From assembly GCA_020852295.1 (NCBI GenBank), contig JADZBC010000009.1:7081-71080 (forward strand): a stretch of DNA of 64,000 nt, written 5' to 3'. The DNA is from a bacterium. GTDB lineage: Bacteria; Patescibacteriota; Saccharimonadia; CAILAD01; JADZBC01. The notes beneath the pieces are model-generated. The model was not told the DNA's origin and ran no database searches. It saw nothing but the letters and a program-made list of their open reading frames with translations. The position numbers and the translations under genes were made by a program. Below, piece after piece: positions 1-64,000 of the stretch (the first letter of the stretch is position 1; the number at the start of each line of letters is the position of its first letter).

Positions 1-1347
1 CGGATCGACGCGACGGAGGATGTCCCGGGCTCGCCGCTCCAGATCCTGCTCGGTCAGGACGTCGCCGTCCTCATCACCGTGCACCTGGACCCGGATCGTG
101 TTCAGCTGACCGTACGTGACGGTGTCGCTGGGCACGAAGCTGATGGCCTGGATGACCTGACTGCGGGTGCCCTTGGCGGTGAGCGGCGTCACGAAGTACA
201 TCCGCCCATCCTCCTGGCTCCGCAGGTTGTAGTCAGCCGGGTTCTCGGCATTGGCATCGATGTCCACCGGCTCGAAGCCGAAGGCATCGTTGTTGTGCCA
301 CTTGCGCCCTGCCGACCAGTTGACCATCTCACGCTGCTTGGTAGCCACGCTGATGGGGTACACCGGGCCGGGGATCTCACCCGATTCGACCGAACGCTTG
401 TACTCGATCACCGGCGAACCGGATTCCGAGCCACGCACCACGATGACACCAGCCGGCATCTCGATGCTGCGCGAACCGTTCCATCGGTCCATCTTGACCG
501 GCATCACGATCACCGGGTTGTCATCGGTGTCGCAGTAGCCGTAGACGTCGCTGAGGCTCCAGTACACGCTCGCGCCAACCTGTTCGCGGATGCGATCCGA
601 GAGGCTGTTGGCGAAGTTGCCGGTGATGGCCGCATCGAGGCGGTTCTTGCCCTCGAAGCGGCACTGGTGCACCTGCTCGGCGTCACCGCTCCACTCGACG
701 ATGCTGTCGATGTGGATCCGCTTGCCGTTGCCATCGCGGATGGCCGTCCACCTGCCGCCGCCCTCTCGGTCCGAGATGTAGGCGTAGGTGTCATCCAGGA
801 TGTCAGCCTTGGACGAGCCAGTGGCCCTCTCGCTCGTGATCCGTTGGGCGCCAGCCAGTGAGGCGGGGCGCTCTTCGAAGCCACTTGCGAGATAGCTGAT
901 GGGTACGCCGGCCACGACTCTGGCAGGACCGACATCGTGCCGCCCTTCGAGCAACCGAGCCAGGATGCGCGGGGGCGCATCCTTATCGGCATACTCGATC
1001 GAGACTGAACGCACGAACGGCGCGGCCTCGAGCTTGGAATCGGTCGTCATGGACGAGACGATCATGCCTATGCACACGACCACGGCGGCAACCGTGATCA
1101 ACACGCCAGGCACGGGGTTCTCATCCTCGTCGTACGACGCGAAAGCCGCAACGCCGTAGCAGATCGCCACCCAAACCAGGCTCAACACCTGGCCCGAGCG
1201 CGACATCGGCGAAACGGCAACCATGTAGGCGCGCCATGCGGAGAAGCCCGCCTGGTCCCACATGAGACCCGCGATGGCAGCGATGAGCCACCACACCAGG
1301 GCGAGGGCGGCCAAGCCGCCAAGCGCGATGAGGGTCGCGTAGCCCAT
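1..1347 (-). CDS. Partial CDS whose 3' end runs off the window start. Polytopic membrane protein with three N-terminal TM helices and a large soluble domain. GC is about 63-68%, far above the rest of the window.
   Basis: Manual minus-strand translation from the ATG at 1345-1347 (MGYATLIALGGLAALALVWWLIAAIAGLMW...) stays open to position 1, more than 445 aa, and reads like protein. Plus-strand ORF 79..861 is its antisense shadow. It is absent from the ORF track because there is no stop inside the window. Confidence 0.55.
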   Translation of the reverse strand, partial: MGYATLIALGGLAALALVWWLIAAIAGLMWDQAGFSAWRAYMVAVSPMSRSGQVLSLVWVAICYGVAAFASYDEDENPVPGVLITVAAVVVCIGMIVSSMTTDSKLEAAPFVRSVSIEYADKDAPPRILARLLEGRHDVGPARVVAGVPISYLASGFEERPASLAGAQRITSERATGSSKADILDDTYAYISDREGGGRWTAIRDGNGKRIHIDSIVEWSGDAEQVHQCRFEGKNRLDAAITGNFANSLSDRIREQVGASVYWSLSDVYGYCDTDDNPVIVMPVKMDRWNGSRSIEMPAGVIVVRGSESGSPVIEYKRSVESGEIPGPVYPISVATKQREMVNWSAGRKWHNNDAFGFEPVDIDANAENPADYNLRSQEDGRMYFVTPLTAKGTRSQVIQAISFVPSDTVTYGQLNTIRVQVHGDEDGDVLTEQDLERRARDILRRVDP

Positions 1348-1670
1348 CTTCTTCAACACGAAGTTCTCCTCTTGGGAAGGTTCTCGCAACGAGTCAGTCG
1401 TTGCCACTGTTTGAGATAGATCCTTGCAGACCACCTCACCCTCACTACCCTTTGCAAAGGTGATGTAACCTGATCAAAAATGATAATTACAATATCATTT
1501 TTTGTATATCTTGTCAATACTCTTTTGGTTGTGACAGACAGGCGGTGAAACCTGCTGTCACTCTTTTGAGCGGTCCCGTTTTCCGCTCATCACTCTGTTC
1601 GTTATATCACTCGTGTACAGCGCTTGATGAGAGGAAGACACTTCTGTGTCAGGACCTGTGCTTTTTTGGT

Positions 1671-1693
1671 AAAAAAAATCCGCTGGCCGCGGA
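1671..1693 (-). terminator. Candidate rho-independent terminator on the minus strand, downstream of the nucleotidyltransferase-domain gene.
   Basis: Plus-strand A8 run at 1671-1678 followed by hairpin tccgc-tggcc-gcgga at 1679-1693. Read on the minus strand this is a hairpin followed by a T8 run. Confidence 0.4.
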
Positions 1694-1784
1694 CCTCGTA
1701 GGCTTGGTCTTTGGCGAAACGGGAATTTCGATACCTATAGCTTATTAAATTGTGAGAACATTATAGGGCAATGTAGCAGACTTG

Positions 1785-2654
1785 TCAAGCCCCCTGCTCT
1801 GATCTGATTTTTTTGTATCGCTCGGCTATCTCGGTGGTACGATCGAGGGCATGAAGATTGATGATATCAGGGCGAATCCGAACAAACGCGCGCTCAGTAT
1901 GATTCTTTGGCTGGCGAGAAGTATGCTTGAGATGACGACGGTAGCCAATGTCATCAAGCCAATCAAACACTCGCCAACCACCGCGAAAGATTCGCAATGG
2001 GTGATGCGGCCACGGATAGTTTGGTAGCTTCTCCTGATAATAGCCGCTCTTTCGCAGCAGGCCATGCCACACATCGGCGCCATATACCGGCTTGGCTAGT
2101 GCATAACGCCAGAGCAGATCGGGCTCATTGGTTTTCATGATGTCACGCTCCCACTTCACACCAACCGTCGTCAGGAACATACCGAGGCTAAAGCGCGCGG
2201 CTTTGTCCTTCTGGGTCTCGAGCTGCTTGAGAAGCTTGAGGCCATACATGAGAATACCCTTACTCAAAAAGATACGGCGCGGCGTCGTCACGACCAACAG
2301 ATCGATATCGCTGTTTTTGTTGGGGTTACCGATGCTCACACTGTTGACCACCACGATCGCCTTCACCGCCGGGATGAGCCGCATCAGATAACTCCAGCGC
2401 TGCGCCTTGACCAGGAGCCGGTCAACGATAGTATTTTGGCGCTTCATGTTGTGGTACTTGATCCCTGGCAAACCCCAGTATTCTTTCTGGATACGCACCA
2501 CATGGCCCTTGGCGACGAGCTTCTGTAATTCATCCTTAACCGCCAGATGGCTGGTGCGCACACGGATATACTCGAGGAGCTGCTCCTCGGTCACAGGCAG
2601 CTGCATGACAGCCATGTAGCTCAAAAAGTCCAGGATAGCAGCTCGTAGCCGCAT
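1785..2654 (-). CDS. Nucleotidyltransferase-fold (Pol-beta superfamily) domain protein, co-oriented and adjacent to the phosphohexomutase gene.
   Basis: Complete 289-aa ORF. It carries the motif VVVNSVSIGNPNKNSDIDLLVVT, which resembles the G[SG]...D.D nucleotidyltransferase signature. There is a 4-nt gap to the upstream gene. Confidence 0.55.
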   Translation of the reverse strand: MRLRAAILDFLSYMAVMQLPVTEEQLLEYIRVRTSHLAVKDELQKLVAKGHVVRIQKEYWGLPGIKYHNMKRQNTIVDRLLVKAQRWSYLMRLIPAVKAIVVVNSVSIGNPNKNSDIDLLVVTTPRRIFLSKGILMYGLKLLKQLETQKDKAARFSLGMFLTTVGVKWERDIMKTNEPDLLWRYALAKPVYGADVWHGLLRKSGYYQEKLPNYPWPHHPLRIFRGGWRVFDWLDDIGYRRHLKHTSRQPKNHTERAFVRIRPDIINLHALDRTTEIAERYKKIRSEQGA

Positions 2655-2657
2655 GGC

Positions 2658-3995
2658 TTAGCCCCGAATGAGTTTGAGTAGTTCTTCGGTTTTTTGCTTC
2701 ACGACAGAAGCATCTTCGCTCTCGACATTGAGCCGGATAACCGGCTCAGTGTTGCTGGCACGCACGTTGAACCACCAGTCTTTGTACTCAACCGTAAGGC
2801 CGTCGAGTTCATCTTGCTGGCCATCCAAGTACTTGGCCTTGAGTGCCTCGAGCACTTTTTGGGCGTCCGCCACCTCTGAGTTGATCTCACCCGACTGGGT
2901 ATAGCGACGACGAAAAGGCGTAAATTGCTCGGAGGCCGGCAGGTCTTTTTGGCCCAAGATATGAAAAGCCTTGAGTGCGGCCACCAGGCCACTGTCGGCT
3001 CGGTAGTTGTCTGCGAAGTAAAAATGCCCTGAGTGCTCAGCGGCAAACACCGCTCCCGTCTCTTTCATCTTAGCCTTGATAAAGCTGTGGCCCACCTTGG
3101 TTTTGATCGCCGTTCCACCCAGTGCCGAGATCGTATCAGGTACGATGTGTGAGCAGATCGCGTTGTAGAGTATGGTTGCGCCCGGGTGCAGCTCGAGCAT
3201 CTCGCGAGCGATCAGCGCCCCGAGTACGCTGCCCGTAACCACTTCACCCTTTTCATCAACCAAGAATGCTCGATCGCCATCGCCATCAAAGGCCACGCCG
3301 ATCTGGAGGCCTTTGCCCTGAACCAATTTCTGCAAGTCGGCCAAATTTTCTTCCACGAGCGGATTGGCTGGGTGATTCGGGAAATTGCCATCTGGGTCCA
3401 GGTAGAGGCCTTCGATCTCTAGCGGCGATTCGGCCACGAGCCGTTCAATGACTGGGCCCGCCATGCCATTGCCCGCATCGGCGCCCACCTTGAGTGGCTT
3501 GAGCTCACCAGCAAGCTCCAGCGTGTGCTGCACCCACTCATCCATGATGTCTTTGCTGGTGACACCCCCCTGCTCACTCGAGGGCTTGAAGGTGTCGCCC
3601 GCAACATTATCGCGAATTTGAGCAAGGCCCGACTCAATACCAATCGGTGCCACTCCCTGGCCAGTCAGCTTGATGCCGTTGTATTCCCCTGGGTTATGAC
3701 TTGCCGTGATCATGGCTCCGCCGGCCAGATCGTACTTACCGACTGCGTAATAAATCATGTCACTAGCTACCTGTCCGATATCCATCACTTCCCTGCCCTG
3801 CTTGGTCAGCCCGGCTATCATCGCGGCCGCCAGCTGTGAGCTGTCATTGCGCATGTCATGACCAACGGCGACAACTCCTTTAGGTAGATAGTCGGCCAAT
3901 GCTCGACCAACTGCTTCGACCACTTCTGGTGTGAGCTCAGTCCCTACTTTGCCGCGGATATCGTAGGCTTTAAATATGTCTGTAGCGAACTTCAT
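2658..3995 (-). CDS. Phosphomannomutase/phosphoglucomutase (alpha-D-phosphohexomutase family).
   Basis: 445 aa. Active-site TASHNP(GEYNG) motif, metal-binding loop GVAFDGDGDR, and a sugar-binding region with GHSFIK/EHSGHF. Confidence 0.9.
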   Translation of the reverse strand: MKFATDIFKAYDIRGKVGTELTPEVVEAVGRALADYLPKGVVAVGHDMRNDSSQLAAAMIAGLTKQGREVMDIGQVASDMIYYAVGKYDLAGGAMITASHNPGEYNGIKLTGQGVAPIGIESGLAQIRDNVAGDTFKPSSEQGGVTSKDIMDEWVQHTLELAGELKPLKVGADAGNGMAGPVIERLVAESPLEIEGLYLDPDGNFPNHPANPLVEENLADLQKLVQGKGLQIGVAFDGDGDRAFLVDEKGEVVTGSVLGALIAREMLELHPGATILYNAICSHIVPDTISALGGTAIKTKVGHSFIKAKMKETGAVFAAEHSGHFYFADNYRADSGLVAALKAFHILGQKDLPASEQFTPFRRRYTQSGEINSEVADAQKVLEALKAKYLDGQQDELDGLTVEYKDWWFNVRASNTEPVIRLNVESEDASVVKQKTEELLKLIRG

Positions 3996-4118
3996 ATATG
4001 TATCGTAATACAGTTAGCTATCCATGAGAACACAAACCGGCACAAAATATTACTATATAGCCAAGTTGACGCACCCAACCCTATTGGCCATAATTTTAAG
4101 CATAATCGAGGTATCAAT

Positions 4119-5087
4119 ATGCCAGAACCAATCCCTGGACAATCGCCAGAGCAGTCACCAAGTGAGTTTGTTGATCCTGTTTTGCCCGAACAGACAGATC
4201 AAGTCGAAGCAATCTCACCCGAAGAACTCGCAGTCCTTAAGCAGTACGAAAGCTATACCGGTGTCTGCGATGTAATTAGCGCAGACGAAGCCAGGGCGAT
4301 GGCCGACGAGCTTCGTGAGCACCGCAAAAACCCAAATAGAAAAGTGATGATTGGCGTAATGACACACCCGATAGTTTTAGACCTAGACAAGCCTGTGCCT
4401 GAAGCAGTACGAAAAGGGATCAGCGAAGTCTTCCCTACTCGAGAACAGATAGCCCTTGGTTTTACTGATGACCCGGATGTCCTCAATACAATCCACTACG
4501 CTGACCTATACGGACCCGAGGGGCCCTGGAAGAGTGGGCAATCCCCAGATATCCTCAGGCATCTAGAAATGTGCGTCGAGTACGGTGGAGAAAACCTGCA
4601 CGCAATACAGCTTGATGTTACCTGGCCAAACGTCGAGGACATTAAGGCATTTAAGCAAAAGCACCCCGATATTCTCATAGTACTTCAGGTTGGAGTGTTC
4701 TCTTTTCGGGAAGCCAACAATGACCCTCAGCAAGTGCTAGATAATATTCGCCAATACGGAGACTCTATCGACTATGCGCTCCTCGACACCAGTATGGGCA
4801 AGGGTAAGGGCATGGATAGCGAGAGCCTACTCGAAATGCTGCGCCTACTCCAGTCAGAAATGCCAGATCTGGGCTTGGCGGTAGCTGGCGGTCTAGGGCC
4901 AGACTCACTCGACATTCTCCAGCCAATTGCCGATGAATTTCCGGACATTGCCATCGACGCCCAGGGCAGATTAAAACCCGAAGACAGCCCGAGAGACTCA
5001 GAAGGTCACCTGGTTGCAACAATTCCGGCCGACCTCAATCGCGCCAAGGAGTACATTAGCAAGAGCTGCGAGATGCTCGACCACTAA
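4119..5087 (+). CDS. Hypothetical protein with an acidic, proline-rich N-terminus and a C-terminal region resembling a phosphoribosylanthranilate-isomerase (TrpF)-like TIM barrel.
   Basis: 322 aa. ALLDTSMGKGKGMD ... LGLAVAGGLGPDSL parallels the TrpF pattern (V)LD..GGSG..FDW ... LAGGLGADN. This is fold-level resemblance only. Confidence 0.4.
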   Translation: MPEPIPGQSPEQSPSEFVDPVLPEQTDQVEAISPEELAVLKQYESYTGVCDVISADEARAMADELREHRKNPNRKVMIGVMTHPIVLDLDKPVPEAVRKGISEVFPTREQIALGFTDDPDVLNTIHYADLYGPEGPWKSGQSPDILRHLEMCVEYGGENLHAIQLDVTWPNVEDIKAFKQKHPDILIVLQVGVFSFREANNDPQQVLDNIRQYGDSIDYALLDTSMGKGKGMDSESLLEMLRLLQSEMPDLGLAVAGGLGPDSLDILQPIADEFPDIAIDAQGRLKPEDSPRDSEGHLVATIPADLNRAKEYISKSCEMLDH

Positions 5088-5128
5088 CGTTAACTAGAAC
5101 ATTATTCAATTAATCATTAAGGAAACCT

Positions 5129-5308
5129 ATGCAAGACCAGCAAAACAACACTCAGGCAGACGATCAGGCTGTCACAAATGAACCAACCACCACATCACCA
5201 GCGCCCGACGCACCCGTAAGTGACGACACTACCTCGACCAAACCAGAAACTCCAGTCGTTGCGGGCACTGAGCAGAAACCGAAACCACCAAAAATCACCT
5301 GGATCTAG
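5129..5308 (+). CDS. Small acidic, Thr/Pro-rich ORF of 59 aa. It falls below the ORF-track length cutoff.
   Basis: ATG preceded by AAGGAAACCT. The ORF MQDQQNNTQADDQAVTNEPTTTSPAPDAPVSDDTTSTKPETPVVAGTEQKPKPPKITWI is low-complexity and weakly supported. Confidence 0.25.
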   Translation: MQDQQNNTQADDQAVTNEPTTTSPAPDAPVSDDTTSTKPETPVVAGTEQKPKPPKITWI

Positions 5309-5323
5309 ACGGCTCTAGTTCTG

Positions 5324-6820
5324 CTATGATTCTATTTGTGCAACCATGACGAGCACTGCAAGCTCTATGGCAGCACGACGCTGCTGTTCGTAATTTCCCA
5401 TTGTGACCGTAAGTTTGGCCGACTCTAAGCTATTGTCTTTGTATTGGTATAGCTCGTTGCTTCGCTTGAGAAGCTGTACACGATTGAGCATCGGAAAATA
5501 ATCGCCGTCATAGCGCTCACCGAACAGTTTCATCGACCACTGAGCACCGATTGCGATTTTTACATCTGTACTAATGCCCTTTTCTGCGGCAATTTGCGTA
5601 TCGATAATATATTTGACGAGAAGCGCAATAGAGCCCTGAAAGCCTATGTCAAAGACCACGACTTTTTTCTTGTCTGTCTTCAGGTGGGCTCGAACATATT
5701 CGGCAAGGCCATCGATCACACCCGCAAATTTTGGGTTTACATGCCCAAATAAATCCATTAGCCTCGAAAACTCAGCATAAAATTCGGCAAAATCATCCGG
5801 ATATCGTAAGTGTGCATTGTAAAGCGCATCGAGCATCCCAGAATAATATCCCCAAGCGCCAGGCATATGGCTGAGTAATTTTCGACCGATTAATACCTGG
5901 TCGCTCGATGTCGTTTTGCCGCTGAGCATATCAAGGGTTTTTTGTGCCTCATGAAAGATAATGCAGTCGCGGAGCAGATATAGAGTATAACTATCGTCTT
6001 GCCGTCGCTTCTTGACGGTATCCAAGACAAATGAGGCGATCTTGATGACATCCTCTATATCGATAATAGGGCTGCCATTCCAGCGTTCGAGCTCGTCAAT
6101 CGAAATAGGGTTCTTGAGCAGCCAGTCAATCTGCTTGAGCGAATAGTTCAGATACTCATCTGGATCGGTTTCTTGCAGGGGATATTCGAAAAAATCGTCG
6201 TTTAGTTTGCCTACATAGTCCTTGTGTGTCCATCTCGACAGAATATTGTCATGCCAAGTATCCTGGTATGATCCGTTTAGTTGCTGAGTTAGATTGGCAT
6301 CCTGGATGGGCTGTTTGTTTGGCAGAAGATCAAAGGCAGTGGCTTTATCAACTTCAAACCACTGCTCGAAGCGATTGCGATAATATAGCTTATCGTCTAG
6401 AACGGTGTAAATATTGATACCAATTTCATACTGGCCACCCTTGCCTTTAAGCCATTTTGCAAAGCTCTGATCATAAAGGTGCTGCAAAATATGCTTATCT
6501 TCAAAGTGCTCCGCAAAAAAAGCCTCCCAGGTTGTGCCAAAAGTCGGAAATCCAGCGTCCTCTACAATAAGTTTGATCCAGTCCTGGATATTAAAGATGT
6601 GGCGGCAGACGTAGTACAAGTAATCGTCGTCACAACTTCTAAGCTTGTTCTGAATATCTTGGATATCGCGTAATAGATACTGACTAAAAAGCTTAAAATC
6701 CGTAGTGGTGGTCCAGTCCATATTGACCTTGTCCCCAGTCATGAGCTTCTCGAGGTTTTCGAAAAGATAAATCAGATCCGAATCGTCGTGCTGTGTGCTT
6801 GCTTGATGAGACATAAGCAT
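5324..6820 (-). CDS. Large hypothetical cytoplasmic protein (498 aa), AT-rich relative to its neighbours, located upstream of two FemAB genes.
   Basis: Long complete ORF with no TM helices. The KKVVVFDIGFQGSIALL segment is the only motif-like element, and no family could be assigned. Confidence 0.55.
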   Translation of the reverse strand: MLMSHQASTQHDDSDLIYLFENLEKLMTGDKVNMDWTTTTDFKLFSQYLLRDIQDIQNKLRSCDDDYLYYVCRHIFNIQDWIKLIVEDAGFPTFGTTWEAFFAEHFEDKHILQHLYDQSFAKWLKGKGGQYEIGINIYTVLDDKLYYRNRFEQWFEVDKATAFDLLPNKQPIQDANLTQQLNGSYQDTWHDNILSRWTHKDYVGKLNDDFFEYPLQETDPDEYLNYSLKQIDWLLKNPISIDELERWNGSPIIDIEDVIKIASFVLDTVKKRRQDDSYTLYLLRDCIIFHEAQKTLDMLSGKTTSSDQVLIGRKLLSHMPGAWGYYSGMLDALYNAHLRYPDDFAEFYAEFSRLMDLFGHVNPKFAGVIDGLAEYVRAHLKTDKKKVVVFDIGFQGSIALLVKYIIDTQIAAEKGISTDVKIAIGAQWSMKLFGERYDGDYFPMLNRVQLLKRSNELYQYKDNSLESAKLTVTMGNYEQQRRAAIELAVLVMVAQIES

Positions 6821-6895
6821 ATTGTGAAGGATATGTTAGGATTCAGCAATCCCGTTGCATCCTAGAATGAATTGAGCTACAAAGTCACGTAGCCA

Positions 6896-7939
6896 TTAGT
6901 ACCAAAGATTGTGCTTGCGACGAGTATTGACCGCCAACGTTGCTCGCTCGAGCCCTCCGGTCCAAAGCTGATACTTACGATCATTGAGCGGCACATCGAG
7001 TGTGCCGGCAAACTCGGTAATATGCTCATTGAAGCCCGATTTGAACTGATACAGGCTATGTAGCGGATGACTGCCATCGAGCGCATCGCGCGTCGGTGAG
7101 CCAAGTAAGTCGTAGCTCTCTGCCCCACGCTCCTTGGCCCAGCGCATAATCTCCCACTGCATCAGGTGTGGCGCCATGAGTTCGCGCTTATTTCGAGTCG
7201 AACCGCCATCCTTGTACCAGGCGTGCTTGCCCATCTGGATGATAAATGCAGCAGCAATTGGCTCACCCTCGTGCTCGGCTACAAAAAACTGACCGTGTCC
7301 TGAATCCGTCAGAATCCGCCAATACTCCTCAAAGTAACTGCGCGCCGGAAAAAAGAAATGTGCTCGTTCGTGTACCGAAGTAATCAGGTTGTACACGATA
7401 TCAATATTTTGCGGGGTTGGGTCAACTGGCTTAACCGCCACACCCTTGCGCGCCGAAAGACGAATATTATAGCGCGCCTTTTGCTTAAATCCCGCCAGGA
7501 TCTCCTCCTCGCTCGGGCGCAGATCTACCATGATTGTGGCTTTGAGCTGCACATTGCGCGCTGGTTTGACTATCTTGTGTGTAGCAGCTCGCTTCAAATC
7601 AACATCATCAACATCAAGTTCTGGCTCTACCTTGAGCAAAAATGCCTTGGGCTTGCTCGCTACCAGCGCATCGACCACCTCATACAGGTCGTGTTGGCTC
7701 GTTACCCCTGGTCCTTTGCTGATATACCAGATTGTGCCAAGGCCGCGCACTGAGCGCTGGTACACAAGTATCGCCACCTTGAGGCCTTTGTGTTCGTACA
7801 CCTTGTAGAGTGGCTTCCAGCCGAGTGAGAGCTTAAACTCAGCCCACTCACGACTCTGCAAAAAATGCCCGCCGTCGGGATTAGCCTCAATCAGTTTGTC
7901 CCATTGAGCAATCTCTTGGTCGGTGGCTTCTCGTATCAT
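6896..7939 (-). CDS. FemAB-family peptidoglycan interpeptide-bridge aminoacyltransferase, paralog 1.
   Basis: 347 aa. N-terminal ...GHFLQSREWAEFK... and C-terminal ...LMQWEIMRWAKERGAESYDLLG... are characteristic of FemX/FemAB acyltransferases. It overlaps the next fem gene by 4 nt. Confidence 0.8.
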   Translation of the reverse strand: MIREATDQEIAQWDKLIEANPDGGHFLQSREWAEFKLSLGWKPLYKVYEHKGLKVAILVYQRSVRGLGTIWYISKGPGVTSQHDLYEVVDALVASKPKAFLLKVEPELDVDDVDLKRAATHKIVKPARNVQLKATIMVDLRPSEEEILAGFKQKARYNIRLSARKGVAVKPVDPTPQNIDIVYNLITSVHERAHFFFPARSYFEEYWRILTDSGHGQFFVAEHEGEPIAAAFIIQMGKHAWYKDGGSTRNKRELMAPHLMQWEIMRWAKERGAESYDLLGSPTRDALDGSHPLHSLYQFKSGFNEHITEFAGTLDVPLNDRKYQLWTGGLERATLAVNTRRKHNLWY

Positions 7940-8898
7940 ACGCGTCGAATCCTTTTAGCTAGTTTATACAATCGATAGCTACTTTGGCGAACTGGCACCT
8001 CCCATGTCCCTACCCGCGTGAGCATCTTGCCACCAAAGGCTTTCTTAAACTTCGTAAAGCCCGCCCAGGGGTGTGCCGGGTCATCACTGGGTGTAACTCC
8101 CCAGAAGTCAAACCGGGTAAAGCCCTGCGCCTTAGCGTCGAGTATCATATGCCAGACGAGCGGCATGGCGGCGCTAAGCTTGCGGTTTTGTGCCTGAAAT
8201 GCTCCGGCGTGAGCGTAATAGCGTGTTTTGTTCCAGTCAAAGACGAGTGCCGAAGCAATCGGCTCACCCTCGTGCTTGGCGATAAATAGCTTGGCAGCAT
8301 CACGCTTACCGAGCACTTTAAGCATAGTGCGATAGTAGTCATCCTCGTGGGCACTAAATCGACCCTTAGTTGTGTCGTGCATCATCTTGAGAAATAGCTC
8401 CACGTCGCTGTCTTTCTTGGATTCCGCAAAGCGTAAACCCTTGCGACTGGCCGAATTGACACCATAACGATGCCCAGCGCTCAATCCACTACGCAGCACT
8501 TCCTCGCTTGGACTTATGTCTAGCACCCAAGGGTACTTTGGCTCCACTGGCGCAACTTCTCGCGCGCCAAGCTCCATAAGATCTTGCTCCGACACATCAC
8601 CCAGTGGCTCGATCCGCACAAAAGTGCAGCCCAATTCATCGGCCTTTGTATACAAACTTTGTAGCGCCTGAGTAAGATTTTTTGGCTCGGCAATGGTCGG
8701 CCCGCACTGAACAAATAGGTACTTCAGCCGACGCACATTGCGCACACTGGCAAGATAGCTCCAACCTGGACCAGCGTCAAAAACCACTTCATTGCCAACC
8801 GATTGCTGAAATGCCGCCCAGTGCGAGCTCTGCAAAAAGTGCCCATTTTGATCAATGAGCCGCTCATCCCAATCTTTTGGCAACGTGGAGTTTGGCAT
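7936..8898 (-). CDS. FemAB-family peptidoglycan interpeptide-bridge aminoacyltransferase, paralog 2.
   Basis: 320 aa, with the same GHFLQSSHWAAFQ and LVWHMILDAKAQGFTRFDFWG motifs. It lies in tandem with paralog 1. Confidence 0.8.
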   Translation of the reverse strand: MPNSTLPKDWDERLIDQNGHFLQSSHWAAFQQSVGNEVVFDAGPGWSYLASVRNVRRLKYLFVQCGPTIAEPKNLTQALQSLYTKADELGCTFVRIEPLGDVSEQDLMELGAREVAPVEPKYPWVLDISPSEEVLRSGLSAGHRYGVNSASRKGLRFAESKKDSDVELFLKMMHDTTKGRFSAHEDDYYRTMLKVLGKRDAAKLFIAKHEGEPIASALVFDWNKTRYYAHAGAFQAQNRKLSAAMPLVWHMILDAKAQGFTRFDFWGVTPSDDPAHPWAGFTKFKKAFGGKMLTRVGTWEVPVRQSSYRLYKLAKRIRRV

Positions 8899-8953
8899 AT
8901 CTTTATTCTACCAAGGTTTGAGCTTGATCGCGCCTATCTATATACTAGAGGCC

Positions 8954-9982
8954 ATGAAAATTCTCGCTATCGAAAGTAGCTGTGACGAAACAGCAGCGGC
9001 CGTCATTGCCGACGGACGCAAAGTCTTAAGCAGTGTCATTGCCAGTCAAATAGATATTCACGCCCAGTTTGGTGGCGTTGTGCCTGAAGTGGCGGCGCGC
9101 AGCCACATTGAAGTCGTGATACCAGTGATCGAGCAGGCTCTCCGAGAAGCGAGCACCGACTGGAATGACATTGATGCTATTGCAGTCACGCGTGGCCCGG
9201 GACTCATCGGTTCACTCCTCATCGGTACCCTCACCGCCCAGACTCTCGCAGAGCTTAAGCACAAGCCCCTGATTGGGGTCAATCATATCGTGGCGCACGC
9301 TTTCGCTGCCAACCTGACCGATACGCCACCGAGCTTTCCGATGCTCGCGCTCACCGTCTCGGGCGGACACACCGCACTGACACTCTACCAAGACGACCTT
9401 TCCGCTGAAATCGTCGGTGAAACCCAAGATGATGCTGCTGGCGAAGCTTTCGACAAGGTGGCCAAGCTGCTCGGCCTGCCCTACCCTGGCGGTCCAGCCG
9501 TCAGTAAAGTAGCGGCCGATGGCAACGACACGGCCTACCCATTTCCTCACGCCAAGCTCCGTAATCCGCTCGACTTTAGTTTTTCTGGGCTCAAAACAGC
9601 GGTACTGCGACAAGTGCAGCAGATCACCGGCGTCAACCCGGGCGATCTCACCATCCCAAAGAGCTATGAGCTCGAGCCTCAAGTACTCGCCGATATTGCA
9701 GCTTCATTTGAGAAAACAGTCGTTGATACACTCGTGAAAAATACCAAGCTAGCCATCGAACAATACCAGCCAGCCAGTGTCGTGGTGGGTGGTGGCGTCG
9801 CGGCCAACAAACGCCTGCGCGAAGAGCTCAGCCAAGCTGTACCTGGCGCCATCTTCGTTCCTCCAGTGCTCTGTACCGACAACGCTGCCATGATTGGCGC
9901 ATTGGCCTACCAAATGCAAAAACGAGGCCGCGTGACCTCGCCTTTTGAACTAAAAGCTGACTCTAGCCTCGAAGTGCTCTAA
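8954..9982 (+). CDS. tsaD: tRNA N6-adenosine threonylcarbamoyltransferase TsaD (Kae1/Gcp family).
   Basis: MKILAIESSCDETAAAV... with Fe-binding HxxAH (NHIVAHAF). Start was chosen at ATG 8954 rather than the longer track ORF at 8855, because the longer form overlaps the divergent fem gene. Confidence 0.9.
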   Translation: MKILAIESSCDETAAAVIADGRKVLSSVIASQIDIHAQFGGVVPEVAARSHIEVVIPVIEQALREASTDWNDIDAIAVTRGPGLIGSLLIGTLTAQTLAELKHKPLIGVNHIVAHAFAANLTDTPPSFPMLALTVSGGHTALTLYQDDLSAEIVGETQDDAAGEAFDKVAKLLGLPYPGGPAVSKVAADGNDTAYPFPHAKLRNPLDFSFSGLKTAVLRQVQQITGVNPGDLTIPKSYELEPQVLADIAASFEKTVVDTLVKNTKLAIEQYQPASVVVGGGVAANKRLREELSQAVPGAIFVPPVLCTDNAAMIGALAYQMQKRGRVTSPFELKADSSLEVL

Positions 9983-11037
9983 ATTTCACCAACCGTACTG
10001 ATACGCATCTGAGCGATCGAACCATCACTCGCCAAGCTAACCCACTCTTTAAGCTGGACGCCAATGTCCGTTTCACGTGTTGCAGTCGCTACCTTGTTGC
10101 CATTTTCGTCAGGCTCTGACTCCTGGAGGTCATTTGGCTCTTTGGCACCAACAAGCTGGTAGACCGCTCGCGCAGTCTCAAGTGCCATGTCGGCATTTGG
10201 AAACTCAGCCACATTACTCTGTGAGGCGGTTGCAGGGTCAAATTCATAAAGAACTTGCTCGGTTACCTTTTGTCCCGCCGAGCGAGTCTGAAGTATCTCC
10301 GAAACCACTGTAGCAGCCTTGCTGAGGCGTTCGCTCTTGAGTTTGTCGTTACGAGCAAAGTCTTCGCGAGCCTTCTGCGTGAGGGCCTCTTTTTGCTTCT
10401 GAAGAAGTGCTACGAGCTCCCTATTGTCCATCGATTGCGCATTTGCAATCATGGTGTCTACCGGTGCAGTTACCTTATCGATATGTTCTTTGAGACGAGG
10501 ATTGTCGGACGATACAGACGGCGCAGCTGGCTTTTTGGCCTCTGCCTTCTTGTCTGTCTTCGGTGCGTCCATTTTTGGTGGCTCTGGTGGAGCTACTGGC
10601 GGTTTCGCATCGGCTACTGCGTCATCAGCTTTGGCAGCTCCTAGCTTTGCGACAGCATCGTCAATCGCGGCAGCGTCATCTGGCTGAGCAGCTGGCGCAG
10701 GGGAGGCAGGGTTTGGATTGAGTGGCGGAGCCGGTGGTGTGCTAACCTCGGGCTTTTCATCGAGATCTGGTGGCATCGGGATTGGATTTGGCATAGTGGC
10801 GCTATCCTCAGCGGGCGCCTCAGGAGGAGTAAATGGCGATGCCGGAGGCGTGCTATCAGTGCTTTCGGCGGTTACCAGCACACTCACTGCCTGAGTAGGC
10901 ATAGCTGCAGCATCATCGCCCGCGACTGCAGTCGGTGGGGTGCCAAGCGCATTAGCTTCGGCCATTGGCGTAAATGGTGATGCGTCGGTTGATACTGTAG
11001 GGGCCGGCGGTGTTACCACCGAAGTGTCGTCTGCCAC
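9979..11037 (-). CDS. Pro/Ala/Thr-rich hypothetical protein with a disordered N-terminal half and a coiled-coil-like C-terminal half.
   Basis: 352 aa. About 180 aa are low-complexity P/A/T/D-rich, followed by KQKEALTQKAREDFARNDKLKSERL. Codon bias in the intended frame holds despite the low complexity. Confidence 0.55.
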   Translation of the reverse strand: MADDTSVVTPPAPTVSTDASPFTPMAEANALGTPPTAVAGDDAAAMPTQAVSVLVTAESTDSTPPASPFTPPEAPAEDSATMPNPIPMPPDLDEKPEVSTPPAPPLNPNPASPAPAAQPDDAAAIDDAVAKLGAAKADDAVADAKPPVAPPEPPKMDAPKTDKKAEAKKPAAPSVSSDNPRLKEHIDKVTAPVDTMIANAQSMDNRELVALLQKQKEALTQKAREDFARNDKLKSERLSKAATVVSEILQTRSAGQKVTEQVLYEFDPATASQSNVAEFPNADMALETARAVYQLVGAKEPNDLQESEPDENGNKVATATRETDIGVQLKEWVSLASDGSIAQMRISTVGEI

Positions 11038-11142
11038 AATTACCTCGATATTATACTTATGTTTAGTTTATCGCTTGTGCTTTATCCGGTCAAATGCTGT
11101 ACTCACTGGTGAAGTGAGTCAAATTTTAGTACTCTATTACCT

Positions 11143-13524
11143 ATGGAGAAGGCTTACCAGCCACAAAAATACGAGGCGGAGATCTATGCTCAATGGGAAA
11201 AGTCTGGTGCATTTGCGCCAACCGATGACCCAAATGCTGAGCCGTTTACTATCCTTATGCCGCCACCCAACGCAAACGCAGACCTACACATTGGTCATAC
11301 ACTGACAACTGCGCTGGAAGATATCATGGTGCGCTACGCCAGGATGCAAGGAAAAGCTACCCTCTTTCTGCCAGGGGCCGATCATGCCGGGTTTGAAACC
11401 CAGGTAGTTTACGAACGCCGCCTCGAGGCCGAAGGCAAGAGTCGGTTTGACTTCGATCGCAAGGAGCTCTACCAGCAAATCTGGGACTACGTCCAAGCCA
11501 ATAAGTCTAAGATGGAAGACCAGCAGCGTCGTATCGGGGCGAGCGTAGACTGGAGCCGCAACACCTTTACTATGGATCCGCATGTTGTCGCTCAGGTGTA
11601 CCGCACATTCAAGCAGCTCCATGATGACGACCTGCTGTACCGCGGTCAGCGAATTGTAAACTACTGCACAAAGCACGGTACATCCTTTTCAGAGCTCGAA
11701 GTTGAGTACAAAGAAGATGCTGGCCAGATATGGCGGGTTCGCTACCCGCTGACAGATAGGGCTGACGAGTATATTGAAGTCGCCACTACTCGCCCGGAAA
11801 CGATGCTTGGCGACAGCGCCATTGCAGTGCACCCCAACGATGAGCGATACGTCCACCTGATTGGAAAAACCGCTACCCTCCCCCTCGTTGGCCGAGAGAT
11901 TCCTATTGTTGCCGACGAGCTGGTCGATCCAAAATTCGGGACCGGTGCAGTCAAGGTTACTCCGGCGCACGACCCGAATGACTTCGAGATTGGCCAACGT
12001 CACAACCTGCCCTCTTACCAAGTGATTGGTTTTGACGGCCTTATGACCGACTGCCCCAAGCCATACATCGGCCTGGACATAGATGCCGCCCGCACAGCAG
12101 TGATCAGTGACCTCCAAAAGCAAGAGTTCCTCGTTGACGTTAAGCCCCATCAGCACTCGGTTGGCCACTGCTACAAGTGTGATACCCCCATACAGCCACT
12201 CGTCATGGATCAGTGGCTCGTACGTATGCAGCCATTGGCACAGCGAGCAATCGCAGCTCTTGAAGCGGGTAAGATCAAGATAGTTCCTCATCGCATGCTC
12301 AAAATACTTTTCCAGTGGCTCGAAAATATTCGCGACTGGAATATATCCCGTCAGATCGTTTGGGGCATTCCGATCCCCGCCTTTATTGCTGAAGATGGCG
12401 AGATCATCGTCGACATCGACGAAAAAGGCGATCAGATCGAGCGCGGCGGCAAGGTATTTCAGCGCGATCCAGATACGTTCGACACCTGGTTTTCATCCGG
12501 TCAGTGGCCGTTCACCACGCTTCACTTCCCTGACGGCAATGACTTCAAGCGCTTCTACCCCACTTCTGTCATGGAGACAGCCGGCGAGATCATTTTCTTC
12601 TGGGTTGCACGCATGATCATGCTCGGTCTCTATGTGACAGGAGAGGTACCCTTTAAGACTGTCTATCTCCACGGCCTTGTGCTCGATGCCCATGGCAAAA
12701 AAATGAGCAAATCACGCGGAAACGTTATCGCGCCAATGGTGTTACTTGATAAATTTGGTGCCGATGCAACCCGAATGGGTTTAGTCGCGGGACGCAGCGC
12801 CGGTCTTAACCAGGGTTTTGACGAAAAGCGCGTTGAGGGCTACCGCAATTTCTGCAATAAGCTCTGGAATGTCGCGCGCTTTTCACTCATGAAGCTCGGT
12901 GACAACTACAAGCCATCGGATATCGCCCTCACCTCCCCGGCCGATCACTGGATCGCCATCGAGACAAATCATGCTATCAAGCAAATCAGCGATGCGCTCA
13001 ATGCATACCGCTTTTCGGAAGCCGTTGAGCTCACCTACCACTTCATCTGGCACACTGTCGCCGACACTTACATCGAGCACACCAAAAATGAACTCAACGC
13101 CCCCCTCCTCGCCCACCTGATTGAGACCTGCCTTCGACTCATTCATCCATTTGCGCCTTTCGTATCTGAGGCGATTTGGCAACAGCTGCCGTGGACCGAT
13201 TCTATGCTTATATCAGAACACTGGCCGAACATGATTGAGGGTACTAAAAAAGACCAGGCTAAGCTGTTTGAGAAGAGTATTTTGGCCGTGAAAGCTAAGG
13301 CCGACTCCGAAAAGGCTCTCGCCGCAGCCAAGAGGGAGCTGGAGCTCAAGAAAAACCACCAGCAGATTTTGCAAAATAAGCTCGCCAACAAGGCCTTCGT
13401 GGAGAATGCTCCGGCGGCTCTGGTCGAGGCAGAACAGGCCAAGCTTGAGAGTGTTACAATGGAGCTACAGGAGCTAGCAAAAACCATTGATACACTCCAA
13501 GATTCGTCATCATCTCAAAACTAA
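11143..13524 (+). CDS. valS: Valine--tRNA ligase, in a compact form with a C-terminal coiled-coil tRNA-binding arm.
   Basis: Class I HIGH motif PPPNANADLHIGH, a KMSKS motif (KMSKSRGN), editing-domain-like central region, and a coiled-coil tail (EQAKLESVTMELQELAKTIDTLQ). Confidence 0.8.
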   Translation: MEKAYQPQKYEAEIYAQWEKSGAFAPTDDPNAEPFTILMPPPNANADLHIGHTLTTALEDIMVRYARMQGKATLFLPGADHAGFETQVVYERRLEAEGKSRFDFDRKELYQQIWDYVQANKSKMEDQQRRIGASVDWSRNTFTMDPHVVAQVYRTFKQLHDDDLLYRGQRIVNYCTKHGTSFSELEVEYKEDAGQIWRVRYPLTDRADEYIEVATTRPETMLGDSAIAVHPNDERYVHLIGKTATLPLVGREIPIVADELVDPKFGTGAVKVTPAHDPNDFEIGQRHNLPSYQVIGFDGLMTDCPKPYIGLDIDAARTAVISDLQKQEFLVDVKPHQHSVGHCYKCDTPIQPLVMDQWLVRMQPLAQRAIAALEAGKIKIVPHRMLKILFQWLENIRDWNISRQIVWGIPIPAFIAEDGEIIVDIDEKGDQIERGGKVFQRDPDTFDTWFSSGQWPFTTLHFPDGNDFKRFYPTSVMETAGEIIFFWVARMIMLGLYVTGEVPFKTVYLHGLVLDAHGKKMSKSRGNVIAPMVLLDKFGADATRMGLVAGRSAGLNQGFDEKRVEGYRNFCNKLWNVARFSLMKLGDNYKPSDIALTSPADHWIAIETNHAIKQISDALNAYRFSEAVELTYHFIWHTVADTYIEHTKNELNAPLLAHLIETCLRLIHPFAPFVSEAIWQQLPWTDSMLISEHWPNMIEGTKKDQAKLFEKSILAVKAKADSEKALAAAKRELELKKNHQQILQNKLANKAFVENAPAALVEAEQAKLESVTMELQELAKTIDTLQDSSSSQN

Positions 13525-14350
13525 TTTTCTCAGCCTCGGCGTTCTAATATTTCTCATCGGGGGACTGACTTGGGCACTTGCTTGGCCACGACTACTGAGC
13601 TGGCGAGACTCCCAACTCAAAACCTTCGTGTCGTCAGCTCAGCAAAGCCTAGAGCGTGGCGACATCGCTGCAGCACAGATCGAACTACAGAAGGCAAGTG
13701 TGCTTGGTATCTATAGCCGCATACCAGCAGACGGCTGGACCGATCTGTACGTTAAGCTTGGCCGCTACGACAAGGCAGCAGAGCAGCTCAGCGCCTGGCC
13801 ACTCAAGGTGGATAACAAGAGGGTGGGGAGCTATTACCTACTCGGCCAGCGCTACGACCAGGCTGAGCAGCTGCTTGAGCAGGCAATCAAGCAAGATCCC
13901 GTCGCTGAAAACTATGCACTGCTTGCCACCTCCCAGCTCAACCAGGGAAAGCTAGGCCCGGGTTGCGAATCCGTTGCCAAGATCAGCAAGAATGATCTTA
14001 ATAATCTTCAAGGGGAGCGCCTCACTAGCGCCTGTCAAATTCTCAAAGCCGGCATCAGCCAGCGCAAAGAAGCATACGATTTATTACAGCTCAACATTTT
14101 ACCCCAAGCAGAGCAATTTTTGACTGCGCAGCAGCAGCTCAGCCCGAGTGACTGGGCAACACTGGCAAACTTGTCGGCCAGCAGGGGAGACTACGCCAAA
14201 GCCATTGAGCGCAGCGAGGCCGGCGCAAAGCTCGACCCCACCAATGTAGAGCTTCAAGCGCAGCTTGCTCGCTATTATCAAATCCAGAACAACCAGGAAC
14301 AATCCACAGTTCATCAACAGCTGCTCAAGTTACTACGCTTCCCTTATTAA
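13487..14350 (+). CDS. Membrane-anchored TPR-like repeat protein.
   Basis: 287 aa. One N-terminal TM (FLSLGVLIFLIGGLTWALAW) is followed by helical repeats of the pattern A..Y..LG.Y.KA. The start overlaps the valS end by 38 nt, so the true start may be a later GTG/TTG. Confidence 0.5.
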   Translation: MIHSKIRHHLKTNFLSLGVLIFLIGGLTWALAWPRLLSWRDSQLKTFVSSAQQSLERGDIAAAQIELQKASVLGIYSRIPADGWTDLYVKLGRYDKAAEQLSAWPLKVDNKRVGSYYLLGQRYDQAEQLLEQAIKQDPVAENYALLATSQLNQGKLGPGCESVAKISKNDLNNLQGERLTSACQILKAGISQRKEAYDLLQLNILPQAEQFLTAQQQLSPSDWATLANLSASRGDYAKAIERSEAGAKLDPTNVELQAQLARYYQIQNNQEQSTVHQQLLKLLRFPY

Positions 14351-14526
14351 AGCCTTTCATTTTCATATGGATAAAAAGCCTTTATTTAAAGGATATTTTT
14401 ACATCTTGTATACTATGTTTGTTCGTTTTATATGGTGTGGATAGTCTGTGTATAAGCCAAGCGTCGCCCCTCAGACTTGGCCTCAGACCCGTGAAAAGGT
14501 ATAATAGCGTGGTCAAATTCAGATAC

Positions 14527-14619
14527 GGAGAGGTACCCAAGAGGCTGAAGGGGCTGGTTTGCTAAACCGGTAGGGCGGGGTAACTTGCCGCGAGGGTTCG
14601 AATCCCTCCCTCTCCGCCA
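14527..14619 (+). tRNA. tRNA-Ser(GCT), type II, CCA encoded.
   Basis: Acceptor ggagagg/cctctcc, anticodon loop tTGCTAa, long variable arm, T-arm gaggg-ttcgaat-ccctc, discriminator G followed by CCA. Confidence 0.85.
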
Positions 14620-14633
14620 AGTTTTTTTTATTT

Positions 14634-14725
<92 letters not shown>

Positions 14726-14740
14726 ATAATGCAACGTTTG

Positions 14741-14773
14741 AACCCCGGTCTCGGATGAGAGTGGGGTTTTTTG
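14741..14773 (+). terminator. Candidate rho-independent terminator after the tRNA-Ser pair.
   Basis: aacccc-(16 nt)-ggggtt followed by tttttgc. Confidence 0.45.
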
Positions 14774-14870
14774 CATCTCGGGGCATCCGACAGGACTTGC
14801 CGCGCATCCTCTGTAGTCATTCCTGACATGCGCCGGGTGCCAAGCTACATAGTTGTATAATGAAGTTGTT

Positions 14871-15443
14871 ATGCTAACTCAAAAAAGAAGAAAGGGTAGG
14901 GGTTGGTTTTGGCGATATAGCAACACGCTACTGTTGGCCGGCAGTTTAGTGTTGCTTGGTGTGCTTGCACAGACGCCAGCTCTTGATCAGTTCGTCCAGA
15001 CGGTGGGCTCGTTGGGCTACGTAGGTGCTTTCATAGCGGGCATATTCTTTGTGTCGACCTTTACGGTTGCGCCCGCTGCACTCGTCTTGATCCACTTTGC
15101 GCAGAGCCTTGATCCAGTCGAAGTAGCTTTATTAGGTGGTGCTGGTGCTGTAGTCGGCGACCTGATTGTCTTCAGTTTGCTCCGTGACCATGTGTTTGAT
15201 GAGCTCAAGCCGCTCTTTCGCAGGCACCGGCCAAAACGTTTGCTTGGTCTCATGCGCAGCCCCTATTTCGCCTGGATATTACCAATCATTGGTGCTGCGA
15301 TCGTTGCCTCTCCTTTACCAGACGAAGCTGGCGTTGGTCTACTAGGCGCGTCAAAGATGCGTCGGTGGCATTTTGTTGCACTCACCTTCTTGCTGAATTC
15401 GATAGGCATTTACATAATCGCAACCAGCGTGCGCTTGAATTAA
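14871..15443 (+). CDS. Small polytopic membrane protein, hypothetical.
   Basis: About 190 aa with four or more hydrophobic helices. The track start at 14853 is TTG. ATG 14871 (MLTQKRRKGRGWF...) was preferred. A perfect TATAAT sits at 14856-14861, which would make the mRNA leaderless. Confidence 0.55.
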   Translation: MLTQKRRKGRGWFWRYSNTLLLAGSLVLLGVLAQTPALDQFVQTVGSLGYVGAFIAGIFFVSTFTVAPAALVLIHFAQSLDPVEVALLGGAGAVVGDLIVFSLLRDHVFDELKPLFRRHRPKRLLGLMRSPYFAWILPIIGAAIVASPLPDEAGVGLLGASKMRRWHFVALTFLLNSIGIYIIATSVRLN

Positions 15444-15581
15444 CGCCGCAAGGTCATCCCAAAAAACCTGGTTCAACCCCTGTTCTAGGAGAGCCGCCAA
15501 TAGTAAATCCCGAATCAGCTTCGGCTGATTTTTATTTTCATTGATTACGCCTGTCGACAAGCGTACACTGAGCTCATCACC

Positions 15582-15983
15582 ATGAAAACAGCTGGTTTTG
15601 CAGTCATAGAGCACAAGGGGAGTTATCTACTCGTACTCGAAAAAATCCCTACTGAATACGGCCTCTGGGGCCTACCTGGTGGCAAAACTGACCCAGGAGA
15701 AACAGTCGAGCAGGCAGCCGTTCGGGAAGTGTTCGAAGAAGTCGCATTATCTGTTTCACTTGAACGTGAACTTTTCGCCGCCATAGATCACGATATACAA
15801 AAGCACTTATTTTTGGCGCGCGGAAAACATAGACAAGCCCGAGCAACTGACGATGTCTTGTGCCACCACTGGTTTTCTTTTGACCAGATCAAAAAGCTGC
15901 ACGCAGCAGGGCGACTACGGGGCGACTGGGTCATGGCGGCAATCGCTGCCGCCGAAAGGGCCCGCACTCGCTTGCCAGCATAA
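15582..15983 (+). CDS. NUDIX hydrolase.
   Basis: Nudix box GLPGGKTDPGETVEQAAVREVFEEVAL (GX5EX7REVXEEXG). Confidence 0.85.
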   Translation: MKTAGFAVIEHKGSYLLVLEKIPTEYGLWGLPGGKTDPGETVEQAAVREVFEEVALSVSLERELFAAIDHDIQKHLFLARGKHRQARATDDVLCHHWFSFDQIKKLHAAGRLRGDWVMAAIAAAERARTRLPA

Positions 15984-16018
15984 GCAGTCTGCATCATAAT
16001 AAGGCCAAAGGTGAGGGT

Positions 16019-16633
16019 ATGAACGACGAACAGCAACCAGTAAAGGGGCCGCGACAGCAGCCCGTCCAGCAGCCAGAGAAAAAACAGGGGAGGTTTGCCG
16101 CAGCTTTTGGGGCGCTCGTTGGGCCCGACAAGGAACAGGTTATTTCGCACCCAGACGAAGAGCCGGCCGAACCCGAGGTGTCACTTCTTCAGTGGCGCGC
16201 ACCCGAGTTTGCCTACACCAAGAAGCCCGTTGGTTGGTTTGTGGCACTCGGCGTGCTTTTTGCTGGCCTAGTTGCGCTCGCCATCTACACACAACAGTGG
16301 CTGACGATCGGTCTACTGGCCGTTATGGCTATCGCGGTCGCCGTATATGCCAACCGGGAGCCCCGTGAGCTCGACTACGAAATAACCAACTACGGCATCA
16401 AGATTAACGACAAAGACTACGACTTCGACAAATTCCGCTCGTACTATGAGATGGACGACTACGGTCACAAATACATCGACTTTGTGCCGGTAAAGCGGTT
16501 TGACCTGCTTGTTTCTATACCAGTACCGCCAGAACTCGAGGACGACATCGAAGACCTCATGAGTCAGGTGCTGCCCAAGACCGAGACGCGCAATGACGCT
16601 ATCGACAAACTCTTTCGCTTCCTCCGCTTCTAG
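16019..16633 (+). CDS. Hypothetical membrane protein with two TM helices.
   Basis: 204 aa. Q/P-rich N-terminus, two adjacent TM helices (WFVALGVLFAGLVALAIY / LTIGLLAVMAIAVAVYA), acidic C-terminus. Confidence 0.55.
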   Translation: MNDEQQPVKGPRQQPVQQPEKKQGRFAAAFGALVGPDKEQVISHPDEEPAEPEVSLLQWRAPEFAYTKKPVGWFVALGVLFAGLVALAIYTQQWLTIGLLAVMAIAVAVYANREPRELDYEITNYGIKINDKDYDFDKFRSYYEMDDYGHKYIDFVPVKRFDLLVSIPVPPELEDDIEDLMSQVLPKTETRNDAIDKLFRFLRF

Positions 16634-16680
16634 CCTTCCAATTATTGCTCGTTTAAGGTAAAATAAGCCGGTTCTAACGC

Positions 16681-16757
16681 GCGCTCGTAGCTCAGTTGGA
16701 TAGAGCGTCGGTTTGCGGTACCGGAGGTCGCAGGTTCGAATCCTGCCGAGCGCACCA
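16681..16757 (+). tRNA. tRNA-Arg (anticodon read as GCG), CCA encoded.
   Basis: Canonical cloverleaf. Acceptor gcgctcg/cgagcgc, D-arm gctc-agttggata-gagc, anticodon stem tcggt/accgg with loop ttGCGgt, T-arm gcagg-ttcgaat-cctgc, discriminator A followed by CCA. Confidence 0.8.
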
Positions 16758-16800
16758 GAGGCCCATAAATCAGCAATGGTTTGTGGGCCTCTGGTTTTCT
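16757..16800 (+). terminator. Hairpin with T-tract after tRNA-Arg, a possible terminator.
   Basis: agaggccca-(loop)-tgggcctct followed by ggttttct. Confidence 0.4.
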
Positions 16801-16849
16801 GGTTGACTCTATTGGATTTTCAGGTTAGAATTTCTTTTGCTTTTACAGC

Positions 16850-16925
16850 GAGGGCGGAGCTCGGCCTGGCTGAGCGCTCCCTCAACCCGAGGGAGAGGTC
16901 GGAGGTTCAAATCCCCCCGCCTTCA
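16850..16925 (+). ncRNA. tRNA-like element A. Acceptor, D and T arms are intact, but the anticodon arm is replaced by a 7-bp stem with a 5-nt loop. Possibly a pseudo-tRNA.
   Basis: Acceptor gagggcg/cgccttc (all paired, one G.U), D-arm gctc-ggcctggct-gagc, T-arm ggagg-ttcaaat-ccccc (one mismatch), central hairpin ctccctc-aaccc-gagggag. No U33 or purine-37 context, and no CCA. Confidence 0.35.
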
Positions 16926-16968
16926 CTGGGTCTCGAGACGCTGCCATGTGCCGTCTCGGGACTCGCTT

Positions 16969-17063
16969 GCGAGTAAACGCTGGGTGATGGCACCCCAGCT
17001 CCTGTTGCCGCAGGAATAGGTTTCGTGATCTCGCCTATCGTGGGTTCGGGTCCCACTACTCGC
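16969..17063 (+). ncRNA. tRNA-like element B. Type-II-like with 5 arms and a perfect 7-bp acceptor, but the anticodon-position loop is 6 nt.
   Basis: Acceptor gcgagta/tactcgc; hairpins gctggg-tgatggcac-cccagc, tcctg-ttgccg-cagga, atagg-(13 nt)-cctat; T-arm gtggg-ttcgggt-cccac; no CCA. Confidence 0.3.
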
Positions 17064-17090
17064 TCGAGGCAGGCATGCCACAAAATGCCG

Positions 17091-17172
17091 CGGGCTGTAG
17101 CGCAAAGTGCCTTCGGGCCGGTAGCGCGCTGCCTTCGGGCAGAGGTTGCTGGTTCAAGTCCAGCCAGCCCGA
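17091..17172 (+). ncRNA. tRNA-like element C. Acceptor and T arm are intact. The anticodon arm is replaced by a UUCG-tetraloop hairpin, and a second UUCG hairpin is inserted in the D-loop. There is no anticodon.
   Basis: Acceptor cgggctg/cagcccg perfect; D stem gcgc/gcgc with inserted gcc-ttcg-ggc; ctgcc-ttcg-ggcag in the anticodon position; T-arm gctgg-ttcaagt-ccagc; discriminator A. Confidence 0.35.
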
Positions 17173-17280
17173 CGAGAGGGAGCCCACAAAGCACGGCAAG
17201 CCGAGTAGGCAACTCCCTCTGGTGGGTGGATCGATGAATGTACGCATGACACGCGTAAACTGTCGATCCACCCACCCCAC

Positions 17281-17355
17281 GCCCCTGTAGTTCGCGGTAA
17301 GAACACTGGGGAATCCACGCCCCAGAGGTTGGCTGTTCGAATCAGCCCAGGGGCT
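17281..17355 (+). ncRNA. tRNA-like element D. Canonical acceptor, D and T arms, but the anticodon loop is 9 nt (or 8 nt with a 6-bp stem).
   Basis: Acceptor gcccctg/caggggc perfect; D-arm gttc-gcggtaa-gaac; stem ctggg/cccag around loop gaatccacg; T-arm ggctg-ttcgaat-cagcc. Confidence 0.35.
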
Positions 17356-17383
17356 CAAAGGCTCGATCAGCCTCAATGATCAC

Positions 17384-17454
17384 GCGCCCGTAGCTTAAGC
17401 GGCAAAGCTCTGTCTCTTAAACAGGAGTTGAGGGTTCGAATCCCTCCGGACGCA
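17384..17454 (+). tRNA. Probable tRNA-Lys(CTT). Slightly atypical, with one acceptor mismatch and no nucleotide at position 26.
   Basis: Acceptor gcgcccg/cggacgc (C4-A69 mismatch), D-arm gctt-aagcggca-aagc, anticodon stem tctgt/acagg with loop cTCTTaa (U33, A37), T-arm gaggg-ttcgaat-ccctc, discriminator A, no CCA. Confidence 0.5.
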
Positions 17455-17488
17455 CAAATTGTTACCTTGGATTGGTCCAGGGTAACCA

Positions 17489-17515
17489 CCCCGGCTCTAT
17501 GCCGGGGTTTGCTAT
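17489..17515 (+). terminator. Rho-independent terminator closing the tRNA / tRNA-like array.
   Basis: ccccggc-tctat-gccgggg followed by tttgctattt. Confidence 0.6.
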
Positions 17516-18328
17516 TTACGATAATTTTTGAAAAACGCCGTGCAGAGTGTGTTCGAGACCGAAATATCGTTCGTCAGATTGTTTTTGAATAGCCTCGTAA
17601 ATCCGTGTCTCGACCACCAACTTAACCGGCCTGAAGCCAAGCTTTTCAATGAGATCATAATCTTGCTGTGTTCCACCATCCCAAACCAAATATCCACCTG
17701 GCTTTATGACCCTGGCGGCCTCTTGTAGGGCCGCATCACGGAGATCAGATTCATGGTCTGGTTCGAACTCTCGCAGAGCCCCATTGAGGGCACTAATATG
17801 AACCGAGCCAGCCGAATTATGCGCTAGTGGCATCTGCCGCACGTCAGCAATCGCATCCAGCTTCGCGCCTGGCATCCCCAGCGGCGAGTGTGTAACGTTT
17901 GTCACGAAATCAGGTTTGGCATCTGGCAGAATGTGCGAATCAGCCCTGCGCTCGGTTGGCCCGGCAAACTCAACTGCAGTGCCCGCGCCGTGCACAGTTG
18001 GCCAATCTATATCTCCCCAACGAAAAGTTTGGGTTATGGAGCGGTATTCATCGTCTGTTGTTTCTTCCCCGCGCGGTGGATCTATTTCGTAGTCATAGTC
18101 TATCTTGGCATCAGGTCCGAGTTTTGCCGGCAACCAAGAGTCGACATGGCGTAATATCTTCTCGGCCTCTTCTCTCTTAAAAAATGTCGTGTCTGATAGA
18201 TCAAACTCGCGCCCCACTAGGTGCAATAAGTCTTGGTGGAGGTTTTCGTGGGAGGGAAGTGGTGTTTCGCCAGGCATAGCTCGATTATAGTCTAAACCGC
18301 TCGAGCCTGGTACAATATTGCAGATCAA
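17516..18328 (-). CDS. Hypothetical protein, possibly with a SAM-methyltransferase-like C-terminal segment.
   Basis: 270-aa complete ORF. RVIKPGGYLVWDGG resembles the post-motif-II region of class I methyltransferases. Support is weak. Confidence 0.5.
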   Translation of the reverse strand: MICNIVPGSSGLDYNRAMPGETPLPSHENLHQDLLHLVGREFDLSDTTFFKREEAEKILRHVDSWLPAKLGPDAKIDYDYEIDPPRGEETTDDEYRSITQTFRWGDIDWPTVHGAGTAVEFAGPTERRADSHILPDAKPDFVTNVTHSPLGMPGAKLDAIADVRQMPLAHNSAGSVHISALNGALREFEPDHESDLRDAALQEAARVIKPGGYLVWDGGTQQDYDLIEKLGFRPVKLVVETRIYEAIQKQSDERYFGLEHTLHGVFQKLS

Positions 18329-18332
18329 CTAA

Positions 18333-18424
18333 GGAGAGATGGCCGAGTGGTTGAAGGCGCTGCTCTCGAAAAGCAGTATGCGGGGTTACTCGCATCGTGG
18401 GTTCGAATCCCACTCTCTCCGCCA
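18333..18424 (+). tRNA. tRNA-Ser(CGA), type II, CCA encoded.
   Basis: Acceptor ggagaga/tctctcc, anticodon stem ctgct/agcag with loop cTCGAaa, long variable arm, T-arm gtggg-ttcgaat-cccac, G followed by CCA. Confidence 0.85.
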
Positions 18425-18446
18425 ATAGCCTATGGGAGGTGTGCAC

Positions 18447-19151
18447 ATGAATATTTTAGATTTTATTCTTCACATCGATAAATATCTCGCCGCAATCATT
18501 ACTTATTTCGGTAGCTGGACGTATGTCATACTATTTGCAATTATCTTCGCCGAAACGGGCCTAGTCGTGGCGCCATTTTTGCCTGGCGACTCACTAATTT
18601 TTGCAGTGGGTACACTGGCTGGCGGTGGCCTGCTCAATATCTGGGTGGTATACGTGACCGTGTTGGTCGCAGCTATTCTTGGCGACACGGTCAACTACCG
18701 GATCGGGCAATATGTTGGACCGAAGGTCTTCAAAAAAGAAAATTCCCGGATATTCAAACAGAAGTATCTCGATAAAACCGAGGCCTTCTACGAAAAATAC
18801 GGCGTCAAGACGATTGTCCTCGCACGGTTCTTGCCTATCGTGCGCACTTTTGCGCCTTTCGTGGCCGGTATCGGCAACATGAATTACGGTACGTTCTTTC
18901 TGTACAATGTGATCGGTGCATTTATCTGGGTAACATCTTTGACCTTCGCTGGCTACTTCCTGGGTGCACTGCCATTTGTGAAAGAAAACTTTGAGTATGC
19001 CGTTCTCGCCATTGTCATCTTCTCTGTAGTGCCTATGATCCTGGAGTATCTCAAGCACCGACGCAGCGAAGACTCATCGTCAAAAGCAACCAAACATACC
19101 TCATACGGACAAATCCGCAATTTCTTCAAAAAGAAATCGTCCGACAAGTAG
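18447..19151 (+). CDS. DedA-family (VTT/SNARE-associated domain) membrane protein.
   Basis: Conserved DedA motifs: FAETGLVVAPFLPGDSLIF, GD.VNY.IG...G, and TIVLARFLPIVRTFAPFVAGIG. RBS GGGAGGTG lies 5 nt upstream of ATG 18447. The track start at 18432 is disfavoured. Confidence 0.8.
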   Translation: MNILDFILHIDKYLAAIITYFGSWTYVILFAIIFAETGLVVAPFLPGDSLIFAVGTLAGGGLLNIWVVYVTVLVAAILGDTVNYRIGQYVGPKVFKKENSRIFKQKYLDKTEAFYEKYGVKTIVLARFLPIVRTFAPFVAGIGNMNYGTFFLYNVIGAFIWVTSLTFAGYFLGALPFVKENFEYAVLAIVIFSVVPMILEYLKHRRSEDSSSKATKHTSYGQIRNFFKKKSSDK

Positions 19152-19221
19152 CCCACTGCCCCTGCTCAGGCGTTCACTACCATCTCGCAATGGTAGCCAA
19201 TCCCTGCTAGCATAAGTTTAT

Positions 19222-21153
19222 ATGTTTGGGTGGTTTTTTATCTCGCTGTCCATTTTGTTGGGCTGGTCGCTCGTACGCCAGTTCGATATGACGTTGCGCC
19301 GACTCGAAGCGCTCGCTATGTCTGTGGCGGTCGGCATGTCATTGAGCGCCTGGATTGTGTTTATCGCAGCGCTAGGGCTCGGATTTTCGCTTGGCCTACC
19401 GCTCGCCATTTGCTTGATCGCGGTGCTCGCCTTCGGTGGGCAGCTTATCCCAGGCCGGTACAGATGGGAGACGCGGCCGTACTCTAAAAAATGGCGCTGG
19501 CTACTGGCAATAACCGCGCTAGGCACTGCCTACGTTGTCGTTCAGCTCATCGTATTGAGCTATCAGTTTCCGAACGCCCAGGGCGCCTGGGTCTCTAATG
19601 GGAATGCTTGGGGCGATGGGCCGCTGCACGTTGCCTATGTCAACCAATTTGCGCAAGGCAACACCGTAGACATGGTCTCGCCATCATATATGAAGGTGCC
19701 GCTGACGTATCCGGTGATTGCTGACTTCTACTCAGCCGTGCTCAAGCGGCTTGGTGGCGACTGGAGTTTTGTCTTGATGGTTCCGTCTGCTGCTATGGTG
19801 TTGGCGCTGATGTATTTAGCCTTCAGCTTTGGGTACCGCATCCTCAAAAGCGCGCGAGCGGCTTGGCTGCAGTATCTGTTTTTTGTTTTTTCTGGTTCAC
19901 TCCAGGGGGCGGTCAAATTCACTGATGTACTCATCAAGAAGGGCGTCCAGGGATATCATGACTTTGTCGGAGTGTCAGTCGCGCTAGCAGCAGGGGACAA
20001 CTACCTCAACTTCATCCACTCCCACCCAATTCCACAACGTGCCTACCTCTTTGGTATGCCACTATTTATCACGATCGCTACCGTACTGCTCGAAAAATAC
20101 CGCCATAATAAGTCGAAGTCGATCAGCCTACCCTCCGTCTTGGCTCAACTCCGCCAGGTTGATGTTATTCTGGTGGGCCTACTGATCGGCATGATGCCGC
20201 TCGTACATATTCACAGTTTTTTAGTTTTGGTCGGGCTGCTTGTGCTCGCGATGGGGATCCTCGCTATCAGGCGTGAGCCGATACCGGTACCCTGGATTGC
20301 CAGCCTTGGCACCGGTCTTGTACTCGCGGCACCTCAACTAGCCTGGCAGTTTAGTAATAGCTACAACAGTCGCTTTACCAAGTGGATTGCCGGCTGGACA
20401 CTGAAAGGTTTTGGCCATGACCCCAATATCAACTTTGTTGGTTTCTGGCTCGGCACACTTGGTTTCCTGTTTGTCGTCATGGTATTTGGCGGACTTTGGC
20501 TCAAGGACAAGAAAGCCAGCATGGAAATCTGGCTACTCTACATCGCCGGGCTTGCCATATTTGCGATCTGCAATGTCTATGTCTTCCAGCCCAATATCTG
20601 GGATAACATGAAGTTCTTCGAGTATGGCTTCTGGTTCATAATGATGGTAGCAGCCTATATTTTGGCCTACTGGTGGAGGCGGCCTCTTTTCCGCCCAGTT
20701 GTTGCCGGAGTGTCAGCAACCCTTGTACTAATGGGCTTCTATACCCTTGTGCTGTCGGGCCCCAAGCTGTCATTTGAGCTCTTAAGCCAAACCGAAGTGG
20801 CGTTTGGCGAACAGATGCAGCAAAGTCTTCCAAAAGATGCATTTATCCTGGTTGGGGATCGACACAACCATCCGATCACCATGCTCGCCGGCCGTAAGGT
20901 ATTGATGACTTACGGTGGTTGGTACAACCTGTATGACGATAAATGGGAAACGGTTTGGGCCGACAGGACTACTATGCTGCGAGGTGGACCACAGGCGAAA
21001 AACCTAATTGAAAAGTATAGCCTCACTCACGCCGTGATCAGTGACGCAGAAGTGGCAAATGGTGAAGCGAGCCTGACGTTTTTTGAACAGAACTACTCTG
21101 AGCTGCCGAGCGTGAGGGGCTGGCACGTTTACGACCTGAGGCAGCCACTATGA
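19222..21153 (+). CDS. Large polytopic GT-C-fold membrane glycosyltransferase-like protein (ArnT/PMT/YfhO-like), about 14 TM helices.
   Basis: 643 aa, many TM helices, periplasmic-type loops, and a soluble C-terminal domain. It overlaps a downstream Dpm1-like GT2 gene by 4 nt, the classic pairing of a polyprenyl-phosphate-sugar synthase with a GT-C transferase. Confidence 0.55.
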   Translation: MFGWFFISLSILLGWSLVRQFDMTLRRLEALAMSVAVGMSLSAWIVFIAALGLGFSLGLPLAICLIAVLAFGGQLIPGRYRWETRPYSKKWRWLLAITALGTAYVVVQLIVLSYQFPNAQGAWVSNGNAWGDGPLHVAYVNQFAQGNTVDMVSPSYMKVPLTYPVIADFYSAVLKRLGGDWSFVLMVPSAAMVLALMYLAFSFGYRILKSARAAWLQYLFFVFSGSLQGAVKFTDVLIKKGVQGYHDFVGVSVALAAGDNYLNFIHSHPIPQRAYLFGMPLFITIATVLLEKYRHNKSKSISLPSVLAQLRQVDVILVGLLIGMMPLVHIHSFLVLVGLLVLAMGILAIRREPIPVPWIASLGTGLVLAAPQLAWQFSNSYNSRFTKWIAGWTLKGFGHDPNINFVGFWLGTLGFLFVVMVFGGLWLKDKKASMEIWLLYIAGLAIFAICNVYVFQPNIWDNMKFFEYGFWFIMMVAAYILAYWWRRPLFRPVVAGVSATLVLMGFYTLVLSGPKLSFELLSQTEVAFGEQMQQSLPKDAFILVGDRHNHPITMLAGRKVLMTYGGWYNLYDDKWETVWADRTTMLRGGPQAKNLIEKYSLTHAVISDAEVANGEASLTFFEQNYSELPSVRGWHVYDLRQPL

Positions 21154-21875
21154 ACAAGTCGATCCTCTGTGTGGTGCCCGTCTACAACGAGCAGGAAATT
21201 CTCGCCGAGGCAATCAAGCTCCTTCATGAGCAGCTCACGAAACTTACTGCAGGAAACTTCAGAATTGTTGTCGCCAACAATGGCTCAACCGATAACACCG
21301 GGAAGGTTGCCGATGAGCTTGCGCAAACCTATCAAGACACCGTCATACATGAGTTCATCAAGCAAAAGGGCAGAGGCAATGCCTTTCGCGCCGTCTTTGC
21401 AAAGTATAAATGCAAGATTGGCATGTACATCGATGTAGATCTACCATGTGAACTGTCTGATCTGAGAAGACATATCTCGGCCATTAAGAAAGGAGTCGAC
21501 CTGGTCGTGTCGCACCGGGTTGGCAGTCGACCACTTGGTCGTCGCGCCATGACCCTCTCCCTGCGAACACTGAATCGGCTCGCCTTTGGCCTCCGAGTAT
21601 CGGACTCGCAGTGCGCCATCAAGGCCATGTCGCCAGATGCCATCAATATACTTGTAAACAGCTGCTGTGAAAACGGCTGGTTTCTCGACACCGAACTTGT
21701 AGTAATGGTGCATCGTGCCGGCCTTTCTATCCATGAAGTGCCGATACACTGGATCGAGGAGCGCTTCACCGGAAGAGCTAGCAAGGTGTCGCCGCTTCAT
21801 GATATGGCCGAGGGCGCGAAGGCAATTGGTCGGATCTGGAAACGGGCGCGATCTGTGGTCGGCAAGCATCAATGA
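21150..21875 (+). CDS. GT2-family polyprenyl-phosphate glycosyltransferase (Dpm1/ArnC-like).
   Basis: CVVPVYNEQEIL, NNGSTDNT, a DVDLP variant of the DxD motif, and a C-terminal QCAIKAM acceptor loop. Confidence 0.8.
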   Translation: MNKSILCVVPVYNEQEILAEAIKLLHEQLTKLTAGNFRIVVANNGSTDNTGKVADELAQTYQDTVIHEFIKQKGRGNAFRAVFAKYKCKIGMYIDVDLPCELSDLRRHISAIKKGVDLVVSHRVGSRPLGRRAMTLSLRTLNRLAFGLRVSDSQCAIKAMSPDAINILVNSCCENGWFLDTELVVMVHRAGLSIHEVPIHWIEERFTGRASKVSPLHDMAEGAKAIGRIWKRARSVVGKHQ

Positions 21876-22429
21876 TCGTCGCTGCACTCTGGATCTTCAT
21901 TCTCTGCTCGGCCTTTATTACGTTTGGCCTTTACTTCATCCGTCTGATCGACCTAATACAGGTGCGCGATGCGCCCTATGTGCCACTGGATAGTAATGCT
22001 ATTCAGGCACTACTAAAAAACCTTCCAGACCTGCGCAACAAGACTGTTTATGAGCTCGGGAGCGGAGATGGGCGGGTCGCCCTGGAGGTGGCCCACCGAC
22101 TTCGACCCAAACGCTACCTCGCTATTGAGAAGGGGAGGTGGCCAATGCTAATGGCACACCTGAAGAGATTGCGAGCTGGCAACCCACCGGGGCTCGAGTT
22201 TGTGTCTAATGACATACGCAACACCAATCTGAGCCCAGCCAATATCGTGTTTGTTTACCTAATGGATGATTTTGTATCCCAACTCAAAGATAAGTTCAAA
22301 AAAGAACTAAAGCCGGGTACAATCCTGATAAGTTGTCAGTTTCCACTAAAAGGTAAGCGCCCCTTCAAGACCATCGAGGTCGAGAATGGCCCGATAATTG
22401 CGAGCCAATTCTATTTCTATCGATACTAA
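21872..22429 (+). CDS. Membrane-anchored class I SAM-dependent methyltransferase-like protein.
   Basis: N-terminal TM, motif I VYELGSGDGRVALEVA, acidic motif II region. It overlaps the upstream gene by 4 nt. Confidence 0.55.
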   Translation: MIVAALWIFILCSAFITFGLYFIRLIDLIQVRDAPYVPLDSNAIQALLKNLPDLRNKTVYELGSGDGRVALEVAHRLRPKRYLAIEKGRWPMLMAHLKRLRAGNPPGLEFVSNDIRNTNLSPANIVFVYLMDDFVSQLKDKFKKELKPGTILISCQFPLKGKRPFKTIEVENGPIIASQFYFYRY

Positions 22430-23086
22430 CTACTTTCGAGCCAGCGTGGCGGCACTCACCGAACGGACTCCTGCCGCCCTCAGAACCCGAGCACACTCAC
22501 CTAGTGTGGCGCCAGTAGTCACAACATCGTCGATAATGCAGATCCGCCGACCAGCCAAGGCGCCACCTCCTATCATAAAGTTGCCCTTGGTCTGCTCTAT
22601 GCGGCGCTGTCGGCTTTGACCAACCTGCGGCGTGTGACGCAGACGCAATAAGGTTGGTCGAATCGGTACACCGAGCTCATCACTCACTGTCCGGGCGATA
22701 AGCTCGGCCTGATTGTAGCCACGACGACGCAAAGCCGGTCCATCGCTCGGCACAAACGTGATCAGCTCAACGTCATCTGGTATTTCCTGGGCCAATCGCC
22801 GCCCGAGTAGTGCGGCAATCTCTCGATTACCATGATACTTGAGCGCATAGATCAGCCGCTCTGACGCTTCATCGAGCCGCAATAGAGTAGTAAGGCGTAA
22901 AAGCGGTGTATGTCGTCGGCAAGATCGGCATGTTCTCCCGGTGTCATCGAGTCGATTACACCATACGCAAGCCTGCGTGCGAGGGGTAATATGCTGCGAA
23001 AAACAGCCATCACAAACCGTCCTACCTTCGGTGTTGCAAAAAATACAACTGTGCGGTGCAATGATTTTACTGATTAGACTGAGCAT
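22430..23086 (-). CDS. comF: ComF-family protein (phosphoribosyltransferase domain; ComFC/GntX).
   Basis: N-terminal Cys-rich Zn-finger (CIFCN...CDGC...CVWC...CRSC) and C-terminal PRTase motif ICIIDDVVTTGATL. Start trimmed to internal ATG 23084-23086 (MLSLISKII...), because the track ORF start at 23233 would overlap the divergent hsp20 gene. Confidence 0.75.
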   Translation of the reverse strand: MLSLISKIIAPHSCIFCNTEGRTVCDGCFSQHITPRTQACVWCNRLDDTGRTCRSCRRHTPLLRLTTLLRLDEASERLIYALKYHGNREIAALLGRRLAQEIPDDVELITFVPSDGPALRRRGYNQAELIARTVSDELGVPIRPTLLRLRHTPQVGQSRQRRIEQTKGNFMIGGGALAGRRICIIDDVVTTGATLGECARVLRAAGVRSVSAATLARK

Positions 23087-23093
23087 TTCTTCC

Positions 23094-23121
23094 TTGCAAA
23101 CTTTTTGATTGTGGATATAAT
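23094..23121 (+). promoter_or_regulatory. Sigma-70-like promoter for hsp20.
   Basis: TTGCAA followed by 16 nt and then TATAAT. The SD sequence AAGGAG lies 7 nt before ATG 23163. Confidence 0.45.
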
Positions 23122-23162
23122 AGGGAGAAATAAGCCAGTGAGGCAAGTATAAGGAGTAAGCT

Positions 23163-23594
23163 ATGGCCCGAAAAGACAAGAATGCTGAAAACGAGATCCT
23201 AGAAGAGGAATTTCTAGACACCGAAGCTACCAACTCTGAAGACTGGATGAACGAAGAAGAGTTTGAAGGTCAGCTGGCGGTTGATGTTTACCAGACCAAA
23301 GAGACAGTAGTGATCAAGGCACCAATCGCCGGTGTTCGTCCACAAGATATTGACGTTGCCATCTCTGAAGACGTTGTAACGATCCGTGGTGACCGCAAAG
23401 ACGAAAAGGCAGTTGAGAAGGAGCACTACTATGTCCAGGAGTGTTTCTGGGGCTCATTTAGCCGATCAGTGATCTTGCCAACCAGCACGATCGCAGATGA
23501 AGCAGTTGCCACCCTCAAGGACGGCGTACTTACCATCGAGATTCCTAAGGTTGCCCAAAACAAGATCAAGAAGATCAAGGTCAGCCCAGTTTAA
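23163..23594 (+). CDS. Hsp20/alpha-crystallin-family small heat-shock protein.
   Basis: Alpha-crystallin domain (AVDVYQTKETVVIKAPIAGVRPQDIDVAISEDVVTIRGDR ... GVLTIEIPK). Confidence 0.9.
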   Translation: MARKDKNAENEILEEEFLDTEATNSEDWMNEEEFEGQLAVDVYQTKETVVIKAPIAGVRPQDIDVAISEDVVTIRGDRKDEKAVEKEHYYVQECFWGSFSRSVILPTSTIADEAVATLKDGVLTIEIPKVAQNKIKKIKVSPV

Positions 23595-23614
23595 AAAGAT
23601 TTATGTGTGCAGTC

Positions 23615-23645
23615 GACAGACCACCTTCAGGTGGTCTGTTTTTGT
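23615..23645 (+). terminator. Rho-independent terminator after hsp20.
   Basis: acagaccacc-ttca-ggtggtctgt followed by ttttg. Confidence 0.7.
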
Positions 23646-24982
23646 TATTGACGAGAGCGCGCGATCTCTTGTGTGACGCGCGTGGCTGCCGCCTTGGTAG
23701 AGACCGCCGCATCGAGACCACCTCGAGCGCCGTTGATCAGGTCGGCGAAGATACCTTCGACATTATAATTGTTACCCTGATACCAGGTACGTGATGTATT
23801 AACTTGCCCAGCAAATACACCGATAGATCGATCGTCGCGCTGCTTGTCCACCATGTCGCGGCGACTGGCGGGGCGGTAACTTGCCAGGGAATACTTGTTA
23901 AGCTCCTCGCGAGAGCTAATAAAACGTAGGAGGTCCCAGGCTAGTTCGGTGTGTTTGGAGTTTTTATTGACCAGCTCATCCCAGTGGCTCGCGTAGTTGA
24001 TCTGGTCACGCCCAGGTAACTGGGGCAGGCTTGCCACCTTGTAGTTGAGCGCCGGATTTTGACGCTCAAGTAGGGGCGCGCGATACCCGTAGTCGATAAG
24101 CATCGCTAGCTTACCCTGCGCAAAGGCATCGACTGGATTGCCGAGCGCGTCATTCCAGGCGTAGACCGACTTGTTGGGATTGCTAAAGCTATTGAAGTAG
24201 TCAACCGCTCGCGCTGCAGGGTAGTAGTTGTTTGCATCCGGCAAACCAAAGGTCGCCTTAGTGGGTGGCGAGTCGGTCATCTGAGCGCCGTTCTGCATCA
24301 TGAGCACCGAAAGAATATCGACATAGTTGGTCACACCCGGGGTGCCGAGAGCCACACCGGCTCGACTAATCGATTGGCCGTTCTTGGTGGTTAGTTTTTT
24401 AGCCACATCAGCGAACTCTTGCCAATTCTTTGGGGGCTGAGCAATTTTCGCGGCTTCAAAGATATCAGCGTTGTAATACAGCCCAAGCGTAGATATTCCA
24501 AAGGTCAGTCCATTGATGGTGTCGCCGGTAGTAAGATCACGCTGCGCGACATCGACAAATGTATCGCGATACTCCTGGGGCGTAAAGACAGTCGTCGGTG
24601 CCGGCACAAGAGACTTCTGGTAGCGCGGCAGCCAGTCGTTGCGCACCGTGAATATATCTGGCAGTGTGCCTTTTGCTTGATTGTCCGACAGCAGCTTATC
24701 GTATGAAGCAGCCGGCTGATTGACTAGCTTCACGGTGATATTTGGGTGGAGCGCCTTGTAGTCGGCCAGGATTGCGTCAAGCGCTTTCGGATCAACGTCG
24801 GGACGCCAATACGTCAAGGTGATCGGCTCCGTCGGATAGGTCACACGTGACTGATAGGTGGGGGGTGAGAAAAAGGGGATCGTGCGTTCGCGTACAGCTT
24901 TGTAAATAAAATACACTACCAGACCAAAGGCCAGTAGCAACAAAAGAGCGCGCCAGTTGAGTTTTGTTAGACTTCTTTGCAC
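23645..24982 (-). CDS. Membrane-anchored ABC-transporter substrate-binding protein (family 1, carbohydrate-type).
   Basis: 445 aa. N-terminal signal/anchor (ALLLLLAFGLVVYFIY), then an SBP_bac_1-like fold with the conserved ...MLIDYGYRAP... region. No permease is adjacent. Confidence 0.65.
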   Translation of the reverse strand: MQRSLTKLNWRALLLLLAFGLVVYFIYKAVRERTIPFFSPPTYQSRVTYPTEPITLTYWRPDVDPKALDAILADYKALHPNITVKLVNQPAASYDKLLSDNQAKGTLPDIFTVRNDWLPRYQKSLVPAPTTVFTPQEYRDTFVDVAQRDLTTGDTINGLTFGISTLGLYYNADIFEAAKIAQPPKNWQEFADVAKKLTTKNGQSISRAGVALGTPGVTNYVDILSVLMMQNGAQMTDSPPTKATFGLPDANNYYPAARAVDYFNSFSNPNKSVYAWNDALGNPVDAFAQGKLAMLIDYGYRAPLLERQNPALNYKVASLPQLPGRDQINYASHWDELVNKNSKHTELAWDLLRFISSREELNKYSLASYRPASRRDMVDKQRDDRSIGVFAGQVNTSRTWYQGNNYNVEGIFADLINGARGGLDAAVSTKAAATRVTQEIARSRQ

Positions 24983-25013
24983 GCTCTTATTTTAGCACGA
25001 GAGGTTTGCTCTA

Positions 25014-25397
25014 TTACTTGAATTGCCCCAGAGTAAAGTTGACGATTGCGTAGGCCAGTATAGCAATAATAAGCCCTATTACCGCGTAGACGATCGTGTC
25101 TTTGGCGCCGGTGGTAGCCTTTTCGTTGCCAGCCGATAATACATATCGCAGAGCGCCAATGATGATCATGATAACCGATGCAACCCCCACTACAATAAGC
25201 AGGGTGTTGGTGATGGTGCGAATACTATCGAGCAAATTACTCGTGGCACCAGTGCCAGCAGCGCAGTCTGCACCACCCTGAATCGTATTGTCAGTGCAGG
25301 CAGCCGACGCTGGACTAGGTAATAAGCCAGGTAACAGCAAAGCTAGCTGGATTGATCCAGCTAGCAGTTGGTTACTTACTTTTTGCTTTGCAGCCAC
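25014..25397 (-). CDS. VirB2/TrbC-like pilin-family protein, paralog 6 of 6.
   Basis: Signal peptide, Cys-containing variable segment, and shared C-terminal module TNTLLIVVGVASVIMIIIGALRYVLSAGNEKATTGAKDTIVYAVIGLIIAILAYAIVNF (TM, short polar loop, TM). Confidence 0.6.
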   Translation of the reverse strand: MAAKQKVSNQLLAGSIQLALLLPGLLPSPASAACTDNTIQGGADCAAGTGATSNLLDSIRTITNTLLIVVGVASVIMIIIGALRYVLSAGNEKATTGAKDTIVYAVIGLIIAILAYAIVNFTLGQFK

Positions 25398-25399
25398 CC

Positions 25400-25816
25400 C
25401 TACACCGCCGGCGTTTGGGTAAACTGCCCAAGGACAAAGTTAACAGCAGCGTAAGCTACGAGACACACGATAATACCGATGATGGCATATACGATAGTGT
25501 CCTTCGCGCCCGTAACGGCCTTTTCGTTACCTTGAGAGAACACATAGCGGAATCCTCCGATGATCAACATCAGAACCGCAACAATACCGACACCCAAAAT
25601 AAGAGTGTTTGTGATTACACGAATATTGAGCAGCAAATCTGTGGATGCACCAGTCGGCTTAATTTTGTTCAGTCCGCCCGGGTCATCTGGATTTAGGGCA
25701 CTTGGTACTGTTACATTTGGTTGCGTCCCGGGGGCGTCAACTGCCAAAGCGCGACTAGCAGCCATCGTGAAGTAGGCTCCGGCAACTGCTGGCACACTTT
25801 TTAATACGTTTCTCAT
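25400..25816 (-). CDS. VirB2/TrbC-like pilin-family protein, paralog 5 of 6.
   Basis: Same C-terminal module (VITNTLILGVGIVAVLMLIIGGFRYVFSQGNEKAVTGAKDTIVYAIIGIIVCLVAYAAVNF). Confidence 0.6.
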   Translation of the reverse strand: MRNVLKSVPAVAGAYFTMAASRALAVDAPGTQPNVTVPSALNPDDPGGLNKIKPTGASTDLLLNIRVITNTLILGVGIVAVLMLIIGGFRYVFSQGNEKAVTGAKDTIVYAIIGIIVCLVAYAAVNFVLGQFTQTPAV

Positions 25817-25899
25817 CTGATAATTTCTCCTTGGTATTGTGATATTAATATAATTCTTGACCTGATTGTAGACTATTTTTTTGAGCGTGACAATTATAT

Positions 25900-26187
25900 C
25901 TAGAGGCGGCCAATGATAAAGGTGACGATGGCATAGCCAAGTACTGCCAACACTACACCGACAACCGCATAGAGGATAGTATCCTTCGCTCGAGCCAGTT
26001 TGTTTTGATCACCCGCCGAGACCACATACATAAGGGCACCTACGATGATCATGATGACCGAGCCACTGCCAATGACAAAGATGATCGTATTAATGATAGT
26101 GGTAGCGAGATTACCTTGGGTCGTGAACGATTTGGCCGCTACGTCGGGTGGTACACTAACCACGATGTCTGAAAATATTTTTCCCAT
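25900..26187 (-). CDS. VirB2/TrbC-like pilin-family protein, paralog 4 of 6 (shortest, 95 aa).
   Basis: Module IINTIIFVIGSGSVIMIIVGALMYVVSAGDQNKLARAKDTILYAVVGVVLAVLGYAIVTF. Confidence 0.6.
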   Translation of the reverse strand: MGKIFSDIVVSVPPDVAAKSFTTQGNLATTIINTIIFVIGSGSVIMIIVGALMYVVSAGDQNKLARAKDTILYAVVGVVLAVLGYAIVTFIIGRL

Positions 26188-26192
26188 CGAAT

Positions 26193-26678
26193 TTAGTTGG
26201 CCTTTCCGATAACAAATGTGACGATAGAGTAGGCGAGAATGGCAACGATAAGACCGACAATCGAGTAAACAATTGCATCCTTGGCGACTCGCGTTCTGTT
26301 GGGATCACCCGCCGAGAACACATACAGCGCCGCGCCTATTAGTACGCCGATGACTGACACAACCCCGACGATCCAGCCAAGGAAGGTTATGACTCTTGAG
26401 ACAAGCTGGTTGACTGTAGAAGGAGTGGCACTACCCCCAAGCGATGAGGGTACCTTGGCGCCCGAGGCATTTGTTGGAGCTGGAGTAGGGGCGGGAGTAC
26501 GAGGAACCCCAACTACACATCTACCGTCTGGCTGAGCAGTCTTTCCGGTGCTTCCGTCGGGCAAGGTGCAAGGCAGGCCAATATCTTCAGGTGGCAATGC
26601 CGCCGATGCCATTCCCACGAAAGACAACGCTAGGCCCAATATGAGTATCGCCGATGTAAATAAATACTTTGGTTTCAC
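26193..26678 (-). CDS. VirB2/TrbC-like pilin-family protein, paralog 3 of 6, with a Pro/Thr-rich variable region.
   Basis: Signal peptide, Cys pair, PTPAPTNAS linker, then module VITFLGWIVGVVSVIGVLIGAALYVFSAGDPNRTRVAKDAIVYSIVGLIVAILAYSIVTF. Confidence 0.6.
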   Translation of the reverse strand: MKPKYLFTSAILILGLALSFVGMASAALPPEDIGLPCTLPDGSTGKTAQPDGRCVVGVPRTPAPTPAPTNASGAKVPSSLGGSATPSTVNQLVSRVITFLGWIVGVVSVIGVLIGAALYVFSAGDPNRTRVAKDAIVYSIVGLIVAILAYSIVTFVIGKAN

Positions 26679-26686
26679 ATCTTTAC

Positions 26687-26950
26687 CTATTTAAACTGCG
26701 TTACTACTACATTAACTATGAGATAGGCAGACATTGCGATTACAAGACCAGCAATAGACCAGGTAATCGCATTTTTCGCTTGGCGCAGCCTATCAGGTTG
26801 ACCAAATGAGGATGCGTACATAATGCCGCCAATAATAAGAAAAATTACCGATAGTACACCCACGAACCAAAAGGCGATAATCATAGCATTTGCAAGTATC
26901 TGCTTCGGCCCATCGAGCGAGAACAGGTCCACACCATTAAAGAGATTCAT
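26687..26950 (-). CDS. VirB2/TrbC-like pilin-family protein, paralog 2 of 6.
   Basis: Module ANAMIIAFWFVGVLSVIFLIIGGIMYASSFGQPDRLRQAKNAITWSIAGLVIAMSAYLIVNV. It overlaps the next gene by 1 nt. Confidence 0.55.
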   Translation of the reverse strand: MNLFNGVDLFSLDGPKQILANAMIIAFWFVGVLSVIFLIIGGIMYASSFGQPDRLRQAKNAITWSIAGLVIAMSAYLIVNVVVTQFK

Positions 26951-27339
26951 TAAAAGTTACCTCCGGCGATTATCAAGTTAAGAATAACCCTCATAGATAC
27001 AAGAACAAACAATCCTGTTATCGAGGTTACTATTCGTTTTTTCGCCGCCTTAATTCCGTCCGGTTGACCCGCAGAAGTAATGAGTTGGATTGAGCTGATA
27101 ATAATAACCAGGACAGCCACCCCGCCGATAAGCCCAGTTACCCAGTTGGCAATCCCGTTAATTAGCATGATTGTTGCGTTTTCGCCGCCCGCACCGCATA
27201 TCGCACTAAGCCCAGGTGTACCTACCGTCACGTTGCCGCATTGTGCCGCATGAGCCGGTGTGCCACTCATAGCAACGAGTAGTGCGCCAATCAGTGTTTG
27301 TAATATTCTACCTTTGAGATTTTCCTGTTGCGCATCCAT
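26950..27339 (-). CDS. VirB2/TrbC-like pilin-family protein, paralog 1 of 6, closest to the divergent VirB6-like operon.
   Basis: Signal peptide ...AMSGTPAHAAQC, Cys pair, then module MLINGIANWVTGLIGGVAVLVIIISSIQLITSAGQPDGIKAAKKRIVTSITGLFVLVSMRVILNL. Confidence 0.55.
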   Translation of the reverse strand: MDAQQENLKGRILQTLIGALLVAMSGTPAHAAQCGNVTVGTPGLSAICGAGGENATIMLINGIANWVTGLIGGVAVLVIIISSIQLITSAGQPDGIKAAKKRIVTSITGLFVLVSMRVILNLIIAGGNF

Positions 27340-27429
27340 ATAGGTATATTCTACGATTGTAAATCGGGCGAGTCAAAGTGAAGAGTTTCGATTGCCCGAA
27401 CACCATAAAAAGTTTATGATGAGTCTAAT

Positions 27430-30400
27430 ATGAGAGTGCGAGGGACAAAATATAGCAGGGCGCTATCGAGGATGCTTGGTCTGGCTGTATTTGTCATCGC
27501 CCTAACTGCTGTTTTCGGTATATTCAGCGCTCCCCGCGCCGAAGCTGCGATCAATAAGGACTGGGTCCAGCCAGCCTGGAGGGATGGGATTGGTGATAAT
27601 GGAACCGACGACGAAAGCAGGATACACTGTGGCTTCTTGTCCTCAGCACGCATCGTGTGCGAACAAAAGATTGGTGGGGTTTCGGGTGCGGATGACACGT
27701 TTGATTTTTGGTATGACCCAATAAACAGCAAGAAGTATGCATCTCTAGATGTTTTCCGATCAGATTCTGGACAGAACGCCGGAGATGGCGACCAGGGGTG
27801 GATCGTCTGTAGTATACAGGGAGGTTATGCCGAGGACACCTGCTACGCCCTCAAGGACCTGACTGATACAACCGCCCAAGGCTACACCTCTGGAAGACCC
27901 GTGACCGGGTGGAGCTACAAGGGTATTGACTTAGCCCCTTCAAAAGACTGGTCGATAGATAATGTCGGCGAGTTCGATAAAGATCCGGACTGGAAGGGGA
28001 TAGATACGGACGCCGATCGGGATAAGATATGTAACATAAAAATGTTTAGTGGCGATGCGCCGCCGCCAAGTACGTGCATTACGGGCTTCAATGGCACTAG
28101 GGACGTAGATATATCAGCACTGAGTAGTTTTGTTAGTGGATATCCTCAGTGGCGTGATGCCGATGCCCTCAAACGCGCCTGCGACAACGCCGTTGGGATA
28201 CTTAGTTTTATAATCTGCCCGATCATTGGCTATATGAACAACACGATAGTTGCCATGATTGGGAAAGAGAATCTACCTTCGGGAAGGCTAAATGGTAGTT
28301 TTCCGGCAGAAGGGCAAACGCCGTCTGAACCCAAGGGCTTACTCATTTCTCTTTTAGAAGTGCGTCCCCTACTAGCAAAGGTGAGTAGTGGAGGGGGTTC
28401 TTTCGGTGACGCCACTCCTGCCTCGGGATCTGCTGTTACCTCTGGTATCTGTGACGACGCAAGCGATCCAGGGGGCGCAGACACAGCCTACACCTGCTCC
28501 ATAAAAGTCATGTGGAACAACATGAAGAACATCACGCTCACGATCTTTATATTGATATTCTTAGTAATTATATTTGCTAACGTGGCTACGATAGGCATTG
28601 ACAATTACACAATTAAAAAGATGCTGCCCAGACTTGTTGCGGCGGCTATACTGATACAGTTTTCGCTACTTATAGTAAGCCTACTGGTAGATATCTTTAA
28701 TATCTTTGGTAAAACCGTATCGGGTCTTATCCTATCACTGGCGCCTGCGACATCTGTATGCTCGACTGTAGCTACTGGTCCCAGCGGCACAGGGGCCGGT
28801 AAGGTTGTGCTTGGAGCAGGATTGGGCGTTGGTGTAACAGCCCTTCTCGCTAGTCCTGTTGGAGGACCTATAGCGCTCGTTGGAGTCGTTGTGATAATCG
28901 TCCTTGTGGTTATGATCGCTATAGCCGCCATCGGTGCATTTATCGCCCTGCTTGCGAGACAGCTCATAATCTTCGCTCTCGTTCTTACGGCGCCTTTGGC
29001 TTTCGCTGCATGGATCCTACCGGGAACTGAAAAATACTTCAAGCTCTGGCGTGATAACCTTATTAAGTCACTCGCCATGTTCCCAATCGCAGTTTCTATG
29101 CTTGCTGCGGCAGTACTGTTTAGTACTACCGTTATTCAGGTAAGCGCTTGCGAGCAAGAATTTAGCCTGTCCACAATCATGGCTGCGCTCGTACCAATGG
29201 TAGCGCTGCTGATGCTGCCGAAGACTTTCAAATGGGGCGGCAACCTAACCTCGGCCATCGCGGGCGGCATCATGGGTGCAGCCGTAGCTCGATCAAAAGG
29301 GGTCGGTAGCGCTGCCTCCCGCTACGGCAAAAATCAAGTTAAGAAGGGTGCTTCGGGTCTAAAAAATGCAGCGCAAGACCGACTGAGCCAAACTGGTTTT
29401 GGTCAAAACACCAAGACCGGCCGCTTCTTGTCGGGCGGCGGACTGTTCGCTTCATATGCAGGCACTACCGGAAGCCGGCAGGCTGTAGCAGCGCGTAAAA
29501 ATGCCGCCCAGTCTGCGGCAGATAGAGAGGCAGCAAACCTACTTCGCCAAGCAAATAGTTTAGATGCCGATGCACGCAATACCAACCTCTCTGGAAGACG
29601 GCGAGCGGCGGCTGCAAGAGAACGAGACAGAATCCGCGAAAAGCTCTACGGCAGTAGCGCCACTCCTGCTATGCGGGCTGCTGCCCTAAACGCAGCGGCA
29701 AATGCAGGCGACCACCAAACATTAACAGCAATACATGGCGAATACAGTAGGCGGCGCAACGGCGCGCAGGAGTGGCAGGAAGCACTTAACTCTACCGGCT
29801 CACATGATGCAGTAGCGGCCACCATGCATGCCCATGCACAGACACTTGCACCCGGTAGTGCTGAGCGAAATAGCATCAACCAAATGCTTACCGGCGCGGG
29901 TGCTACACCTAAGCTGCGCGCAGCCGCGGTAAAGACCATGGCAGCAGCGGGCGATGGCGCTGGACTGGTTGCTGCGCATGAGAACACAGTACGTGCCGGC
30001 GGCCAACAGGCGTGGCTGGACGCTATTAATGCCAACCCTGGTTCAATGAAAGCTGTCGCTGATGCAGTATCTACCCACGCTTCTGGCATGACTGGGTCAA
30101 TTTATGCCGGCGCACCTGACTATAACCATGATAAAGCAGCCGCCCTGTCAGTCATAACAGGACAACAGGCAAGTCCGGCACTTCGTTCTGCAGCGTTAGG
30201 TACCCTTGCGAAGTCTGGCAATGAGGAAGGTATTGAGGCTGTTCGCCAAAGCATCCGCGCCGCGCACACAGACCGCACTACGGGCGTAGTAGACGAGGTT
30301 GCTGCTGGTCAAGAATGGGCGCGTGCGGTACAAGCAAATTATGGGGACTTCGACAAGGTTCCACACTTGCGACCATTTGCCGACGCCGAGCGCGCCGGTG

Positions 30401-31728
30401 AAGCAGCCAAGCTGACCGCCGGATCTTTTGCCGATGTGGCAGGGGGCGTAAAAAAGACACTTACTCGCCCAGAATTCTTAGAATCAACACTCTCGCCAAA
30501 AGTGATTACTGAGGCTACCGATGTGCAGCGCACCTCAATTCCGCAGGCAGCGAGGGAGAATATTGGACTTTGGGCTCACGGCGCAGCTAATGAAGTAGAC
30601 GCAAGCGGTCAGCCCGTAATGACGGCAGCTCGTCGGGCAGCTGAACTTAGGGCAGCCGGCCACCGAACTGAAGCGGATGCTGTTGAAGCCAGGGCGAATG
30701 AGTATAAGACTGTGCTAGACCGAAATGGCAACTGGACCGCACCAGCAGCCGGCGCACCCGCCGGCTCAGGCGGATCCTCATCCACAGGGACTGGCTCGTC
30801 TGGAGGCTCCACCACAATGCCACGCGGTGCTGCTGGTGGCCACACAGGAACCGTCAACGCAAGTGGGCTCTGGGTGCCTAATAGCACAGGAGGCTCTGCA
30901 CGATCAGGGTCTGGCCCATCTACGGGACCTACACCGCCTCCTGGAGGAGCACCACCGCCACCTCCTCCACCGACTGGCGGCCCCGGACCAAGCACACCGC
31001 CACCTACGGGACCTACACCGCCTCCTGGAGGAGCACCGCCGCCTCCTCCTCCAACCGCAAGCTTTGACCCACTTGGCTCAGACCTTGACCCGGGCTATGG
31101 GGCAAATAGGGAAGCTCAGTCTCGTATCTTGGCGGATATGGCGGCAGGCAAGAGCGCGAGCGAAGCAGCTGCAACACACCTAGATTCTGGCTCATCGCCA
31201 TTTGATATCGGCGAACTCCCTGGCTCCTCATTGCCAGCAGGTGAGAGAAGTGCCTGGACTCCTCCATCTGAGCGAGCAGCCGACTGGACCCCACCGACTC
31301 CACTGCCAGCCGAAACTCCAGCACCAACTAGTCCGATTGATGATTCCGTGCGATCCACCGCATCCTCAAGCAATACAACCACAGGCACAACTGTCCAGGG
31401 CTCCTCATCCGATGAATCTAGTGCGAGCAGCGGCAAGTCAGTCCCTACATCGTCAACTTCTGGTCGAGCAACTGGCAGCCGCGTCGACGCAGGCTCAAGT
31501 GTAGCAAGCGACTTGGCGCGCTATGATGCCGAAACACGAGCTCGTCAAGCGGCCGATCGTGCGAAAGAATCCGCCCGTGAAAGCTCTAAAGAAACTCGAA
31601 AGCTCATCGAGCGCACCGAAAAAAATAGACGTGAGGACATGAGAAGACTCGGCAACAGAATTGAGGGGGGCGGCGATACAGGTACAGAGGCAGAGGCTCC
31701 GCAAAACGACACAAGTAACGAAGAATAG
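27430..31728 (+). CDS. Giant VirB6/TrbL-like T4SS inner-membrane channel protein with an N-terminal secreted Cys-rich domain and a long Ala/Pro-rich disordered C-terminal tail.
   Basis: 1432 aa. Signal peptide, about 350 aa extracellular domain with many Cys, then 6-7 TM helices with a VirB6-like pattern (...ILIQFSLLIVSLLVDIFNIFG..., ...LLARQLIIFALVLTAPLAFAAWILPG...). After that come Ala-rich RAAAL repeats and PPPGGAPPPPPP tracts ending in a basic/acidic tail. Confidence 0.6.
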   Translation: MRVRGTKYSRALSRMLGLAVFVIALTAVFGIFSAPRAEAAINKDWVQPAWRDGIGDNGTDDESRIHCGFLSSARIVCEQKIGGVSGADDTFDFWYDPINSKKYASLDVFRSDSGQNAGDGDQGWIVCSIQGGYAEDTCYALKDLTDTTAQGYTSGRPVTGWSYKGIDLAPSKDWSIDNVGEFDKDPDWKGIDTDADRDKICNIKMFSGDAPPPSTCITGFNGTRDVDISALSSFVSGYPQWRDADALKRACDNAVGILSFIICPIIGYMNNTIVAMIGKENLPSGRLNGSFPAEGQTPSEPKGLLISLLEVRPLLAKVSSGGGSFGDATPASGSAVTSGICDDASDPGGADTAYTCSIKVMWNNMKNITLTIFILIFLVIIFANVATIGIDNYTIKKMLPRLVAAAILIQFSLLIVSLLVDIFNIFGKTVSGLILSLAPATSVCSTVATGPSGTGAGKVVLGAGLGVGVTALLASPVGGPIALVGVVVIIVLVVMIAIAAIGAFIALLARQLIIFALVLTAPLAFAAWILPGTEKYFKLWRDNLIKSLAMFPIAVSMLAAAVLFSTTVIQVSACEQEFSLSTIMAALVPMVALLMLPKTFKWGGNLTSAIAGGIMGAAVARSKGVGSAASRYGKNQVKKGASGLKNAAQDRLSQTGFGQNTKTGRFLSGGGLFASYAGTTGSRQAVAARKNAAQSAADREAANLLRQANSLDADARNTNLSGRRRAAAARERDRIREKLYGSSATPAMRAAALNAAANAGDHQTLTAIHGEYSRRRNGAQEWQEALNSTGSHDAVAATMHAHAQTLAPGSAERNSINQMLTGAGATPKLRAAAVKTMAAAGDGAGLVAAHENTVRAGGQQAWLDAINANPGSMKAVADAVSTHASGMTGSIYAGAPDYNHDKAAALSVITGQQASPALRSAALGTLAKSGNEEGIEAVRQSIRAAHTDRTTGVVDEVAAGQEWARAVQANYGDFDKVPHLRPFADAERAGEAAKLTAGSFADVAGGVKKTLTRPEFLESTLSPKVITEATDVQRTSIPQAARENIGLWAHGAANEVDASGQPVMTAARRAAELRAAGHRTEADAVEARANEYKTVLDRNGNWTAPAAGAPAGSGGSSSTGTGSSGGSTTMPRGAAGGHTGTVNASGLWVPNSTGGSARSGSGPSTGPTPPPGGAPPPPPPPTGGPGPSTPPPTGPTPPPGGAPPPPPPTASFDPLGSDLDPGYGANREAQSRILADMAAGKSASEAAATHLDSGSSPFDIGELPGSSLPAGERSAWTPPSERAADWTPPTPLPAETPAPTSPIDDSVRSTASSSNTTTGTTVQGSSSDESSASSGKSVPTSSTSGRATGSRVDAGSSVASDLARYDAETRARQAADRAKESARESSKETRKLIERTEKNRREDMRRLGNRIEGGGDTGTEAEAPQNDTSNEE
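30922..31051 (+). repeat. Imperfect direct repeat inside the VirB6-like gene: two 47-nt units with an 83-nt period, encoding GPTPPPGGAPPPPPP.
   Basis: acgggacctacaccgcctcctggaggagcaccRccgccRcctcctcc occurs at 30922-30968 and at 31005-31051. Confidence 0.7.
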
Positions 31729-31733
31729 TCACT

Positions 31734-32573
31734 ATGGGACAATATAAAGTACCACAAAACGTAGAAACCGAAGATAAGATCTTGGGTCCGCTGACGATCA
31801 AGCAGTTCATCTATGTGATCATTGCTCTAGCCTGGGGATTCATCATGTGGCGAATCTTCTCGGCGGCTATACCGATCGCAGTGCTTACCATTTTGCCGGT
31901 TAGTGGAGTGTTTTTAGCGCTCGGTCTCATCCAGCGAGAAGGACAAAGTTTTGAGAACTATTTTGTGGCAATGGTTCGTTACTTTTTCGTGCCGCGCATG
32001 CTGGTTTGGACCAAGGAGCCAGAAATGGTTCAGGCCATCAAGGCGCCAAAGAAGAAGGTCGACACCGGTCCAACTTATCGCCGTAGCCCTGACGAGATAC
32101 GTGGTGCACTCAAAAAACTAGCCACCGTTATCGATACACATGGCCAGTTTCAAAAAGGGGAGACGCTCCAGCTGGCGGATGACCAAAACGAAGCAGCCGA
32201 GATCAGTAAGCGCATCGCCGGGCCACAAAACCAGTCGCTTGAGCAGCATATCAACAACATGGCACAAGCAAGTGACGATATCCTTGATCCGAACAGCGCT
32301 CGCGCCGGCTCGGTCGGCAATTTGCTTCAAAATGTCGAACAAGACGTCCGTGCTCAAGCCAGGGCAACTATGGAAAAAGACCTCCTAAAGTCTGACCGAA
32401 AAACTGCCGACCTCATACCAACGAACGTGCAAGCTACTTCTCACACCCACGCCCAAGATGCTATACTCAAAATGGCTATGCAGAGCGGCGGCATATCTGT
32501 TTCACAGCTCGCCCAGCAAGCCAATCGCCACCTAACCCTTGAGGAGGGTAAGGCGGTCAAGATAGAGCAATAG
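31734..32573 (+). CDS. T4SS VirB3/PrgI-like small membrane protein (two TM helices) with a C-terminal soluble extension.
   Basis: Sits immediately upstream of VirB4. N-terminus ...EDKILGPLTIKQFIYVIIALAWGFIMW... followed by a second TM, the topology typical of VirB3/PrgI. The assignment rests on position and topology, not on a family match. Confidence 0.4.
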   Translation: MGQYKVPQNVETEDKILGPLTIKQFIYVIIALAWGFIMWRIFSAAIPIAVLTILPVSGVFLALGLIQREGQSFENYFVAMVRYFFVPRMLVWTKEPEMVQAIKAPKKKVDTGPTYRRSPDEIRGALKKLATVIDTHGQFQKGETLQLADDQNEAAEISKRIAGPQNQSLEQHINNMAQASDDILDPNSARAGSVGNLLQNVEQDVRAQARATMEKDLLKSDRKTADLIPTNVQATSHTHAQDAILKMAMQSGGISVSQLAQQANRHLTLEEGKAVKIEQ

Positions 32574-32613
32574 CCCTATCTAACCCGTGTGAATTATCAA
32601 GGAGAGTGGAGTT

Positions 32614-33531
32614 TTGCAGCCACAGGCCAATGCAAATCAAAATCCAGCTGCACCAGTCGCAGCTAATGCTGATCCTTCGGCAACACCGCCGAAAAAAGCA
32701 AAGGACCTGCGACAAAGTACGCAGAATCACTTACTGTTATCAGAAATACGTGATGGCATAGTGGTGATGCGCGATGGTAGCCTTCGCATGGTTATCATGG
32801 CTTCTGCGCTCAATTTCGACCTCAAAAGTCCCCAAGAACAAGATGCGATCGAAAGCTCGTATCAAGGATTTCTTAACGGTCTTCATTTCCCAATCCAAAT
32901 CCTAGTACGGTCTCGTCGAATGAACCTCGACAACTATCTGGCCGAGCTGGAGAGACTCCAAGGTGAACAAGAAAACCAACTCCTCGCTGGTCTCATGGAA
33001 GACTATATCTACAACATTCGCGGCCTCATTCAGGACATCAACATCATGGATAAGGAGTTTTACATCGTCGTACCTTATTACACGCTAGCGGTCACCAAGG
33101 AAGGTTTGGCCAGCAAGGTTCGTAAGGTATTTGAGGGTAATCGCGAGGTGAGCCAAACTGCTGAGACATTTGAGGCACACAAGCGAGATCTTATACAGCG
33201 CACCAACCTCGTTGCCCAGGGACTTGCACAAATGGGTGTTCGTGCGGCAGTACTGAATACCCAGGAGCTGATTGAGCTCTTTTACTCCGTCTACAACGAA
33301 GACGAATCACAGAGCCAGTCGCTCGTCGAAGTGGATGAACTTACGACCCCTATTGTAGAGCGAGGCAACGCAGCCCCAATGCCGGCCGGCCCGCCGCCGC
33401 CAGCACCGATCGAGCCAGATGACATGTATACTGCAGCTCAGCGTGAGGGTATTGGGGCACAAGCAACGGCTGCGCCACAAGCGGCCGATCCAAATGCCTA
33501 CCAGCAGCCACCACAAGGGGGGCAGCAGTAA
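32614..33531 (+). CDS. VirB4/TrbE-family N-terminal domain encoded as a separate ORF, with Q/P-rich termini.
   Basis: RMVIMASALNFDLKSPQEQDAIESSYQGFLNGLHFPIQILVRSRRMNLDNYL matches the conserved N-terminal region of VirB4/CagE/TrbE. It ends in a TAATG overlap with the next ORF. Confidence 0.6.
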   Translation: MQPQANANQNPAAPVAANADPSATPPKKAKDLRQSTQNHLLLSEIRDGIVVMRDGSLRMVIMASALNFDLKSPQEQDAIESSYQGFLNGLHFPIQILVRSRRMNLDNYLAELERLQGEQENQLLAGLMEDYIYNIRGLIQDINIMDKEFYIVVPYYTLAVTKEGLASKVRKVFEGNREVSQTAETFEAHKRDLIQRTNLVAQGLAQMGVRAAVLNTQELIELFYSVYNEDESQSQSLVEVDELTTPIVERGNAAPMPAGPPPPAPIEPDDMYTAAQREGIGAQATAAPQAADPNAYQQPPQGGQQ

Positions 33532-35426
33532 TGGGTCTCTTTGGCAACAAGCAACCTCAACAGCCCCAAGTCGATCCGCAGGCAGCCGCTCAAGCTGCGC
33601 AAAATGCGCAGGCAGAGGCCGTCTATCGACAAGGTGTGGTGACGCTTCGTGACACCATCGCTCCGTCATCCTTCGAGATAGAAAGTAACTTCATTAAGAT
33701 CGGCAAGCGCTATGCACGAACGCTGTTTGTCTATGGATACCCTCGTACGCTCTTTACTGGCTGGCTCAGCCCGCTCATCAACCTAGACGAGGTTATCGAC
33801 ATCAGTATGTTTATCGAGCCAGTCGAAAGCCGAGTGGTACTCGAAAACCTTCGCAAAAAAGTAGGGCAACTTGAAGCTAGCATCACTATCAACCAAGAAA
33901 AGGGCATGGTGCGTGATCCGGGCCTGGAAGCGGCAGTCCAAGATGCCGAGGAACTCCGTGACGCCCTACAGGTTGGAGAAGAACGCTTCTTCCGCTTTGG
34001 ACTGTACTTCACAATCTACGGCAAAGACCTCGAGGAGCTCGACCTCGTTCAGCGCAAAGTCGAGAGTATGCTTGGTAGTAGCCTGATCTATACCAAACCA
34101 GCCACTATTCAGATGGAGCAAGGCTTCAACTCCTCGGTACCAATTGCGACCGACCTACTTGGCATCAGCCGCAATATGAACACAGGCTCACTCTCAACAA
34201 GCTTTCCTTTTACGACTGCGGAGCTTAGTCAGGATAAGGGAATTATGTATGGCGTTAATCGGCACAATAACAGCCTGGTTATCTTTGACCGGTTTAGCTT
34301 AGAAAACGCCAATATGGCCGTCTTTGCTAAATCTGGTGGTGGTAAGAGTTTTGCGGTCAAGCTTGAATGCCTGCGCTCGCTCATGATGGGTACCGAAATC
34401 ATCATTATCGACCCAGAAAACGAATATAAGACCCTGTGTGACGCAGTCGGGGGTGGCTTTTTACGCCTCTCGCTGGCCAGTGACACCCGCATCAATCCAT
34501 TTGACCTGCCTCAGACAGTAGACCCAGAAGAAGCCGACAATGCGCTTCGAGCCAATATTATTATGCTCACTGGACTCATCCGACTGATGTGTGGCGACCT
34601 TTCGCAAACCGAGCTGGCCGACCTCGATGTGGCGCTCATCAATACTTACGCCGAAAAGGGGATTACCAATGACCCTCTCACGCATACTGCCGTGCCGCCA
34701 ACCATGACCGACCTGTACAACACCCTCATCAGCATGGGCGGGACCGGCCCATCAATTGCTGCTCGTTTGCGCCGCTACGTTGAAGGTACCTTCTCTGGAA
34801 TCTTCTCACAGCAGTCCAATGTCGACCTGAACTCAAAGTTCGTCGTGTTCAATATTCGTGACCTGGAAGACGAAATGCGACCGATCGGCATGTACATCAC
34901 ACTTAACTATATCTGGAATCGCGTGAAGAGCGAGAAGAAAAAGCGCATTCTCGTGGTGGATGAAGCCTGGCAACTTATGCAATATCAAGAATCGGCTCAG
35001 TTTATGTTCTCGATCGCCAAGCGTGCCCGTAAGTATTACCTTGGACTTACTACGATCTCGCAGGACGTCGAGGATTTCTTAAGTACCCGCCTTGGACGTG
35101 CAGTCGTCAGCAACTCATCACTCCAGCTCCTGCTTAAGCAATCACCATCGGCTGTCGATATTGTAGCTGATACCTTCAAATTAACTTCCGAGGAGCGCAA
35201 CCGCCTCACACAGTTCCCAGTCGGTGAAGGGCTATTCTTTGCTGGACTGTCGCACGTGATTCTGCGTATTCTTGCTTCTCCTACAGAAGAACAACTCATC
35301 ACCACCAACCCACAACAATTGCTCGACCGCGAAGCTGCCACACAGGCACAAACCCTGACTGACGAACTAACCGCTGGGCCCGTTGAGCTGGCGCAGCAGA
35401 CAGATGCTGGAGTAGCAAATGGCTAG
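33531..35426 (+). CDS. VirB4/TrbE-family T4SS ATPase, C-terminal ATPase portion.
   Basis: Walker A AVFAKSGGGKSF, Walker B ILVVDEAWQLM, and VirB4-type motifs (IIIDPENEY, RKYYLGLTTISQDVEDF). Confidence 0.85.
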   Translation: MGLFGNKQPQQPQVDPQAAAQAAQNAQAEAVYRQGVVTLRDTIAPSSFEIESNFIKIGKRYARTLFVYGYPRTLFTGWLSPLINLDEVIDISMFIEPVESRVVLENLRKKVGQLEASITINQEKGMVRDPGLEAAVQDAEELRDALQVGEERFFRFGLYFTIYGKDLEELDLVQRKVESMLGSSLIYTKPATIQMEQGFNSSVPIATDLLGISRNMNTGSLSTSFPFTTAELSQDKGIMYGVNRHNNSLVIFDRFSLENANMAVFAKSGGGKSFAVKLECLRSLMMGTEIIIIDPENEYKTLCDAVGGGFLRLSLASDTRINPFDLPQTVDPEEADNALRANIIMLTGLIRLMCGDLSQTELADLDVALINTYAEKGITNDPLTHTAVPPTMTDLYNTLISMGGTGPSIAARLRRYVEGTFSGIFSQQSNVDLNSKFVVFNIRDLEDEMRPIGMYITLNYIWNRVKSEKKKRILVVDEAWQLMQYQESAQFMFSIAKRARKYYLGLTTISQDVEDFLSTRLGRAVVSNSSLQLLLKQSPSAVDIVADTFKLTSEERNRLTQFPVGEGLFFAGLSHVILRILASPTEEQLITTNPQQLLDREAATQAQTLTDELTAGPVELAQQTDAGVANG

Positions 35427-38400
35427 CCCTACGATGCCCAAGCCAACTGGCGGAAATAGGCCCAAACCAAACCCGCGACCCCAAGGTCAAACTGGTGGAA
35501 GCCAAAGTAGCGGATTTCGGCCAATGCAGAGTGAGCGTATGGGCCCGACAAAAAATGCCGCCAGGCAAGCCGGTGCACCGGTAGTAGACAAGGATCTAAA
35601 GGAGGGACTCCATGCCGAAACAAGGGCTGAGCGAGCTCAAGCTCGACAGGACCTTACAAAACGCGTTGAGCATGCTCGAGGTGGTGCTGCGGGTAAAGTA
35701 GCAGCAGCTAGGCAGGGTGGCACAAAAGAGGCTGCCGTTGAAGCTGGCAGGCAGGCGGCCGTAAAGGGATTTGAGAAGGGCGCCCAGTACGCGGCCGACG
35801 CCGCAACTGGTGGCGCAGCCGAAGCTGTAAGGCCAGTAATCAAGGCGGCCGCTAAGGCACTGGAATGGCTTTCGCGCAACAAGCGCTGGCTCAAGATCGG
35901 TGCGGTCCTGATATCGCCACTCATTTTCGTATTTCTATTAATCATATGGATTATTAGCGACCCTTTTGGATCAATTTCAAAAATTGGCTACACCGCGTTT
36001 AATGCCTTCAAAACTGCAGCTGGAGCAGCAATATCTGGTGCAGGATTTAGTGCCGAACTGACCATCAATGACCTCAATGAACAAATGAAGTCAGTGGCAG
36101 CAACCAATAGTGCAGGAATTATGCCGGAAGAGGGTACGATAGCATACAAACTCCTACAGATAGACGCAGAAAAAATTCAGACTAGCTCATACAATCCTGG
36201 AATACCCTTTAAGATTGAAACCAAAAAAATCAATGGTCCTGACGGAAGGTCGTATACCGTCATGGATAAGGTCGTAAATACAAACAGCGGATCGTCGATT
36301 AGCATTAAAGACGCCGCTAGCCCGACAGGCCCAATCGGCCAGAAAAACATTGTGGCCGCAGTATTGTCTCAGAAAATCCCAATCATGCAGTTTATGATCC
36401 GCCAGCCAGCGACGAGAAAATTAAACAAAGCACCAGACCTTGGGCTTGCGCTAAACTATGGCGAGAACAAAGATAATCAAAATGCAAATCTTAATCGGCC
36501 ATACGAAGAGCTTCAAAAGTTCCTAAAGGAAAAAACGTATAAACGCGTGCGTGGCTCCAGCATTACTCTGCCGACAGTAGGTGTTGTAGGTTCAGATGAG
36601 TCAAAATTAGTCACTCAAAAAATCGTCGATTCGATTAAAAAGGTTCAAGATGACATCGTAAAGGATTACGAGCCTTCGAAACTACAAATAGAGCTGCCAT
36701 ATGATCAATTTGGTCAAGAGCGCTTATCGCCAAAGCGAATAAGCAATACATTGTGTGCGTTCCAGGAAATTCTGCTGGATCCAAAGAATATTGCTAGTGC
36801 AGTAGAGAGTCGAGCAAATGCTGCTAGGCGTGATGGTGCAAAATTTATGACACTGAAAGACACTCATAATAAGGCAGCACTAGACACTAATGAGCTGAAG
36901 TTTAGTATTCAACAGATGGCTGACTACACAAAAAGTATGTCCTACCAGAGAATTGTATATGGCCGACTTTCGGGCGAGGCAGTTGATCCTGATGGGATTG
37001 GTCAGGCTGCTATGTCTATCACGCGAGAAAAGTATGACGCTAGCGCACAAACAATACTCCAAAATATGTCTGACACCTGCGGAACATTGCGCTACCTCGA
37101 CCAGCGAAGGGCCGATGAGGCTGCGGACGCGAGTGTCTGGTCGGATGAAAGTCCTAACAACTTTATCCGTACATACTATCGGGAAATCCGCACCGCAAAT
37201 GTTACTGTGCAGGATATACAGAGCTATTATGTTGAATATAGAGACAGTCCAACCTGCGATCCCCTGCGACCAAATAGTGACAGTAGTGATAAGGTTCGTT
37301 GTGCTGTTTATTCCTTTAGAATCGCAATCCTACGAAACTACTTCAACAAATTTCAGCAAGAGATATATCGTGGAAGCCAAAAATACTACACTAGCCCCGA
37401 GAAGGTAACACCCGAAGACATTACTACTCGACTTATTAAGATTGGCGCTGGGGTATCTACTACCGGCCTCGAGGATGGCAATCAAAATTTTTCACGAGCT
37501 ATACAGGGATTAAACCAGTTAAACTACGACTACAGTATGGTATACGGTGGTAGATTTTTGACAGATGCAGAAAATGACCAGAATGCAAAAGAGCTTGCCG
37601 AATTACGTGACTGGCAAACCAAAAACTACGGCATAGCATACCGGGTCTTTAATACCGATAATGTCAGTTCTATAGCTAGCCGGTTGATGCAGCACACCCC
37701 ACCTGAACCAAAACGCGCAATAGCCTGGATGTTCGGAAGTATATTGAAAGCGATAATTAACCCCATACGTACTTTTGCCACGATAGATGGTGCTGCCAAC
37801 TATGTGCTCAAAGGGGAACAAAATATTGCGATGGCCGCAGACCAAGCGGTTTACAATGATGCCCGATACAATAAAGCCAGTCCTGTCGGCTTCACTAAGC
37901 AGGAAACCTCAATCGACTGGAAAAACAATGCAAAGTTTATTGAGGCACTGAAGAAAAATAAAACGCAAGTAGTTGATCCTGACCCACTCGTAAATGGCGC
38001 AAAGGTTGACGCCAATACACTCTTTAGTAAATGGGACAACTGTTTCACCTCGAAGATTACATCGGAAATATATTTTGACGACAATTACCTAGCGGCGCTA
38101 AATTTTGGTGCCAATCTTCCCGAGATTCCTCAGCAAGAGAGAGATGAGTTTAAGCGTAAGTATGAACTCTTTAGTGGCTGTAAACCACTGCTGAGTAGTG
38201 CATCAAATAATATTAACTCGCTCCAAGTACAGTATCGCGTTTACCGTTTTCGATCTCTAGTATTGGACAGCCTAGTAACCCTGAGTAACGACGAGGAAGA
38301 TAAAAATCTCGACGCAAATGGCGACCAGGGTGCGACGCCCTCAACAAGCGCCGGGCCAGGGGGTCCAAGTGGTGTTAATGGACTTCAGAGCCCACCAAAC

Positions 38401-38904
38401 CTAGGAGCAGCAGATAGTCAGGGCTATTATCGTTTACCTCCATCCGCTGATGGCTCATACAGAACATATAGTACGCCTGGTGAGCAATGTGGTAGCCTTG
38501 CACTCATCCAAACACTCTATACAGTCTCGCAGGCCTGGAAGGCAAGATTTGGAGGCAATCTCTACATCGGAGACCTCAACGCCTCCGGCCACAAAAGTCA
38601 CCGCAACGGCGTAGATGTTGACCTTATTGCAATAGCGGGTGACGGCAGCCGGGCAGCCGACTACTCTCGCGGTGGTTATTCTAGAGATAAGACGATCGAA
38701 CTAGGAAAGATGTTCGTAGATACTGGTATCGTCACGGATATCGGATACCAAGATGGGCAGGCAGGGTCGGCTATTGATGCTTACTATAGGGAGAAGGGAC
38801 AGGGTAGTAGTGTGGTAAGGCCTTGGTCAGGGCACGATGACCACTTCCATGTGCGAATAAAGGATGAATTTAGAGGACCAAGGAGTGAGCGCTGTGCAAA
38901 CTAA
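35419..38904 (+). CDS. Giant membrane-anchored protein with a C-terminal LAS-type zinc peptidase domain similar to penicillin-insensitive murein endopeptidase MepA.
   Basis: 1161 aa. Basic disordered N-terminus, one TM (KIGAVLISPLIFVFLLIIWIISDPF), a long extracellular region, and a C-terminal NASGHKSHRNGVDVDL ... SGHDDHFHVRI (H..D ... HxH metal ligands as in MepA HQTGLDVDI / DDHFHVR). ATG overlaps the VirB4 stop (ATGGCTAG). Confidence 0.7.
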   Translation: MASPTMPKPTGGNRPKPNPRPQGQTGGSQSSGFRPMQSERMGPTKNAARQAGAPVVDKDLKEGLHAETRAERAQARQDLTKRVEHARGGAAGKVAAARQGGTKEAAVEAGRQAAVKGFEKGAQYAADAATGGAAEAVRPVIKAAAKALEWLSRNKRWLKIGAVLISPLIFVFLLIIWIISDPFGSISKIGYTAFNAFKTAAGAAISGAGFSAELTINDLNEQMKSVAATNSAGIMPEEGTIAYKLLQIDAEKIQTSSYNPGIPFKIETKKINGPDGRSYTVMDKVVNTNSGSSISIKDAASPTGPIGQKNIVAAVLSQKIPIMQFMIRQPATRKLNKAPDLGLALNYGENKDNQNANLNRPYEELQKFLKEKTYKRVRGSSITLPTVGVVGSDESKLVTQKIVDSIKKVQDDIVKDYEPSKLQIELPYDQFGQERLSPKRISNTLCAFQEILLDPKNIASAVESRANAARRDGAKFMTLKDTHNKAALDTNELKFSIQQMADYTKSMSYQRIVYGRLSGEAVDPDGIGQAAMSITREKYDASAQTILQNMSDTCGTLRYLDQRRADEAADASVWSDESPNNFIRTYYREIRTANVTVQDIQSYYVEYRDSPTCDPLRPNSDSSDKVRCAVYSFRIAILRNYFNKFQQEIYRGSQKYYTSPEKVTPEDITTRLIKIGAGVSTTGLEDGNQNFSRAIQGLNQLNYDYSMVYGGRFLTDAENDQNAKELAELRDWQTKNYGIAYRVFNTDNVSSIASRLMQHTPPEPKRAIAWMFGSILKAIINPIRTFATIDGAANYVLKGEQNIAMAADQAVYNDARYNKASPVGFTKQETSIDWKNNAKFIEALKKNKTQVVDPDPLVNGAKVDANTLFSKWDNCFTSKITSEIYFDDNYLAALNFGANLPEIPQQERDEFKRKYELFSGCKPLLSSASNNINSLQVQYRVYRFRSLVLDSLVTLSNDEEDKNLDANGDQGATPSTSAGPGGPSGVNGLQSPPNLGAADSQGYYRLPPSADGSYRTYSTPGEQCGSLALIQTLYTVSQAWKARFGGNLYIGDLNASGHKSHRNGVDVDLIAIAGDGSRAADYSRGGYSRDKTIELGKMFVDTGIVTDIGYQDGQAGSAIDAYYREKGQGSSVVRPWSGHDDHFHVRIKDEFRGPRSERCAN

Positions 38905-40906
38905 AAGTAAACTATTTTCTACCGCCAGTATTGCTGTTTTCATAATTTCTTTACTCCTGCAGCCCCTAAACACACTCGCCGCAAGTCCAGAACAGCGCAT
39001 TAATATCGAGCGTCGGCCCTGGTTTGACCCTACAGACATCGCCTGCACAAATACAACCGCTCCAGGCACAAACCAGTCTACAGTACAGCCGGGTCCAATA
39101 TATATCGTCGGCGACTCAGTGATGGATGGTGCAAAATCTAAGGTCGAGCCAACTATTACAGCAGCGGGTTGGCAGCCTAAATTCAACACTCTTGTATCGA
39201 GAAAGCTTAGCGGAACACCACCAAATCCTGATGGTTTTGGCGCTATTGCGCTTGATGGTGATTTTATAAAAACTGCAAAAGCTGTTGTGATCGAGCTTGG
39301 CACTAACCCTTCATCGGAATTCAGTAAAAAAGTACCTGAGTTTGTACAAGCAATAAAACAGCTAAATTCAGCCGTAACTATCTACTGGATTGATACGGCG
39401 AGCCCCGGTAGATCGGATTTTCAAAACCACATCAAAAACGCCAATACCGCTATCTATAACAACTCGACATCTTCGGGTTATAAAGTAATATCTTGGTTTA
39501 AGAAAGTGTTTGGAGATTCTTCTGATCCTCTCAACCCATCATCCACCGCACCAGACACCGGTAAGCTTATTTCGACAGCCGATGGGCTCAACGTTCACCC
39601 TACTGACGCAGGGAAGCAAGCAATGGCTGATATTGTGTTGCAGAATATCGGAGGACAAACTCCGGCACAAGCCGCCATTGCAATGAACACTCGAACCAAG
39701 GCGATTATCGACAGTCAGCTAAAAATACTAGCTGCTGACACCGGTCAGGCCAACACAGCACCAATTGCAGTCCCAGAACCATACGCCTCAATTTTCCCAA
39801 AGGCCGCTGCTCGACACGGCACAGACCCGATATTTCTCGCTACAATTTTTCTCGCTGAGCACGGCGGAGGATTCCCTAATCCGCCACCGCCATACGGTAC
39901 AGGTGGCCGCTGGGCAACGTCAAACAAGGGTGCTAATGGTCCATTTCAGTTTCTCGTGAGTACTTGGGCGGGTAAAAAACAAGATGCCGACAGAATGACT
40001 GTCAAGAAATTCAACTCGAACGAAACAATCGAGGTTGGTGGAGATGGTACAACAGACATTCAGGATCTAGCCGACGCCGCCTTTGGTGCAGCGCAATACC
40101 TTGCCGAGGCAGGTGGAAAAGTGGGGACCCCACTTGGTGATACCGTTAACCCTATGGCCGAGAACACACTTACCTCCGCTATGGTTGCATACAATGCAGG
40201 TGGTGGAAATCTTAACAAATGGAGGAGATGCGGAACCTCGCTGTCCTGTATCGGTGCAGCCGAGACTAGGAAATATGTAACAAATGGAGTGAACTACTAC
40301 CAGCGTCTTGGTGGACAGCTAAACGTTGATCCGGGTGCCACCACTACAAATCAAACCTGTAGCGATGGCTCGAGCACAACTCCTGGCGGCGGGCTCGGTG
40401 TATCTGCTGATGGCTTTGTATTTCCATTGAAAACCACTAAAGCAGTTATCCGGCAAGGAGCAGATGGCGCCGTATGGTGTATACAGGCCCAGAATAATTG
40501 CCACCATGATTACAATGCGGCGGACATTCATGCGCCAACCGGAACGATTGTAGTTGCTGCGAGAGGTGGGACTGTCTTAAGTACGAGAACTGAGGTTAAT
40601 TATGAAAACGGCAATACGCTCCGCATACAGGGTGATGATGGACTTTGGTATTATTACGCACATATGGGGGATGGGACACTGAAGGTGAAAAAGGGCGATA
40701 AGGTGACTGCAGGCCAAGAACTAGGAGCAGTAGGAACTTCAGCAGATGCTCAGGGAACGGCACCACACCTACACTTCGATATTGCAGACCACGAAAATGG
40801 CTTCTCCCGAGGACGTGGCGGTGCATGCGGATTCGAGTGCCAAAACTACCTCATCAATCCACAGCCTGTATTAATTGCAGCATTTGCTAAGTTACCGGAG
40901 AACTAG
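38894..40906 (+). CDS. Secreted tri-domain peptidoglycan hydrolase: SGNH/GDSL esterase, lytic transglycosylase (SLT) and M23 (LytM) endopeptidase.
   Basis: Signal peptide; IYIVGDSVMDG (GDS motif block I); SLT motifs AEHGGG...GANGPFQF...AYNAGGGN; M23 motifs HHDYNAADIHAPTGT...HLHFD. Start set to GTG 38894, which lies 8 nt after AGGAG. The track ATG at 38864 lies inside the upstream gene. Confidence 0.75.
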   Translation: MQTKSKLFSTASIAVFIISLLLQPLNTLAASPEQRINIERRPWFDPTDIACTNTTAPGTNQSTVQPGPIYIVGDSVMDGAKSKVEPTITAAGWQPKFNTLVSRKLSGTPPNPDGFGAIALDGDFIKTAKAVVIELGTNPSSEFSKKVPEFVQAIKQLNSAVTIYWIDTASPGRSDFQNHIKNANTAIYNNSTSSGYKVISWFKKVFGDSSDPLNPSSTAPDTGKLISTADGLNVHPTDAGKQAMADIVLQNIGGQTPAQAAIAMNTRTKAIIDSQLKILAADTGQANTAPIAVPEPYASIFPKAAARHGTDPIFLATIFLAEHGGGFPNPPPPYGTGGRWATSNKGANGPFQFLVSTWAGKKQDADRMTVKKFNSNETIEVGGDGTTDIQDLADAAFGAAQYLAEAGGKVGTPLGDTVNPMAENTLTSAMVAYNAGGGNLNKWRRCGTSLSCIGAAETRKYVTNGVNYYQRLGGQLNVDPGATTTNQTCSDGSSTTPGGGLGVSADGFVFPLKTTKAVIRQGADGAVWCIQAQNNCHHDYNAADIHAPTGTIVVAARGGTVLSTRTEVNYENGNTLRIQGDDGLWYYYAHMGDGTLKVKKGDKVTAGQELGAVGTSADAQGTAPHLHFDIADHENGFSRGRGGACGFECQNYLINPQPVLIAAFAKLPEN

Positions 40907-40907
40907 T

Positions 40908-42188
40908 ATGAACCAACAACAAGAACGCAGGAAGCTAATCATTTATACCGTCCTTACAGTCGCTGCGATCCTCGCGATTTACTGGATTATCCAATTTCTT
41001 ACAACTGGTGAACTTAAAGTCACAACAAGCAATAAATCAGCGGAAATAAACATCATTGACCCCGCCACCGGCAAAGTAAGTCAATTTGTGGGCAAAGGCA
41101 GCGGGAGTATCCGCCTCAAGCCTGGTACCTATACAGTTGAGGCAAAACTAGATGACCGGATAACGCGAACTGGATTCGAAATAGTGACATCTAAGACAAC
41201 AAGTAAGAATTTACAGATTACAGACATTAAGTCTCCTAATCAGTTTTTGTACTACTCAGCAAGTCATCTTCATGCTAAAGATAACATACTCTATTTTAGA
41301 AACGATTCTACCAGGGAGTTTAATAAATTCAACTCTTCTGAATCAGAGCCAACCGTAGTCGAGGAGAGTTTACCAGAGATAAGCACAATCCACTGGGCTA
41401 CTGGGGGCAACCTCGCGCTGCTTGAGACATCAGATAATATTTTTTATTACTTCGAGGATGGAAAAATCCGAGTAGTAGATATAAGTGCACCTAATGGCTT
41501 GCTCTATCCGGACAGCAGCAAACCAGACGAAGCCGAAGAAAGTGACGTTAATAGCCAGATTCTACATGCACAGGTGAATGAACTTGGGGCATTTGCCTTC
41601 ATTGAAGAAGGAAAAGTTTTTTACAAACCAAGCCTGGCGGAGAAGGCTAAGCTTGTTACGAATAGGCAGCTACTGAGCGATTCTATACTCGAACTTTCTA
41701 ACAAAGGGTTAATAGCTTTAGTAACATACGAATCACTGGGGCAGGAAAATATCACTTCTAAGGACATCTCAAAGCGAGCAATAGAAATATACAATTCTAA
41801 GAACAACGAAAAAACAACCTTGTCGACAAAGGAAATTCCTGGATTTATGAGTTGGTCACCTGGCGGCGATAAGTTGGTCTATTCAGACGGACAAAACATC
41901 ATGCTTTACAACGATAACGATAAGTCAACCAAAATTGCCTTAGGTAATCGTGGGGAGCTCTCTACATTCATAAGTTGGATCAACGATGATACTATGATTT
42001 TTCCAGACAAAACTAGCCTATGGAAGTACGAGGTTGCTAGCAACACAACAACTAAGATAGCAAATATCCCTGCCGGTATGCTTGTTCAATCTCTCGGTGT
42101 CGATAGCAACGAAAAAACAGTTTTTCTTAGCACTAAGCCAAACTCTCGGTTCGACGCCTTCGGCAATGTCTACCGACTCGATCTCTAG
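40908..42188 (+). CDS. Membrane-anchored beta-propeller-like protein (TolB/WD40-like repeats). It is AT-rich.
   Basis: N-terminal TM (LIIYTVLTVAAILAIYWIIQF) and repeated motifs IHWATGGNLALLETSDN, WSPGGDKLVYSDGQNIMLYN, TFISWINDDTMIF typical of propeller blades. ATG 40908 chosen 1 nt after the upstream stop. Confidence 0.5.
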   Translation: MNQQQERRKLIIYTVLTVAAILAIYWIIQFLTTGELKVTTSNKSAEINIIDPATGKVSQFVGKGSGSIRLKPGTYTVEAKLDDRITRTGFEIVTSKTTSKNLQITDIKSPNQFLYYSASHLHAKDNILYFRNDSTREFNKFNSSESEPTVVEESLPEISTIHWATGGNLALLETSDNIFYYFEDGKIRVVDISAPNGLLYPDSSKPDEAEESDVNSQILHAQVNELGAFAFIEEGKVFYKPSLAEKAKLVTNRQLLSDSILELSNKGLIALVTYESLGQENITSKDISKRAIEIYNSKNNEKTTLSTKEIPGFMSWSPGGDKLVYSDGQNIMLYNDNDKSTKIALGNRGELSTFISWINDDTMIFPDKTSLWKYEVASNTTTKIANIPAGMLVQSLGVDSNEKTVFLSTKPNSRFDAFGNVYRLDL

Positions 42189-42457
42189 CGCACACTCACG
42201 GCGATAAAGCGTACACCTTCGACACCGCGTTTTGTAATCTCTTTAAGGATATCCTGCGCGGCATGCCGCAGTTCACTCGCAGCCGCGGCGTCCTCGGTCG
42301 CAATCTTAATGACCCCATTCTTGTAGCTAACTACTCGTACCTCAATGCGAAGCATATCAACAATCGCAAGTTTTACCTCGGTCATGACGTCAAGCTTCTG
42401 CATGCCAAGACTATCGGCACGCCGACTCAGTATGTCCTTGATGTCATCCATGGCCAA
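42185..42457 (-). CDS. DUF721-like small protein, as in the conserved recF-associated position.
   Basis: 90 aa, located immediately downstream of recF with a 14-nt overlap, matching the common dnaA-dnaN-recF-DUF721 arrangement. Confidence 0.55.
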   Translation of the reverse strand: MAMDDIKDILSRRADSLGMQKLDVMTEVKLAIVDMLRIEVRVVSYKNGVIKIATEDAAAASELRHAAQDILKEITKRGVEGVRFIAVSVR

Positions 42458-43517
42458 CCCCGCTCAAATCGATCACCTGAATATCCATATTGCTCATCCC
42501 ATCAAGCTCGGTTGCAGTGATGAATGTTTGTTGTTGCCCAACGATAGCTATGAGATGCTGTCGGCGGCGCTCATCGAGCTCGCTAAATACATCATCCAGA
42601 AGAAGGGTAGGGCGCTGTAAAGTCTTCGCCTGCATATATTCAATCTCAGAGAGCTTCATTGCCAAAATAAGCGTTCTCATTTCGCCGCGTGACACGATTT
42701 CGACAACCGGCCGATTGTCGCGCAGAATACTAAAATCATCACGATGTGGTCCCAAAGTACTAAAACCGGCCGCCACGTCGCGTACATGGGCCCTGCGCAG
42801 CTCTGAGAGGTATTCATTGTCCATGCTTACACTCGGCCGATACTCCAAAACAAACTCATGGGTAAGGTTTGCGATGCGACCATACTCGCCATTGAGCTGG
42901 TCGGCCATAGTCTTAAGGAAGTCAGCTCGAGTAACCATAAGGTGTTGTGCTGGTTCAGCCAGCTGCACATCAAAAACAAAAAGCTGATCTGACAGACTCG
43001 CATCGTCTGCTCGACCATATTTTTTAGCTTGATGGAGGAGACTGTTGCGCTGCTTAAGTATGCGCCGATAGAGCGATAACTGCTTCATATAGGCGCGATC
43101 GACTTGCGATAATATCGTATCCAAATAGCGTCGGCGCTGACTTGGCCCATCATAGAGAAGCGACAGATCCCTGGGCTCAAAAAGAACTACCGGATGACGG
43201 CCAACTAAGTATGAAAGAGGTTTTTTAACATCACCCAGTAGAGCTGTCTTGTGGTGACTGTCGCCAGTAACAACATACCGAACCTCTGTCATTTCATCTT
43301 CATGCTGACAGCGAACCTTATAAAAATCAGCCTCAAAATTTACGAGTTCGGGATCGTGCGCTCGAAATGACTTTGTCGTAGCGCTTACATAGATCGATTC
43401 GAGTAGGTTAGTCTTGCCGACGGCATTTGGGCCAATAATCGCGACGATAGAGGATGTAAAATCAATACCAAAATCTTTGTAGGATCGAAAGTTGGTTAGC
43501 GCCAGATGCTTGATCAT
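42444..43517 (-). CDS. recF: DNA replication and repair protein RecF.
   Basis: Walker A GPNAVGKTNLLESI, SMC-like signature and Walker B LLLDDVFSELD. Confidence 0.9.
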   Translation of the reverse strand: MIKHLALTNFRSYKDFGIDFTSSIVAIIGPNAVGKTNLLESIYVSATTKSFRAHDPELVNFEADFYKVRCQHEDEMTEVRYVVTGDSHHKTALLGDVKKPLSYLVGRHPVVLFEPRDLSLLYDGPSQRRRYLDTILSQVDRAYMKQLSLYRRILKQRNSLLHQAKKYGRADDASLSDQLFVFDVQLAEPAQHLMVTRADFLKTMADQLNGEYGRIANLTHEFVLEYRPSVSMDNEYLSELRRAHVRDVAAGFSTLGPHRDDFSILRDNRPVVEIVSRGEMRTLILAMKLSEIEYMQAKTLQRPTLLLDDVFSELDERRRQHLIAIVGQQQTFITATELDGMSNMDIQVIDLSGVGHG

Positions 43518-43523
43518 ACATGC

Positions 43524-44630
43524 CTAGCTACGTAGTGGCATAATAATGTGTCGATACGAGGTATCCTGTTCACCTTTGACAGGCGTGACAAGACAGGGGT
43601 TGAGCTTGCCTGAAATACCAAGTTTAACGGTCGGGGTTTTGACGACTGTCAATACATCAAGTAGGTATTTAGCATTGAGCGAGATTTCACCAGGATCACC
43701 AACGAGCTTGGTCTCGAGTGAAGATTGGTTTTCGCCAACCTGGGCGGCACTACTCGAAATTGACAGCTTGCCAGCCTCAAACGTCAGCTTGATCGTATTG
43801 GCAGTTTCTCGAGCAAAAAGACCTGCTACCTTAATCGTTGAGAGTAGTTCGGCCGTATCAACTACCGCTTCCGTCTCATTCTTATCAGGAATTATTTTTT
43901 TGTAATCAGGGAATTTACCCTCAATCAATCGAGAAACAAGCCGAATGTCGCCCATATTAAACTCTATCTCTGTCTCGGTTGCGCCAACTTCAACATCACC
44001 CTCGTACTGAGAGAGGATTCGAATGAGTTCGTTGACCGTCTTCGCCGGCACGATAAAATCAGCATCCGCCTTTTGCTCTTGCGTAAGGGCAACAACTGAT
44101 TCAGCGAGTCGATAGCTATCGGTCGCAGCTAATAGCAACTCTTTTCCGCGAACAGAGAAGACCACACCAGAAAGAACCGGTCGAGACTCATCAACAGCCG
44201 CCGCAAACCCCACCTGACTGAGCGCGGTGACGAGTGTTGCCGCTGGAAATGAAAGCGATGTGGTTGGCTTGATGACCGGCACATTCGGAAACTCTTCACT
44301 CGCAATCCCATTAATGGTTGACTCGAAGTTAGTCGTCTTGATGTGGAGGTTTTGTGCCGCCGCGTTGAGCAGTAGCTTGTCGCTGGGGAGGGAATTGATG
44401 AGCTCGGTCAGAAGGCGAGCAGGCACACTGAGGCTGCCATCAGTTTCAACCTTGGCACCTACCTGATAAACGATAGCTATTTCTAGATTTGTACCAATTA
44501 CTTCGAGTCGTCCCAAGTTTGCCTTGAGTAATACGTTAGAGAGTACGGCTAGGCTCGATCGATTACCTACTACACGACTCACCACGTTTAAGGCTTTACT
44601 TAAATTTTCTTGAATTACTGATACTTTCAT
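43524..44630 (-). CDS. dnaN: DNA polymerase III beta sliding clamp.
   Basis: 368 aa with a three-domain clamp pattern (MKVSVIQENLSKALNVVSRVV... ; ...LNPCLV...), positioned between dnaA and recF. Confidence 0.9.
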   Translation of the reverse strand: MKVSVIQENLSKALNVVSRVVGNRSSLAVLSNVLLKANLGRLEVIGTNLEIAIVYQVGAKVETDGSLSVPARLLTELINSLPSDKLLLNAAAQNLHIKTTNFESTINGIASEEFPNVPVIKPTTSLSFPAATLVTALSQVGFAAAVDESRPVLSGVVFSVRGKELLLAATDSYRLAESVVALTQEQKADADFIVPAKTVNELIRILSQYEGDVEVGATETEIEFNMGDIRLVSRLIEGKFPDYKKIIPDKNETEAVVDTAELLSTIKVAGLFARETANTIKLTFEAGKLSISSSAAQVGENQSSLETKLVGDPGEISLNAKYLLDVLTVVKTPTVKLGISGKLNPCLVTPVKGEQDTSYRHIIMPLRS

Positions 44631-44928
44631 ATTTATCCCCTCAAGCTATTGCTTATTATAAGTTAATTAATAAATAGTAGTGATAGTAATAGTGTCTGTG
44701 GATAGCTTGGAAAAGTCGAAAAAACACTATGTTTATCGTTTGTTTTTGTTTTCTACACTGTGTACAAGCACTGCATACGAATATGTGTGTAAATGTATAA
44801 CTTGTGCATGTTTTGTGTTTTCATAATCTAGTGAGTCTGTCAATTGTGTTTATCTAGTGGAAAAACACACGGTTTTAAACAACTATTACACAACTTATCC
44901 ACCACTTAACCACAGGGCCTGTGTATAA
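44631..44928. promoter_or_regulatory. AT-rich dnaA-dnaN intergenic region with DnaA-box-like 9-mers, a candidate oriC half.
   Basis: TGTGGATAG at 44697-44705 and TTATCCACC at 44895-44903, plus AT-rich tracts. Confidence 0.45.
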
Positions 44929-46314
44929 CTATCCATTGAGGATTTTTTGTTTCAGGGTTTTTATTTCATGACTAACTGAATCATTCTTTGTGAGTTCGGC
45001 ATTGATTTTGCGTACCCCGTGCATGATGGTCGTATGGTCCCGACCACCAAGAGAACTAGCGATACGTGGAAAACTAATGCCAAGCTCTTCACGCATGATA
45101 TACATCGCTACCTGACGGGGCACCACAATCTCCTTGTCGCGGCGGGGGCCGATGAGATCGGCAGTCGTTAGATCGTAAAAAGCGGCAGTCTTTTCGATAA
45201 CTATCTTTGGACTCAAGGTGGTCCGCGATGGTCGCGCTGTCGCCCCGCCGCCGATCACCTGGTCGACTATTTCGGTTGTGATTGGGGTGGCATTAGCTTG
45301 GCAATGGGCGATCAGTCGAGTGAGGGCACCCTCAAGTTCTCGAATATTGGTCTGTAGTAGCTCAGCCAAGTGACTCGCTACATTGTCTGGGAGGTCGAAC
45401 TGACGACTGCTAGCCTTACTCTGTAAGATCGCGACCCGTGTCTCGAAGTCTGGCAGCTGAATATCGGCGACCATACCCCACTCAAAGCGGCTCCTTAAGC
45501 GGTCCTCAAGGGTGGCGATAGCTTTTGGTGGTCGGTCGGAACAGAGCACAATCTGCTTGTTGGCCTGGTGGAGTGCATTGAAAGTATGAAAAAACTCTTC
45601 CTGGGTTTTCTCTTTGCCGGCAATAAACTGCAGATCATCAACCAGTAGGACATCAACCGTTCTATACGTATCGGCAAACTTTTCACCTTTTCGAATGGCG
45701 TTAATGAAATTATTCGTAAAGTCCTCACTCGTAACATATAAGATCTTAAAGTCCGGGTGACTACGAGCGATCTCAAAGCTGATCGCCCACATCAGGTGAG
45801 TCTTACCGACACCAGCTGGCCCATACAGAAAGAGGGGGTTGTACGATTCACCGGGGTTTTCAGTAACCTGGCGAGCTGCCGTAAAAGCGAGCCGATTGCC
45901 GGACCCAACGATAAAGTTGGTGAAGTTGTACTTTGCTTCGAGATTCTTCGGCAGGCTGATTTGCGACTGACGATTATTGGCGGACTGCTTTGTTTTCTGT
46001 GGGGTAGTTGGCTTTTCGGTTGGCCGATCGAGCCGAATATCTTCTTCCGCGGCCGTGCTCGCGGTCTTTATCTGGTAGGTAATTGATTCAATCGAGGGCT
46101 CTTGCTTCTGTAGGGCCGACAATATTTCACCATTATAGTTATGCTCAAGTCGATCTCGTGCAAAGATATTAGGAGCTGCAACGACAGCCTGAGTGTCGCC
46201 GAGCTCGAGCAGGTGAGTGTTCTTCACCCATGTTTTAAAGTTTGCACCGCTCATAGAGACCTCTAGCTCACCAAGAACGGCTCGCCAGATCCTATCGAGA
46301 TCCTTTTGTGACAT
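44929..46314 (-). CDS. dnaA: Chromosomal replication initiator DnaA.
   Basis: AAA+ Walker A GPAGVGKTHL, Walker B LLVDDLQF, and C-terminal DnaA-box-binding HTH (...RQVAMYIMREELGISFPRIASSLGGRDHTTIMHG...). Confidence 0.95.
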   Translation of the reverse strand: MSQKDLDRIWRAVLGELEVSMSGANFKTWVKNTHLLELGDTQAVVAAPNIFARDRLEHNYNGEILSALQKQEPSIESITYQIKTASTAAEEDIRLDRPTEKPTTPQKTKQSANNRQSQISLPKNLEAKYNFTNFIVGSGNRLAFTAARQVTENPGESYNPLFLYGPAGVGKTHLMWAISFEIARSHPDFKILYVTSEDFTNNFINAIRKGEKFADTYRTVDVLLVDDLQFIAGKEKTQEEFFHTFNALHQANKQIVLCSDRPPKAIATLEDRLRSRFEWGMVADIQLPDFETRVAILQSKASSRQFDLPDNVASHLAELLQTNIRELEGALTRLIAHCQANATPITTEIVDQVIGGGATARPSRTTLSPKIVIEKTAAFYDLTTADLIGPRRDKEIVVPRQVAMYIMREELGISFPRIASSLGGRDHTTIMHGVRKINAELTKNDSVSHEIKTLKQKILNG

Positions 46315-46439
46315 AACTACCTCACCCCCTGTGAATATATCTCTATACTAGCGATTTTGTGAGTTTTCCACAACTGTAAAAGACCACAAAAGTAATCCAC
46401 AGAAATTGTGGGTTATGTGGAAAACTTTATAATGGCTCA
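46315..46439. promoter_or_regulatory. Region upstream of dnaA with a cluster of DnaA boxes, a candidate oriC with dnaA autoregulation.
   Basis: TTTTCCACA at 46365-46373, TAATCCACA at 46393-46401, TGTGGGTTA at 46407-46415, TGTGGAAAA at 46417-46425, in alternating orientation. Confidence 0.5.
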
Positions 46440-46468
46440 TTGACGTTTAAGGTGATTTAGGCTAAAAT
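46440..46468 (+). promoter_or_regulatory. Sigma-70-like promoter for the rpmH-rnpA operon.
   Basis: TTGACG, 17 nt, then TAAAAT, ending 12 nt before the rpmH ATG. Confidence 0.45.
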
Positions 46469-46479
46469 ATTACGGAATT

Positions 46480-46614
46480 ATGAAACGAACTTATCAACCG
46501 AAAAAACGACGACGTCAGCGAGTACACGGGTTTATGGCTCGTATGTCCACACGCGTAGGACAGGCTGTATTGAAGCGCCGCCAGGCAAAAGGCCGTAAGC
46601 GGGTAGCTATTTAA
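46480..46614 (+). CDS. rpmH: 50S ribosomal protein L34.
   Basis: [44 protein letters not shown], 44 aa. It is below the ORF-track cutoff. TAATG overlaps rnpA. Confidence 0.9.
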
Positions 46615-46955
46615 TGCTCAAGCAGAGCTTCCGACTCCGTAGCTCAACTGATTTCAATAAGACCTACAAATTCGGCCGCAGCACCAATGCGGCTACTTTG
46701 TATATAAAAGCACTTCAGACCCGTCAGCCGATTAGTCGATGTGCAGTGGTCGTCTCAAAAAAAGTCGCAAAGAAGGCTACGGATCGAAACAAGATCAAGC
46801 GTCGCGTTGCAGAAATAGTCCGAGTTAACTGGGATAAGGTTACTCCTGGCTACAATCTCATCATCTCTCTCAAGCAGGATATTGCAACGCTCGATCAGTC
46901 AAAATTAGAGCACGAGGTACTGGAGTGTCTGAAGCGCGCCGGAGTGGTTCGGTGA
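46614..46955 (+). CDS. rnpA: Ribonuclease P protein component.
   Basis: 113 aa, basic. It has RLRSSTDF and KKVAKKATDRNKIKRR motifs and sits immediately after rpmH. Confidence 0.9.
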   Translation: MLKQSFRLRSSTDFNKTYKFGRSTNAATLYIKALQTRQPISRCAVVVSKKVAKKATDRNKIKRRVAEIVRVNWDKVTPGYNLIISLKQDIATLDQSKLEHEVLECLKRAGVVR

Positions 46956-47227
46956 ACCGAGCGCAAAAACACCTCATAAGACTGATAAAGATCTACCAAA
47001 AGACACTTTCGCCAGATCACGGACCACGCAAAGTGCGATATCCAGCTGGTTATTGTCGACATTACCCAACTTGTAGCGACTACACGATGTTGGCGATTGA
47101 GCAAAAAGGGGCGATTAAAGGAGTTGGACTCGGGCTGTGGCGAGTGTTAAGATGTAACCCATGGGCAAAGCCAGCGGTGGATTTTTCTCATCTTGATCAG
47201 AAAAAATTTTCAGCCAAGGAGCAGTAG
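46925..47227 (+). CDS. yidD: Membrane protein insertion efficiency factor YidD.
   Basis: Signature CRHYPTCSDY. GTG start with alternatives at 46925 and 46952. It overlaps the rnpA end. Confidence 0.8.
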   Translation: MSEARRSGSVNRAQKHLIRLIKIYQKTLSPDHGPRKVRYPAGYCRHYPTCSDYTMLAIEQKGAIKGVGLGLWRVLRCNPWAKPAVDFSHLDQKKFSAKEQ

Positions 47228-47230
47228 TTT

Positions 47231-48055
47231 ATGTTTGACGCATTATTAATACATCCATTCTTAAATCTCCTAATGGCGATTTACGGAATTATACCAGGGC
47301 ATGACTTTGGCATAGCTGTCATTATTATGACGCTCATTATTCGGTTTGCACTGTGGCCGCTCACTGGTAAGCAGCTTCATTCGCAAAAGAAACTACAGGC
47401 CTTACAGCCTGAGATCTCAAAAATTCGCGCCTCGGCCGGCGGCGACCGTCAGAAGGAGAGTCAGATGCTTATGGAGCTCTATAAGGAGCGGGAGATTAAT
47501 CCATTTTCTGCCTGTCTGCCGGCGCTCTTTCAGTTCCCATTCTTGATCGCCCTGTTTTTTGTTTTTCAGCAGAGCATTCACGGTGTAGAGAAGTTTGGGC
47601 CAAGTCTCTATAGTTTTGTGGCAAATATTCCATACATTAAGGAAGTATTGGCTAATCCTGCCCTGTTCTCACCAAAGCTTCTTGGTGTGGTTAGTATGGC
47701 GCAGCCGAGTATTGCACTCGCCATCATTGCTGGTCTTACGCAGTACATACAGGTCAAGATGATCACTCCAAAGGTTACCGATGGTGACGCGCAAGCCAAG
47801 GCGAATGCCAGCATGACACTCATCTTTCCAGCACTTACTATCTTCATTGCCTGGAGCCTACCGGCTGCATTACCCCTCTACTGGACAGCGGCTAACTTGG
47901 TTGCTATCTTCCAGCAGAAGTTGATCATGTCGCAGGAGACCGAGAAGATGGAAGAGGTCGCCGAGGCGGTCGTAGTAGCCAAAAAGAAATCAACAAAGAC
48001 CGCTGCGAAGAAGTCAGTCAAAACCAAGAAGAGGACAAAACGGGGGAATAAATGA
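47231..48055 (+). CDS. yidC: Membrane protein insertase YidC/Oxa1 (short Gram-positive type).
   Basis: Five-TM core with conserved ...PLTGKQLHSQKKLQALQPEI... and C-terminal KK-rich tail. Confidence 0.9.
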   Translation: MFDALLIHPFLNLLMAIYGIIPGHDFGIAVIIMTLIIRFALWPLTGKQLHSQKKLQALQPEISKIRASAGGDRQKESQMLMELYKEREINPFSACLPALFQFPFLIALFFVFQQSIHGVEKFGPSLYSFVANIPYIKEVLANPALFSPKLLGVVSMAQPSIALAIIAGLTQYIQVKMITPKVTDGDAQAKANASMTLIFPALTIFIAWSLPAALPLYWTAANLVAIFQQKLIMSQETEKMEEVAEAVVVAKKKSTKTAAKKSVKTKKRTKRGNK

Positions 48056-48501
48056 GTGTTGAAGACATCAAGCTTGAGCTCAAAGAGTTACTCGAAAAAC
48101 TAACGATCGACGATGCGCAGATCACCGAATCAAATCTAGGGGATGCGCTGACGTTCAATATCGATACGGAACACCACGCCATTCTTATTGGACGGCACGG
48201 CGAAAACCTTCGATCACTACAGCACTTACTCAATACGCTCGTGAGGAAGCGCGATAAATTGGCACCATTTGTGGCGGTTGATGTCGCTGATTACAAGAAA
48301 TCACGCCAAGAAAAACTCATGAAGATCGCGCAAGAGGCTGCCAATCGGGCTCGCGATGAACATGCCGAGGTACGACTTAAGCCAATGAATGCGTTTGAGC
48401 GTCGGCAGGTCCACATGGTTTTAGCCGATGAAGCCGATATCGTAACCGAAAGTGTAGGCGAGGAGCCATATCGCACGATCGTAGTGCGCCCACGTGACTG
48501 A
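48052..48501 (+). CDS. Jag/KhpB-family RNA-binding protein (KH and R3H domains).
   Basis: R3H region ...MNAFERRQVHMVLAD..., in the conserved position after yidC. Confidence 0.8.
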   Translation: MSVEDIKLELKELLEKLTIDDAQITESNLGDALTFNIDTEHHAILIGRHGENLRSLQHLLNTLVRKRDKLAPFVAVDVADYKKSRQEKLMKIAQEAANRARDEHAEVRLKPMNAFERRQVHMVLADEADIVTESVGEEPYRTIVVRPRD

Positions 48502-49876
48502 TATGCGAGACAACGACACGATAGTAGCAATCGCCACGCCAGTTGGGGTGGGATCGGTTGGGGTTGTGCGGCTCAGCGGTACTGAATCGCTAACGATAGC
48601 ACAGAAGCTTTGGCGACCGGTCACCAAAGATGAGAAGCGGCATAGTCACCGGGTATCACTTGGCTGGGTGGTGCGGAAAGGCATTAAGATCGATCAGGCT
48701 CTCTTGATCTATATGAAGGGGCCGCATTCCTATACTGGTGAGGACGTCATTGAGATTCAGGCGCATGGCTCGCAGGTTGTCCTTAACCAGATTGTTGATT
48801 TAGCGATTGCTGCCGGTGCGCGATTGGCTGAGCCTGGCGAGTTTACGAAACGGGCCTATCTCAACGGGAAGATTGATCTTGTCCAGGCTGAAGCGGTCGG
48901 GGAACTCATTTCTAGTACGAATCAGAAAATGACCGAGCTTGCATCCCAACAGTTAGCAGGCTCGGTCAGTACGAAAACCGACCAGCTTGCTCAGGAAATT
49001 GCACGCATTGCGGCCCGCGAGTCCGCGAATCTTGATTTTTCGGAGGAAGATCTCGGTGGTACGGATCCCGAGCAACTAAAGCGTGAGCTTAGTGAGATCA
49101 AGCATGATATCCAGAGATTGCTAGAAGGCGAGGATCAGCTGAGCGTTATTCGCGACGGCTTCAAGGTGGCGCTAGTTGGTCTACCAAATGCCGGCAAATC
49201 ATCACTCCTCAACTACTTACTAGGCCACGATCGATCAATTGTTACTTCCCAAGCAGGAACAACCAGAGACACGATCGAGGAGGCCATTACTATTCAAGGC
49301 CTGCTCGTGCGCTTGGTTGATACAGCTGGGCTACGGAGTGGTGCCGGAAAAGTCGAGGCCATAGGAGTTGAGCGCGCTATCAAAGAACTCGAGACGGCTG
49401 GACTTATCCTGCTACTCGTCGAGCCGGGAAAGTTGGCCGCTACCGATAAACTGATGCGTGATATGGGCATGTCGAGCAAAGCCCTTCGCGGTAAGGTTGT
49501 GCTTGTGCATACGAAATCTGACAAGCATCACTCATCCGAGAAATTGCAGAAATCAATCGACGACCTCCCGTCTCTTACGATATCGACAAAAACAGGCGAG
49601 GGCGTAGAGCAACTAAAAGAAACGATCTATAGGCAAGGGGTGCATCAGACGAGTGAAATAGGCACACAGCTAACGACGAAAAGACAGTATGAGGTGTTGC
49701 ACCGCGCCCTAGACGGAGTAGAGGATGCGGCGCAGGCAGCAGAGTCGGCAATGCCAACCGACATCATTGTGGCAGCACTCCAGCAGTCGCTCGATGACCT
49801 ACTGAGCTTGAGCGGCAAACAGGCGAGCGAAGAAACAATCTCGGCAATATTCTCTGGCTTTTGTATTGGTAAGTGA
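48494..49876 (+). CDS. mnmE: tRNA modification GTPase MnmE (TrmE).
   Basis: G1 GLPNAGKSSLLN, G3 DTAGLR, G4 HTKSD, and C-terminal CIGK. Confidence 0.9.
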   Translation: MTDMRDNDTIVAIATPVGVGSVGVVRLSGTESLTIAQKLWRPVTKDEKRHSHRVSLGWVVRKGIKIDQALLIYMKGPHSYTGEDVIEIQAHGSQVVLNQIVDLAIAAGARLAEPGEFTKRAYLNGKIDLVQAEAVGELISSTNQKMTELASQQLAGSVSTKTDQLAQEIARIAARESANLDFSEEDLGGTDPEQLKRELSEIKHDIQRLLEGEDQLSVIRDGFKVALVGLPNAGKSSLLNYLLGHDRSIVTSQAGTTRDTIEEAITIQGLLVRLVDTAGLRSGAGKVEAIGVERAIKELETAGLILLLVEPGKLAATDKLMRDMGMSSKALRGKVVLVHTKSDKHHSSEKLQKSIDDLPSLTISTKTGEGVEQLKETIYRQGVHQTSEIGTQLTTKRQYEVLHRALDGVEDAAQAAESAMPTDIIVAALQQSLDDLLSLSGKQASEETISAIFSGFCIGK

Positions 49877-49882
49877 ATCCGG

Positions 49883-51685
49883 TTATTGGATAGCAGGAAA
49901 ATCGAGTGAGGAGCGGTACCAAGTATTGATAGTGTCGGTTTTTACGACTTTTCCATCGACCACAACATCGCGCCAAAACACAGTCTGCGATGGAATCTTA
50001 GGGTCTAAGTTGCCACTTATAAACTGTGGCCCACGGATGACGCCAGATTTTGTTTTTGTGCCGTAATAGCGAAATGTTAGGGTACTGCCTTTCATCTCCG
50101 TCTGAATAAAGAGGTAGTGACCAGAATCATTCCTAAACTTCATATCAACACCAGGGTAGTTGACTGCAGCATCGACACCAGGCACACCATACGGCTCAGT
50201 ATAGTATTCGACCGCAAATGAGTGGCTGACGCGTTCAAGGATTGGGAAGCCGGCCAGTAGCGCAGCGCGATACGCCGTGGTGCTGACTTGGCACATGCCA
50301 CCACCATATTCATTATTGACCCTGCCTTCGCCGATTACTTTACTCGGCAGATATCCCTGTTCTGGTCCAATTTCACCCATGCGCTCGCCAAAGGAGAATA
50401 CTTCACCTGGCTTCACTACGGTGTTATTGAACTGCGCCGACCCAACACGAATATTGGTGAGTCGAGCAAAGCTAGACCCAGGAAAGGTCGTCGTTGCTTC
50501 AGCAACGAGCTCTTTGATACCAAGACTATCAAGGGTTTCGGTACGAATTTCTGGCTTTGTGGTCTCGACCACGAGCGCAATGCGGCGGTCGGCCGCACTA
50601 TCCTTGAGTGCCGAAAAGATACTATTGGCGCTTGCTTCCACATCGAGTTTTCGTCCGTTTGTACCCTCTTTGGTGACCACTACCTTACCTTCAGCAAGCC
50701 CAAGTGTGGCATTTACTGGGCTACCATCAACTTGTTTGGCGAGACTAGCGACGTAGTCACTAACGGCCTTTTTATCAAATGAGAAATCAGCTGACTTCTC
50801 CCCAAGACGATAGTAGTCATTAAGCAGGCGACTACTTGCCACAGTCGGTGGATTGGACTGAGTTGGCAAGCTAAACCAGCTGAGCAAATTGTCGGTCGTG
50901 ATTTTCCATTCTTGCTGACCATCCACTAAAATGAGTGGGTTTGTAGCAAGATTTTCAAGCTCAGTCTGATGACTGGCGAGCGCCTCTTCGCTAATGGCGG
51001 GCTTTATATTTGCAATCGGCAGGTCGACTGGGCCGTGTGACAGCGTCGATATCGAATTGAGTAGTGCGTAGTTCAGGCCACCCAGATCAAGTCGCTTACC
51101 AACGGCTCCGGGTTCAACCGAAACAATCCCGTTGTCACTACGAAAAAGCGCATTAGTAGTAGGGGAGGATATTTTTTCGATTGGCTCAGATAGTGTCTCG
51201 GCCAACTTCTCTTGGTTGAGACTATAAGTTGCTTCGAGGGGTTGGGTTTGACCGATGAGGAGCCGCAACGTCTCTACGCCCTGAGTTAAGAAGTCTCCAC
51301 TACGGCCGATCGAGAAGAGTCGTTGTATGTCCTGCTCAATATCAAACTTTAGCTCGATTTTAGCCGGCTTGATTCGCCAAACCGCTGAGTTGGTGCTCAG
51401 CAGAATCGGACTTTGACCGTAAGCGGTAGTCTCGGCCTTGAGCTTATCGACCGCTTCAGACTTCGTCATGCCACCAATACTTACGCCATACAGAGAGCTT
51501 CCAGGATAAAAGCGGTCAGCACTGAGTAGTCGTACTGCAAGAAGCAATAAGGCTACCGCGAGTAACGTAGCCATGCTAGCAATGACTACCTTAAAGTACC
51601 AAGGGCGCCGATGGATTGTTGGCAGCACAATTACACCTTCGGTTTTTGGCTTCAAATTATGACTTGACGACTTACTTATTTTCAT
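49883..51685 (-). CDS. VanW-family protein with an N-terminal membrane anchor.
   Basis: VanW signature ...YGGGMCQVSTTAYRAALLAGFPILERVSHSF... plus upstream peptidoglycan-binding-like repeats. Confidence 0.8.
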   Translation of the reverse strand: MKISKSSSHNLKPKTEGVIVLPTIHRRPWYFKVVIASMATLLAVALLLLAVRLLSADRFYPGSSLYGVSIGGMTKSEAVDKLKAETTAYGQSPILLSTNSAVWRIKPAKIELKFDIEQDIQRLFSIGRSGDFLTQGVETLRLLIGQTQPLEATYSLNQEKLAETLSEPIEKISSPTTNALFRSDNGIVSVEPGAVGKRLDLGGLNYALLNSISTLSHGPVDLPIANIKPAISEEALASHQTELENLATNPLILVDGQQEWKITTDNLLSWFSLPTQSNPPTVASSRLLNDYYRLGEKSADFSFDKKAVSDYVASLAKQVDGSPVNATLGLAEGKVVVTKEGTNGRKLDVEASANSIFSALKDSAADRRIALVVETTKPEIRTETLDSLGIKELVAEATTTFPGSSFARLTNIRVGSAQFNNTVVKPGEVFSFGERMGEIGPEQGYLPSKVIGEGRVNNEYGGGMCQVSTTAYRAALLAGFPILERVSHSFAVEYYTEPYGVPGVDAAVNYPGVDMKFRNDSGHYLFIQTEMKGSTLTFRYYGTKTKSGVIRGPQFISGNLDPKIPSQTVFWRDVVVDGKVVKTDTINTWYRSSLDFPAIQ

Positions 51686-51738
51686 GCCTACATTATATAC
51701 AACAGTCGTACAAAACGCGAAAAAGGCTCAACGTGGAC

Positions 51739-52794
51739 TTAGTCTGTCAGTTTTTTGAGTGCTTCCACGCCGTCTTTTACATTTTGGGCGCGATCCTTTG
51801 GGCAGATCAGTATGCCGTTGTCGGTATTGACGACAATGAAGCCCTCCAGGCCTATAGCGACAACCGGCTGCTCTGTCTCCGAGATAATGAGTGTATCTTC
51901 GCAGTCAATCTGCACTGCTTTACCGCGCATGACTACACTATTGTCGTCTCGCAGTATTTCATGAAGGTCGCGGAAGCTACCGATATCAGCCCAGTCAAAA
52001 TTACCCGGCACAACCTGTACGCGATCGAGCTTCTCGATCAGGGCGGTGTCGATCGGTTCATTGGCAAACTCTAGATAGCAACGCTCAGCTTTATTTGATT
52101 CATCAATACAGTCAATGAGTGAGCGGTAGCTCGCATCGAGTTCCTTGTTATGTGCACTGAAGGCCTTTTCGTAGATGGAGATTGGTGCCGCAAATAGGCC
52201 AAGGTTCCACAGGTATTGGTTTGATTTGAGATACTTTCTAGCCGTCACCTCATCCGGTTTTTCTACAAACTTCTCAACTGAAAATACGGGAGTATTGCTG
52301 ATCAAATGGAGCTCCTTGCCCATCTTGATATAACCAAAGCCGGTGGCTGGGTAGTGCGGGGTTAGCCCGATAAGAGTAATGGCCCTACCTTCTTCCGCGG
52401 CTTGTGCAGCAACGGTCGCGGTTTTGCAGAAACTGTCGGCATCAGCGATGTGGTGATCGGCGTGCAGAAAGACGACCGTTTCGTCGGTGGTAATGTGCTG
52501 CTTGATAGTTGCTAGAGCAAGCGCGATGCATGATGCGGTACCGCGTCGAGCTGGCTCGATGATGACGTGGTCATCGGGAATGTGAGGAAGCTGAGCTTTT
52601 ACTTCATCGGCGTGTGAGGCCTCGGTAACGAGGTAGATATCTCTACTCAAGCACTCGGTGCGCTTAATAGTATTTTGCAGGAGTGAATTTTCATCGATCA
52701 GGCGAAGCAGATGTTTGGGGTATTCTGGCTTTGAGATTGGCCAGAGGCGAGTGCCTTGGCCACCACAGATGATCACTACTATCATGTACGGCAT
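51739..52794 (-). CDS. Mannose-1-phosphate guanylyltransferase (NDP-sugar pyrophosphorylase, short form).
   Basis: N-terminal IICGGQGTRLWPIS...P.HLL nucleotide-binding loop typical of ManC/GMPP. There is no C-terminal cupin. Confidence 0.7.
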   Translation of the reverse strand: MPYMIVVIICGGQGTRLWPISKPEYPKHLLRLIDENSLLQNTIKRTECLSRDIYLVTEASHADEVKAQLPHIPDDHVIIEPARRGTASCIALALATIKQHITTDETVVFLHADHHIADADSFCKTATVAAQAAEEGRAITLIGLTPHYPATGFGYIKMGKELHLISNTPVFSVEKFVEKPDEVTARKYLKSNQYLWNLGLFAAPISIYEKAFSAHNKELDASYRSLIDCIDESNKAERCYLEFANEPIDTALIEKLDRVQVVPGNFDWADIGSFRDLHEILRDDNSVVMRGKAVQIDCEDTLIISETEQPVVAIGLEGFIVVNTDNGILICPKDRAQNVKDGVEALKKLTD

Positions 52795-52874
52795 TATAGC
52801 ACTAACCGCAATTTGTCTTGCAATAATAATGAAGCTTTTATGCTATAATGTAGGCCAAGAACGGGGGTGCGCAT

Positions 52875-53408
52875 ATGCCACGAAAAACACAAATCAACAA
52901 AAAAAGAACTCGCATAATCATCATCGGCTCAGTGGTCGTTATTTTGGCCGCACTGAGCTTCCTCGTGTATCGCAAGTATGGCGACACAAAGGTGTCCGTT
53001 TCTCCGTCTCCTGCACCCACCACTCAGACGACCTCATCGCCAGGTAGTGCTTCAGCCCAAGAAAACCCCAAAGATGCTACGCCGACCCCAGTGCCAACTA
53101 CTCAGCCGGGTGGCGGCAAGCAAAGTTTGGTGCCGAACATTAGCAACTACAATGGTGGCGATCCAGTAACGGTCAATGCGGTACTCGGTAAGTCTGGCGC
53201 GGGTACTTGCACCATCACATTTTCTCGCGCCGGGCAGAGTGATGTTGTGCGCAGCGCGCAAGCCGGATTGGTGGTAAACTATTACGGCTGCGGTTTTTCA
53301 GTGCCACGCTCAGCATTTCCGGCTGGTGGCAATTGGAGCTTCAAGGTTAAGTTTGAAAATAGTACATACGCCGGCGAATCGACGCCAATGACGATCGACA
53401 TCAAATAG
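52875..53408 (+). CDS. Membrane-anchored hypothetical secreted protein with a Pro/Thr-rich linker and small beta-rich domain.
   Basis: N-terminal basic stretch plus TM (IIIIGSVVVILAALSFLVY), a PT linker, and a Cys pair in the C-terminal domain. Confidence 0.5.
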   Translation: MPRKTQINKKRTRIIIIGSVVVILAALSFLVYRKYGDTKVSVSPSPAPTTQTTSSPGSASAQENPKDATPTPVPTTQPGGGKQSLVPNISNYNGGDPVTVNAVLGKSGAGTCTITFSRAGQSDVVRSAQAGLVVNYYGCGFSVPRSAFPAGGNWSFKVKFENSTYAGESTPMTIDIK

Positions 53409-53471
53409 GTTTTAGAGGAGGGTGACATAAAACTAGTAAGACACATACCACAAATATTACTCGGCACACTT

Positions 53472-55286
53472 TTGGCAGTGGTGCTTTTTGGTGCCCAGCC
53501 AAGTCACGCGGCCAATGCAGGCGACTTTCAGGCCGGTCGCATCATCGATGATGCTGTATTTACCAATAAGTCAGCTATGTCGGTTAGCGACATCCAGAAC
53601 TTTCTCAATAGTAAGGTGCCGGTATGTGACACCTATCATCCAGCTGGTCCGAGCGCTCAAGGGGCTCAGCCGCCATGGATTTGTCTCAAGAACTACAGCG
53701 AAGGCGGTCGTTCGGCGGCACAAATTATCTATGACGCCGCACAGACATATTCGATCAATCCTCGTGTAATTCTTGTAACGCTCCAAAAAGAAAATGGCCT
53801 CATCACCGATACTTGGCCATACCCGTGGCAGTACCGCACGGCGATGGGATTTGGTTGTCCCGACGGTGCGCCGTGTGATGCGCAGTGGTATGGCTTTACA
53901 AATCAGGTCAATCAGGGCGCTCGACACTTCCGCGGCTTCTTTGACAACAGCCTGAGCTTTGTGCCGTATCGCCCGGGTAATAATTTTATTCAATATAACC
54001 CAAATTCAGGTTGTGGTGGCACTACTCTCAATATCCAAAACAAAGCTACGGCGGCACTTTACAGTTACACTCCGTACCAACCAAATGCCGCTGCACTCAA
54101 TAACCTCTATGGATCTGGCGACGGCTGCAGTGCGTACGGCAATCGCAACTTCTGGCGCGACTACACCGATTGGTTTGGCTCCACCTTACAGCCGAGCTAT
54201 GCCTGGCAATATGTGGGTCAGACGAGCTCAGTAGGCGGCAACTTTGTTGCAACCCAAAAAGCCACCTGGACTTTAACCGCAAAAAACACTGGTACTGCCA
54301 CCTGGACTAATTCTGGAGCAAATCCAATCCGTCTTGGCACAAATAGTCCACGAGATCGCGCAAGCGTCTTTTGTGGGTGTCAACGCGCCGCAACACTCAA
54401 TGAGGCCTCGGTTGCTCCGGGCCAAAATGGGACCTTTACTTTTGAAGTGCAGGCGCCAACTGCAACCGGTAGCTACAAAGAGTACTTTAATCTCGTTGCC
54501 GAAGGAGTTACCTGGCTAAATGACCCAGGCTTATTCTGGGGGGTGACTGTGGTGGCGGCCAACTATTCAGGCACAAAACTGTCAGACTCGTTGCCTTCTT
54601 CTCTCGCAGTAGGCGTAAGTGGTTCGGGGAGCTTAGTAATCCGAAACGACAGCAATGTAGCTTGGTATAACAATGGACGCAATCCGATACTGTTGGGTAC
54701 GAGCAACCCGACCGATCGTTCGAGTGCATTTATCGCTGCAGGGTGGCTAGGCCCTAATAGGCCGACCCGTATGGCGGAAGCAGTCGTAGCTCCAGGTCAA
54801 AACGCCACGTTTAGCTTCGCCCTCAAGGCACCCTCACAGCCAGGTGGCTACAATGAGAACTTTCAGTTACTCGCAGAAGGATACCGATGGTTTGGTCAAA
54901 ATATATCACATCCAATTACAGTAACCGGCCAACAGAACACGCCAGTTGGCACAATGTCCTCCAGTCAAAGTCTAGGTGCGAACCAGGCACTAGTCTCACA
55001 AGACGGGAGATACAGATTGATAATGCAGGGCGACGGAAACTTGGTTCTCTATTCGCCGAGCAGGGCGATTTGGTCAACGCGAACAAGCGGTAAGCCATCA
55101 ACCAGACTAGACATCCAGGGTGATGGGAACCTTGTCCTTTATGGCAACGATGGTCGCTACTACTGGGCATCTTGGACACAGGGTCGTCAGCTTGGCTTTC
55201 TGAATATGCAAAACGACGGCAACCTGGTGCTTTATGACTCTCAGGGACGCCCAATATGGAGTACTGGAACTAGTGGAAGAATTTAG
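53472..55286 (+). CDS. Secreted protein whose C-terminal region carries bulb-type (B-)lectin repeats, downstream of a Cys-rich domain. The true start is probably upstream of the TTG.
   Basis: The three C-terminal repeats LIMQGDGNLVLY / LDIQGDGNLVLY / LNMQNDGNLVLY match the QxDxNxVxY mannose-binding bulb-lectin motif. The frame is open back to 53409, where RBS GAGGAGGG lies at 53415, and the signal peptide reads ...ILLGTLLAVVLFGAQPSHAANA. Confidence 0.7.
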   Translation: MAVVLFGAQPSHAANAGDFQAGRIIDDAVFTNKSAMSVSDIQNFLNSKVPVCDTYHPAGPSAQGAQPPWICLKNYSEGGRSAAQIIYDAAQTYSINPRVILVTLQKENGLITDTWPYPWQYRTAMGFGCPDGAPCDAQWYGFTNQVNQGARHFRGFFDNSLSFVPYRPGNNFIQYNPNSGCGGTTLNIQNKATAALYSYTPYQPNAAALNNLYGSGDGCSAYGNRNFWRDYTDWFGSTLQPSYAWQYVGQTSSVGGNFVATQKATWTLTAKNTGTATWTNSGANPIRLGTNSPRDRASVFCGCQRAATLNEASVAPGQNGTFTFEVQAPTATGSYKEYFNLVAEGVTWLNDPGLFWGVTVVAANYSGTKLSDSLPSSLAVGVSGSGSLVIRNDSNVAWYNNGRNPILLGTSNPTDRSSAFIAAGWLGPNRPTRMAEAVVAPGQNATFSFALKAPSQPGGYNENFQLLAEGYRWFGQNISHPITVTGQQNTPVGTMSSSQSLGANQALVSQDGRYRLIMQGDGNLVLYSPSRAIWSTRTSGKPSTRLDIQGDGNLVLYGNDGRYYWASWTQGRQLGFLNMQNDGNLVLYDSQGRPIWSTGTSGRI

Positions 55287-55334
55287 CAACATTGCACTCA
55301 TCTGGTAAACTAGGAAATCACAGGTGAGGTAAGT

Positions 55335-56399
55335 ATGCAAAAAAACAGTAAGATTTACATCGCGGGTCATCGCGGGCTAGTTGGAAGTGCCATATGGCGG
55401 CACCTAGAAGAAAACGGCTATACGAATCTTGTTGGTCGAACTCATGCCGAGCTTGAGTTGACCGATCAGCAGGCTGTTGACGAATTTTTCGAAACAGAAA
55501 AACCGGAGTTTGTTTTTTTGGCGGCGGCTAAGGTTGGCGGTATTAATGCTAACAATATCTACCGGGCGGAGTTCATCTACTCAAACCTTGCCATTCAAGA
55601 CAATATCGTTAGTGCTTCATACAAACATGGTGTCAAGAAGATGGTCTTTCTCGGGAGTGTTTGTATATATCCAAAGCACGCGGCACTGCCAGTTCGTGAG
55701 GACTGTCTGCTCACCGGTGAGCTGGAATATACAAACGAGCCATATGCACTCGCCAAGATTGCTGGCATTAAGCTAACCGAGAGCTACAATCTTCAGTATG
55801 GCACCAATTATGTTTCTGTGATGCCCGCCAACCTATATGGCGAGAATGACAACTTTGACCTTGAAAAATCGCATGTTATCCCGGCGCTAATTCGCAAGAT
55901 GATACTGTGCAAGCACATCGAAAATGCCGATTTTGCCGAGGCGGCCAAAAACCTTGGGCTGACGGACGACGATGAGGCGGCCGTGCTGGCAGAAGTTGCA
56001 AAATATGGTATTGAGAAGCGGAATAACGAGGTGGTGCTCAAGGTCTGGGGGAGCGGCAAGCCATATCGAGAGTTTATGCACTCCGATGACATGGCCGAAG
56101 CTTGTGTGTATATCATGAATAATGTAGATTTTCCAGATCTAGCCGAGGGGCTTAAAGAGGTTCGCAATACACACATCAACCTCGGCACGGGCAAGGATAT
56201 CTCCATTCGGGATTTAGTAGGTCTCATCAAAGACATCGTCGGCACGAGTGCCGTGATCGAGTTTGACACGAGCAAGCCAGACGGCACCTTCCGTCGCTAC
56301 ATGGATGTAGAAAAAGTTCACGAGCTCGGCTGGCATCACAAGATTGAACTCGAAGACGGACTTCGAAAAACCATCGAGTGGTACCAACACAATAGCTAA
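55335..56399 (+). CDS. fcl: GDP-L-fucose synthase (GDP-4-keto-6-deoxy-D-mannose 3,5-epimerase/4-reductase).
   Basis: IYIAGHRGLVGSAI Rossmann fold, catalytic YALAKIAG (Y..K), SHVIPALIRK. It is collinear with E. coli Fcl apart from a roughly 40-aa insertion. Confidence 0.9.
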   Translation: MQKNSKIYIAGHRGLVGSAIWRHLEENGYTNLVGRTHAELELTDQQAVDEFFETEKPEFVFLAAAKVGGINANNIYRAEFIYSNLAIQDNIVSASYKHGVKKMVFLGSVCIYPKHAALPVREDCLLTGELEYTNEPYALAKIAGIKLTESYNLQYGTNYVSVMPANLYGENDNFDLEKSHVIPALIRKMILCKHIENADFAEAAKNLGLTDDDEAAVLAEVAKYGIEKRNNEVVLKVWGSGKPYREFMHSDDMAEACVYIMNNVDFPDLAEGLKEVRNTHINLGTGKDISIRDLVGLIKDIVGTSAVIEFDTSKPDGTFRRYMDVEKVHELGWHHKIELEDGLRKTIEWYQHNS

Positions 56400-56422
56400 C
56401 AGATATAGTATAATTACTACAT

Positions 56423-57250
56423 ATGGAACAGACGATCGTTATCCGTCCCAAGAAACGCTTGTCCATCGACTGGAAAGAGCTCAGAGAATATCGCGAGCTC
56501 TTCTTCTACTTCGCATGGCGAGATGTAAAGGTTCGCTATAAGCAGACAGCTATCGGCATTGTCTGGGCGGTTCTCCAGCCGTTTATCCAAATGGTCGTAT
56601 TCACGCTATTCTTCAATAAAGTCGCCGGCATTCAGGCTGGTACTCGCCAGGTGCCATATGCGATTTTTTCGTTTATAGGATTGCTTTTCTGGAACTATTT
56701 TTCACAAGCCCTCCAGCGCTCAGCCAATAGCCTGGTCGACAACCAGTCGGTAGTCACCAAGGTTTATTTCCCGCGTATTATTCCGCCGATATCTTCGACC
56801 GTTGTCAGTCTTATCGACTTTGCTTTTGCAGCACTTGTTTTTGTGGGGCTTATGTTTTTCTTCCAGTTCCCGCCGACGGCTTTAGGCCTTTTACTAACTG
56901 TCCCAGCGATTCTCGTCACATTTGTCGCAGCATCCGGCATCGGACTGTTTTTGGCGGCAGTCAATGTGAAGTATCGTGATGTAAAACAGGCACTGCCATT
57001 TTTGGTTCAAACTGGTCTATTCTTGACCCCGGTTATTTATCCTGTTGCTTCGATCCCTCAGCAGTATCAGTGGCTTTTATACCTTAATCCTATGACGGGG
57101 GTCATCAACGCAATGCGCTCGAGCTACCTCAATGACAATCCGATCGACTGGGGTCTGACGCTACTTTCCATTGTGGTTTCAGTTCTGTTGTTTGTAGGCG
57201 GCCTGTATTACTTTAAGGGTCGAGAAAAGGAATTTGCGGATATCATATGA
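56423..57250 (+). CDS. ABC-2-type polysaccharide export permease (Wzm/TagG-like).
   Basis: Six TM helices with ABC-2 signature organization. It overlaps the downstream ATPase gene by 4 nt. Confidence 0.85.
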   Translation: MEQTIVIRPKKRLSIDWKELREYRELFFYFAWRDVKVRYKQTAIGIVWAVLQPFIQMVVFTLFFNKVAGIQAGTRQVPYAIFSFIGLLFWNYFSQALQRSANSLVDNQSVVTKVYFPRIIPPISSTVVSLIDFAFAALVFVGLMFFFQFPPTALGLLLTVPAILVTFVAASGIGLFLAAVNVKYRDVKQALPFLVQTGLFLTPVIYPVASIPQQYQWLLYLNPMTGVINAMRSSYLNDNPIDWGLTLLSIVVSVLLFVGGLYYFKGREKEFADII

Positions 57251-58431
57251 GCAACCCAGTAATACAGATTAAGAATCTTTCTAAGGCCTACATGATTGGG
57301 CACGAGCAGCAGGCAGCTGTGGGCACGATGACGTTCCGGGATACGCTTACCAACATTGCCCGCAAACCGATCGAGCTCATCACGGGCCACCAGCTCAAGA
57401 AGGAAAAATTTTGGGCGCTCAAAGACGTTAATCTCGACATCGAAAAAGGTGATGTGGTCGGCATTATTGGCCGCAACGGCTCTGGTAAATCCACCTTACT
57501 GAAAGTCCTGTCGCGAATTGTCGAGCCAACCGAAGGGGAGATTACGATGCACGGTAGAGTGGCTAGCCTGCTAGAGGTTGGGACGGGTTTTCACCCTGAG
57601 CTAACTGGCCGAGAGAATATTTATTTCAATGGCGCTATCCTGGGCATGACTCGCAAAGAGATAAAGGCTAAGTTCGATGAAATCGTGGCGTTTTCAGAGG
57701 TAGAGAAGTTTCTTGATACCCCAGTGAAGTTTTATTCGAGTGGCATGTATGTGCGATTGGCCTTTGCTGTCGCGGCGCACCTAGACCCTGACATTCTGAT
57801 TGTGGATGAGGTGCTGGCGGTTGGCGACGCGGCATTTCAGAAAAAATGTCTCGGCAAGATGAAGGATGTCGCCGGCGAGGGTCGTACGGTGCTTTTTGTG
57901 AGCCACAATATGGCTGCGGTGCAATCGCTGTGCAACAAGGGGGTTGTTATGCAGAGCGGGAAGATGAAGTATACTGGATCGATTGTTGGGGCTATAGAGA
58001 AGTATAATATTCAAGAAGATTTTTCTAGTGCACTTAAGTCAGCTAAGAATCTGGACTCAAAGGCTGCGGTGAAATCTGTGGAGTTTGGGGGGAATATTGC
58101 CCATAAGTACGGGTCGAAGTCAGAGATTTTGGTAAATCTCAATATAAGAAAAATCCAGAAAATTAGGTTGGTGATAAACTTACTGAACTCTAGTGGGCAA
58201 GTCGTATTGAGCTTTGGGAAAATCTTTCAGGTGGAGGATGGGGATAATCGACTCACACTACAGACACCAAGCCTCCGACTTAACGGAGGTAGCTACCGCG
58301 CCAACCTAGTAGTGTTTGATGAGCAGAGGTCGTCCGTGGAGAACTTTCTGGAAGAGATAGGCGTTGTAAGGGTAGAAAAAAGTGTAATTATCCCAAGTGG
58401 ACTAGAGGAAACCATATATCATGAAGTATAA
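57247..58431 (+). CDS. ABC polysaccharide export ATP-binding protein (Wzt/TagH-like) with a C-terminal substrate-recognition extension.
   Basis: Walker A GIIGRNGSGKSTLLK, signature YSSGMYVRLAFA, Walker B ILIVDEVLAVGD, plus about 140 extra C-terminal residues. Confidence 0.85.
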   Translation: MSNPVIQIKNLSKAYMIGHEQQAAVGTMTFRDTLTNIARKPIELITGHQLKKEKFWALKDVNLDIEKGDVVGIIGRNGSGKSTLLKVLSRIVEPTEGEITMHGRVASLLEVGTGFHPELTGRENIYFNGAILGMTRKEIKAKFDEIVAFSEVEKFLDTPVKFYSSGMYVRLAFAVAAHLDPDILIVDEVLAVGDAAFQKKCLGKMKDVAGEGRTVLFVSHNMAAVQSLCNKGVVMQSGKMKYTGSIVGAIEKYNIQEDFSSALKSAKNLDSKAAVKSVEFGGNIAHKYGSKSEILVNLNIRKIQKIRLVINLLNSSGQVVLSFGKIFQVEDGDNRLTLQTPSLRLNGGSYRANLVVFDEQRSSVENFLEEIGVVRVEKSVIIPSGLEETIYHEV

Positions 58432-59146
58432 ATTACTAAACTACATCAGTCACTATAAGGAGGCGATGCACAATCTTGAAAGCATCATAAAAGACAAATC
58501 TAATAGTGTTTTTGTGCACAACGTGGGCGAGCCCCCTAGGCATATCCGTGAAGATTTTATCTTGAATAGTTGCAAAGGAAAATCGGTATTACATTTTGGC
58601 TTTGCAGACGCACCATTCACTAAAAACAGGCTTAAGTCGAATGAGATTTTACATATTCGTATTAAGAAAGTAGCAAAAAGTGTTTTCGGTGCAGATATTA
58701 ATAGTGCTGCGATCGATGAATACAGGAAGGCTACCAAGGATCTTAATAATGCTGAAATAGATATCACAAAGAAGATTGACACTGGATTATTCAAAAATCA
58801 GAAGTTTGACGTAATTCTGCTCGGTGAAATCGTGGAGCATTTAGATAACCCCGTACAAGCACTACAAAACCTAAAGGAAATATCTGCGAAGGTGTGCACC
58901 CGGGGTTCGTATTTATTAATAACCGTACCCAGTGCATTTAGTTTTGATGGTCAAGTCGCGGCGTACCACGGCTATGAGATTGTGCACCCCGACCATTTAT
59001 ACTATTTTTCACCAGTCACCATAAAAACACTCTTAAGGCGCGCTGGCTTCAGGAGCAGTAAAATCTTTCTATATAGAAGTCCTGTAGATAAAAAGAGCCG
59101 TGGAATATCATCTGCGGGCGTGATTGCAAAATCAGAGATTAAATGA
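58421..59146 (+). CDS. Class I SAM-dependent methyltransferase-like protein (FkbM/Methyltransf_23-like).
   Basis: FDVILLGEIVEHLDNP motif block and overall length. It is AT-rich and overlaps both flanking genes. Confidence 0.5.
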   Translation: MKYKLLNYISHYKEAMHNLESIIKDKSNSVFVHNVGEPPRHIREDFILNSCKGKSVLHFGFADAPFTKNRLKSNEILHIRIKKVAKSVFGADINSAAIDEYRKATKDLNNAEIDITKKIDTGLFKNQKFDVILLGEIVEHLDNPVQALQNLKEISAKVCTRGSYLLITVPSAFSFDGQVAAYHGYEIVHPDHLYYFSPVTIKTLLRRAGFRSSKIFLYRSPVDKKSRGISSAGVIAKSEIK

Positions 59147-60309
59147 AGATACTCCATACAGTCGAGTTTTATGCTCCCTCGATTGGAGGTTCTCAAGAAG
59201 TGGTGCGCCAGATTTCTGAAAGGATGGCGGCAATGGGGCATGACGTAACAGTTGCAACCTCTTTCTTGCCAGAAAGAGAATTCAGCACTCTTAACCGGGT
59301 AAAAATAAAGCAGTTTAAAATCTCTGGAAATGAAGTAAGAGGATATAAGGGCGATGTAAAAGAATACCAGGATTTCATTTTGACTTCAAAGTTCGATGTA
59401 GTAATGAACTATGCCGCGCAAGAGTGGACGGCAGACCTTATTTTTCCATTGCTTGACAAAATAAAATGTCGAAAAATATTTGTGCCATGTGGGTATTCAG
59501 CGTTGAGCGATCCACTGTATTCCGAATACTTCAAAAAAATGCCAAATGTATTGCGCCAGTATGATGCCACCATATATCTGGCCAATAAATATCGGGATAT
59601 TGATTTTGCTAGGCAGCACAAAATAAAAAACATTCACATTGTTCCCAATGGAGCCGATGAACGTGAGTTTTTAAATGACTACGATGGAGATATTCGAAGC
59701 GAACTACGCATACCTCAAGAGTCAAAAATGATTATGCACCTAGGAAGCTTTACCGGACTAAAGGGACAGTCGGAGGCTATTGAAATATATAGACGAACTA
59801 AATCAAGCAACACGGTACTTTTGATGGTGGGGAATGTTTTTAATCAAAGTCTTTACCGCAAACTTAGGATGATGGCGACACGATTTAATCTCACCCCAGC
59901 AAATATCCGAAGCAAGAAGAGAATACTCATAAAACAGCTTGATAGGAGGCGCACCGTCGCCTCACTGAAAGCAGCCGATGTATTTCTTTTTCCTTCAAAT
60001 ATCGAGGCCTCTCCACTTGTGTTATTTGAAGCGTGTGCCGCTAAGACACCCTTTTTGACGACTGACGTTGGTAATGCTCAGGAAATCGTGAAATGGACAC
60101 AAGGGGGCCGGGTGCTTCCAACGAGCTTTGACGGCAATGGTTACGCGCACCCAGAGGTACGTGGGTCGGCAAAAATGCTTGATGATTTACTCTCTAATGA
60201 GAGTGAATGCTCAGCGCTTGCGGGCAAAGGCTACTCGGCTTGGAGTAAAAAATTTAGATGGGATAAGATTGCTTCGCAATACCTCACGCTCTACAAGGGT
60301 GGACTATGA
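59143..60309 (+). CDS. GT4-type (GT1-fold) glycosyltransferase.
   Basis: C-terminal E..EASPLVLFEACAAKTPFLTTDVG, an EX7E-like retaining-GT motif. Confidence 0.8.
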   Translation: MKILHTVEFYAPSIGGSQEVVRQISERMAAMGHDVTVATSFLPEREFSTLNRVKIKQFKISGNEVRGYKGDVKEYQDFILTSKFDVVMNYAAQEWTADLIFPLLDKIKCRKIFVPCGYSALSDPLYSEYFKKMPNVLRQYDATIYLANKYRDIDFARQHKIKNIHIVPNGADEREFLNDYDGDIRSELRIPQESKMIMHLGSFTGLKGQSEAIEIYRRTKSSNTVLLMVGNVFNQSLYRKLRMMATRFNLTPANIRSKKRILIKQLDRRRTVASLKAADVFLFPSNIEASPLVLFEACAAKTPFLTTDVGNAQEIVKWTQGGRVLPTSFDGNGYAHPEVRGSAKMLDDLLSNESECSALAGKGYSAWSKKFRWDKIASQYLTLYKGGL

Positions 60310-61142
60310 TTACTATCAAACTACAGGGTGGACTTGGCAATCAAATGTTTCAGTATGCTGCAGCAAGGTCCCTGGCTCTGCGTAATCACACAGTACCAAC
60401 ACTAGACTTATCTTGGTTTGGTCAAGATTTTGACGACTCGACAACTCCACGACACTATGAGCTCTCCTGCTTTGTGTTAGACTCTAGCACTTCAAGATAC
60501 AAAGGAACTGTGCTGGAAAAGCTGCAGCGTCGGTTTGCGATGCAATATAAGGAACCGCATTTTCACTTTGACAAAGCATTCAAAGCCTTGCCAAAAAACA
60601 CTACTCTAGAAGGTTATTTTCAGTCTGAAAAATATTTTAGTGATATACGAGATGAACTACTGAGTGATTTTTCTTGGGTAAAAGAGGCGAAAGGAACAAA
60701 TAGGGAGCTACTAGGGCGTATCAAGAAGGATGAATCGAGCGTATCGGTGCACGTAAGACGCGGCGATTATGTCTCAAACGAGAATGCTGCAAAATTTCAT
60801 GGGCTAACGGGCCTTGAATACTATAATGCTGCCTACCAGAGAATAAAGAAACAAATCAAAAAACCAAGATTATACATATTCTCAGACGAGCCAGATTGGT
60901 GCAAAAAGAGTTTAAAATTCGATGCTCCAACCATCTATGTATCTCACAATAGCGATGGCTCCGAAGATATGCGACTCATGAAGGCGTGTCAGCATAACAT
61001 AATTGCAAACTCTAGTTTTTCTTGGTGGGCTGCATGGCTCAATGAAAACCCTGATAAAATTGTAATAGCACCGAAGCAGTGGTTTAGCCACTCTGAGAGT
61101 AATACTAAAGATATAATCCCACCGTCATGGCACAAACTATAA
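60306..61142 (+). CDS. GT11-family alpha-1,2-fucosyltransferase.
   Basis: GGLGNQMFQYA, HVRRGDY, and SSFSWWAAWL, the three hallmark GT11 motifs. Confidence 0.85.
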   Translation: MITIKLQGGLGNQMFQYAAARSLALRNHTVPTLDLSWFGQDFDDSTTPRHYELSCFVLDSSTSRYKGTVLEKLQRRFAMQYKEPHFHFDKAFKALPKNTTLEGYFQSEKYFSDIRDELLSDFSWVKEAKGTNRELLGRIKKDESSVSVHVRRGDYVSNENAAKFHGLTGLEYYNAAYQRIKKQIKKPRLYIFSDEPDWCKKSLKFDAPTIYVSHNSDGSEDMRLMKACQHNIIANSSFSWWAAWLNENPDKIVIAPKQWFSHSESNTKDIIPPSWHKL

Positions 61143-62050
61143 AAAAGAAGTCAAAGAAGGGATCCGGTACGCCCCTTGTTTCTGTTGTAATGAGCGTTTA
61201 CAACGGTGAAAAATATTTGAGGGAAGCGATTGATTCCATACTCAATCAAACGTTTATGGATTTTGAGTTTGTCATAATAGACGATGGTTCGACAGATAAT
61301 ACGTTAGAGATCCTAAAGAGCTATAGTGATCCACGTATTCTACTCATTAGCAGGGAAAATAAAGGACTTGTAGCCTCCTTAAACGAAGGGATCGAGATGG
61401 CGCGAGGCAAATATATCGCACGCATGGACGCGGATGATATAAGTCACAAGAAGAGATTAGAATACCAACTGCAAATGATCGAATCCAGTTTCGTGCCAAC
61501 GGTCGTAGCTACTCTTGGACTACTAATCGACGACCAAGGCACAAAAAGAGGCACCTATCTCGTGCCCTATTTGCAGCCAGACTTGGCACGGAGATTTTAT
61601 ATCGGTAATTCTATATTGCATGGATCGGCCATGTATCCAAGGGATGCCGTTCTTCAAAATGGACTGTATTCTGATAGTGTCGGGCCGGTTGAGGATTACG
61701 ATCTTTGGACTAGACTTGATTTACTATCTTTTTCTGTGGTGCCCAAGATGCTTTATTCGTATAGAGTAAATGAGGAAGGTGTCTCTATCCAAAGAAGTAC
61801 CCAACAGTTAAGAGGCGCTAAAATAGTAAGAGATGAGCTTTGGCGCAATAACAACCTTCCGGGGTTACGGCTGTTTGGGCTATGGTCGCGCATAAAAACA
61901 TATAAAACCGTCAATGCACAGATTGTATTCGACCTTTTGAGTGATCAAAAAATGCTCATAAAACAGGCCCTAAAGAGAAACCGGTTCTTCCTGGCCTTTA
62001 AGAATCTCCTCAATTACTTAACCGTAAAGCTATTGAATAAGTTAATATAA
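61127..62050 (+). CDS. GT2-family glycosyltransferase.
   Basis: VSVVMSVYNGEKYL, IIDDGSTDNT, and DADD (DxD). Confidence 0.85.
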   Translation: MAQTIKKKSKKGSGTPLVSVVMSVYNGEKYLREAIDSILNQTFMDFEFVIIDDGSTDNTLEILKSYSDPRILLISRENKGLVASLNEGIEMARGKYIARMDADDISHKKRLEYQLQMIESSFVPTVVATLGLLIDDQGTKRGTYLVPYLQPDLARRFYIGNSILHGSAMYPRDAVLQNGLYSDSVGPVEDYDLWTRLDLLSFSVVPKMLYSYRVNEEGVSIQRSTQQLRGAKIVRDELWRNNNLPGLRLFGLWSRIKTYKTVNAQIVFDLLSDQKMLIKQALKRNRFFLAFKNLLNYLTVKLLNKLI

Positions 62051-62054
62051 GAAG

Positions 62055-62891
62055 ATGAAGAAGAATCGTGAAAAGATAACAGTGTTAATTAACACACTTA
62101 ACGAACAGGACAATATTGTGGACTGCATCAGGTCGGTCGAGTGGGCTGATGAGATACTGGTGGTGGATATGCACTCAGATGATGATACCGTAAAACTAGC
62201 ACAAAAGTTTGGGGCAAAAGTCTTAAACTTTGAAAGGGTGGGCTATGTGGAACCCGCAAGAAACTTTGGCATTGAAAAAGCGCTTAATGACTGGATTTTT
62301 GTAGTGGACGCCGATGAAAGAATTCCAGGTCAATTGGCTCAAAAAGTACGAGATTTAGTTGATGGTAATGAGTATGATGTTTGTTGGGTTCCCGAAAAGA
62401 ATATGGTATTTGGTGAATGGATTCAACATGGGCTATTGTGGCCAGACTATCACCCCCGGTTGTTTAGAAAAGGGTTTATCCAGTGGTCAAGCAATGTACA
62501 TGACATCCCAAAACCAATCGGTAGAGAAACATATCTCGCCGCGGAGCAAGATTTAGCTATTGAGCATTTGTCAAAATCATATGCAACGGTTTCGGGATTT
62601 GTTGATAGTTACAATAGGTATAGCACATTCGAGGCTGATACCCTCAAGCGGCAAGGATATAAATTTCGAAGCAGGCACTATATACTTGTTCCCGTCAGGG
62701 AGTTTCGCAGCAGGTTCTTTAAGCACAAGGGCTACAGGGATGGGCACCACGGCCTAAGACTGGCCCTTCTCTTTGCATTCTATAAATTTCTGGTAATTGC
62801 GAAATATGTGGAGAAATATAATCCCACAATTAATAACGATAAAGGGCTTAAGAAGTGGCAATATCTATATAGACTGCTTCGTGATCGTTAA
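62055..62891 (+). CDS. GT2-family glycosyltransferase.
   Basis: ITVLINTLNEQDNI, LVVDMHSDDDT, and VVDADE (DxD). Confidence 0.8.
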   Translation: MKKNREKITVLINTLNEQDNIVDCIRSVEWADEILVVDMHSDDDTVKLAQKFGAKVLNFERVGYVEPARNFGIEKALNDWIFVVDADERIPGQLAQKVRDLVDGNEYDVCWVPEKNMVFGEWIQHGLLWPDYHPRLFRKGFIQWSSNVHDIPKPIGRETYLAAEQDLAIEHLSKSYATVSGFVDSYNRYSTFEADTLKRQGYKFRSRHYILVPVREFRSRFFKHKGYRDGHHGLRLALLFAFYKFLVIAKYVEKYNPTINNDKGLKKWQYLYRLLRDR

Positions 62892-62911
62892 ATTGTAAAG
62901 GGAGAAGCTAA

Positions 62912-64000
62912 ATGAAAATACTTTTTGAAGGCTCACCAATATTTCGCAATCGATCCGGTGTTGGGCAGTATGTCTATCGCCTACTAGACAAGTTGCTCGC
63001 AATCGACAGGGACAACAGTTACTACATTTTTGGTTTTTTATTTGCAGGTAAAAAATTTCAGGAGCCCTATAAAAAACTACCAAGAAATGCTCGGTATAGA
63101 TTGATACGGCTACTGCCATCAAAGGTGCACAATGTTTTGTCTCGACGACTTTTTGTCCCGCCAATAGATGTGTTGACTGGCATGAAAGCCGATCTTACAA
63201 TTTTCACTAACTTCGTTAGGACACCTCTGCCGCTCGGCAGTAAATCAATTACTTTTATCTATGACCTGTCTTTTATCACTTTTCGGAAATTTTCAAATGA
63301 TAAAAATGCCCAACTACTCACAAAACAAGCAGATATAGCCGCGCGCAAGTCAGATAAGATTGTCACAATTTCTGAAAATTCCAAGAGGGAGATTGTCGAA
63401 GAATACGGCATCAACCCGGCTAAAATCGAGATTGTGCATCCGGCATTGGACCACTCAGTTTACTATCGGCGCCCAGCGAACGAACAAAAAAGTGTCGCAA
63501 AGAAATTTCAGATCGACGGCGAATATATTTTGTATACAGGCACCATCGAGCCAAGGAAAAACATCGTCGGTATTATTGAGGCTTACACAAAACTCCCGGC
63601 TGACTTAAAGAGAAAGTATATGCTCGTCTTGGCCGGGGGGAAGGGCTGGAAGGATGAGGAGATTCGGCAGAGCCTGGCGAAGCACAATGGCGAGCGGATA
63701 ATTTTGACTGGCTATGTTGCCGATGAGGATTTGCCAGCATTATACTCAGGCGCATCTCTATTCGTTTTTCCTACCTTCTACGAGGGCTGGGGAATGCCGC
63801 CGCTCGAGGCTATGGCGTGTGGGGTGCCGGTGGTGTGCTCTGATAATTCGTCACTACCCGAAGTGGTAGGCAGTGCTGCCCTAACCATCTCCGCGAATGA
63901 TACCAAGGCGCTAACGCGCGAAATGACAAGAGTGTTAACCGACAAGAAGCTGGCGGCGAAACTGGTGAAGGCGGTCTACCTGCAGGCCAAGAAGTTTGAC
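62912..64000 (+). CDS. GT4-type (GT1-fold) glycosyltransferase. Partial: the 3' end lies beyond the window.
   Basis: RBS AAGGGAGAAG precedes ATG 62912. GYVADEDLPALYSGASLFVFPTFYEGWGMPPLEAMACGVPVV gives the EX7E motif. It is absent from the ORF track because there is no stop in the window. Confidence 0.8.
   Translation, partial: MKILFEGSPIFRNRSGVGQYVYRLLDKLLAIDRDNSYYIFGFLFAGKKFQEPYKKLPRNARYRLIRLLPSKVHNVLSRRLFVPPIDVLTGMKADLTIFTNFVRTPLPLGSKSITFIYDLSFITFRKFSNDKNAQLLTKQADIAARKSDKIVTISENSKREIVEEYGINPAKIEIVHPALDHSVYYRRPANEQKSVAKKFQIDGEYILYTGTIEPRKNIVGIIEAYTKLPADLKRKYMLVLAGGKGWKDEEIRQSLAKHNGERIILTGYVADEDLPALYSGASLFVFPTFYEGWGMPPLEAMACGVPVVCSDNSSLPEVVGSAALTISANDTKALTREMTRVLTDKKLAAKLVKAVYLQAKKFD

Follow-up and report, generated by a model that had tools for sequence, protein, structure and literature searches.

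The Saccharibacteria, which belong to the Patescibacteria/CPR, are monoderm (they have a single membrane), and the hosts of cultivated members are typically Actinobacteria. In type IV secretion system (T4SS) operons of the monoderm type, wall hydrolases of the VirB1 class, such as PrgK of pCF10, TraG of pIP501 and CwlT of ICEBs1, combine glycan-cleaving and peptidase domains, the peptidase being of the CHAP or NlpC/P60 type. PrgK carries a LytM and an SLT domain, and to our knowledge an SGNH domain has been reported in none of the three. A survey of Patescibacteria T4SSs described SLT + CHAP as a general pattern in the hydrolases of Gram-positive T4SSs and proposed the genes located 3ʹ of virB4 as stand-ins for VirB1. 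In Candidatus Southlakia epibionticum ML1 (PMC10633639), the multi-domain wall hydrolase SEML1_0006 (643 aa) lies two genes past VirB4, adjoining recF-dnaN-dnaA, and contains glucosaminidase, phage tail lysozyme and Cys protease modules. Both SEML1_0006 and SEML1_0007 were scored as essential by Tn-seq (PMC10633639 Tables S1/S2), and the T4SS is among the few machines that Saccharibacteria have been shown to require for living as epibionts.

The gene studied here lies in a window of 64,000 nucleotides, which is the whole stretch of DNA that was analysed. Its surroundings are as follows:

25014-27339, minus strand: four T4SS pilin (VirB2-like) genes, at 25014-25397, 25400-25816, 26193-26678 and 26950-27339 (Pfam T4SS_pilin, 1e-12 to 2e-9)
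27430-31728, plus strand: 1432-aa protein in the VirB6/PrgH position (weak NCBIfam conjugal-transfer match; conserved 5ʹ of PrgI in related loci)
31734-32573, plus strand: PrgI (VirB3-like) T4SS protein (Pfam PrgI, 7.3e-14)
32614-33531, plus strand: 305-aa T4SS-cluster gene, counterpart of SEML1_0009 (same-position copies 42-63% identical in 11 loci)
33531-35426, plus strand: VirB4-type T4SS ATPase of the CD1110 family (NCBIfam NF045971, 4.1e-111, above the cut-off; Pfam TraG P-loop)
35419-38904, plus strand: membrane-anchored protein of 1161 aa that ends in a LAS/M74-type metallopeptidase domain, counterpart of SEML1_0007 (Pfam, NCBIfam, synteny, Wang 2023 Table S2)
38894-40906, plus strand: the target gene, SGNH - lytic transglycosylase - M23, secreted, 670 aa, GTG start and TAG stop (ORF list and sequence)
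40908-42188, plus strand: membrane-anchored protein of about 426 aa from ATG 40908, with weak beta-propeller-like matches, kept 3ʹ of the hydrolase slot
42444-46314, minus strand: recF, dnaN and dnaA, origin-region genes flanking the T4SS cluster (Pfam DnaA domains; tblastn synteny)

The target is the second gene 3ʹ of VirB4, its start codon overlapping the preceding stop, and encodes the wall hydrolase of a Gram-positive-type T4SS operon beside recF-dnaN-dnaA. The membership in a type IV secretion operon had gone unnoticed in a preliminary description of this DNA. The order VirB6-like, PrgI, orf305, VirB4, large LAS protein, hydrolase, orf437, recF-dnaN-dnaA recurred in full in the loci L001, L003-L008, L012 and L014 and in part in L002, L010 and L018. 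At least 10 genomes of Saccharibacteria share this synteny, and the gene order of S. epibionticum ML1 is the same (PMC10633639). Saccharibacteria thus keep a fixed slot 3ʹ of VirB4 but fill it with catalytic modules that are shuffled between lineages, which we read as adaptation to differing wall chemistries. The target shares its position and multi-domain character with SEML1_0006, from which it differs in having SGNH, MltB-like lytic transglycosylase and M23 modules instead of the three listed above; from the PrgK, TraG and CwlT class it differs by its SGNH domain and its M23 peptidase. The latter proteins also function in the conjugation of DNA, whereas no relaxase or coupling protein is recognisable in the Saccharibacteria system. 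We regard the target as a new form of T4SS-associated wall hydrolase. We propose, with a probability of roughly 0.6, that it is the peptidoglycan-lytic accessory enzyme of the chromosomal T4SS of a Saccharibacterium, cutting the wall in three steps; this proposal builds on the identity of the domains, the conservation of their catalytic residues, the operon and its synteny, and the partners to which the domains are fused.

The open reading frame is real, and an NCBI protein (P0001) matches the 670-aa product exactly. The GTG start and its ribosome-binding site, both proposed earlier, are in place, and the start overlaps the stop codon of the upstream gene (38902-38904) by 11 nt. The N-terminus (MQTKSKLF...LNTLA|AS) is that of a classical Sec signal peptide, which is cleavable and, as judged from the sequence, leaves the protein without a membrane anchor. 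Ala29 was conserved in at least 90% of 73 relatives, and an N-terminal hydrophobic segment was found in 142 of the 163 collected relatives. SGNH, lytic transglycosylase and M23 domains are united in one Sec-exported polypeptide, as the preliminary description had claimed.

38880-38885, plus strand: ribosome-binding site AAGGAG, 8 nt 5ʹ of the GTG (read off the sequence)
38894-38980, plus strand: Sec signal peptide, residues 1-29, predicted cleavage NTLA|AS (sequence features)
39089-39658, plus strand: SGNH domain, about residues 66-255 (profiles, alignments)
39116-39118, 39200-39202 and 39305-39307, plus strand: SGNH Ser75, Arg103 and Asn138
39581-39583 and 39596-39598, plus strand: SGNH Asp230 and His235
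39761-40309, plus strand: family-3 (MltB/SLT_2-like) lytic transglycosylase, about residues 290-472 (profiles, alignment)
39857-39859, 39929-39952 and 40187-40204, plus strand: catalytic Glu322, GANGPFQF and AYNAGG of the lytic transglycosylase
40406-40903, plus strand: M23 (LytM-type) domain, about residues 505-670 (Pfam, structure matches)
40499-40507, 40511-40513 and 40523-40525, plus strand: M23 Cys536-His537-His538, Tyr540 and Asp544
40661-40663 and 40766-40774, plus strand: M23 His590, and His625 and His627

The domains differed in how readily they were recognised by profile searches. The M23 domain was significant in Pfam, where Peptidase_M23 scored 70.5 bits (E 1.4e-19; cut-off 28.7), whereas in the full-length protein the SGNH and SLT scores stayed under the curated cut-offs, and both assignments held at the level of the family. 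For the lytic transglycosylase the target scored 19.1 with SLT (cut-off 21.3) and 14.1 with SLT_2 (cut-off 24.3), while the orthologues L001, L003, L005, L008 and P0010 passed the SLT_2 cut-off. The profile built from 15 SLT domains matched MltB/Slt35/SltB with E values from 4e-8 to 4e-6 (7qvd, 9vlr, 5anz, 4anr, 1d0k). The motifs read earlier from the DNA, GANGPFQF (residues 346-353) and AYNAGG (432-437), are all in place together with the catalytic Glu322. This residue did not vary among 7 full-length sequences and 15 domains, and in MltB-type chains its counterpart in the alignment was the Glu of '...vES', in a segment that scores weakly. The pattern S-x-x-G-A-x-G-P-x-Q-F was likewise invariant, and the profile matches extend over S-x-x-G-A-x-G-x-x-Q-F and the DGxGDG loop. 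The domain shares the catalytic Glu, GAxGxxQF and the EF-hand-like DGxGDG loop with MltB/Slt35 and SltB1/SltB3 (Pfam SLT_2); it differs from them in a PPPPYG insertion past the Glu in the Saccharibacteria domain and in a 17-residue insertion that splits the loop of the target.

The M23 domain was less canonical in its residues. Of the HxxxD and HxH motifs named in the preliminary description, the second was found as H625-L-H627, whereas the first is replaced by C536-H-H-D-Y540-N-A-A-D544, with Tyr540 paired by HMMER with the zinc-binding His of the solved M23 enzymes 9gy1 and 9k2v. Throughout the M23 subfamily this position is Tyr or Ala, whereas the relatives P0009 and P0018 keep HxxxD. Peptidase activity of the M23 domain is therefore something we infer from the sequence, and a degenerate domain has to be considered, since the AF2 model is poor (pLDDT < 50 at residues 530-539) just where the first zinc ligand is missing. 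LytM domains of EnvC and NlpD regulate partner hydrolases, and PrgK is reported to have a LytM domain of this kind. By analogy, the M23 module could be catalytically dead, binding peptidoglycan or regulating a partner hydrolase such as the neighbouring LAS peptidase, and the LytM domains of EnvC, DipM and SpoIIQ do appear among its structural matches, together with LytM and lysostaphin. We consider this to be a serious alternative with somewhat worse than even chances, because Asp544, His590, His625 and His627 are retained, His590 and His627 being invariant, and because the subfamily conserves a Cys-His pair (Cys536-His537) located 6-8 residues N-terminal of the Asp. We propose His537 or His538 as the substitute first zinc ligand. 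The M23A enzymes provide a precedent for such a relocation, with a His-Asp spacing of 14 residues (His22/Asp36 in beta-lytic protease, PMC8715609).

The SGNH domain contains G73-D74-S75 as block I, which was invariant in 11 domains and reached a conservation of at least 90% among 73-146 relatives; L135-G136-T137-N138 (block III) and H235 were invariant or nearly so. The catalytic Ser and His are thus present, but the spacing of the Asp is non-canonical: block V reads D230-G-L-N-V-H235 (D-x4-H) and not DxxH, a form seen in 3 of the 11 relatives, with the Asp missing in 2 of the 11. Block II is Ser102-Arg103 in the target and Gly-Arg in some relatives and in S. aureus OatA. The excised domain passed the cut-offs of DUF459 (29.6 against 27.2) and Lipase_GDSL (24.2 against 23.6), and GDSL_2 was matched by 10 of the 11 relatives. 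According to sequence profile and structure matches alike, the nearest solved relatives were the C-terminal domain of OatA and PatB (E 7.8e-12 for S. aureus OatA-C and 1.4e-7 for C. jejuni PatB with the profile of 11 domains). The clustering with lipases, raised earlier as a possible objection, was not seen, and the profiles support the placement of the domain with peptidoglycan-acting SGNH domains rather than lipases. It could also be imagined that the domain de-acylates a target other than peptidoglycan (surface polysaccharide, teichoic acid, an arabinogalactan ester or lipid), clearing a path like the deacetylases of phage tail spikes. This appears unlikely, as OatA-C and PatB are clearly the best matches by sequence profile and the domain is fused to hydrolases of peptidoglycan and not to lipases or polysaccharide lyases.

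The SGNH subfamily comprises 459 representative clusters. The direction of its reaction was addressed by a Pfam scan of 73 representatives and by counting membrane segments in the 163 collected proteins. Phage_lysozyme2 was the partner in 52 of the 73 members sampled, followed by M23 (11), CHAP (8), C39_2 (7), Amidase_3 (6), SLT_2 (6), GH3 (5), Glucosaminidase (4), VanY (4) and others. Neither an Acyl_transf_3 nor an MBOAT domain was found by Pfam in any of the 73, none of the 163 proteins had three or more hydrophobic segments or a polytopic membrane region, and no membrane domain for acetyl donation (AT3/MBOAT) was present among the scanned ORFs of the window. The OatA C-terminal domain (S. 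aureus, 6VJP/6WN9) and PatB (C. jejuni, 8GR2/8TLB; N. gonorrhoeae, 7TJB), which share the Ser/His/Asn set and the Gly/Ser-Arg of block II with the target, need such a donor, either the AT3 domain or the MBOAT protein PatA; the SGNH domain of the target lacks one and is fused to lytic enzymes. Thus de-O-acetylation is favoured, and the direction of the reaction is probably reversed in comparison to OatA/PatB.

In earlier studies, O-acetylation at C6 of MurNAc was found to block lytic transglycosylases (PMC7083599; review PMC9487903), and Neisseria Ape1 was found to cooperate with the lytic transglycosylase LtgA (PMC7083599). On this logic, invoked already in the preliminary description, the SGNH module probably strips acetyl groups, letting the other modules cut acetyl-protected walls; an esterase rather than transferase direction and O-acetyl-MurNAc as substrate are what we infer from partners and family. 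The partners, almost always glycan-cleaving wall hydrolases, fit the removal of O-acetyl groups and the proposed job is the same as that of Ape1 of Neisseria and Campylobacter, but the domain itself is not Ape1-like: specific kinship to Ape1 was found neither in sequence nor in structure, and the CBM35-type insertion is absent from the compact fold of about 190 residues, which gave no Pfam CBM match. Against the esterase reading counts that the nearest characterised relatives are acetyltransferases, and we know of no characterised esterase from the SGNH subfamily. The domain may instead work as OatA-C and PatB do, as a true O-acetyltransferase, acetylating MurNAc around the secretion channel or at glycan ends, so that one protein would cut and protect. 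These two enzymes head both the sequence and the structure matches and share block II, yet it is not evident where a secreted domain would obtain acetyl groups, all the enzymes fused to it are degradative, and the hydrolysis-restraining Asp of S. aureus OatA is not conserved, its position (Ser+4) being Gly in the target and variable in relatives. In S. aureus OatA this Asp, 4 residues past the catalytic Ser, orders water and restrains hydrolysis (PMC9487903), although not all OatA proteins have it. Taken with the absence of a donor domain from the 73 scanned relatives and the scanned ORFs of the window, this makes a transferase quite improbable.

In the proposed mechanism, the protein would be translated together with the other products of the VirB4 operon, in which start and stop codons overlap, and exported by Sec, followed by removal of the signal peptide. 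The SGNH domain (Ser75, His235 and the oxyanion Asn138) would take the 6-O-acetyl group, which otherwise prevents formation of 1,6-anhydroMurNAc, off MurNAc; the MltB-like lytic transglycosylase (Glu322) would then cut the glycan strand and the M23 domain (Asp544, His590, His625, His627 and one of the two candidate first ligands) the peptide cross-links, opening the peptidoglycan for the channel or pilus of the T4SS. The wall concerned could be that of the Saccharibacterium, that of its host, or both.

A foreign wall, as opposed to housekeeping, had been favoured in the preliminary description; the data do not decide this contrast, as a T4SS wall hydrolase could act on either wall. With the same enzymology, the protein would be released at the contact site and attack host peptidoglycan, the SGNH domain overcoming O-acetyl protection, and the shuffling of modules would track the wall chemistry of the host and so the host range. 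The cleavable signal peptide without an anchor, the heavy lytic capacity of three modules plus the adjoining LAS peptidase (SHRNGVDVD ... HDDHFH; Peptidase_M74, 1.1e-8), the extensive module swapping at one fixed locus and the essentiality of the T4SS and the slot gene for epibiotic growth of S. epibionticum (PMC10633639) speak for host attack. Yet the conjugation hydrolases PrgK, TraG and CwlT of Gram-positive systems are likewise multi-domain and cut the donor's own wall, and we hold an attack on the host wall to be plausible, though not the leading possibility.

More tentatively still, and with some doubt, it may be suggested that Saccharibacteria turned an OatA/PatB-type fold into a secreted, T4SS-linked O-acetylpeptidoglycan esterase aimed at the O-acetylated, lysozyme-resistant wall of the host, with the slot modules helping to set which hosts can be opened. 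A monoderm lineage would then have gained an 'Ape' activity, for which we know of no Gram-positive counterpart. If the SGNH domain is an esterase, it would represent a new class of O-acetylpeptidoglycan esterases born from the acetyltransferase branch of the fold, and might serve as a tool against Gram-positive walls that resist lysozyme through O-acetylation. The target and its large family offer testable enzymology for the passage of a T4SS through two cell walls (de-acetylate, cut glycan, cut peptide), and the shuffling of modules at a constant position may be among the factors that determine host range, which matters in a phylum whose hosts are very hard to predict.

Phages, too, have large wall-penetration proteins composed of several modules, M23 among them, that are comparable to the target: the internal protein 9K2V of the cyanophage A4 pre-ejectosome, and the tail protein P0017 on the myovirus-like contig L017, which carries the same SGNH subfamily in the position of a tail lysin, acting from outside, a further point in favour of attack on the host wall. 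Both, however, are parts of virions, whereas the target is the product of a secretion-system operon.

The target gene is present in the ORF list of the window at 38864/38894-40906 (+), and its start was placed at GTG 38894, as the preliminary description had proposed. The longer reading from ATG 38864 was dropped because the GTG has the better RBS (AAGGAG ends 8 nt before it), translation from it yields a textbook Sec signal peptide at the N-terminus, and the product is identical to a 670-aa protein held by NCBI on a 383.8-kb contig, named only 'peptidoglycan DD-metalloendopeptidase family protein [bacterium]'. Read from the GTG, the target overlaps the end of the upstream gene by 11 nt. When the whole target was searched against Pfam, Peptidase_M23 was significant at 1.4e-19, and the matches to DUF459, Lipase_GDSL, SLT and SLT_2 were sub-threshold. 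The AF2 model of the whole target was moderate (mean pLDDT 63.6, pTM 0.35), with domain cores good enough for fold search.

Pfam/NCBIfam neighbours and synteny placed the gene in a type IV secretion (T4SS) operon, a context absent from the preliminary description.

Features of the T4SS locus
25014-27339, minus strand: four tandem T4SS pilin (VirB2-like) genes, divergent in sequence, just before the operon
upstream, same strand as the target: VirB6-position protein, 1432 aa
upstream, same strand as the target: PrgI (VirB3-like)
upstream, same strand as the target: orf305, a conserved gene of 305 aa
upstream, same strand as the target: VirB4, CD1110-type (E 4e-111)
35419-38904, plus strand: LAS/M74 metallopeptidase protein, a 1161-aa membrane protein directly upstream of the target
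38894-40906, plus strand: target
downstream of the target: 426/437-aa membrane protein, then recF, dnaN and dnaA
42185-42457, minus strand: 90-aa ORF directly downstream of recF, in the gap up to the operon's end

Starts and stops overlap or abut from orf305 through the gene after the target, so these genes form one operon. The 1161-aa protein combines a basic, disordered N-terminus with a single membrane helix, an extensive uncharacterised middle part, which is conserved in L001 and L006-L008 of the related loci, and a C-terminal LAS/M74 domain (SHRNGVDVD...HDDHFH). The position of the 90-aa ORF is usually taken by a DUF721-type gene. The array of four pilins matches the multi-pilin clusters known from Southlakia epibionticum, an arrangement that monoderm T4SSs do not usually have.

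Relatives in GTDB genomes come almost exclusively from Saccharibacteria. By tblastn, the same gene order up to recF-dnaN-dnaA was found in L001, L003-L008, L012 and L014, and fragments of it in L002, L010 and L018. An origin of the locus in a phage or mobile element was rejected, as it is chromosomal, adjoins dnaA, dnaN and recF, and is syntenic between genomes. The layout is also that of S. epibionticum ML1, in which SEML1_0001-0003 are dnaA, dnaN and recF, SEML1_0006 the hydrolase, SEML1_0007 the LAS protein, SEML1_0008 VirB4 and SEML1_0010 PrgI (PMC10633639). Both SEML1_0006 and SEML1_0007 were scored essential by Tn-seq in this relative, whose modules differ from those of the target (PMC10633639). 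In a survey of Patescibacteria T4SSs, a classical VirB1 was seldom linked to VirB4, and the genes downstream of VirB4 (peptidase, lysozyme) were proposed in the VirB1 role.

The position of the slot, between the LAS protein and the genes leading to recF-dnaN-dnaA, is fixed in Saccharibacteria, and its content is not: in L001-L014 and L018, SGNH, SLT, Phage_lysozyme2, Glucosaminidase, M23, VanY, Amidase_2 and CHAP modules occur in at least 11 combinations.

Module order of the slot protein, N- to C-terminus
window, L001: SGNH, SLT, M23
L003, L012: SGNH, unassigned segment, SLT_2, M23
L004: unknown, SLT, M23
L006: SLT, SGNH, Glucosaminidase, Amidase_2
L007: SLT, SGNH, Glucosaminidase, VanY
L002: Phage_lysozyme2, SGNH, SLT
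L018: SGNH, Phage_lysozyme2
L005: Phage_lysozyme2, SLT_2
L008: SLT_2, Amidase_2
L010: SLT_2, CHAP
S. epibionticum ML1: Glucosaminidase, Phage_lysozyme2, Cys protease

The SGNH module of the target proved to be real. Its excised segment passes Pfam DUF459 and Lipase_GDSL, and in a profile of 11 SGNH segments the G-D-S of block I, the L-G-x-N of block III and the His of block V are invariant and Arg103 of block II nearly so. This profile matched solved SGNH proteins with E as low as 7.8e-12 (S. aureus OatA-C), followed by C. jejuni PatB (1.4e-7 for 8GR2, 1.9e-7 for 8TLB), various GDSL proteins of Bacteroides (roughly 1e-7 to 1e-5), N. gonorrhoeae PatB (2.5e-4) and Ape1 (0.084). By these matches the module does not cluster with lipases, a grouping that would have told against the preliminary description; it falls in the peptidoglycan-acting branch, there with the acetyltransferases rather than with Ape. 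A lipase or phospholipase effector was rejected, since the SGNH domains that the module matches best act on peptidoglycan and the fusion partners are all wall hydrolases.

An exhaustive search of representatives placed 459 clusters in the SGNH subfamily, and for 192 of these E was no higher than 1e-10; most members have 600-1000 aa, with the domain directly after the signal peptide. Pfam partners were scanned in 73 representatives (every second one of 146), giving Phage_lysozyme2 in 52, M23 in 11, CHAP in 8, Peptidase_C39_2 in 7, Amidase_3 and SLT_2 in 6 each, GH3 in 5, Glucosaminidase and VanY in 4 each, and Amidase_2 and Beta-lactamase2 in 3 each. Acyl_transf_3 or MBOAT occurred in 0/73 of these by Pfam, and neither acetyl-donor domain was found among the scanned ORFs of the window; three or more hydrophobic segments were found in 0/163 collected proteins. 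The subfamily does not conserve the Asp by which hydrolysis is held back in S. aureus OatA. Secretion, the lack of an acetyl donor and lytic partners throughout are most simply read as pointing to an esterase. Neither lysozymes nor lytic transglycosylases can act where MurNAc C6 carries O-acetyl, and in Neisseria a lytic transglycosylase works together with Ape1 (PMC9487903, PMC7083599); this block and this cooperation could provide the rationale of an SGNH-lytic fusion.

The same SGNH subfamily, with a degenerate M23-like module, was found in P0017 (980 aa; L017, 10001-12943). L017 is a metagenomic contig of myovirus-like (contractile-tailed) type with sheath, tape-measure and baseplate-wedge genes, and P0017 is in the tail-lysin position, 3' of the tape-measure gene. 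When IMG/VR was pattern-scanned for the SGNH profile, no relatives turned up among its viral contigs.

The lytic transglycosylase module was likewise upheld. A profile of 15 SLT segments matched the family-3 enzymes MltB/Slt35, SltB1 and SltB3 at 4e-8 to 4e-6, across the S-x-x-GAxGPxQF motif and the DGxGDG EF-hand-like loop, and several orthologues of the target clear Pfam SLT_2 outright. Glu322 is invariant, and its alignment with the catalytic Glu of these enzymes is weak. The target's own DGxGDG loop is interrupted by 17 extra residues (RMTVKKFNSNETIEVGG region; residues 364-380, window about 39983-40033); in all close homologues it is uninterrupted.

The canonical M23 HxxxD motif claimed earlier was not confirmed, as the target reads C536-H-H-D-Y540-N-A-A-D544. 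HMMER aligned Tyr540 to the His that binds zinc in M23 enzymes of solved structure, and Tyr (Ala once) is at this site throughout the T4SS-linked M23 subfamily; HxxxD is kept in the more distant relatives P0009 and P0018. Asp544, His590 and His625-x-His627 are kept in the target, and a Cys-His pair is conserved in the subfamily 6-8 residues before the Asp. In M23A enzymes, the zinc-binding His and Asp lie 14 residues apart (His22/Asp36 of beta-lytic protease; PMC8715609), and by this spacing it is plausible that His537 or His538 is a relocated ligand. The AF2 loop at residues 530-539 is unreliable, so that the zinc-site geometry cannot be judged from the model. We estimate the odds of an active versus a degenerate M23 module at roughly 60:40. 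The mature target has eight Cys (51, 446, 452, 489, 529, 536, 645, 649), among them the pairs C446/C452, C529/C536 (adjoining the proposed zinc His) and C645/C649; the protein being extracytoplasmic, their arrangement suggests disulfides.

We propose that the target, exported by Sec, would take O-acetyl off MurNAc with its SGNH module, then cut the glycan and then the cross-links, and that the LAS peptidase next door would add a second peptide-bond specificity, so that both proteins together could breach peptidoglycan and make room for the T4SS channel or pilus. The wall opened may be that of the epibiont itself, that of its host, or both. In Gram-positive conjugation, PrgK, TraG and CwlT open the cell's own wall. 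A host-directed component is favoured here by the lack of a membrane anchor in the target, its unusual lytic load, the shuffling of modules in the slot and the phage tail analogue, although essentiality was scored in a relative whose modules differ. Multi-domain wall hydrolases are already known from monoderm T4SSs, and earlier literature also mentions the slot gene of Saccharibacteria. We found no literature report of an SGNH module in T4SS wall hydrolases, nor of lytic enzymes with a fused domain of OatA/PatB type; in the literature searched, SGNH and Saccharibacteria are mentioned together in two papers, one with an unrelated fatty-acid context and the other a metagenomic esterase survey.

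Elsewhere in the window, Rfam gave five tRNA genes, none near the target, at 14527-18421 (+) with small ORFs in between. Another wall-associated protein near the origin region is a VanW-like protein of 600 aa with PG_binding_4 domains (49883-51685, -). A 604-aa protein at 53472-55286 (+), with an Ig-like N_BRCA1_IG and a D-mannose-binding B_lectin domain, may be a surface adhesin. The same-strand gene run at 55335-62891 (+), with an epimerase, an ABC-2 type permease and an ATPase (polysaccharide/teichoic-acid exporter type), is probably a surface glycopolymer locus. From about 58 kb GC goes down to 0.41-0.44, and the ORFs after the exporter genes lie in this lower-GC part.

Follow-up and report, generated by a model that had tools for sequence, protein, structure and literature searches.

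Gene content and order of the locus

The gene cluster with a low-GC middle at the end of the analysed stretch of DNA (64,000 nucleotides, hereafter the window) is, with a probability of roughly 0.6, a Saccharibacteria locus for an ABC-transporter-dependent surface glycan, in which a fucose-containing chain would be capped and exported across a single membrane. Machinery of this kind is already known, and it is so far undescribed in Saccharibacteria. The window includes the 5' four-fifths of the locus, the middle of which varies among relatives much as in serotype loci. The Fcl protein is 80% identical to Fcl of a Candidatus Saccharibacteria MAG, the closest relatives are annotated as Candidatus Saccharibacteria, and Patescibacteria have been described as monoderm (PMC11665869). 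Together with the gene content, these points support the proposal of the initial annotation that the cluster serves an ABC-dependent, fucose-using glycan and that its host has no outer membrane. The cluster includes the following genes and domains:

51739–52794, minus strand: manC, mannose-1-phosphate guanylyltransferase without a PMI domain (Pfam NTP_transferase 122.5 bits, ManC_GMP_beta-helix 52.9 bits)
52875–53408, plus strand: 177-aa protein with one N-terminal membrane segment (membrane-like at residue 10) and a Pro/Thr-rich linker, by sequence features
53472–55286, plus strand: 604-aa secreted protein, its N-terminal region followed by a pair of NBR1-type Ig domains and, at the C-terminus, a monocot-mannose-binding-lectin domain (Pfam N_BRCA1_IG 63 bits, B_lectin 41 bits)
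55335–56399, plus strand: fcl, GDP-L-fucose synthase of the long form, with about 40 aa inserted (NF047922 and 7anh matches)
56423–57250, plus strand: wzm, ABC-2 permease of the glycan exporter (Pfam ABC2_membrane 81 bits)
57247–58431, plus strand: wzt, 394 aa (ABC_tran at residues 58–189, with about 140 aa beyond the nucleotide-binding domain)
57247–57981, plus strand: nucleotide-binding domain (NBD) of wzt, residues 1–245, conserved, on the 5' side of the locus framework
57982–58431, plus strand: C-terminal carbohydrate-binding domain (CBD) of wzt, residues about 246–394, a divergent Wzt_C-type beta-sandwich by profile and fold
58421–59146, plus strand: stand-alone class I SAM-methyltransferase, 241 aa (Pfam Methyltransf_23 44.8 bits)
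59143–60309, plus strand: glycosyltransferase GT4a, in the variable cassette (Pfam Glycos_transf_1 60 bits, Glyco_transf_4 36 bits)
60306–61142, plus strand: GT11 fucosyltransferase (Pfam Glyco_transf_11 138 bits, cut-off 23.9, profile positions 32–295 of 298)
61127–62050, plus strand: glycosyltransferase GT2a (Pfam Glycos_transf_2 123 bits)
62055–62891, plus strand: glycosyltransferase GT2b (Pfam Glycos_transf_2 63 bits)
62912–64000, plus strand: glycosyltransferase GT4b, truncated where the window ends, with an expected length of about 385 aa (Pfam Glycos_transf_1 134 bits)

The gene list of the initial annotation (manC, fcl, Wzm/Wzt, a methyltransferase, a GT4, a GT11, two GT2 and a further GT4) was borne out by Pfam and NCBIfam matches, the plus-strand order being fcl–wzm–wzt–methyltransferase–GT4–GT11–GT2–GT2–GT4. 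The arrangement needs some correction. The cluster is not fully co-directional, as had been stated, because manC lies on the opposite strand, and two previously unmentioned genes stand between it and fcl. Overlaps had been reported as 4–14 nt; they measure 4, 11, 4, 4 and 16 nt, and at three further junctions the genes are separated by 23, 4 and 20 nt.

Five related loci (L034, L037, L038, L039 and L040) keep fcl, wzm, the Wzt NBD, GT11, the terminal GT4 and gmd, while their interiors differ.

The exporter and its carbohydrate-binding domain

Wzm is 75–80% identical across all five related loci, and among NCBIfam models it is closest to galactan export Wzm/RfbD and KpsM. The Wzt NBD matches that of Aquifex aeolicus Wzt (PDB 6amx, E 2.5e-64), and also TagH and TarH match.

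That Wzt carries a C-terminal extension of the carbohydrate-binding type, as noted earlier from the sequence, was confirmed by both profile and fold. The profile of the CBD family matches the A. aeolicus CBD (6o14/8dky) at E 1e-15. The AF2 model of the domain (pLDDT 85, 7 strands) has as its top PDB fold match the cap-binding domain of Raoultella O12 Wzt (5hnp_A; E 1.2e-6, TM 0.66, 140 columns, 11% sequence identity), the remaining matches besides Wzt being generic beta-sandwich domains of glycoside hydrolases. The full-length Wzt model best matches full-length A. aeolicus WzmWzt (about 404 columns, E 1e-36 versus 1e-27 for NBD-only chains). The window CBD itself did not match Pfam Wzt_C, against which a 56%-identical orthologue scores 24.4 bits, nor did it match the A. 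aeolicus Wzt chain in a single-sequence comparison. Judged by profile and predicted structure, the extension is a divergent Wzt-type carbohydrate-binding domain.

The two parts of the protein differ markedly in conservation. Identity in the NBD is 74–87% in the 98 nearest homologues, and in the CBD 7–57% (median 15%). Clustering of 100 sequences at 40% identity produced 29 CBD clusters versus one NBD cluster. The GC3 is 0.608 in the NBD and 0.450 in the CBD.

The methyltransferase and its association with the CBD type

The start of the methyltransferase gene overlaps the stop of wzt by 11 nt, in agreement with the earlier statement that a methyltransferase follows wzt. The protein matches generic class I methyltransferases only, and its motif I, LHFGFADAP, is conserved in four orthologues and atypical in having GFADAP instead of GxGxG. 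Caps such as methyl, methyl-phosphate and Kdo halt elongation and are recognised by the Wzt CBD (PMC9445017). By analogy, the methyltransferase is proposed to add a chain-terminating methyl cap; it could instead methylate internal sugars or something else. The label of WbdD-type terminator given in the initial annotation holds as an analogy but not as homology, because the 241-aa protein lacks a kinase domain, is too small to include a coiled coil and could not be aligned with WbdD at any detectable similarity.

The window CBD type occurs in only two of the five related loci, L039 and L040, and the same two alone have orthologues of the methyltransferase (68 and 67% identity, respectively), in both cases together with GT4a. 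The other three have different CBDs, followed in L034 by an FkbM-type and a NanM-like methyltransferase and in L037 by a weak Methyltransf_23 protein, while L038 has two methyltransferases within the cluster. The gene right after wzt is a methyltransferase or methyltransferase-like in the window and in four of the five relatives. The CBD type appears to travel with the methyltransferase type, a co-occurrence that comes from three loci and could simply be due to shared ancestry.

The same pathway might also operate with the methyltransferase decorating internal residues or fucose, and with the Wzt CBD reading some other terminal residue, for example the fucose added by GT11 or the sugar of a cassette transferase. 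Fucose is a constant feature, since none of the five related loci lacks GT11, fcl or gmd. In known systems a separate sugar, for instance Kdo, can serve as the cap (PMC9445017), and the similarity of the methyltransferase to known terminators is in no case specific. This arrangement is nevertheless unlikely: a constant fucose cap predicts a conserved CBD, yet no part of the locus varies more than the CBD, and the methyltransferase both keeps its place after wzt and changes its type along with that of the CBD.

Composition and variation among the related loci

The segment 58421–63400 has a GC content of 0.414, in comparison to 0.506 for bases 1–58420, and the AT-rich stretch at about 58.4–63.4 kb in the initial annotation was thus confirmed. 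The core of this tract (58421–62891, 4471 nt; GC 0.416) is the lowest of the equal-length stretches in the window, the minimum elsewhere being 0.451 (mean 0.505, sd 0.024). The per-gene analysis gave the same result, with GC3 of 0.39–0.44 in the five genes of the tract against a window gene mean of 0.526 (sd 0.066). The steps in composition are sharp and fall at domain boundaries inside two genes, at the NBD/CBD junction of wzt and in the middle of GT4b, the N- and C-terminal halves of which have GC3 of 0.387 and 0.620, respectively. A low-GC interior is also present in L034 (0.35–0.39 versus 0.49–0.52 in the flanks), L039 and L040.

The comparison of relatives, suggested earlier as a check of cassette replacement, showed that the interior genes have been replaced and the framework kept. 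The window cassette recurs in L039 at 55–74% protein identity but in a different genomic neighbourhood, and L034, which shares the neighbourhood of L039, has an unrelated interior. Between L034 and L039 the flanking genes are 58–78% identical, whereas wzm, the Wzt NBD and gmd are 88–91% identical. The best explanation of these patterns is that the low-GC stretch, which begins with the Wzt CBD and ends halfway through the last GT4, is a cassette exchanged between lineages, which would allow many glycan types on one conserved framework.

Low GC is by itself no proof of horizontal transfer. The tract could have arisen by local mutation bias or by relaxed codon selection where expression is weak; vertical divergence with gene loss and gain would then account for how the loci differ. 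Consistent with this, low GC3 (0.42–0.44) is found also in the genes at 35.4–42.2 kb, the GC content of the L037 interior lies only just below that of its flanks, and neither half of GT4b is clearly closer in protein identity to the relatives than the other. The position of the tract as the lowest-GC stretch with sharp intragenic steps, the cassette shared across neighbourhoods and the framework genes that are closer than their flanks make this explanation improbable in comparison to cassette exchange.

Glycosyltransferases and nucleotide-sugar genes

GT11 is present in all five related loci (53–74% identity) and has the motifs HVRRGD at 149–154, SDEPDW at 193, EDMRLM at 220 and SSFSWW at 236. 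The HxRRxD motif is critical in WbsJ, and the family includes an alpha-1,3 enzyme too (PMC4202792); the alpha-1,2 linkage, the H-antigen-like epitope and the host mimicry raised in the initial annotation would be predictions here, as would the linkages of the other transferases. GT4a is 67–68% identical in L039 and L040 and 58% in L037, and absent from L034 and L038. GT2a is found at 44–55% identity in L037, L038, L039 and L040. GT2b, with an orthologue only in L040 (66.5%), is the most cassette-specific transferase of the five-locus comparison. GT4b shares 60% identity with the last GT4 in L037 and 56% with the one in L040, both 385 aa long.

ManC would make GDP-mannose. It matches TIGR01479 at E 6e-76 (positions 1–347 of 467), and L037 has manC in the equivalent position (50% identity). 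Fcl matches NF047922 with 425 bits (E 1.4e-127; cut-off 500), the match being split in two by the insertion, and the solved GDP-L-fucose synthase 7anh over its full length (E 8e-127, residues 1–351). An NCBI protein 100% identical to it carries the name GDP-L-fucose synthase.

The earlier observation that gmd is not in the window held both for suitably sized ORFs, none of which matches, and in tblastn of all frames of the window with the Gmd proteins of three relatives (best E 0.47). In each of the five relatives gmd comes right after the last GT4, at the 3' end of the cluster and in the opposite orientation, scoring 534–552 bits (cut-off 415) in L034, L039 and L040 and present as fragments in L037 and L038. 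The gmd of the window organism therefore probably lies just past base 64000, its lack being due to where the window ends.

Proposed pathway and comparison with known systems

The best reading by analogy is a cap-recognising, ABC-transporter-dependent pathway, with a close Gram-positive precedent in the Geobacillus S-layer glycan clusters. GDP-mannose from ManC would partly be turned into GDP-L-fucose by Fcl and the Gmd predicted past the window end. The GT4, GT2 and GT11 enzymes would then assemble a fucose-containing chain, probably on a polyprenol carrier at the inner membrane face. The small methyltransferase encoded right after wzt would methylate the non-reducing end, so that growth stops and the chain is marked, and the CBD of Wzt would read this end while Wzm/Wzt thread the chain through the single membrane. 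Counting against this reading, the window yielded neither an initiating phosphoglycosyl transferase nor an oligosaccharyltransferase or LCP-type ligase.

WzmWzt of A. aeolicus (7k2t, 8dku, 6o14) has the same parts, a Wzm permease and a Wzt with NBD and C-terminal beta-sandwich CBD, and is the top structural match of the full-length model and the top profile match of the CBD family. The O antigen that it exports carries a 3-O-methyl-mannose/rhamnose cap (PMC9445017), which fits a methyltransferase beside wzt. The overall identity is only about 31%, the window CBD is not recognised by Pfam Wzt_C, and the Aquifex glycan, once joined to lipid A-core, goes to the outer membrane, which the window organism does not have. 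The top fold match of the isolated CBD, Wzt of Raoultella terrigena/Klebsiella O12 (5hno, 5hnp), differs in binding a Kdo cap; a Kdo-related gene is absent here.

Also in E. coli O8/O9a a chain-end modification is read by a serotype-specific C-terminal domain of Wzt, with a conserved NBD and a variable CBD. The E. coli terminator WbdD is a large protein with a coiled-coil ruler, unlike the small methyltransferase here, and the E. coli product is polymannose whereas the window cluster uses fucose. WbdD is described as including a kinase (in O9a) and a methyltransferase (PMC3482155).

TagGH/TarGH (teichoic acid) and mycobacterial Wzm-Wzt (galactan) have a related NBD and permease and export across a single membrane. 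Most of the matched solved chains are, however, NBD-only (260–280 residues) and have no Wzt-type CBD, and the model of B. subtilis TagH (9a4o_B, 527 residues) aligned with the full-length Wzt model over 443 columns at rmsd 43.9. These systems are not known to depend on a cap.

The initial annotation was right that the organism has no outer membrane. A capped, ABC-dependent glycan does, however, have a precedent among monoderms. In the slg cluster of Geobacillus stearothermophilus NRS 2004/3a, wzm, wzt and a methyltransferase-bearing gene overlap, low-GC transferase genes lie mid-cluster with a nucleotide-sugar gene downstream, and a 2-O-methyl cap has been proposed as the signal read by Wzt (PMC2943079). 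There the methyltransferase forms one domain of WsaE, a trifunctional rhamnosyltransferase, and the sugar is rhamnose. The slg cluster further encodes WsaP, the initiating transferase, and WsaB, the oligosaccharyltransferase; neither these nor WsaE were found here.

The similarity in gene order, with wzm–wzt upstream, the methyltransferase overlap, low-GC transferases in the middle and a nucleotide-sugar gene at the end (PMC2943079), raises a further alternative. The chain might not be a wall polysaccharide. An oligosaccharyltransferase gene outside the locus might serve to transfer it to S-layer protein or pilins, in the manner of the Geobacillus/Paenibacillus slg clusters, or it might stay in the membrane as an anchored lipoglycan. 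Pilin glycosylation has been suspected in Saccharibacteria (PMC11623550), and an LCP-type ligase was not found in the window. On the other side, neither the window nor those related loci that were read showed an oligosaccharyltransferase or O-antigen-ligase-like gene, and such a destination is possible but doubtful. It would leave the assembly and export mechanism unaffected.

Genes between manC and fcl

Proteins of 189–190 aa are encoded in L034, L037 and L039 at the position matching the 177-aa gene, and the same three loci have a large secreted protein upstream of fcl. The 604-aa protein is 51% identical to the neighbour in L037 and 30–32% to those in L034 and L039. It matches NF033557 (E 4e-27) and, in PDB, putidacin L1 (3m7h, E 2.5e-22) and also pyocin L1. 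Elsewhere in the window, a pair of FemAB genes, a VanW protein and PrgI-type T4SS genes also count towards the assignment of the organism to Saccharibacteria.

Gene content and arrangement

The ORF listing and family searches agreed with the gene list of the initial annotation, in which the end of the window had been described as an ABC-transporter-dependent cluster for a fucose-containing glycan. Two further genes, absent from that list, stand between manC and fcl.

Genes of the glycan locus. Assignments are from the ORF listing and family searches.
51739-52794, minus strand: manC
52875-53408, plus strand: small protein of 177 aa with one membrane segment, between manC and fcl
53472-55286, plus strand: secreted protein of 604 aa, in which a mannose-binding-lectin domain at the C-terminus is preceded by two NBR1-type Ig domains, between manC and fcl
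55335-56399: fcl
56423-57250: wzm
57247-58431: wzt, 394 aa
58421-59146, plus strand: class I methyltransferase, 241 aa
59143-60309: glycosyltransferase GT4 (GT4a)
60306-61142: glycosyltransferase GT11
61127-62050: glycosyltransferase GT2 (GT2a)
62055-62891: glycosyltransferase GT2 (GT2b)
From 62912, past the window end: glycosyltransferase GT4 (GT4b)

The genes had also been described as all co-directional, with overlaps of 4-14 nt. Tight overlaps were indeed present, although with a range of 4-16 nt (4, 11, 4, 4, and 16 nt at the junctions from wzm to the first GT2), but manC lies on the opposite strand and at the three remaining cluster junctions the genes are separated by 23, 4, and 20 nt. 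The scan for promoters and terminators found sites no commoner than in shuffled sequence, so it adds nothing to the overlaps as evidence for an operon.

With E 2.5e-22, the single C-terminal monocot-mannose-binding-lectin domain of the 604-aa protein resembles putidacin L1 and pyocin L1, which are lectin-like bacteriocins, and the protein may bind host or self glycans. In three of the five related loci (L034, L037, and L039), too, the place directly upstream of fcl is taken by two such genes, one for a small membrane protein and one for a large secreted protein. The large protein of the pair has a B_lectin domain in L037 and DUF5648 in L034, and no Pfam match on record in L039.

Exporter and the C-terminal domain of Wzt

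The gene of an ABC-2 permease (Wzm; Pfam ABC2_membrane, 81 bits) adjoins and overlaps by 4 nt that of a Wzt/TagH-clade ATPase (Wzt; ABC_tran, 83 bits), the arrangement of a Wzm/Wzt-type (ABC-2, type V) exporter. Wzt matched the NCBIfam models of TagH and galactan Wzt with E 1e-57 to 1e-60, all under the equivalog cut-offs, and its nucleotide-binding domain (NBD) matched that of Wzt in the PDB with E 2.5e-64. Judged by these matches, the NBD is clearly an ATPase of the Wzt/TagH clade.

The C-terminus of the window Wzt (about 140 residues) had no match to the Pfam family Wzt_C (PF14524), even at E<=10. A match to this family was found for the majority of the 120 Wzt homologues nearest to it; the L039 and L034 proteins scored 24.4 and 24.5 bits, both under the cut-off of 30.4; the domain of the L039 orthologue is 56% identical to that of the window. 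The AlphaFold model of the C-terminal domain is a seven-strand sandwich (pLDDT 85), and its top fold match in the PDB was 5hnp_A, the Kdo-cap-binding domain of Raoultella O12 Wzt (E 1.2e-6, TM 0.66). The model of the full Wzt aligned best to the full-length Aquifex (A. aeolicus) Wzt, over about 404 columns with E 1e-36, versus 1e-27 for chains consisting of the NBD only. A profile of the C-terminal domains from the nearest Wzt relatives, the window sequence included, matched the carbohydrate-binding domain (CBD) of Aquifex Wzt (6o14/8dky) with E 1e-15 and 5hno with 0.077. The C-terminal domain is thus, by profile and modelled fold, a Wzt-type CBD, that is, a beta-sandwich that is joined to the NBD and shares homology with the solved Wzt CBDs, although it escapes the Pfam definition of Wzt_C.

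An exhaustive phmmer search with the sequence of this CBD (57982-58428, plus strand) in 1.84 billion cluster representatives found one true family cluster, four further matches to proteins of 562-5740 aa being taken as spurious, and a word-based protein search with the CBD alone gave one match. Across the 98 nearest Wzt homologues, identity was 74-87% in the NBD versus 7-57% (median 15%) in the CBD, and at 40% identity the CBDs of the nearest homologues formed 29 clusters versus one for the NBD. A conserved NBD joined to a variable CBD is the pattern of serotype-specific Wzt domains (PMC9445017; references in PMC2943079).

Methyltransferase and its co-occurrence with the CBD

The methyltransferase, the start of which overlaps the stop of wzt, is a stand-alone protein with Pfam matches to class I methyltransferases only, and PDB searches with the single sequence and with a profile found generic methyltransferases only. 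The initial annotation had likened it to a WbdD-type chain terminator, and homology to WbdD was rejected: neither a kinase or methyltransferase domain homologous to WbdD nor the long polymerase-binding coiled coil behind it was found. The protein has no kinase and no space for a coiled coil, and the sequence and profile searches of the PDB returned no WbdD chain. Its first SAM motif reads LHFGFADAP in place of the usual class I GxGxG loop, and this stretch is identical in four methyltransferase orthologues.

Among the related loci, the CBD type of the window was present only in L039 and L040, and the same two were the only ones with the methyltransferase (67-68% identity) and GT4a of the window. 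The other three loci have other CBDs and other methyltransferases: L034 has FkbM-type and NanM-like enzymes directly after wzt, L037 a weak Methyltransf_23 protein in the same position, and L038 two methyltransferases inside the cluster. The co-occurrence fits a methyl cap that would be read by the CBD. Reading of a methyl cap by the Wzt CBD has been shown in Aquifex (PMC9445017), and the same has been proposed for the S-layer glycan of Geobacillus (PMC2943079). The three loci in which the CBD and the methyltransferase occur together could also simply be of shared ancestry. For the predicted binding of a cap by the window CBD, and for a dependence of export on it, the support is indirect, comprising the hypervariability of the domain and its co-occurrence with one type of methyltransferase.

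Genes for predicted GDP-fucose synthesis and fucosyl transfer

Fcl is homologous over its full length to characterised GDP-L-fucose synthases (Fcl/GMER), with PDB matches to the solved enzyme 7anh (E 8e-127, residues 1-351) and to E. coli 1bsv (E 1e-98). Its match to NF047922 is split by an insertion of about 40 aa, which keeps the score (425 bits) under the cut-off of 500. The GSVC, YALAK, and SHV stretches line up by eye with what we take to be the Ser/Cys, Tyr/Lys, and His sites of the E. coli GMER. In L039, which shares the cassette (the variable low-GC genes) of the window, a different short Fcl-like reductase, with 35% identity and 312 bits against NF047922, was present at 8204-9163, and at 13938-15074 an Acyl_transf_3 gene is inserted after GT11. 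The L039 glycan may be O-acetylated or built with a different 6-deoxyhexose.

The initial annotation had noted that gmd, needed together with fcl, was not in the window, and this was borne out. There was no match among the window ORFs, and tblastn of the window with the Gmd proteins of three relatives gave nothing (best E 0.47), which also ruled out a gmd that is fused to another gene or read in a different frame. Each of the five related loci has gmd at its 3' end, immediately behind the last GT4 genes and on the other strand. Those of L034, L039, and L040 scored 534-552 bits against TIGR01472 (cut-off 415), and L037 and L038 each end in a truncated gene with 62-89% identity to the C-termini of Gmd proteins. 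Since in L037 and L040 gmd comes after the GT4 whose window counterpart is cut by the window end, gene order indicates that the absence of gmd is most likely explained by the position of that end. The window also has a PMM/PGM gene, at 2658-3995.

The GT11 protein matched PF01531 with 138 bits versus a cut-off of 23.9, and the HxRRxD motif, the importance of which has been described (PMC4202792), is present as HVRRGD at residues 149-154. Three more conserved blocks, at 193, 220, and 236, are also present. With such a strong profile match and the motif in place, the loss of catalytic residues that would have spoken against a fucosyltransferase was, at the level of motifs, not observed. Another member of the family, Hh0072 of H. 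hepaticus, is an alpha-1,3 enzyme (PMC4202792), so that an alpha-1,2 linkage to galactose (an H-type epitope) would be only one possible product; the H-antigen-like epitope and the host mimicry suggested in the initial annotation are likewise hypothetical. The search for a solved GT11 homologue found none.

Low-GC tract and probable exchange of the interior

The AT-rich segment described in the initial annotation was recovered: the GC content of 58421-63400 is 0.414 versus 0.506 for the rest of the window, and the core of the tract is the window's lowest-GC stretch of its length. Within wzt, GC3 falls from 0.608 in the NBD to 0.450 in the CBD, and within GT4b the N-terminal half has 0.387 and the C-terminal half 0.620. 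The composition steps of the tract, at 57982 and about 63400, thus lie inside genes and at domain boundaries (Wzt NBD/CBD and the GT4b halves), which suggests recombination break points within coding sequence. A mosaic GT4b was not seen at the protein level, the N- and C-terminal halves being similarly identical to L037 and L040.

The comparison of related loci for cassette replacement, which the initial annotation had proposed, showed a conserved framework with differing interiors. Kept across the five loci are fcl, wzm, the Wzt NBD, GT11, the terminal GT4, and gmd, while gene content from the Wzt NBD to the terminal GT4/gmd varies. A low-GC interior recurs in L034, L039, and L040. The last of these, the one informative locus of three from a metagenome scan with the methyltransferase, has exactly the gene order of the window, with 54-70% protein identity. 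In L039 the first four cassette genes are as in the window but set in the genomic neighbourhood of L034, the interior of which is unrelated to that of L039; between these two loci the flanks are 58-78% identical, and wzm, the Wzt NBD, and gmd 88-91%. Taken together, the composition steps, the varying gene content, and the comparison of L034, L039, and L040 support a replacement of the interior between lineages. A scan of the genome collection with Wzt found only distant Wzt genes (Methylococcales, Bacteroidota, Acidobacteria, and Glycomyces); none of these genes of other phyla was accompanied by the window CBD, methyltransferase, or cassette, and no donor lineage was found among them.

Proposed pathway and its significance

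In the proposed pathway, ManC would make GDP-mannose, part of which Gmd and Fcl would turn into GDP-fucose. The GT4, GT2, and GT11 enzymes would assemble the chain on a lipid carrier, the methyltransferase would cap it, and the Wzt CBD would recognise the capped end for export by Wzm/Wzt. The GDP-mannose, GDP-fucose, and CBD/export steps are predicted from family membership and structure, whereas we infer the assembly on a lipid carrier, the methyl capping, and the fate of the glycan. Neither an initiating transferase (Glycos_transf_4 WecA/TagO, Bac_transf) nor a ligase (LytR_cpsA_psr/LCP, O-antigen ligase) or oligosaccharyltransferase was found in the scanned window ORFs or the related loci. 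Genes for initiating transferases and ligases are often elsewhere in the genome. The system would work like the cap-dependent ABC-transporter pathways of E. coli O8/O9a, Aquifex, and Raoultella O12, and in gene layout it is closest to the S-layer glycan clusters of Gram-positive bacteria. The machinery is of a known kind, with Gram-positive precedent.

NCBI has proteins 100% identical to the window Fcl and Wzt, and the next relatives by Fcl (80% identity) are annotated as Candidatus Saccharibacteria. As Patescibacteria have been described as monoderm (PMC11665869), the earlier statement that the organism has no outer membrane is reasonable. The literature on fucosyltransferases, Wzt, or O-antigen in Saccharibacteria yielded no account of such a locus; in general terms, the presence of many glycosyltransferase genes in Patescibacteria, and of gmd and related genes in the phages of these bacteria, has been noted (PMC12911398).

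The surface coat of Patescibacteria is very poorly known, though their life depends on attachment to other bacteria. The locus is a concrete candidate for this surface, with a conserved export framework (fcl-wzm-Wzt NBD at one end, GT4-gmd at the other) and an interior that differs between relatives as in O-antigen or capsule loci. Such a variable interior on a conserved framework suggests that phages, hosts, or immunity exert a diversifying pressure. The most far-reaching reading, to which we give a probability of roughly one in five, is that Saccharibacteria, with genomes below about 1 Mb, keep a serotype-like locus for a methyl-capped, fucosylated surface polymer that is reshuffled by cassette exchange between lineages. 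The glycan and the adjoining lectin-domain protein would then determine with which host bacteria, phages, or animal immune systems the epibiont is able to cope, and the cap-reading Wzt domain, a sequence-orphan family confined to a single 50%-identity cluster among those 1.84 billion representatives, would evolve with the methyltransferase as a matched pair. With their naturally matched Wzt binding domains and methyltransferases, the loci could serve to study the evolution of cap recognition. For annotation, they show that Pfam can miss a Wzt binding domain and that the place to look for gmd is the cluster end, on the opposite strand.

Other features of the window

The window genes include dnaA, dnaN, recF, yidC, jag, and mnmE, together with two FemAB genes, one VanW protein, and a secretion cluster of the PrgI/VirB4 type. 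The two FemAB-family genes are neighbours (6896-8898, minus strand), which would fit a Gram-positive-type wall with peptide cross-bridges. The secretion cluster (26193-42188) is a monoderm-type type IV system with a T4SS pilin, PrgI, a VirB4/TraG-like ATPase, proteins of 1432 and 1161 aa, and an M23 peptidase. Low GC3 (0.42-0.44) marks the distal genes of this cluster (35.4-42.2 kb).

At 19222-22429 (plus strand), a protein of 643 aa that lacks a family match and has about nine membrane segments is followed by a 241-aa GT2 and then a 185-aa protein. The GT2 resembles polyprenyl-phosphate sugar synthases (ArnC, PgfS, AglJ-like), and the three genes may form a second, extracytoplasmic glycosylation module. 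The tRNA cluster at 14527-18424 has seven ordinary tRNAs beside one at 17281-17356 (plus strand) to which ARAGORN gave a four-base anticodon (tcca) and no assigned identity. The first 1000 nt of the window have a GC content of 0.644 versus a window mean of 0.50, and the ORF at 79-861 has no Pfam match and a GC1 of 0.87.

Follow-up and report, generated by a model that had tools for sequence, protein, structure and literature searches.

A putative wall glycosidase with an exchangeable bulb-type lectin module in a glycan-synthesis cluster of Saccharimonadia

Introduction

Almost nothing is known about the surface biology of Saccharibacteria and other Patescibacteria, which live attached to other bacteria as their hosts. 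In the 64-kb stretch of Saccharimonadia DNA analysed here (hereafter the window), a gene set among glycan-synthesis genes ends in a bulb-type lectin domain, which raises the question of what the protein does and whose glycan it would recognise. The initial annotation, made from the sequence alone, described it as a secreted lectin encoded at 53472-55286 with a Cys-rich N-terminal domain and an unclear start, and proposed as ligand either the cell's own glycan or mannans of a host or partner. The open reading frame itself was recovered in the ORF listing (53472..55286, plus strand, 604 aa counted from a TTG). The view of the protein as a lectin gave way to another: the gene product is a modular enzyme built around a conserved lysozyme-like glycosidase domain, with the lectin as one of several exchangeable C-terminal modules. 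No paralogues of this lectin-hydrolase gene were found within the window, and no paper was found in the literature that links Saccharibacteria with NBR1-type Ig domains or bulb lectins with peptidoglycan hydrolases.

Translation start and signal peptide

The start region had been described accurately in the initial annotation, in that the frame is open back to a TAG at 53406-08 and a strong Shine-Dalgarno sequence, GAGGAGGG (53415..53422, plus strand), lies upstream, while no ATG, GTG or TTG occurs in the open frame 5' of 53472. Its fallback start, the TTG at 53472, did not survive comparison, as it is not conserved even in the 94%-identical relative L029, where it reads TTA. Computationally, translation is placed instead at the non-canonical ATA at 53427, 5 nt behind the GGAGG core of the Shine-Dalgarno sequence (53417-53421), which gives a proposed full coding sequence at 53427..55286 (plus strand) of 619 aa plus stop. 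The sequence GGAGGGTG is unchanged across the window and the relatives L029, L001 and L003; the start position that follows the Shine-Dalgarno sequence is ATA in the window and L029 and ATC in L001 and L003, and more distant homologues carry ATG at the aligned position, their proteins beginning MK. We count the conservation of ATA or ATC at this position, which is a matter of aligned sequences only, among the established results.

Read from the ATA at 53427, the N-terminus is MKLVRHIPQILLGTLLAVVLFGAQPSHA|ANA and has a normal n-h-c layout. On this extended N-terminus, where the initial annotation had suggested looking for one, manual feature analysis together with hydropathy predicts a Sec-type signal peptide at aa 1-28 (53427..53510, plus strand), with K2 and R5 in the n-region, a 17-residue core (I7-A23) as h-region and QPSHA as c-region, and with cleavage predicted after A28 at an S-x-A site (S-H-A|A) that has small residues at -3 and -1. 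Comparable signal peptides are present in all full-length homologues. The peptide read from the TTG at 53472 (MAVVLFGAQPSHA) lacks a charged n-region, and its core spans only 7 residues, so that secretion, as initially claimed, would be expected if translation begins upstream at the ATA and would not be if it begins at the TTG. A start at TTG 53472 or GTG 53478, as in the NCBI model P0001, was rejected, given the TTA that L029 has in place of the TTG and the absence of an n-region from the resulting peptide. For four orthologues, the gene models of NCBI, ENA and Logan are N-terminally truncated and have lost the signal peptide.

Two further explanations of the missing canonical start were considered and rejected. 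Stop-codon read-through from the upstream partner gene was rejected because the arrangement is not conserved: the TAG at 53406-08 shares the frame of the lectin ORF in the window, L029 and L003, but L001 has a 22-nt offset. A pseudogene arising through start loss was rejected in view of a dN/dS of 0.053 against L029 (at dS 0.65), which indicates that the gene is not decaying, and by the 1.86-kb ORF, which is unbroken in four lineages having ATA or ATC starts. In E. coli, initiation at AUA, AUC or AUU reaches 1-2% of that at AUG (bioRxiv 10.1101/063800).

Domain architecture of the gene product

Behind the signal peptide, aa 29-257 (53511..54197, plus strand) form the N-terminal domain of the predicted mature protein, for which an AF2 model was obtained with a pLDDT of 92.5 and a pTM of 0.90. 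Foldseek places the model in a lysozyme-like fold nearest to GH73 structures, a remote match (E > 0.01, TM ~0.35-0.39); its top matches are peptidoglycan enzymes, with phage tail-tip lysins among the best. At the level of the predicted structure, assignment of the domain to the lysozyme-like (GH73-like) glycosidase fold class can be taken as established. By sequence profile it falls outside GH73 (PF01832): Pfam gave no match to aa 29-257 even at E<=1, PF01832/GH73 included, NCBIfam, PHROGs and a phmmer search of PDB sequences gave none either, and a profile built from 64 homologues of the domain retrieved no GH73 chain from PDB sequences at E<=10 in hmmsearch. The domain contains six conserved Cys, an invariant QKE motif (E122) and the motifs YSYTPY and YGNRNFW; its description as Cys-rich was overstated, as there are 6 Cys per ~230 aa. 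Across 64 diverse sequences K93/E94 and a YxYTP motif are invariant, with invariant Glu, Tyr, Thr and Asn residues. E122 and the tyrosines of YSYTPY are invariant in the family. Matches to the domain occur in 4,162 clusters at 50% identity (E<=1e-3), and homologues in Cellulomonas and Microbacterium are 46-52% identical; in actinobacterial homologues the same domain is fused to nine LGFP wall-binding repeats.

Between this domain and the lectin lie two NBR1-type Ig-like domains (aa ~258-374 and ~375-503; 54198..54935, plus strand), to which PF16158 matches in two stretches with 63.1 bits against a gathering cutoff of 28. The C-terminus is a bulb-type lectin domain (aa 509-619; 54951..55283, plus strand). 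As the initial annotation had proposed, a Pfam search matches it to B_lectin (PF01453) above the gathering score, with 40.8 bits against 32.4, and three QxDGNxVxY sites are intact: QGDGNLVLY at aa 534-542 (55026-55052), QGDGNLVLY at aa 564-572 (55116-55142) and QNDGNLVLY at aa 595-603 (55209-55235), all on the plus strand and numbered from the ATA at 53427. Searched with phmmer against PDB sequences, the domain matches putidacin L1 (E 2.5e-22), SCAfet (1e-20), the M. smegmatis lectin 4oit (6e-19) and many GNA-type plant lectins, the solved family members ranging from 1e-13 to 1e-22, so that the similarity in sequence lies far beyond chance. The alignments cover ~residues 509-617 and hence the complete domain, and because they run full length along solved lectins of ~110 aa, a beta-prism II fold is very likely. 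All three motifs are retained in 28 single-lectin homologues, at fixed distances of -85, -55 and -25 from the C-terminus. Bulb lectins had been called rare and patchy in bacteria, which does not apply to this family, as 42 of the 120 best homologues carry B_lectin, some of them with two or three lectin domains. The protein, in which a single lectin stands behind a hydrolase and two Ig domains, scores 95 bits against the NCBIfam model LLB_putidacin (NF033557), well below its cutoff of 275.

Genomic neighborhood

The locus is chromosomal and lies near dnaA/yidC/trmE. The gene had been placed between manC and fcl, which holds for the downstream side; its immediate upstream neighbor is an ORF of 177 aa (52875..53408, plus strand), beyond which manC lies on the minus strand (51739..52794), followed by a divergent gene for a VanW/PG_binding_4 protein (49883..51685, minus strand), both identified with Pfam and NCBIfam. 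This left flank (49883..52794) is also found in L001, L003, L024 and L029. The 177-aa partner has an N-terminal transmembrane helix (aa ~10-30), a disordered Pro/Ser/Thr linker and, at aa 75-177, a predicted FN3/Ig-like sandwich with a conserved GTCT...C...G.W signature, the structure prediction having been built from database homologues.

Downstream, a glycan cassette in which the genes overlap or follow each other closely extends over 55335..62891 on the plus strand. According to Pfam and NCBIfam matches it encodes an Fcl-like GDP-fucose synthase (55335-56399), Wzm (56423-57250), Wzt (57247-58431), a methyltransferase (58421-59146), a GT4 (59143-60309), a member of the GT11 fucosyltransferase family (60306-61142) and two GT2 glycosyltransferases (61127-62050 and 62055-62891). 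There is no terminator-like site between the lectin gene and fcl, and a promoter/terminator scan gave matches at chance level only. The claim that the gene is embedded in a glycan-synthesis cluster is borne out by its neighbors and by conserved synteny. A GDP-mannose 4,6-dehydratase was not found in the 64-kb window, so that fucose synthesis is incomplete from this locus alone, and the composition of the glycan (mannose/6-deoxyhexose) is inferred from gene content alone.

Module and cassette exchange among relatives

The hydrolase gene was inside a wall-glycan cluster in all nine contexts first examined, and Wzm/Wzt was within the flank in 46 of the 64 loci having at least 6 kb of flanking sequence. 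Generally, the family is housed in ABC-transporter wall-glycan clusters, where a small membrane-anchored FN3-like partner usually precedes the hydrolase gene, and its C-terminal modules are B_lectin, DUF5648, a propeller-like repeat or extra Ig domains; the C-module of the protein P0109 has no match among PDB sequences or in Pfam. The catalytic domain is highly conserved over rml-, man- and fuc-type clusters. At another locus (P0055), a hydrolase-family protein and an S8 protease, both secreted, share a DUF5648 C-module beside rml genes.

The exchange is seen most directly in L029, which shares with the window an unbroken 5.7-kb block of 93.8% identity (blastn) whose last base is 54178, at the end of the hydrolase domain (...DWFG|S). 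This recombination junction (54178, plus strand) was also located by sliding-window protein identity, which is 85-100% up to aa ~250 and falls to chance level beyond. Past the junction L029 has a different C-module and a different cassette, Wzx-type and with a UDP-GlcNAc 2-epimerase, as against the ABC-type cassette with fcl and GT11 in the window, while the catalytic domain is still 95% identical. Since this domain has stayed so similar despite exchange of the whole cassette, its substrate would not be the variable polymer. The relative L024 is the reverse mosaic, with the N-domain 33% identical, the Ig and lectin domains 64-67% and Fcl/Wzm 75-80%. An Fcl orthologue lies directly downstream in seven of 14 lectin-bearing loci and in none of the non-lectin loci, the other half of the lectin-bearing loci having other cassettes. 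Co-evolution at a finer scale was considered and rejected: in the seven lectin/Fcl loci, identity of the C-module correlates weakly with that of Fcl/Wzm/Wzt (r 0.14-0.30), no more strongly than with that of the N-domain (r 0.30-0.35), and because of these weak correlations co-inheritance is claimed for coarse module type and cassette type only. Module and cassette swapping and conserved synteny can be regarded as established as far as comparison of genomes goes. The co-transfer of C-module and cassette could be due to physical linkage alone, with the conserved N-domain serving as recombination arm.

Proposed function and alternative explanations

We favor, with a probability of about 0.5, the reading that the gene encodes a Sec-secreted wall glycosidase of Saccharimonadia (Saccharibacteria/TM7-type) that is addressed by its lectin to a mannose-type glycan of the producer itself. 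The weak AUA start behind a strong Shine-Dalgarno sequence would keep a potentially lytic enzyme at a low level. After export and removal of the 28-aa signal peptide, the mature protein would present, in this order, the catalytic domain, two NBR1-type Ig spacers and a bulb lectin in which all three mannose-type sites are intact. The lysozyme-like domain would most likely cleave the glycan strand of peptidoglycan, the invariant QKE glutamate being its putative catalytic acid, and the lectin would act as an address label that tethers the enzyme to a mannose/6-deoxyhexose wall glycan that the same cell makes and exports through the adjacent ManC-Fcl-Wzm/Wzt-methyltransferase-GT4-GT11 cassette, much as choline-binding, SLH or CWB2 modules tether Gram-positive autolysins to wall polymers. 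The small membrane-anchored FN3-like protein encoded upstream is conserved as a partner and would probably hold the enzyme in position or in check. The cell's own glycan had been the first ligand suggested in the initial annotation, and it gains comparative support from synteny and cassette swapping, a support that the weak fine-scale co-inheritance reduces.

The most serious competitor, which we nevertheless consider unlikely, would turn the protein outward as a host-directed lysin or adhesin, its lectin binding mannans of an actinobacterial host (lipomannan/LAM or mannosylated wall glycans) and its lysozyme-like domain breaching the host wall so that the epibiont can attach or nutrients are set free, in which case the C-modules would track host range. 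The relatives belong to the Saccharimonadia, and those of this group that have been cultured live as obligate epibionts on Actinobacteria (PMC11623550); binding of TM7x to its host is halved by soluble mannose and nearly abolished by rhamnose (PMC11623550), which indicates that glycan recognition of hosts exists in the phylum. Lectin-like bacteriocins give the lectin its best matches, and phage tail-tip lysins, which attack from outside, are among the best matches to the fold. Swaps of the C-module between near-identical strains would be expected of an arms-race surface, and the occurrence of the N-domain in Cellulomonas and Microbacterium at 46-52% identity is compatible with gene exchange between host and epibiont. 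However, an outward role leaves unexplained the fixed place of the gene in the producer's glycan cluster behind a membrane-anchored partner, free-living Actinobacteria carry the same domain on LGFP self-wall anchors in sugar-gene neighborhoods, the module type switches along with the producer's own cassette type, and a weak AUA start would be odd for a weapon.

The constant residence of the gene in glycan clusters could also be read, with still less probability, as that of a polymer-processing glycosidase comparable to BcsZ, AlgL or PslG, which would trim or release the glycan of the cassette while its lectin binds that substrate. It is common for polysaccharide operons to include a gene for a hydrolase of the polymer they make, and chitinases and chitosanases are also among lysozyme-superfamily folds. 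A polymer-specific enzyme should vary with its polymer, though, and here two strains with completely different cassettes share a catalytic domain at 95% identity, the domain is highly conserved over rml-, man- and fuc-type clusters, and the top fold matches are peptidoglycan enzymes. That the protein is a non-enzymatic surface lectin or adhesin, with a degenerate, inactive lysozyme fold or with a gene decaying after loss of its ATG, would fit the absent canonical start codon and the lack of a sequence-level match to characterised glycosidase families, and yet is very improbable in view of the Glu, Tyr, Thr and Asn residues invariant in 64 diverse sequences, the dN/dS of 0.053 against a relative at dS 0.65, the intact 1.86-kb ORF in four lineages with ATA or ATC starts and the conserved Shine-Dalgarno sequence and signal peptide.

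A wider version of the self-directed reading is put forward more tentatively: wall-glycan loci of Saccharimonadia may be serotype cassettes that carry a matching address label, recombination at the hinge of the conserved and hitherto undescribed lysozyme-like hydrolase swapping the glycan-binding C-module (bulb lectin, DUF5648, propeller and others) in frame along with the glycan-synthesis genes, and the conserved AUA/AUC start throttling expression. If so, the wall enzymes of each strain would always recognise its own surface glycan, and the locus would represent a new peptidoglycan hydrolase family in which bulb lectins are put to a new use, as anchors to the self wall of ultrasmall epibionts. 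If the C-modules bind the producer's own glycan, surface glycan types would become predictable from sequence and the lectin domains could serve as labelling reagents for uncultured cells. Aside from function, the lysozyme-like wall hydrolase domain defines a large uncurated family of ~4,000 clusters at 50% identity that has no Pfam model, is shared with Actinobacteria and is almost always found in wall-glycan clusters, and since an AUA or AUC start is missed by gene callers, secretome predictions for such genomes can be systematically wrong.

Comparison with known systems

From phage tail-associated lysins such as gp10 of Staphylococcus phage Andhra and Orf11 of P68 the present gene differs in its setting, as its locus is chromosomal, with no phage context and no PHROG match. 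Lectin-like bacteriocins (putidacin L1/LlpA and pyocins L1/L2) share the bacterial B_lectin domain with its QxDxNxVxY sites and are the best matches to the C-terminus. The lectins of pyocin L1 and LlpA target a surface polymer of 6-deoxy-mannose (D-rhamnose). Unlike the protein described here, with its one lectin domain following a hydrolase and Ig spacers, these bacteriocins consist of tandem lectins, lack an enzymatic domain and a signal peptide, and kill via BamA. The Mycobacterium smegmatis lectin MSL (PDB 4OIT, deposited as 'LysM domain protein') is an actinobacterial beta-prism II mannose lectin matched with an E of 6e-19. In full-length MSL the lectin is joined to a peptidoglycan-binding LysM domain, which provides a precedent for a B-lectin paired with a wall-directed module; MSL has no catalytic domain, however, and no glycan-cluster context is known for it.

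Also comparable are the GH73 autolysins that carry wall-polymer-binding modules (S. pneumoniae LytB, S. aureus Atl/AtlE/SagB and C. perfringens Acp), to which there is no PF01832/GH73 profile similarity. Compared with LytB the domain order is reversed, the catalytic domain coming first, and the anchor is a bulb lectin where these autolysins use choline-binding, GW or SH3b repeats; in addition, the gene is resident in a glycan-synthesis cluster. In SagB-SpdC of S. aureus (PDB 6U0O, which is among the Foldseek matches), a GH73-type glucosaminidase works with a membrane partner, and the hydrolase gene studied here is likewise usually adjoined by a gene for a membrane-anchored protein, although this partner is single-pass and FN3-like rather than polytopic and CAAX-type, and the pairing is known from gene adjacency. 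Taken together, these findings leave current ideas standing and extend the known logic of modular autolysins.

Domain composition and family of the hydrolase-lectin

The initial annotation placed an open reading frame at 53472-55286 on the forward strand, ending in three QxDGNxVxY motifs; the frame exists exactly as described and the motifs lie at 55026-55052, 55116-55142 and 55209-55235. A Pfam B_lectin search returned PF01453 at 40.8 bits against a gathering score of 32.4, and a phmmer search of PDB sequences matched the C-terminus to 34 bulb-type lectins, with putidacin L1 as the best match (E 2.5e-22) and with SCAfet (E 1e-20), pyocin L1 (E about 3e-19), the M. smegmatis lectin 4OIT (E 6e-19) and gastrodianin (E 8e-19) among the others. 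As the alignments to PDB lectins span residues ~509-617, the whole domain of ~110 residues, they place the bulb-lectin identity, together with the Pfam score, well beyond chance, and by sequence the C-terminal domain genuinely belongs to the B_lectin family. Two NBR1-type Ig-like domains (PF16158, 63 bits), which had been missed, separate it from the N-terminal region.

The N-terminal ~230 residues gave no sequence match in Pfam, NCBIfam, PHROG or PDB. The remote matches of the predicted fold are P68 lysin, MltF, a C. perfringens autolysin, S. aureus Atl and PlyCA, with many lytic transglycosylases, g-type lysozymes and GH19/GH23 chitinases further down the list. In the family alignment K93/E94 (QKE motif; E122 in the full protein), G113, C116, Q132 and T180/Y184/Y186/T187/P188 (YSYTP) are invariant, a YGNRNFW motif is nearly so, and six cysteines are conserved. 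We infer a catalytically competent glycosidase with E122 as putative general acid, a residue that may be equivalent to the GH73 glutamate.

In an exhaustive HMMER scan of 1.84 billion representatives, counted as 50%-identity clusters, 4,162 clusters match the catalytic domain at E<=1e-3 and 2,112 at E<=1e-30. Most of the matches listed are proteins of ~320-1100 aa with the domain close to the N-terminus; in a few, the top three among them, it is found further inside. The identical NCBI protein (P0001) is annotated 'hypothetical protein', and the named relatives belong to Candidatus Saccharimonadia/Saccharibacteria. The catalytic domain also occurs at 46-52% identity in Cellulomonas (L014, L015) and Microbacterium (L016, L018); the L016 copy is joined to nine LGFP wall-binding repeats, and its gene is flanked by sugar-nucleotide (epimerase/dehydratase) and GT2 genes. 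This occurrence in free-living Actinobacteria possibly reflects gene exchange between Saccharibacteria and the host phylum. Two tandem FemAB-family genes at 6896-8898 on the reverse strand imply a peptidoglycan with interpeptide bridges, which bears on the likely substrate of the hydrolase.

Residence in glycan-synthesis clusters

The window carries dnaA, dnaN, recF, yidC and trmE. The local order is VanW/PG_binding_4 and ManC (both reverse strand), a 177-aa protein (52875-53408, forward strand), the hydrolase-lectin, an Fcl-like GDP-fucose synthase, Wzm, Wzt, a methyltransferase, GT4, GT11 (fucosyltransferase family) and two GT2. The reported position between manC and fcl thus holds in that both flank the gene, but the 177-aa frame intervenes on the manC side. 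Gene junctions in this cluster are short or overlapping, and a scan of the window found no terminator-like site after the lectin gene. The Fcl-like candidate (55335-56399) scores 425 bits in NCBIfam, below the equivalog cutoff of 500, and has an insertion of ~45 aa around aa 195-240; no GDP-mannose 4,6-dehydratase was found within the 64-kb window. E. coli O8/O9a are ABC-transporter-dependent, methyl-capped polymannose O-antigens and, by analogy and judging only from gene content, the product of the cassette is probably a wall glycan that contains mannose, is decorated with fucose and is methyl-terminated.

In the contexts first examined (lectin-bearing P0002, P0003, P0007, P0026, P0046 and P0093; non-lectin P0055, P0056 and P0107; 38-71% identity), the family member lies inside a glycan-synthesis cluster in nine of nine, and directly follows an ORF of ~175-190 aa in eight. 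These small ORFs are homologous and encode an N-terminal TM helix, a linker rich in Pro, Ser and Thr, and a domain of ~100 aa with a conserved GTCT...C...G.W, predicted to form an FN3/Ig-like sandwich (AF2, pLDDT above 90) with generic structural neighbours only. In a wider sample of 80 metagenomic and 18 genome loci, Wzm/Wzt lie within the flank in 46 of the 64 loci having at least 6 kb of it, and a partner-like ORF is immediately upstream in at least 47 of 89, a lower bound since the partner evolves fast.

Elsewhere in the window, a block of large genes at 27430-42188 encodes a VirB4/TraG-like ATPase (33531-35426), a 1161-aa protein with an M74-like murein endopeptidase segment, a 680-aa M23 peptidase, and proteins of 1432 and 437 aa that gave no match in a Pfam search; it resembles the type IV secretion-like locus of Patescibacteria, with wall hydrolases of its own. 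ARAGORN calls tRNAs at 16850-16926, 17091-17173 and 17281-17356 (a Gly-ACC, a Thr-GGT whose anticodon is at position 30, and a third whose anticodon, 'tcca', has four bases). The Rfam tRNA model at gathering threshold reports none of these and confirms five neighbouring tRNAs, so that the calls are either false positives or unusual tRNAs.

A conserved non-canonical codon as the proposed start

The unclear start noted in the initial annotation is confirmed: the frame is open upstream to a TAG at 53406-53408, with GAGGAGGG at 53415-53422, and TTG 53472 is its first ATG/GTG/TTG. That TTG was rejected as the start, being TTA in L029 (a locus 94% identical) and yielding a peptide that is too short and uncharged. 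All more distant homologues have a signal peptide of 25-35 residues (MKxxxK..., hydrophobic core, A-x-A) before a conserved GRIIDD motif. At the aligned position a canonical start is absent from the window, L029 and L003 (71% identical): GGAGGGTG and two bases are followed by ATA (window, L029) or ATC (L003, L001) and then a Lys codon. In L001 an ATG overlaps the SD, and ATG stands at the aligned start codon in the more remote relatives L010, L023 and L024. Translated from ATA 53427, the product would have 619 aa and begin with MKLVRHIPQILLGTLLAVVLFGAQPSHA followed by ANA; this predicted signal peptide carries two basic residues and a hydrophobic core 17 residues long, and S-x-A precedes the predicted cleavage site. 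In L001 the two ORFs lie out of frame, which excludes read-through of the upstream TAG, and a decaying gene was rejected at a dN/dS of 0.053 against L029 (dS 0.65, codons 1-250).

Since AUA, AUC and AUU initiate in E. coli at about 1-2% of AUG (bioRxiv 10.1101/063800), a conserved AUH start behind a strong SD would plausibly keep the level of the lytic enzyme low. With the true start predicted as ATA or ATC, gene models lose the signal peptide: the public models of all three relatives that lack an upstream ATG, P0001 (NCBI), P0003 (Logan) and P0109 (ENA), are truncated N-terminally and start inside it, as does a fourth model drawn from the first canonical start of the window (window 53472/53478; L003:4806; L029:5031). 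Secretome predictions for genomes with an ATA/ATC start will miss the hydrolase-lectin, and other ATH-initiated genes may likewise be mis-called.

Interchangeable C-terminal modules

Bulb-lectin motifs occur in 42 of the best 120 homologues, with one lectin domain in 28, two in about a dozen and three in 2; P0080 has two directly after the hydrolase domain, with no Ig. Other C-termini are DUF5648, extra NBR1-Ig domains or modules without Pfam match. The exchange is most clearly visible against L029, to which window 48448-54178 aligns as a single unbroken block at 93.8% identity, taking in trmE, vanW, manC, the partner (97% aa) and the hydrolase domain (94-95%). Similarity ends at 54178, where the catalytic domain ends (...DWFG, before S), and the remaining 10.4 kb shows no DNA similarity to L029. 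Its protein P0109 (L029:5031-6743) replaces Ig and lectin by six repeats of ~55 aa (LHVFYYDVTNGNLRHAW) that match nothing in Pfam or PDB sequences, are probably a beta-propeller and possibly a new carbohydrate-binding module; this repeat type recurs in L057, L069, L070 and L080. Its downstream cassette is not fcl/wzm/wzt/GT11 and encodes a UDP-GlcNAc 2-epimerase, a Wzx-type flippase, methyltransferases, GT4 and GT2. L024 is the reverse mosaic: the hydrolase domain is 33% identical and the partner unrecognisable by BLAST, Ig and lectin are 64-67%, Fcl 80% and Wzm 75% identical, and the same GT4 and GT11 follow. In the P0055 locus, whose cluster holds rmlBCDA and wzm/wzt, a hydrolase ending in NBR1-Ig and DUF5648 (7849-9777) is followed by an S8 protease with the same module (9786-12251). 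One C-module on two different enzymes looks like an address label, and its sharing beside these genes suggests that DUF5648 anchors to wall glycan (rhamnose-type?).

Of the 14 lectin-bearing loci, 7 have an Fcl orthologue directly downstream. No non-lectin locus does, and in two of these an orthologue is found at a distance of 5-9 kb. Half of the lectin-bearing loci come with different cassettes. Because the C-module sits between catalytic domain and cassette, a single crossover in the conserved part would co-transfer both without any functional link. In pairwise identities among the seven loci sharing the lectin/Fcl/Wzm/Wzt arrangement, the C-module correlates only weakly with Fcl, Wzm or Wzt (r 0.14-0.30), and the catalytic domain correlates with it at least as well (r 0.30-0.35), while Ig co-varies tightly with lectin (r 0.94) and Fcl with Wzm (r 0.76). 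The locus is thus a mosaic of three blocks (partner and catalytic domain, Ig and lectin, cassette), and the link between module and cassette holds at the level of types, not alleles.

Probable target of the enzyme and comparison with known systems

The catalytic domain is nearly unchanged while the polymer genes are exchanged, which argues for an invariant substrate, peptidoglycan or a conserved linkage, rather than the variable polymer. A BcsZ/AlgL-type enzyme trimming the polymer of its cluster is disfavoured by the same near constancy. We propose that the enzyme acts on the producer's own wall and is addressed by its C-module to the producer's own glycan, at a probability of about 0.5. Three features favour this reading: a gene fixed in the producer's glycan cluster behind a membrane-anchored partner, actinobacterial homologues bearing self-wall anchors (LGFP), and a module type that changes along with the cassette type. 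A rival reading, about half as probable, is a lysin or adhesin that is directed at the host, with a lectin for the mannans of Actinobacteria. It is attractive on biological grounds: Saccharibacteria are epibionts, mannose and rhamnose inhibit the binding of TM7x to its host (PMC11623550), the nearest relatives of the lectin are bacteriocins, and the predicted catalytic fold resembles phage tail lysins.

A literature search found no paper on the catalytic family, the bulb-lectin address module or the AUA/AUC start. A large, uncurated, cluster-resident catalytic family, a bulb lectin serving as one among several exchangeable address modules, and a conserved AUA/AUC start costing public gene models their signal peptide all appear to be undescribed. 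The hydrolase-lectin belongs neither, by sequence, to GH73 nor to the lectin-like bacteriocins, for which it scores 95 bits in NCBIfam where the cutoff is 275. The M. smegmatis lectin MSL (4OIT) is a precedent for pairing a bulb lectin with a wall-directed module. By analogy, the hydrolase-lectin would work like the modular autolysins of Gram-positive bacteria (LytB, Atl, AcmA and the CWB2/SLH enzymes).
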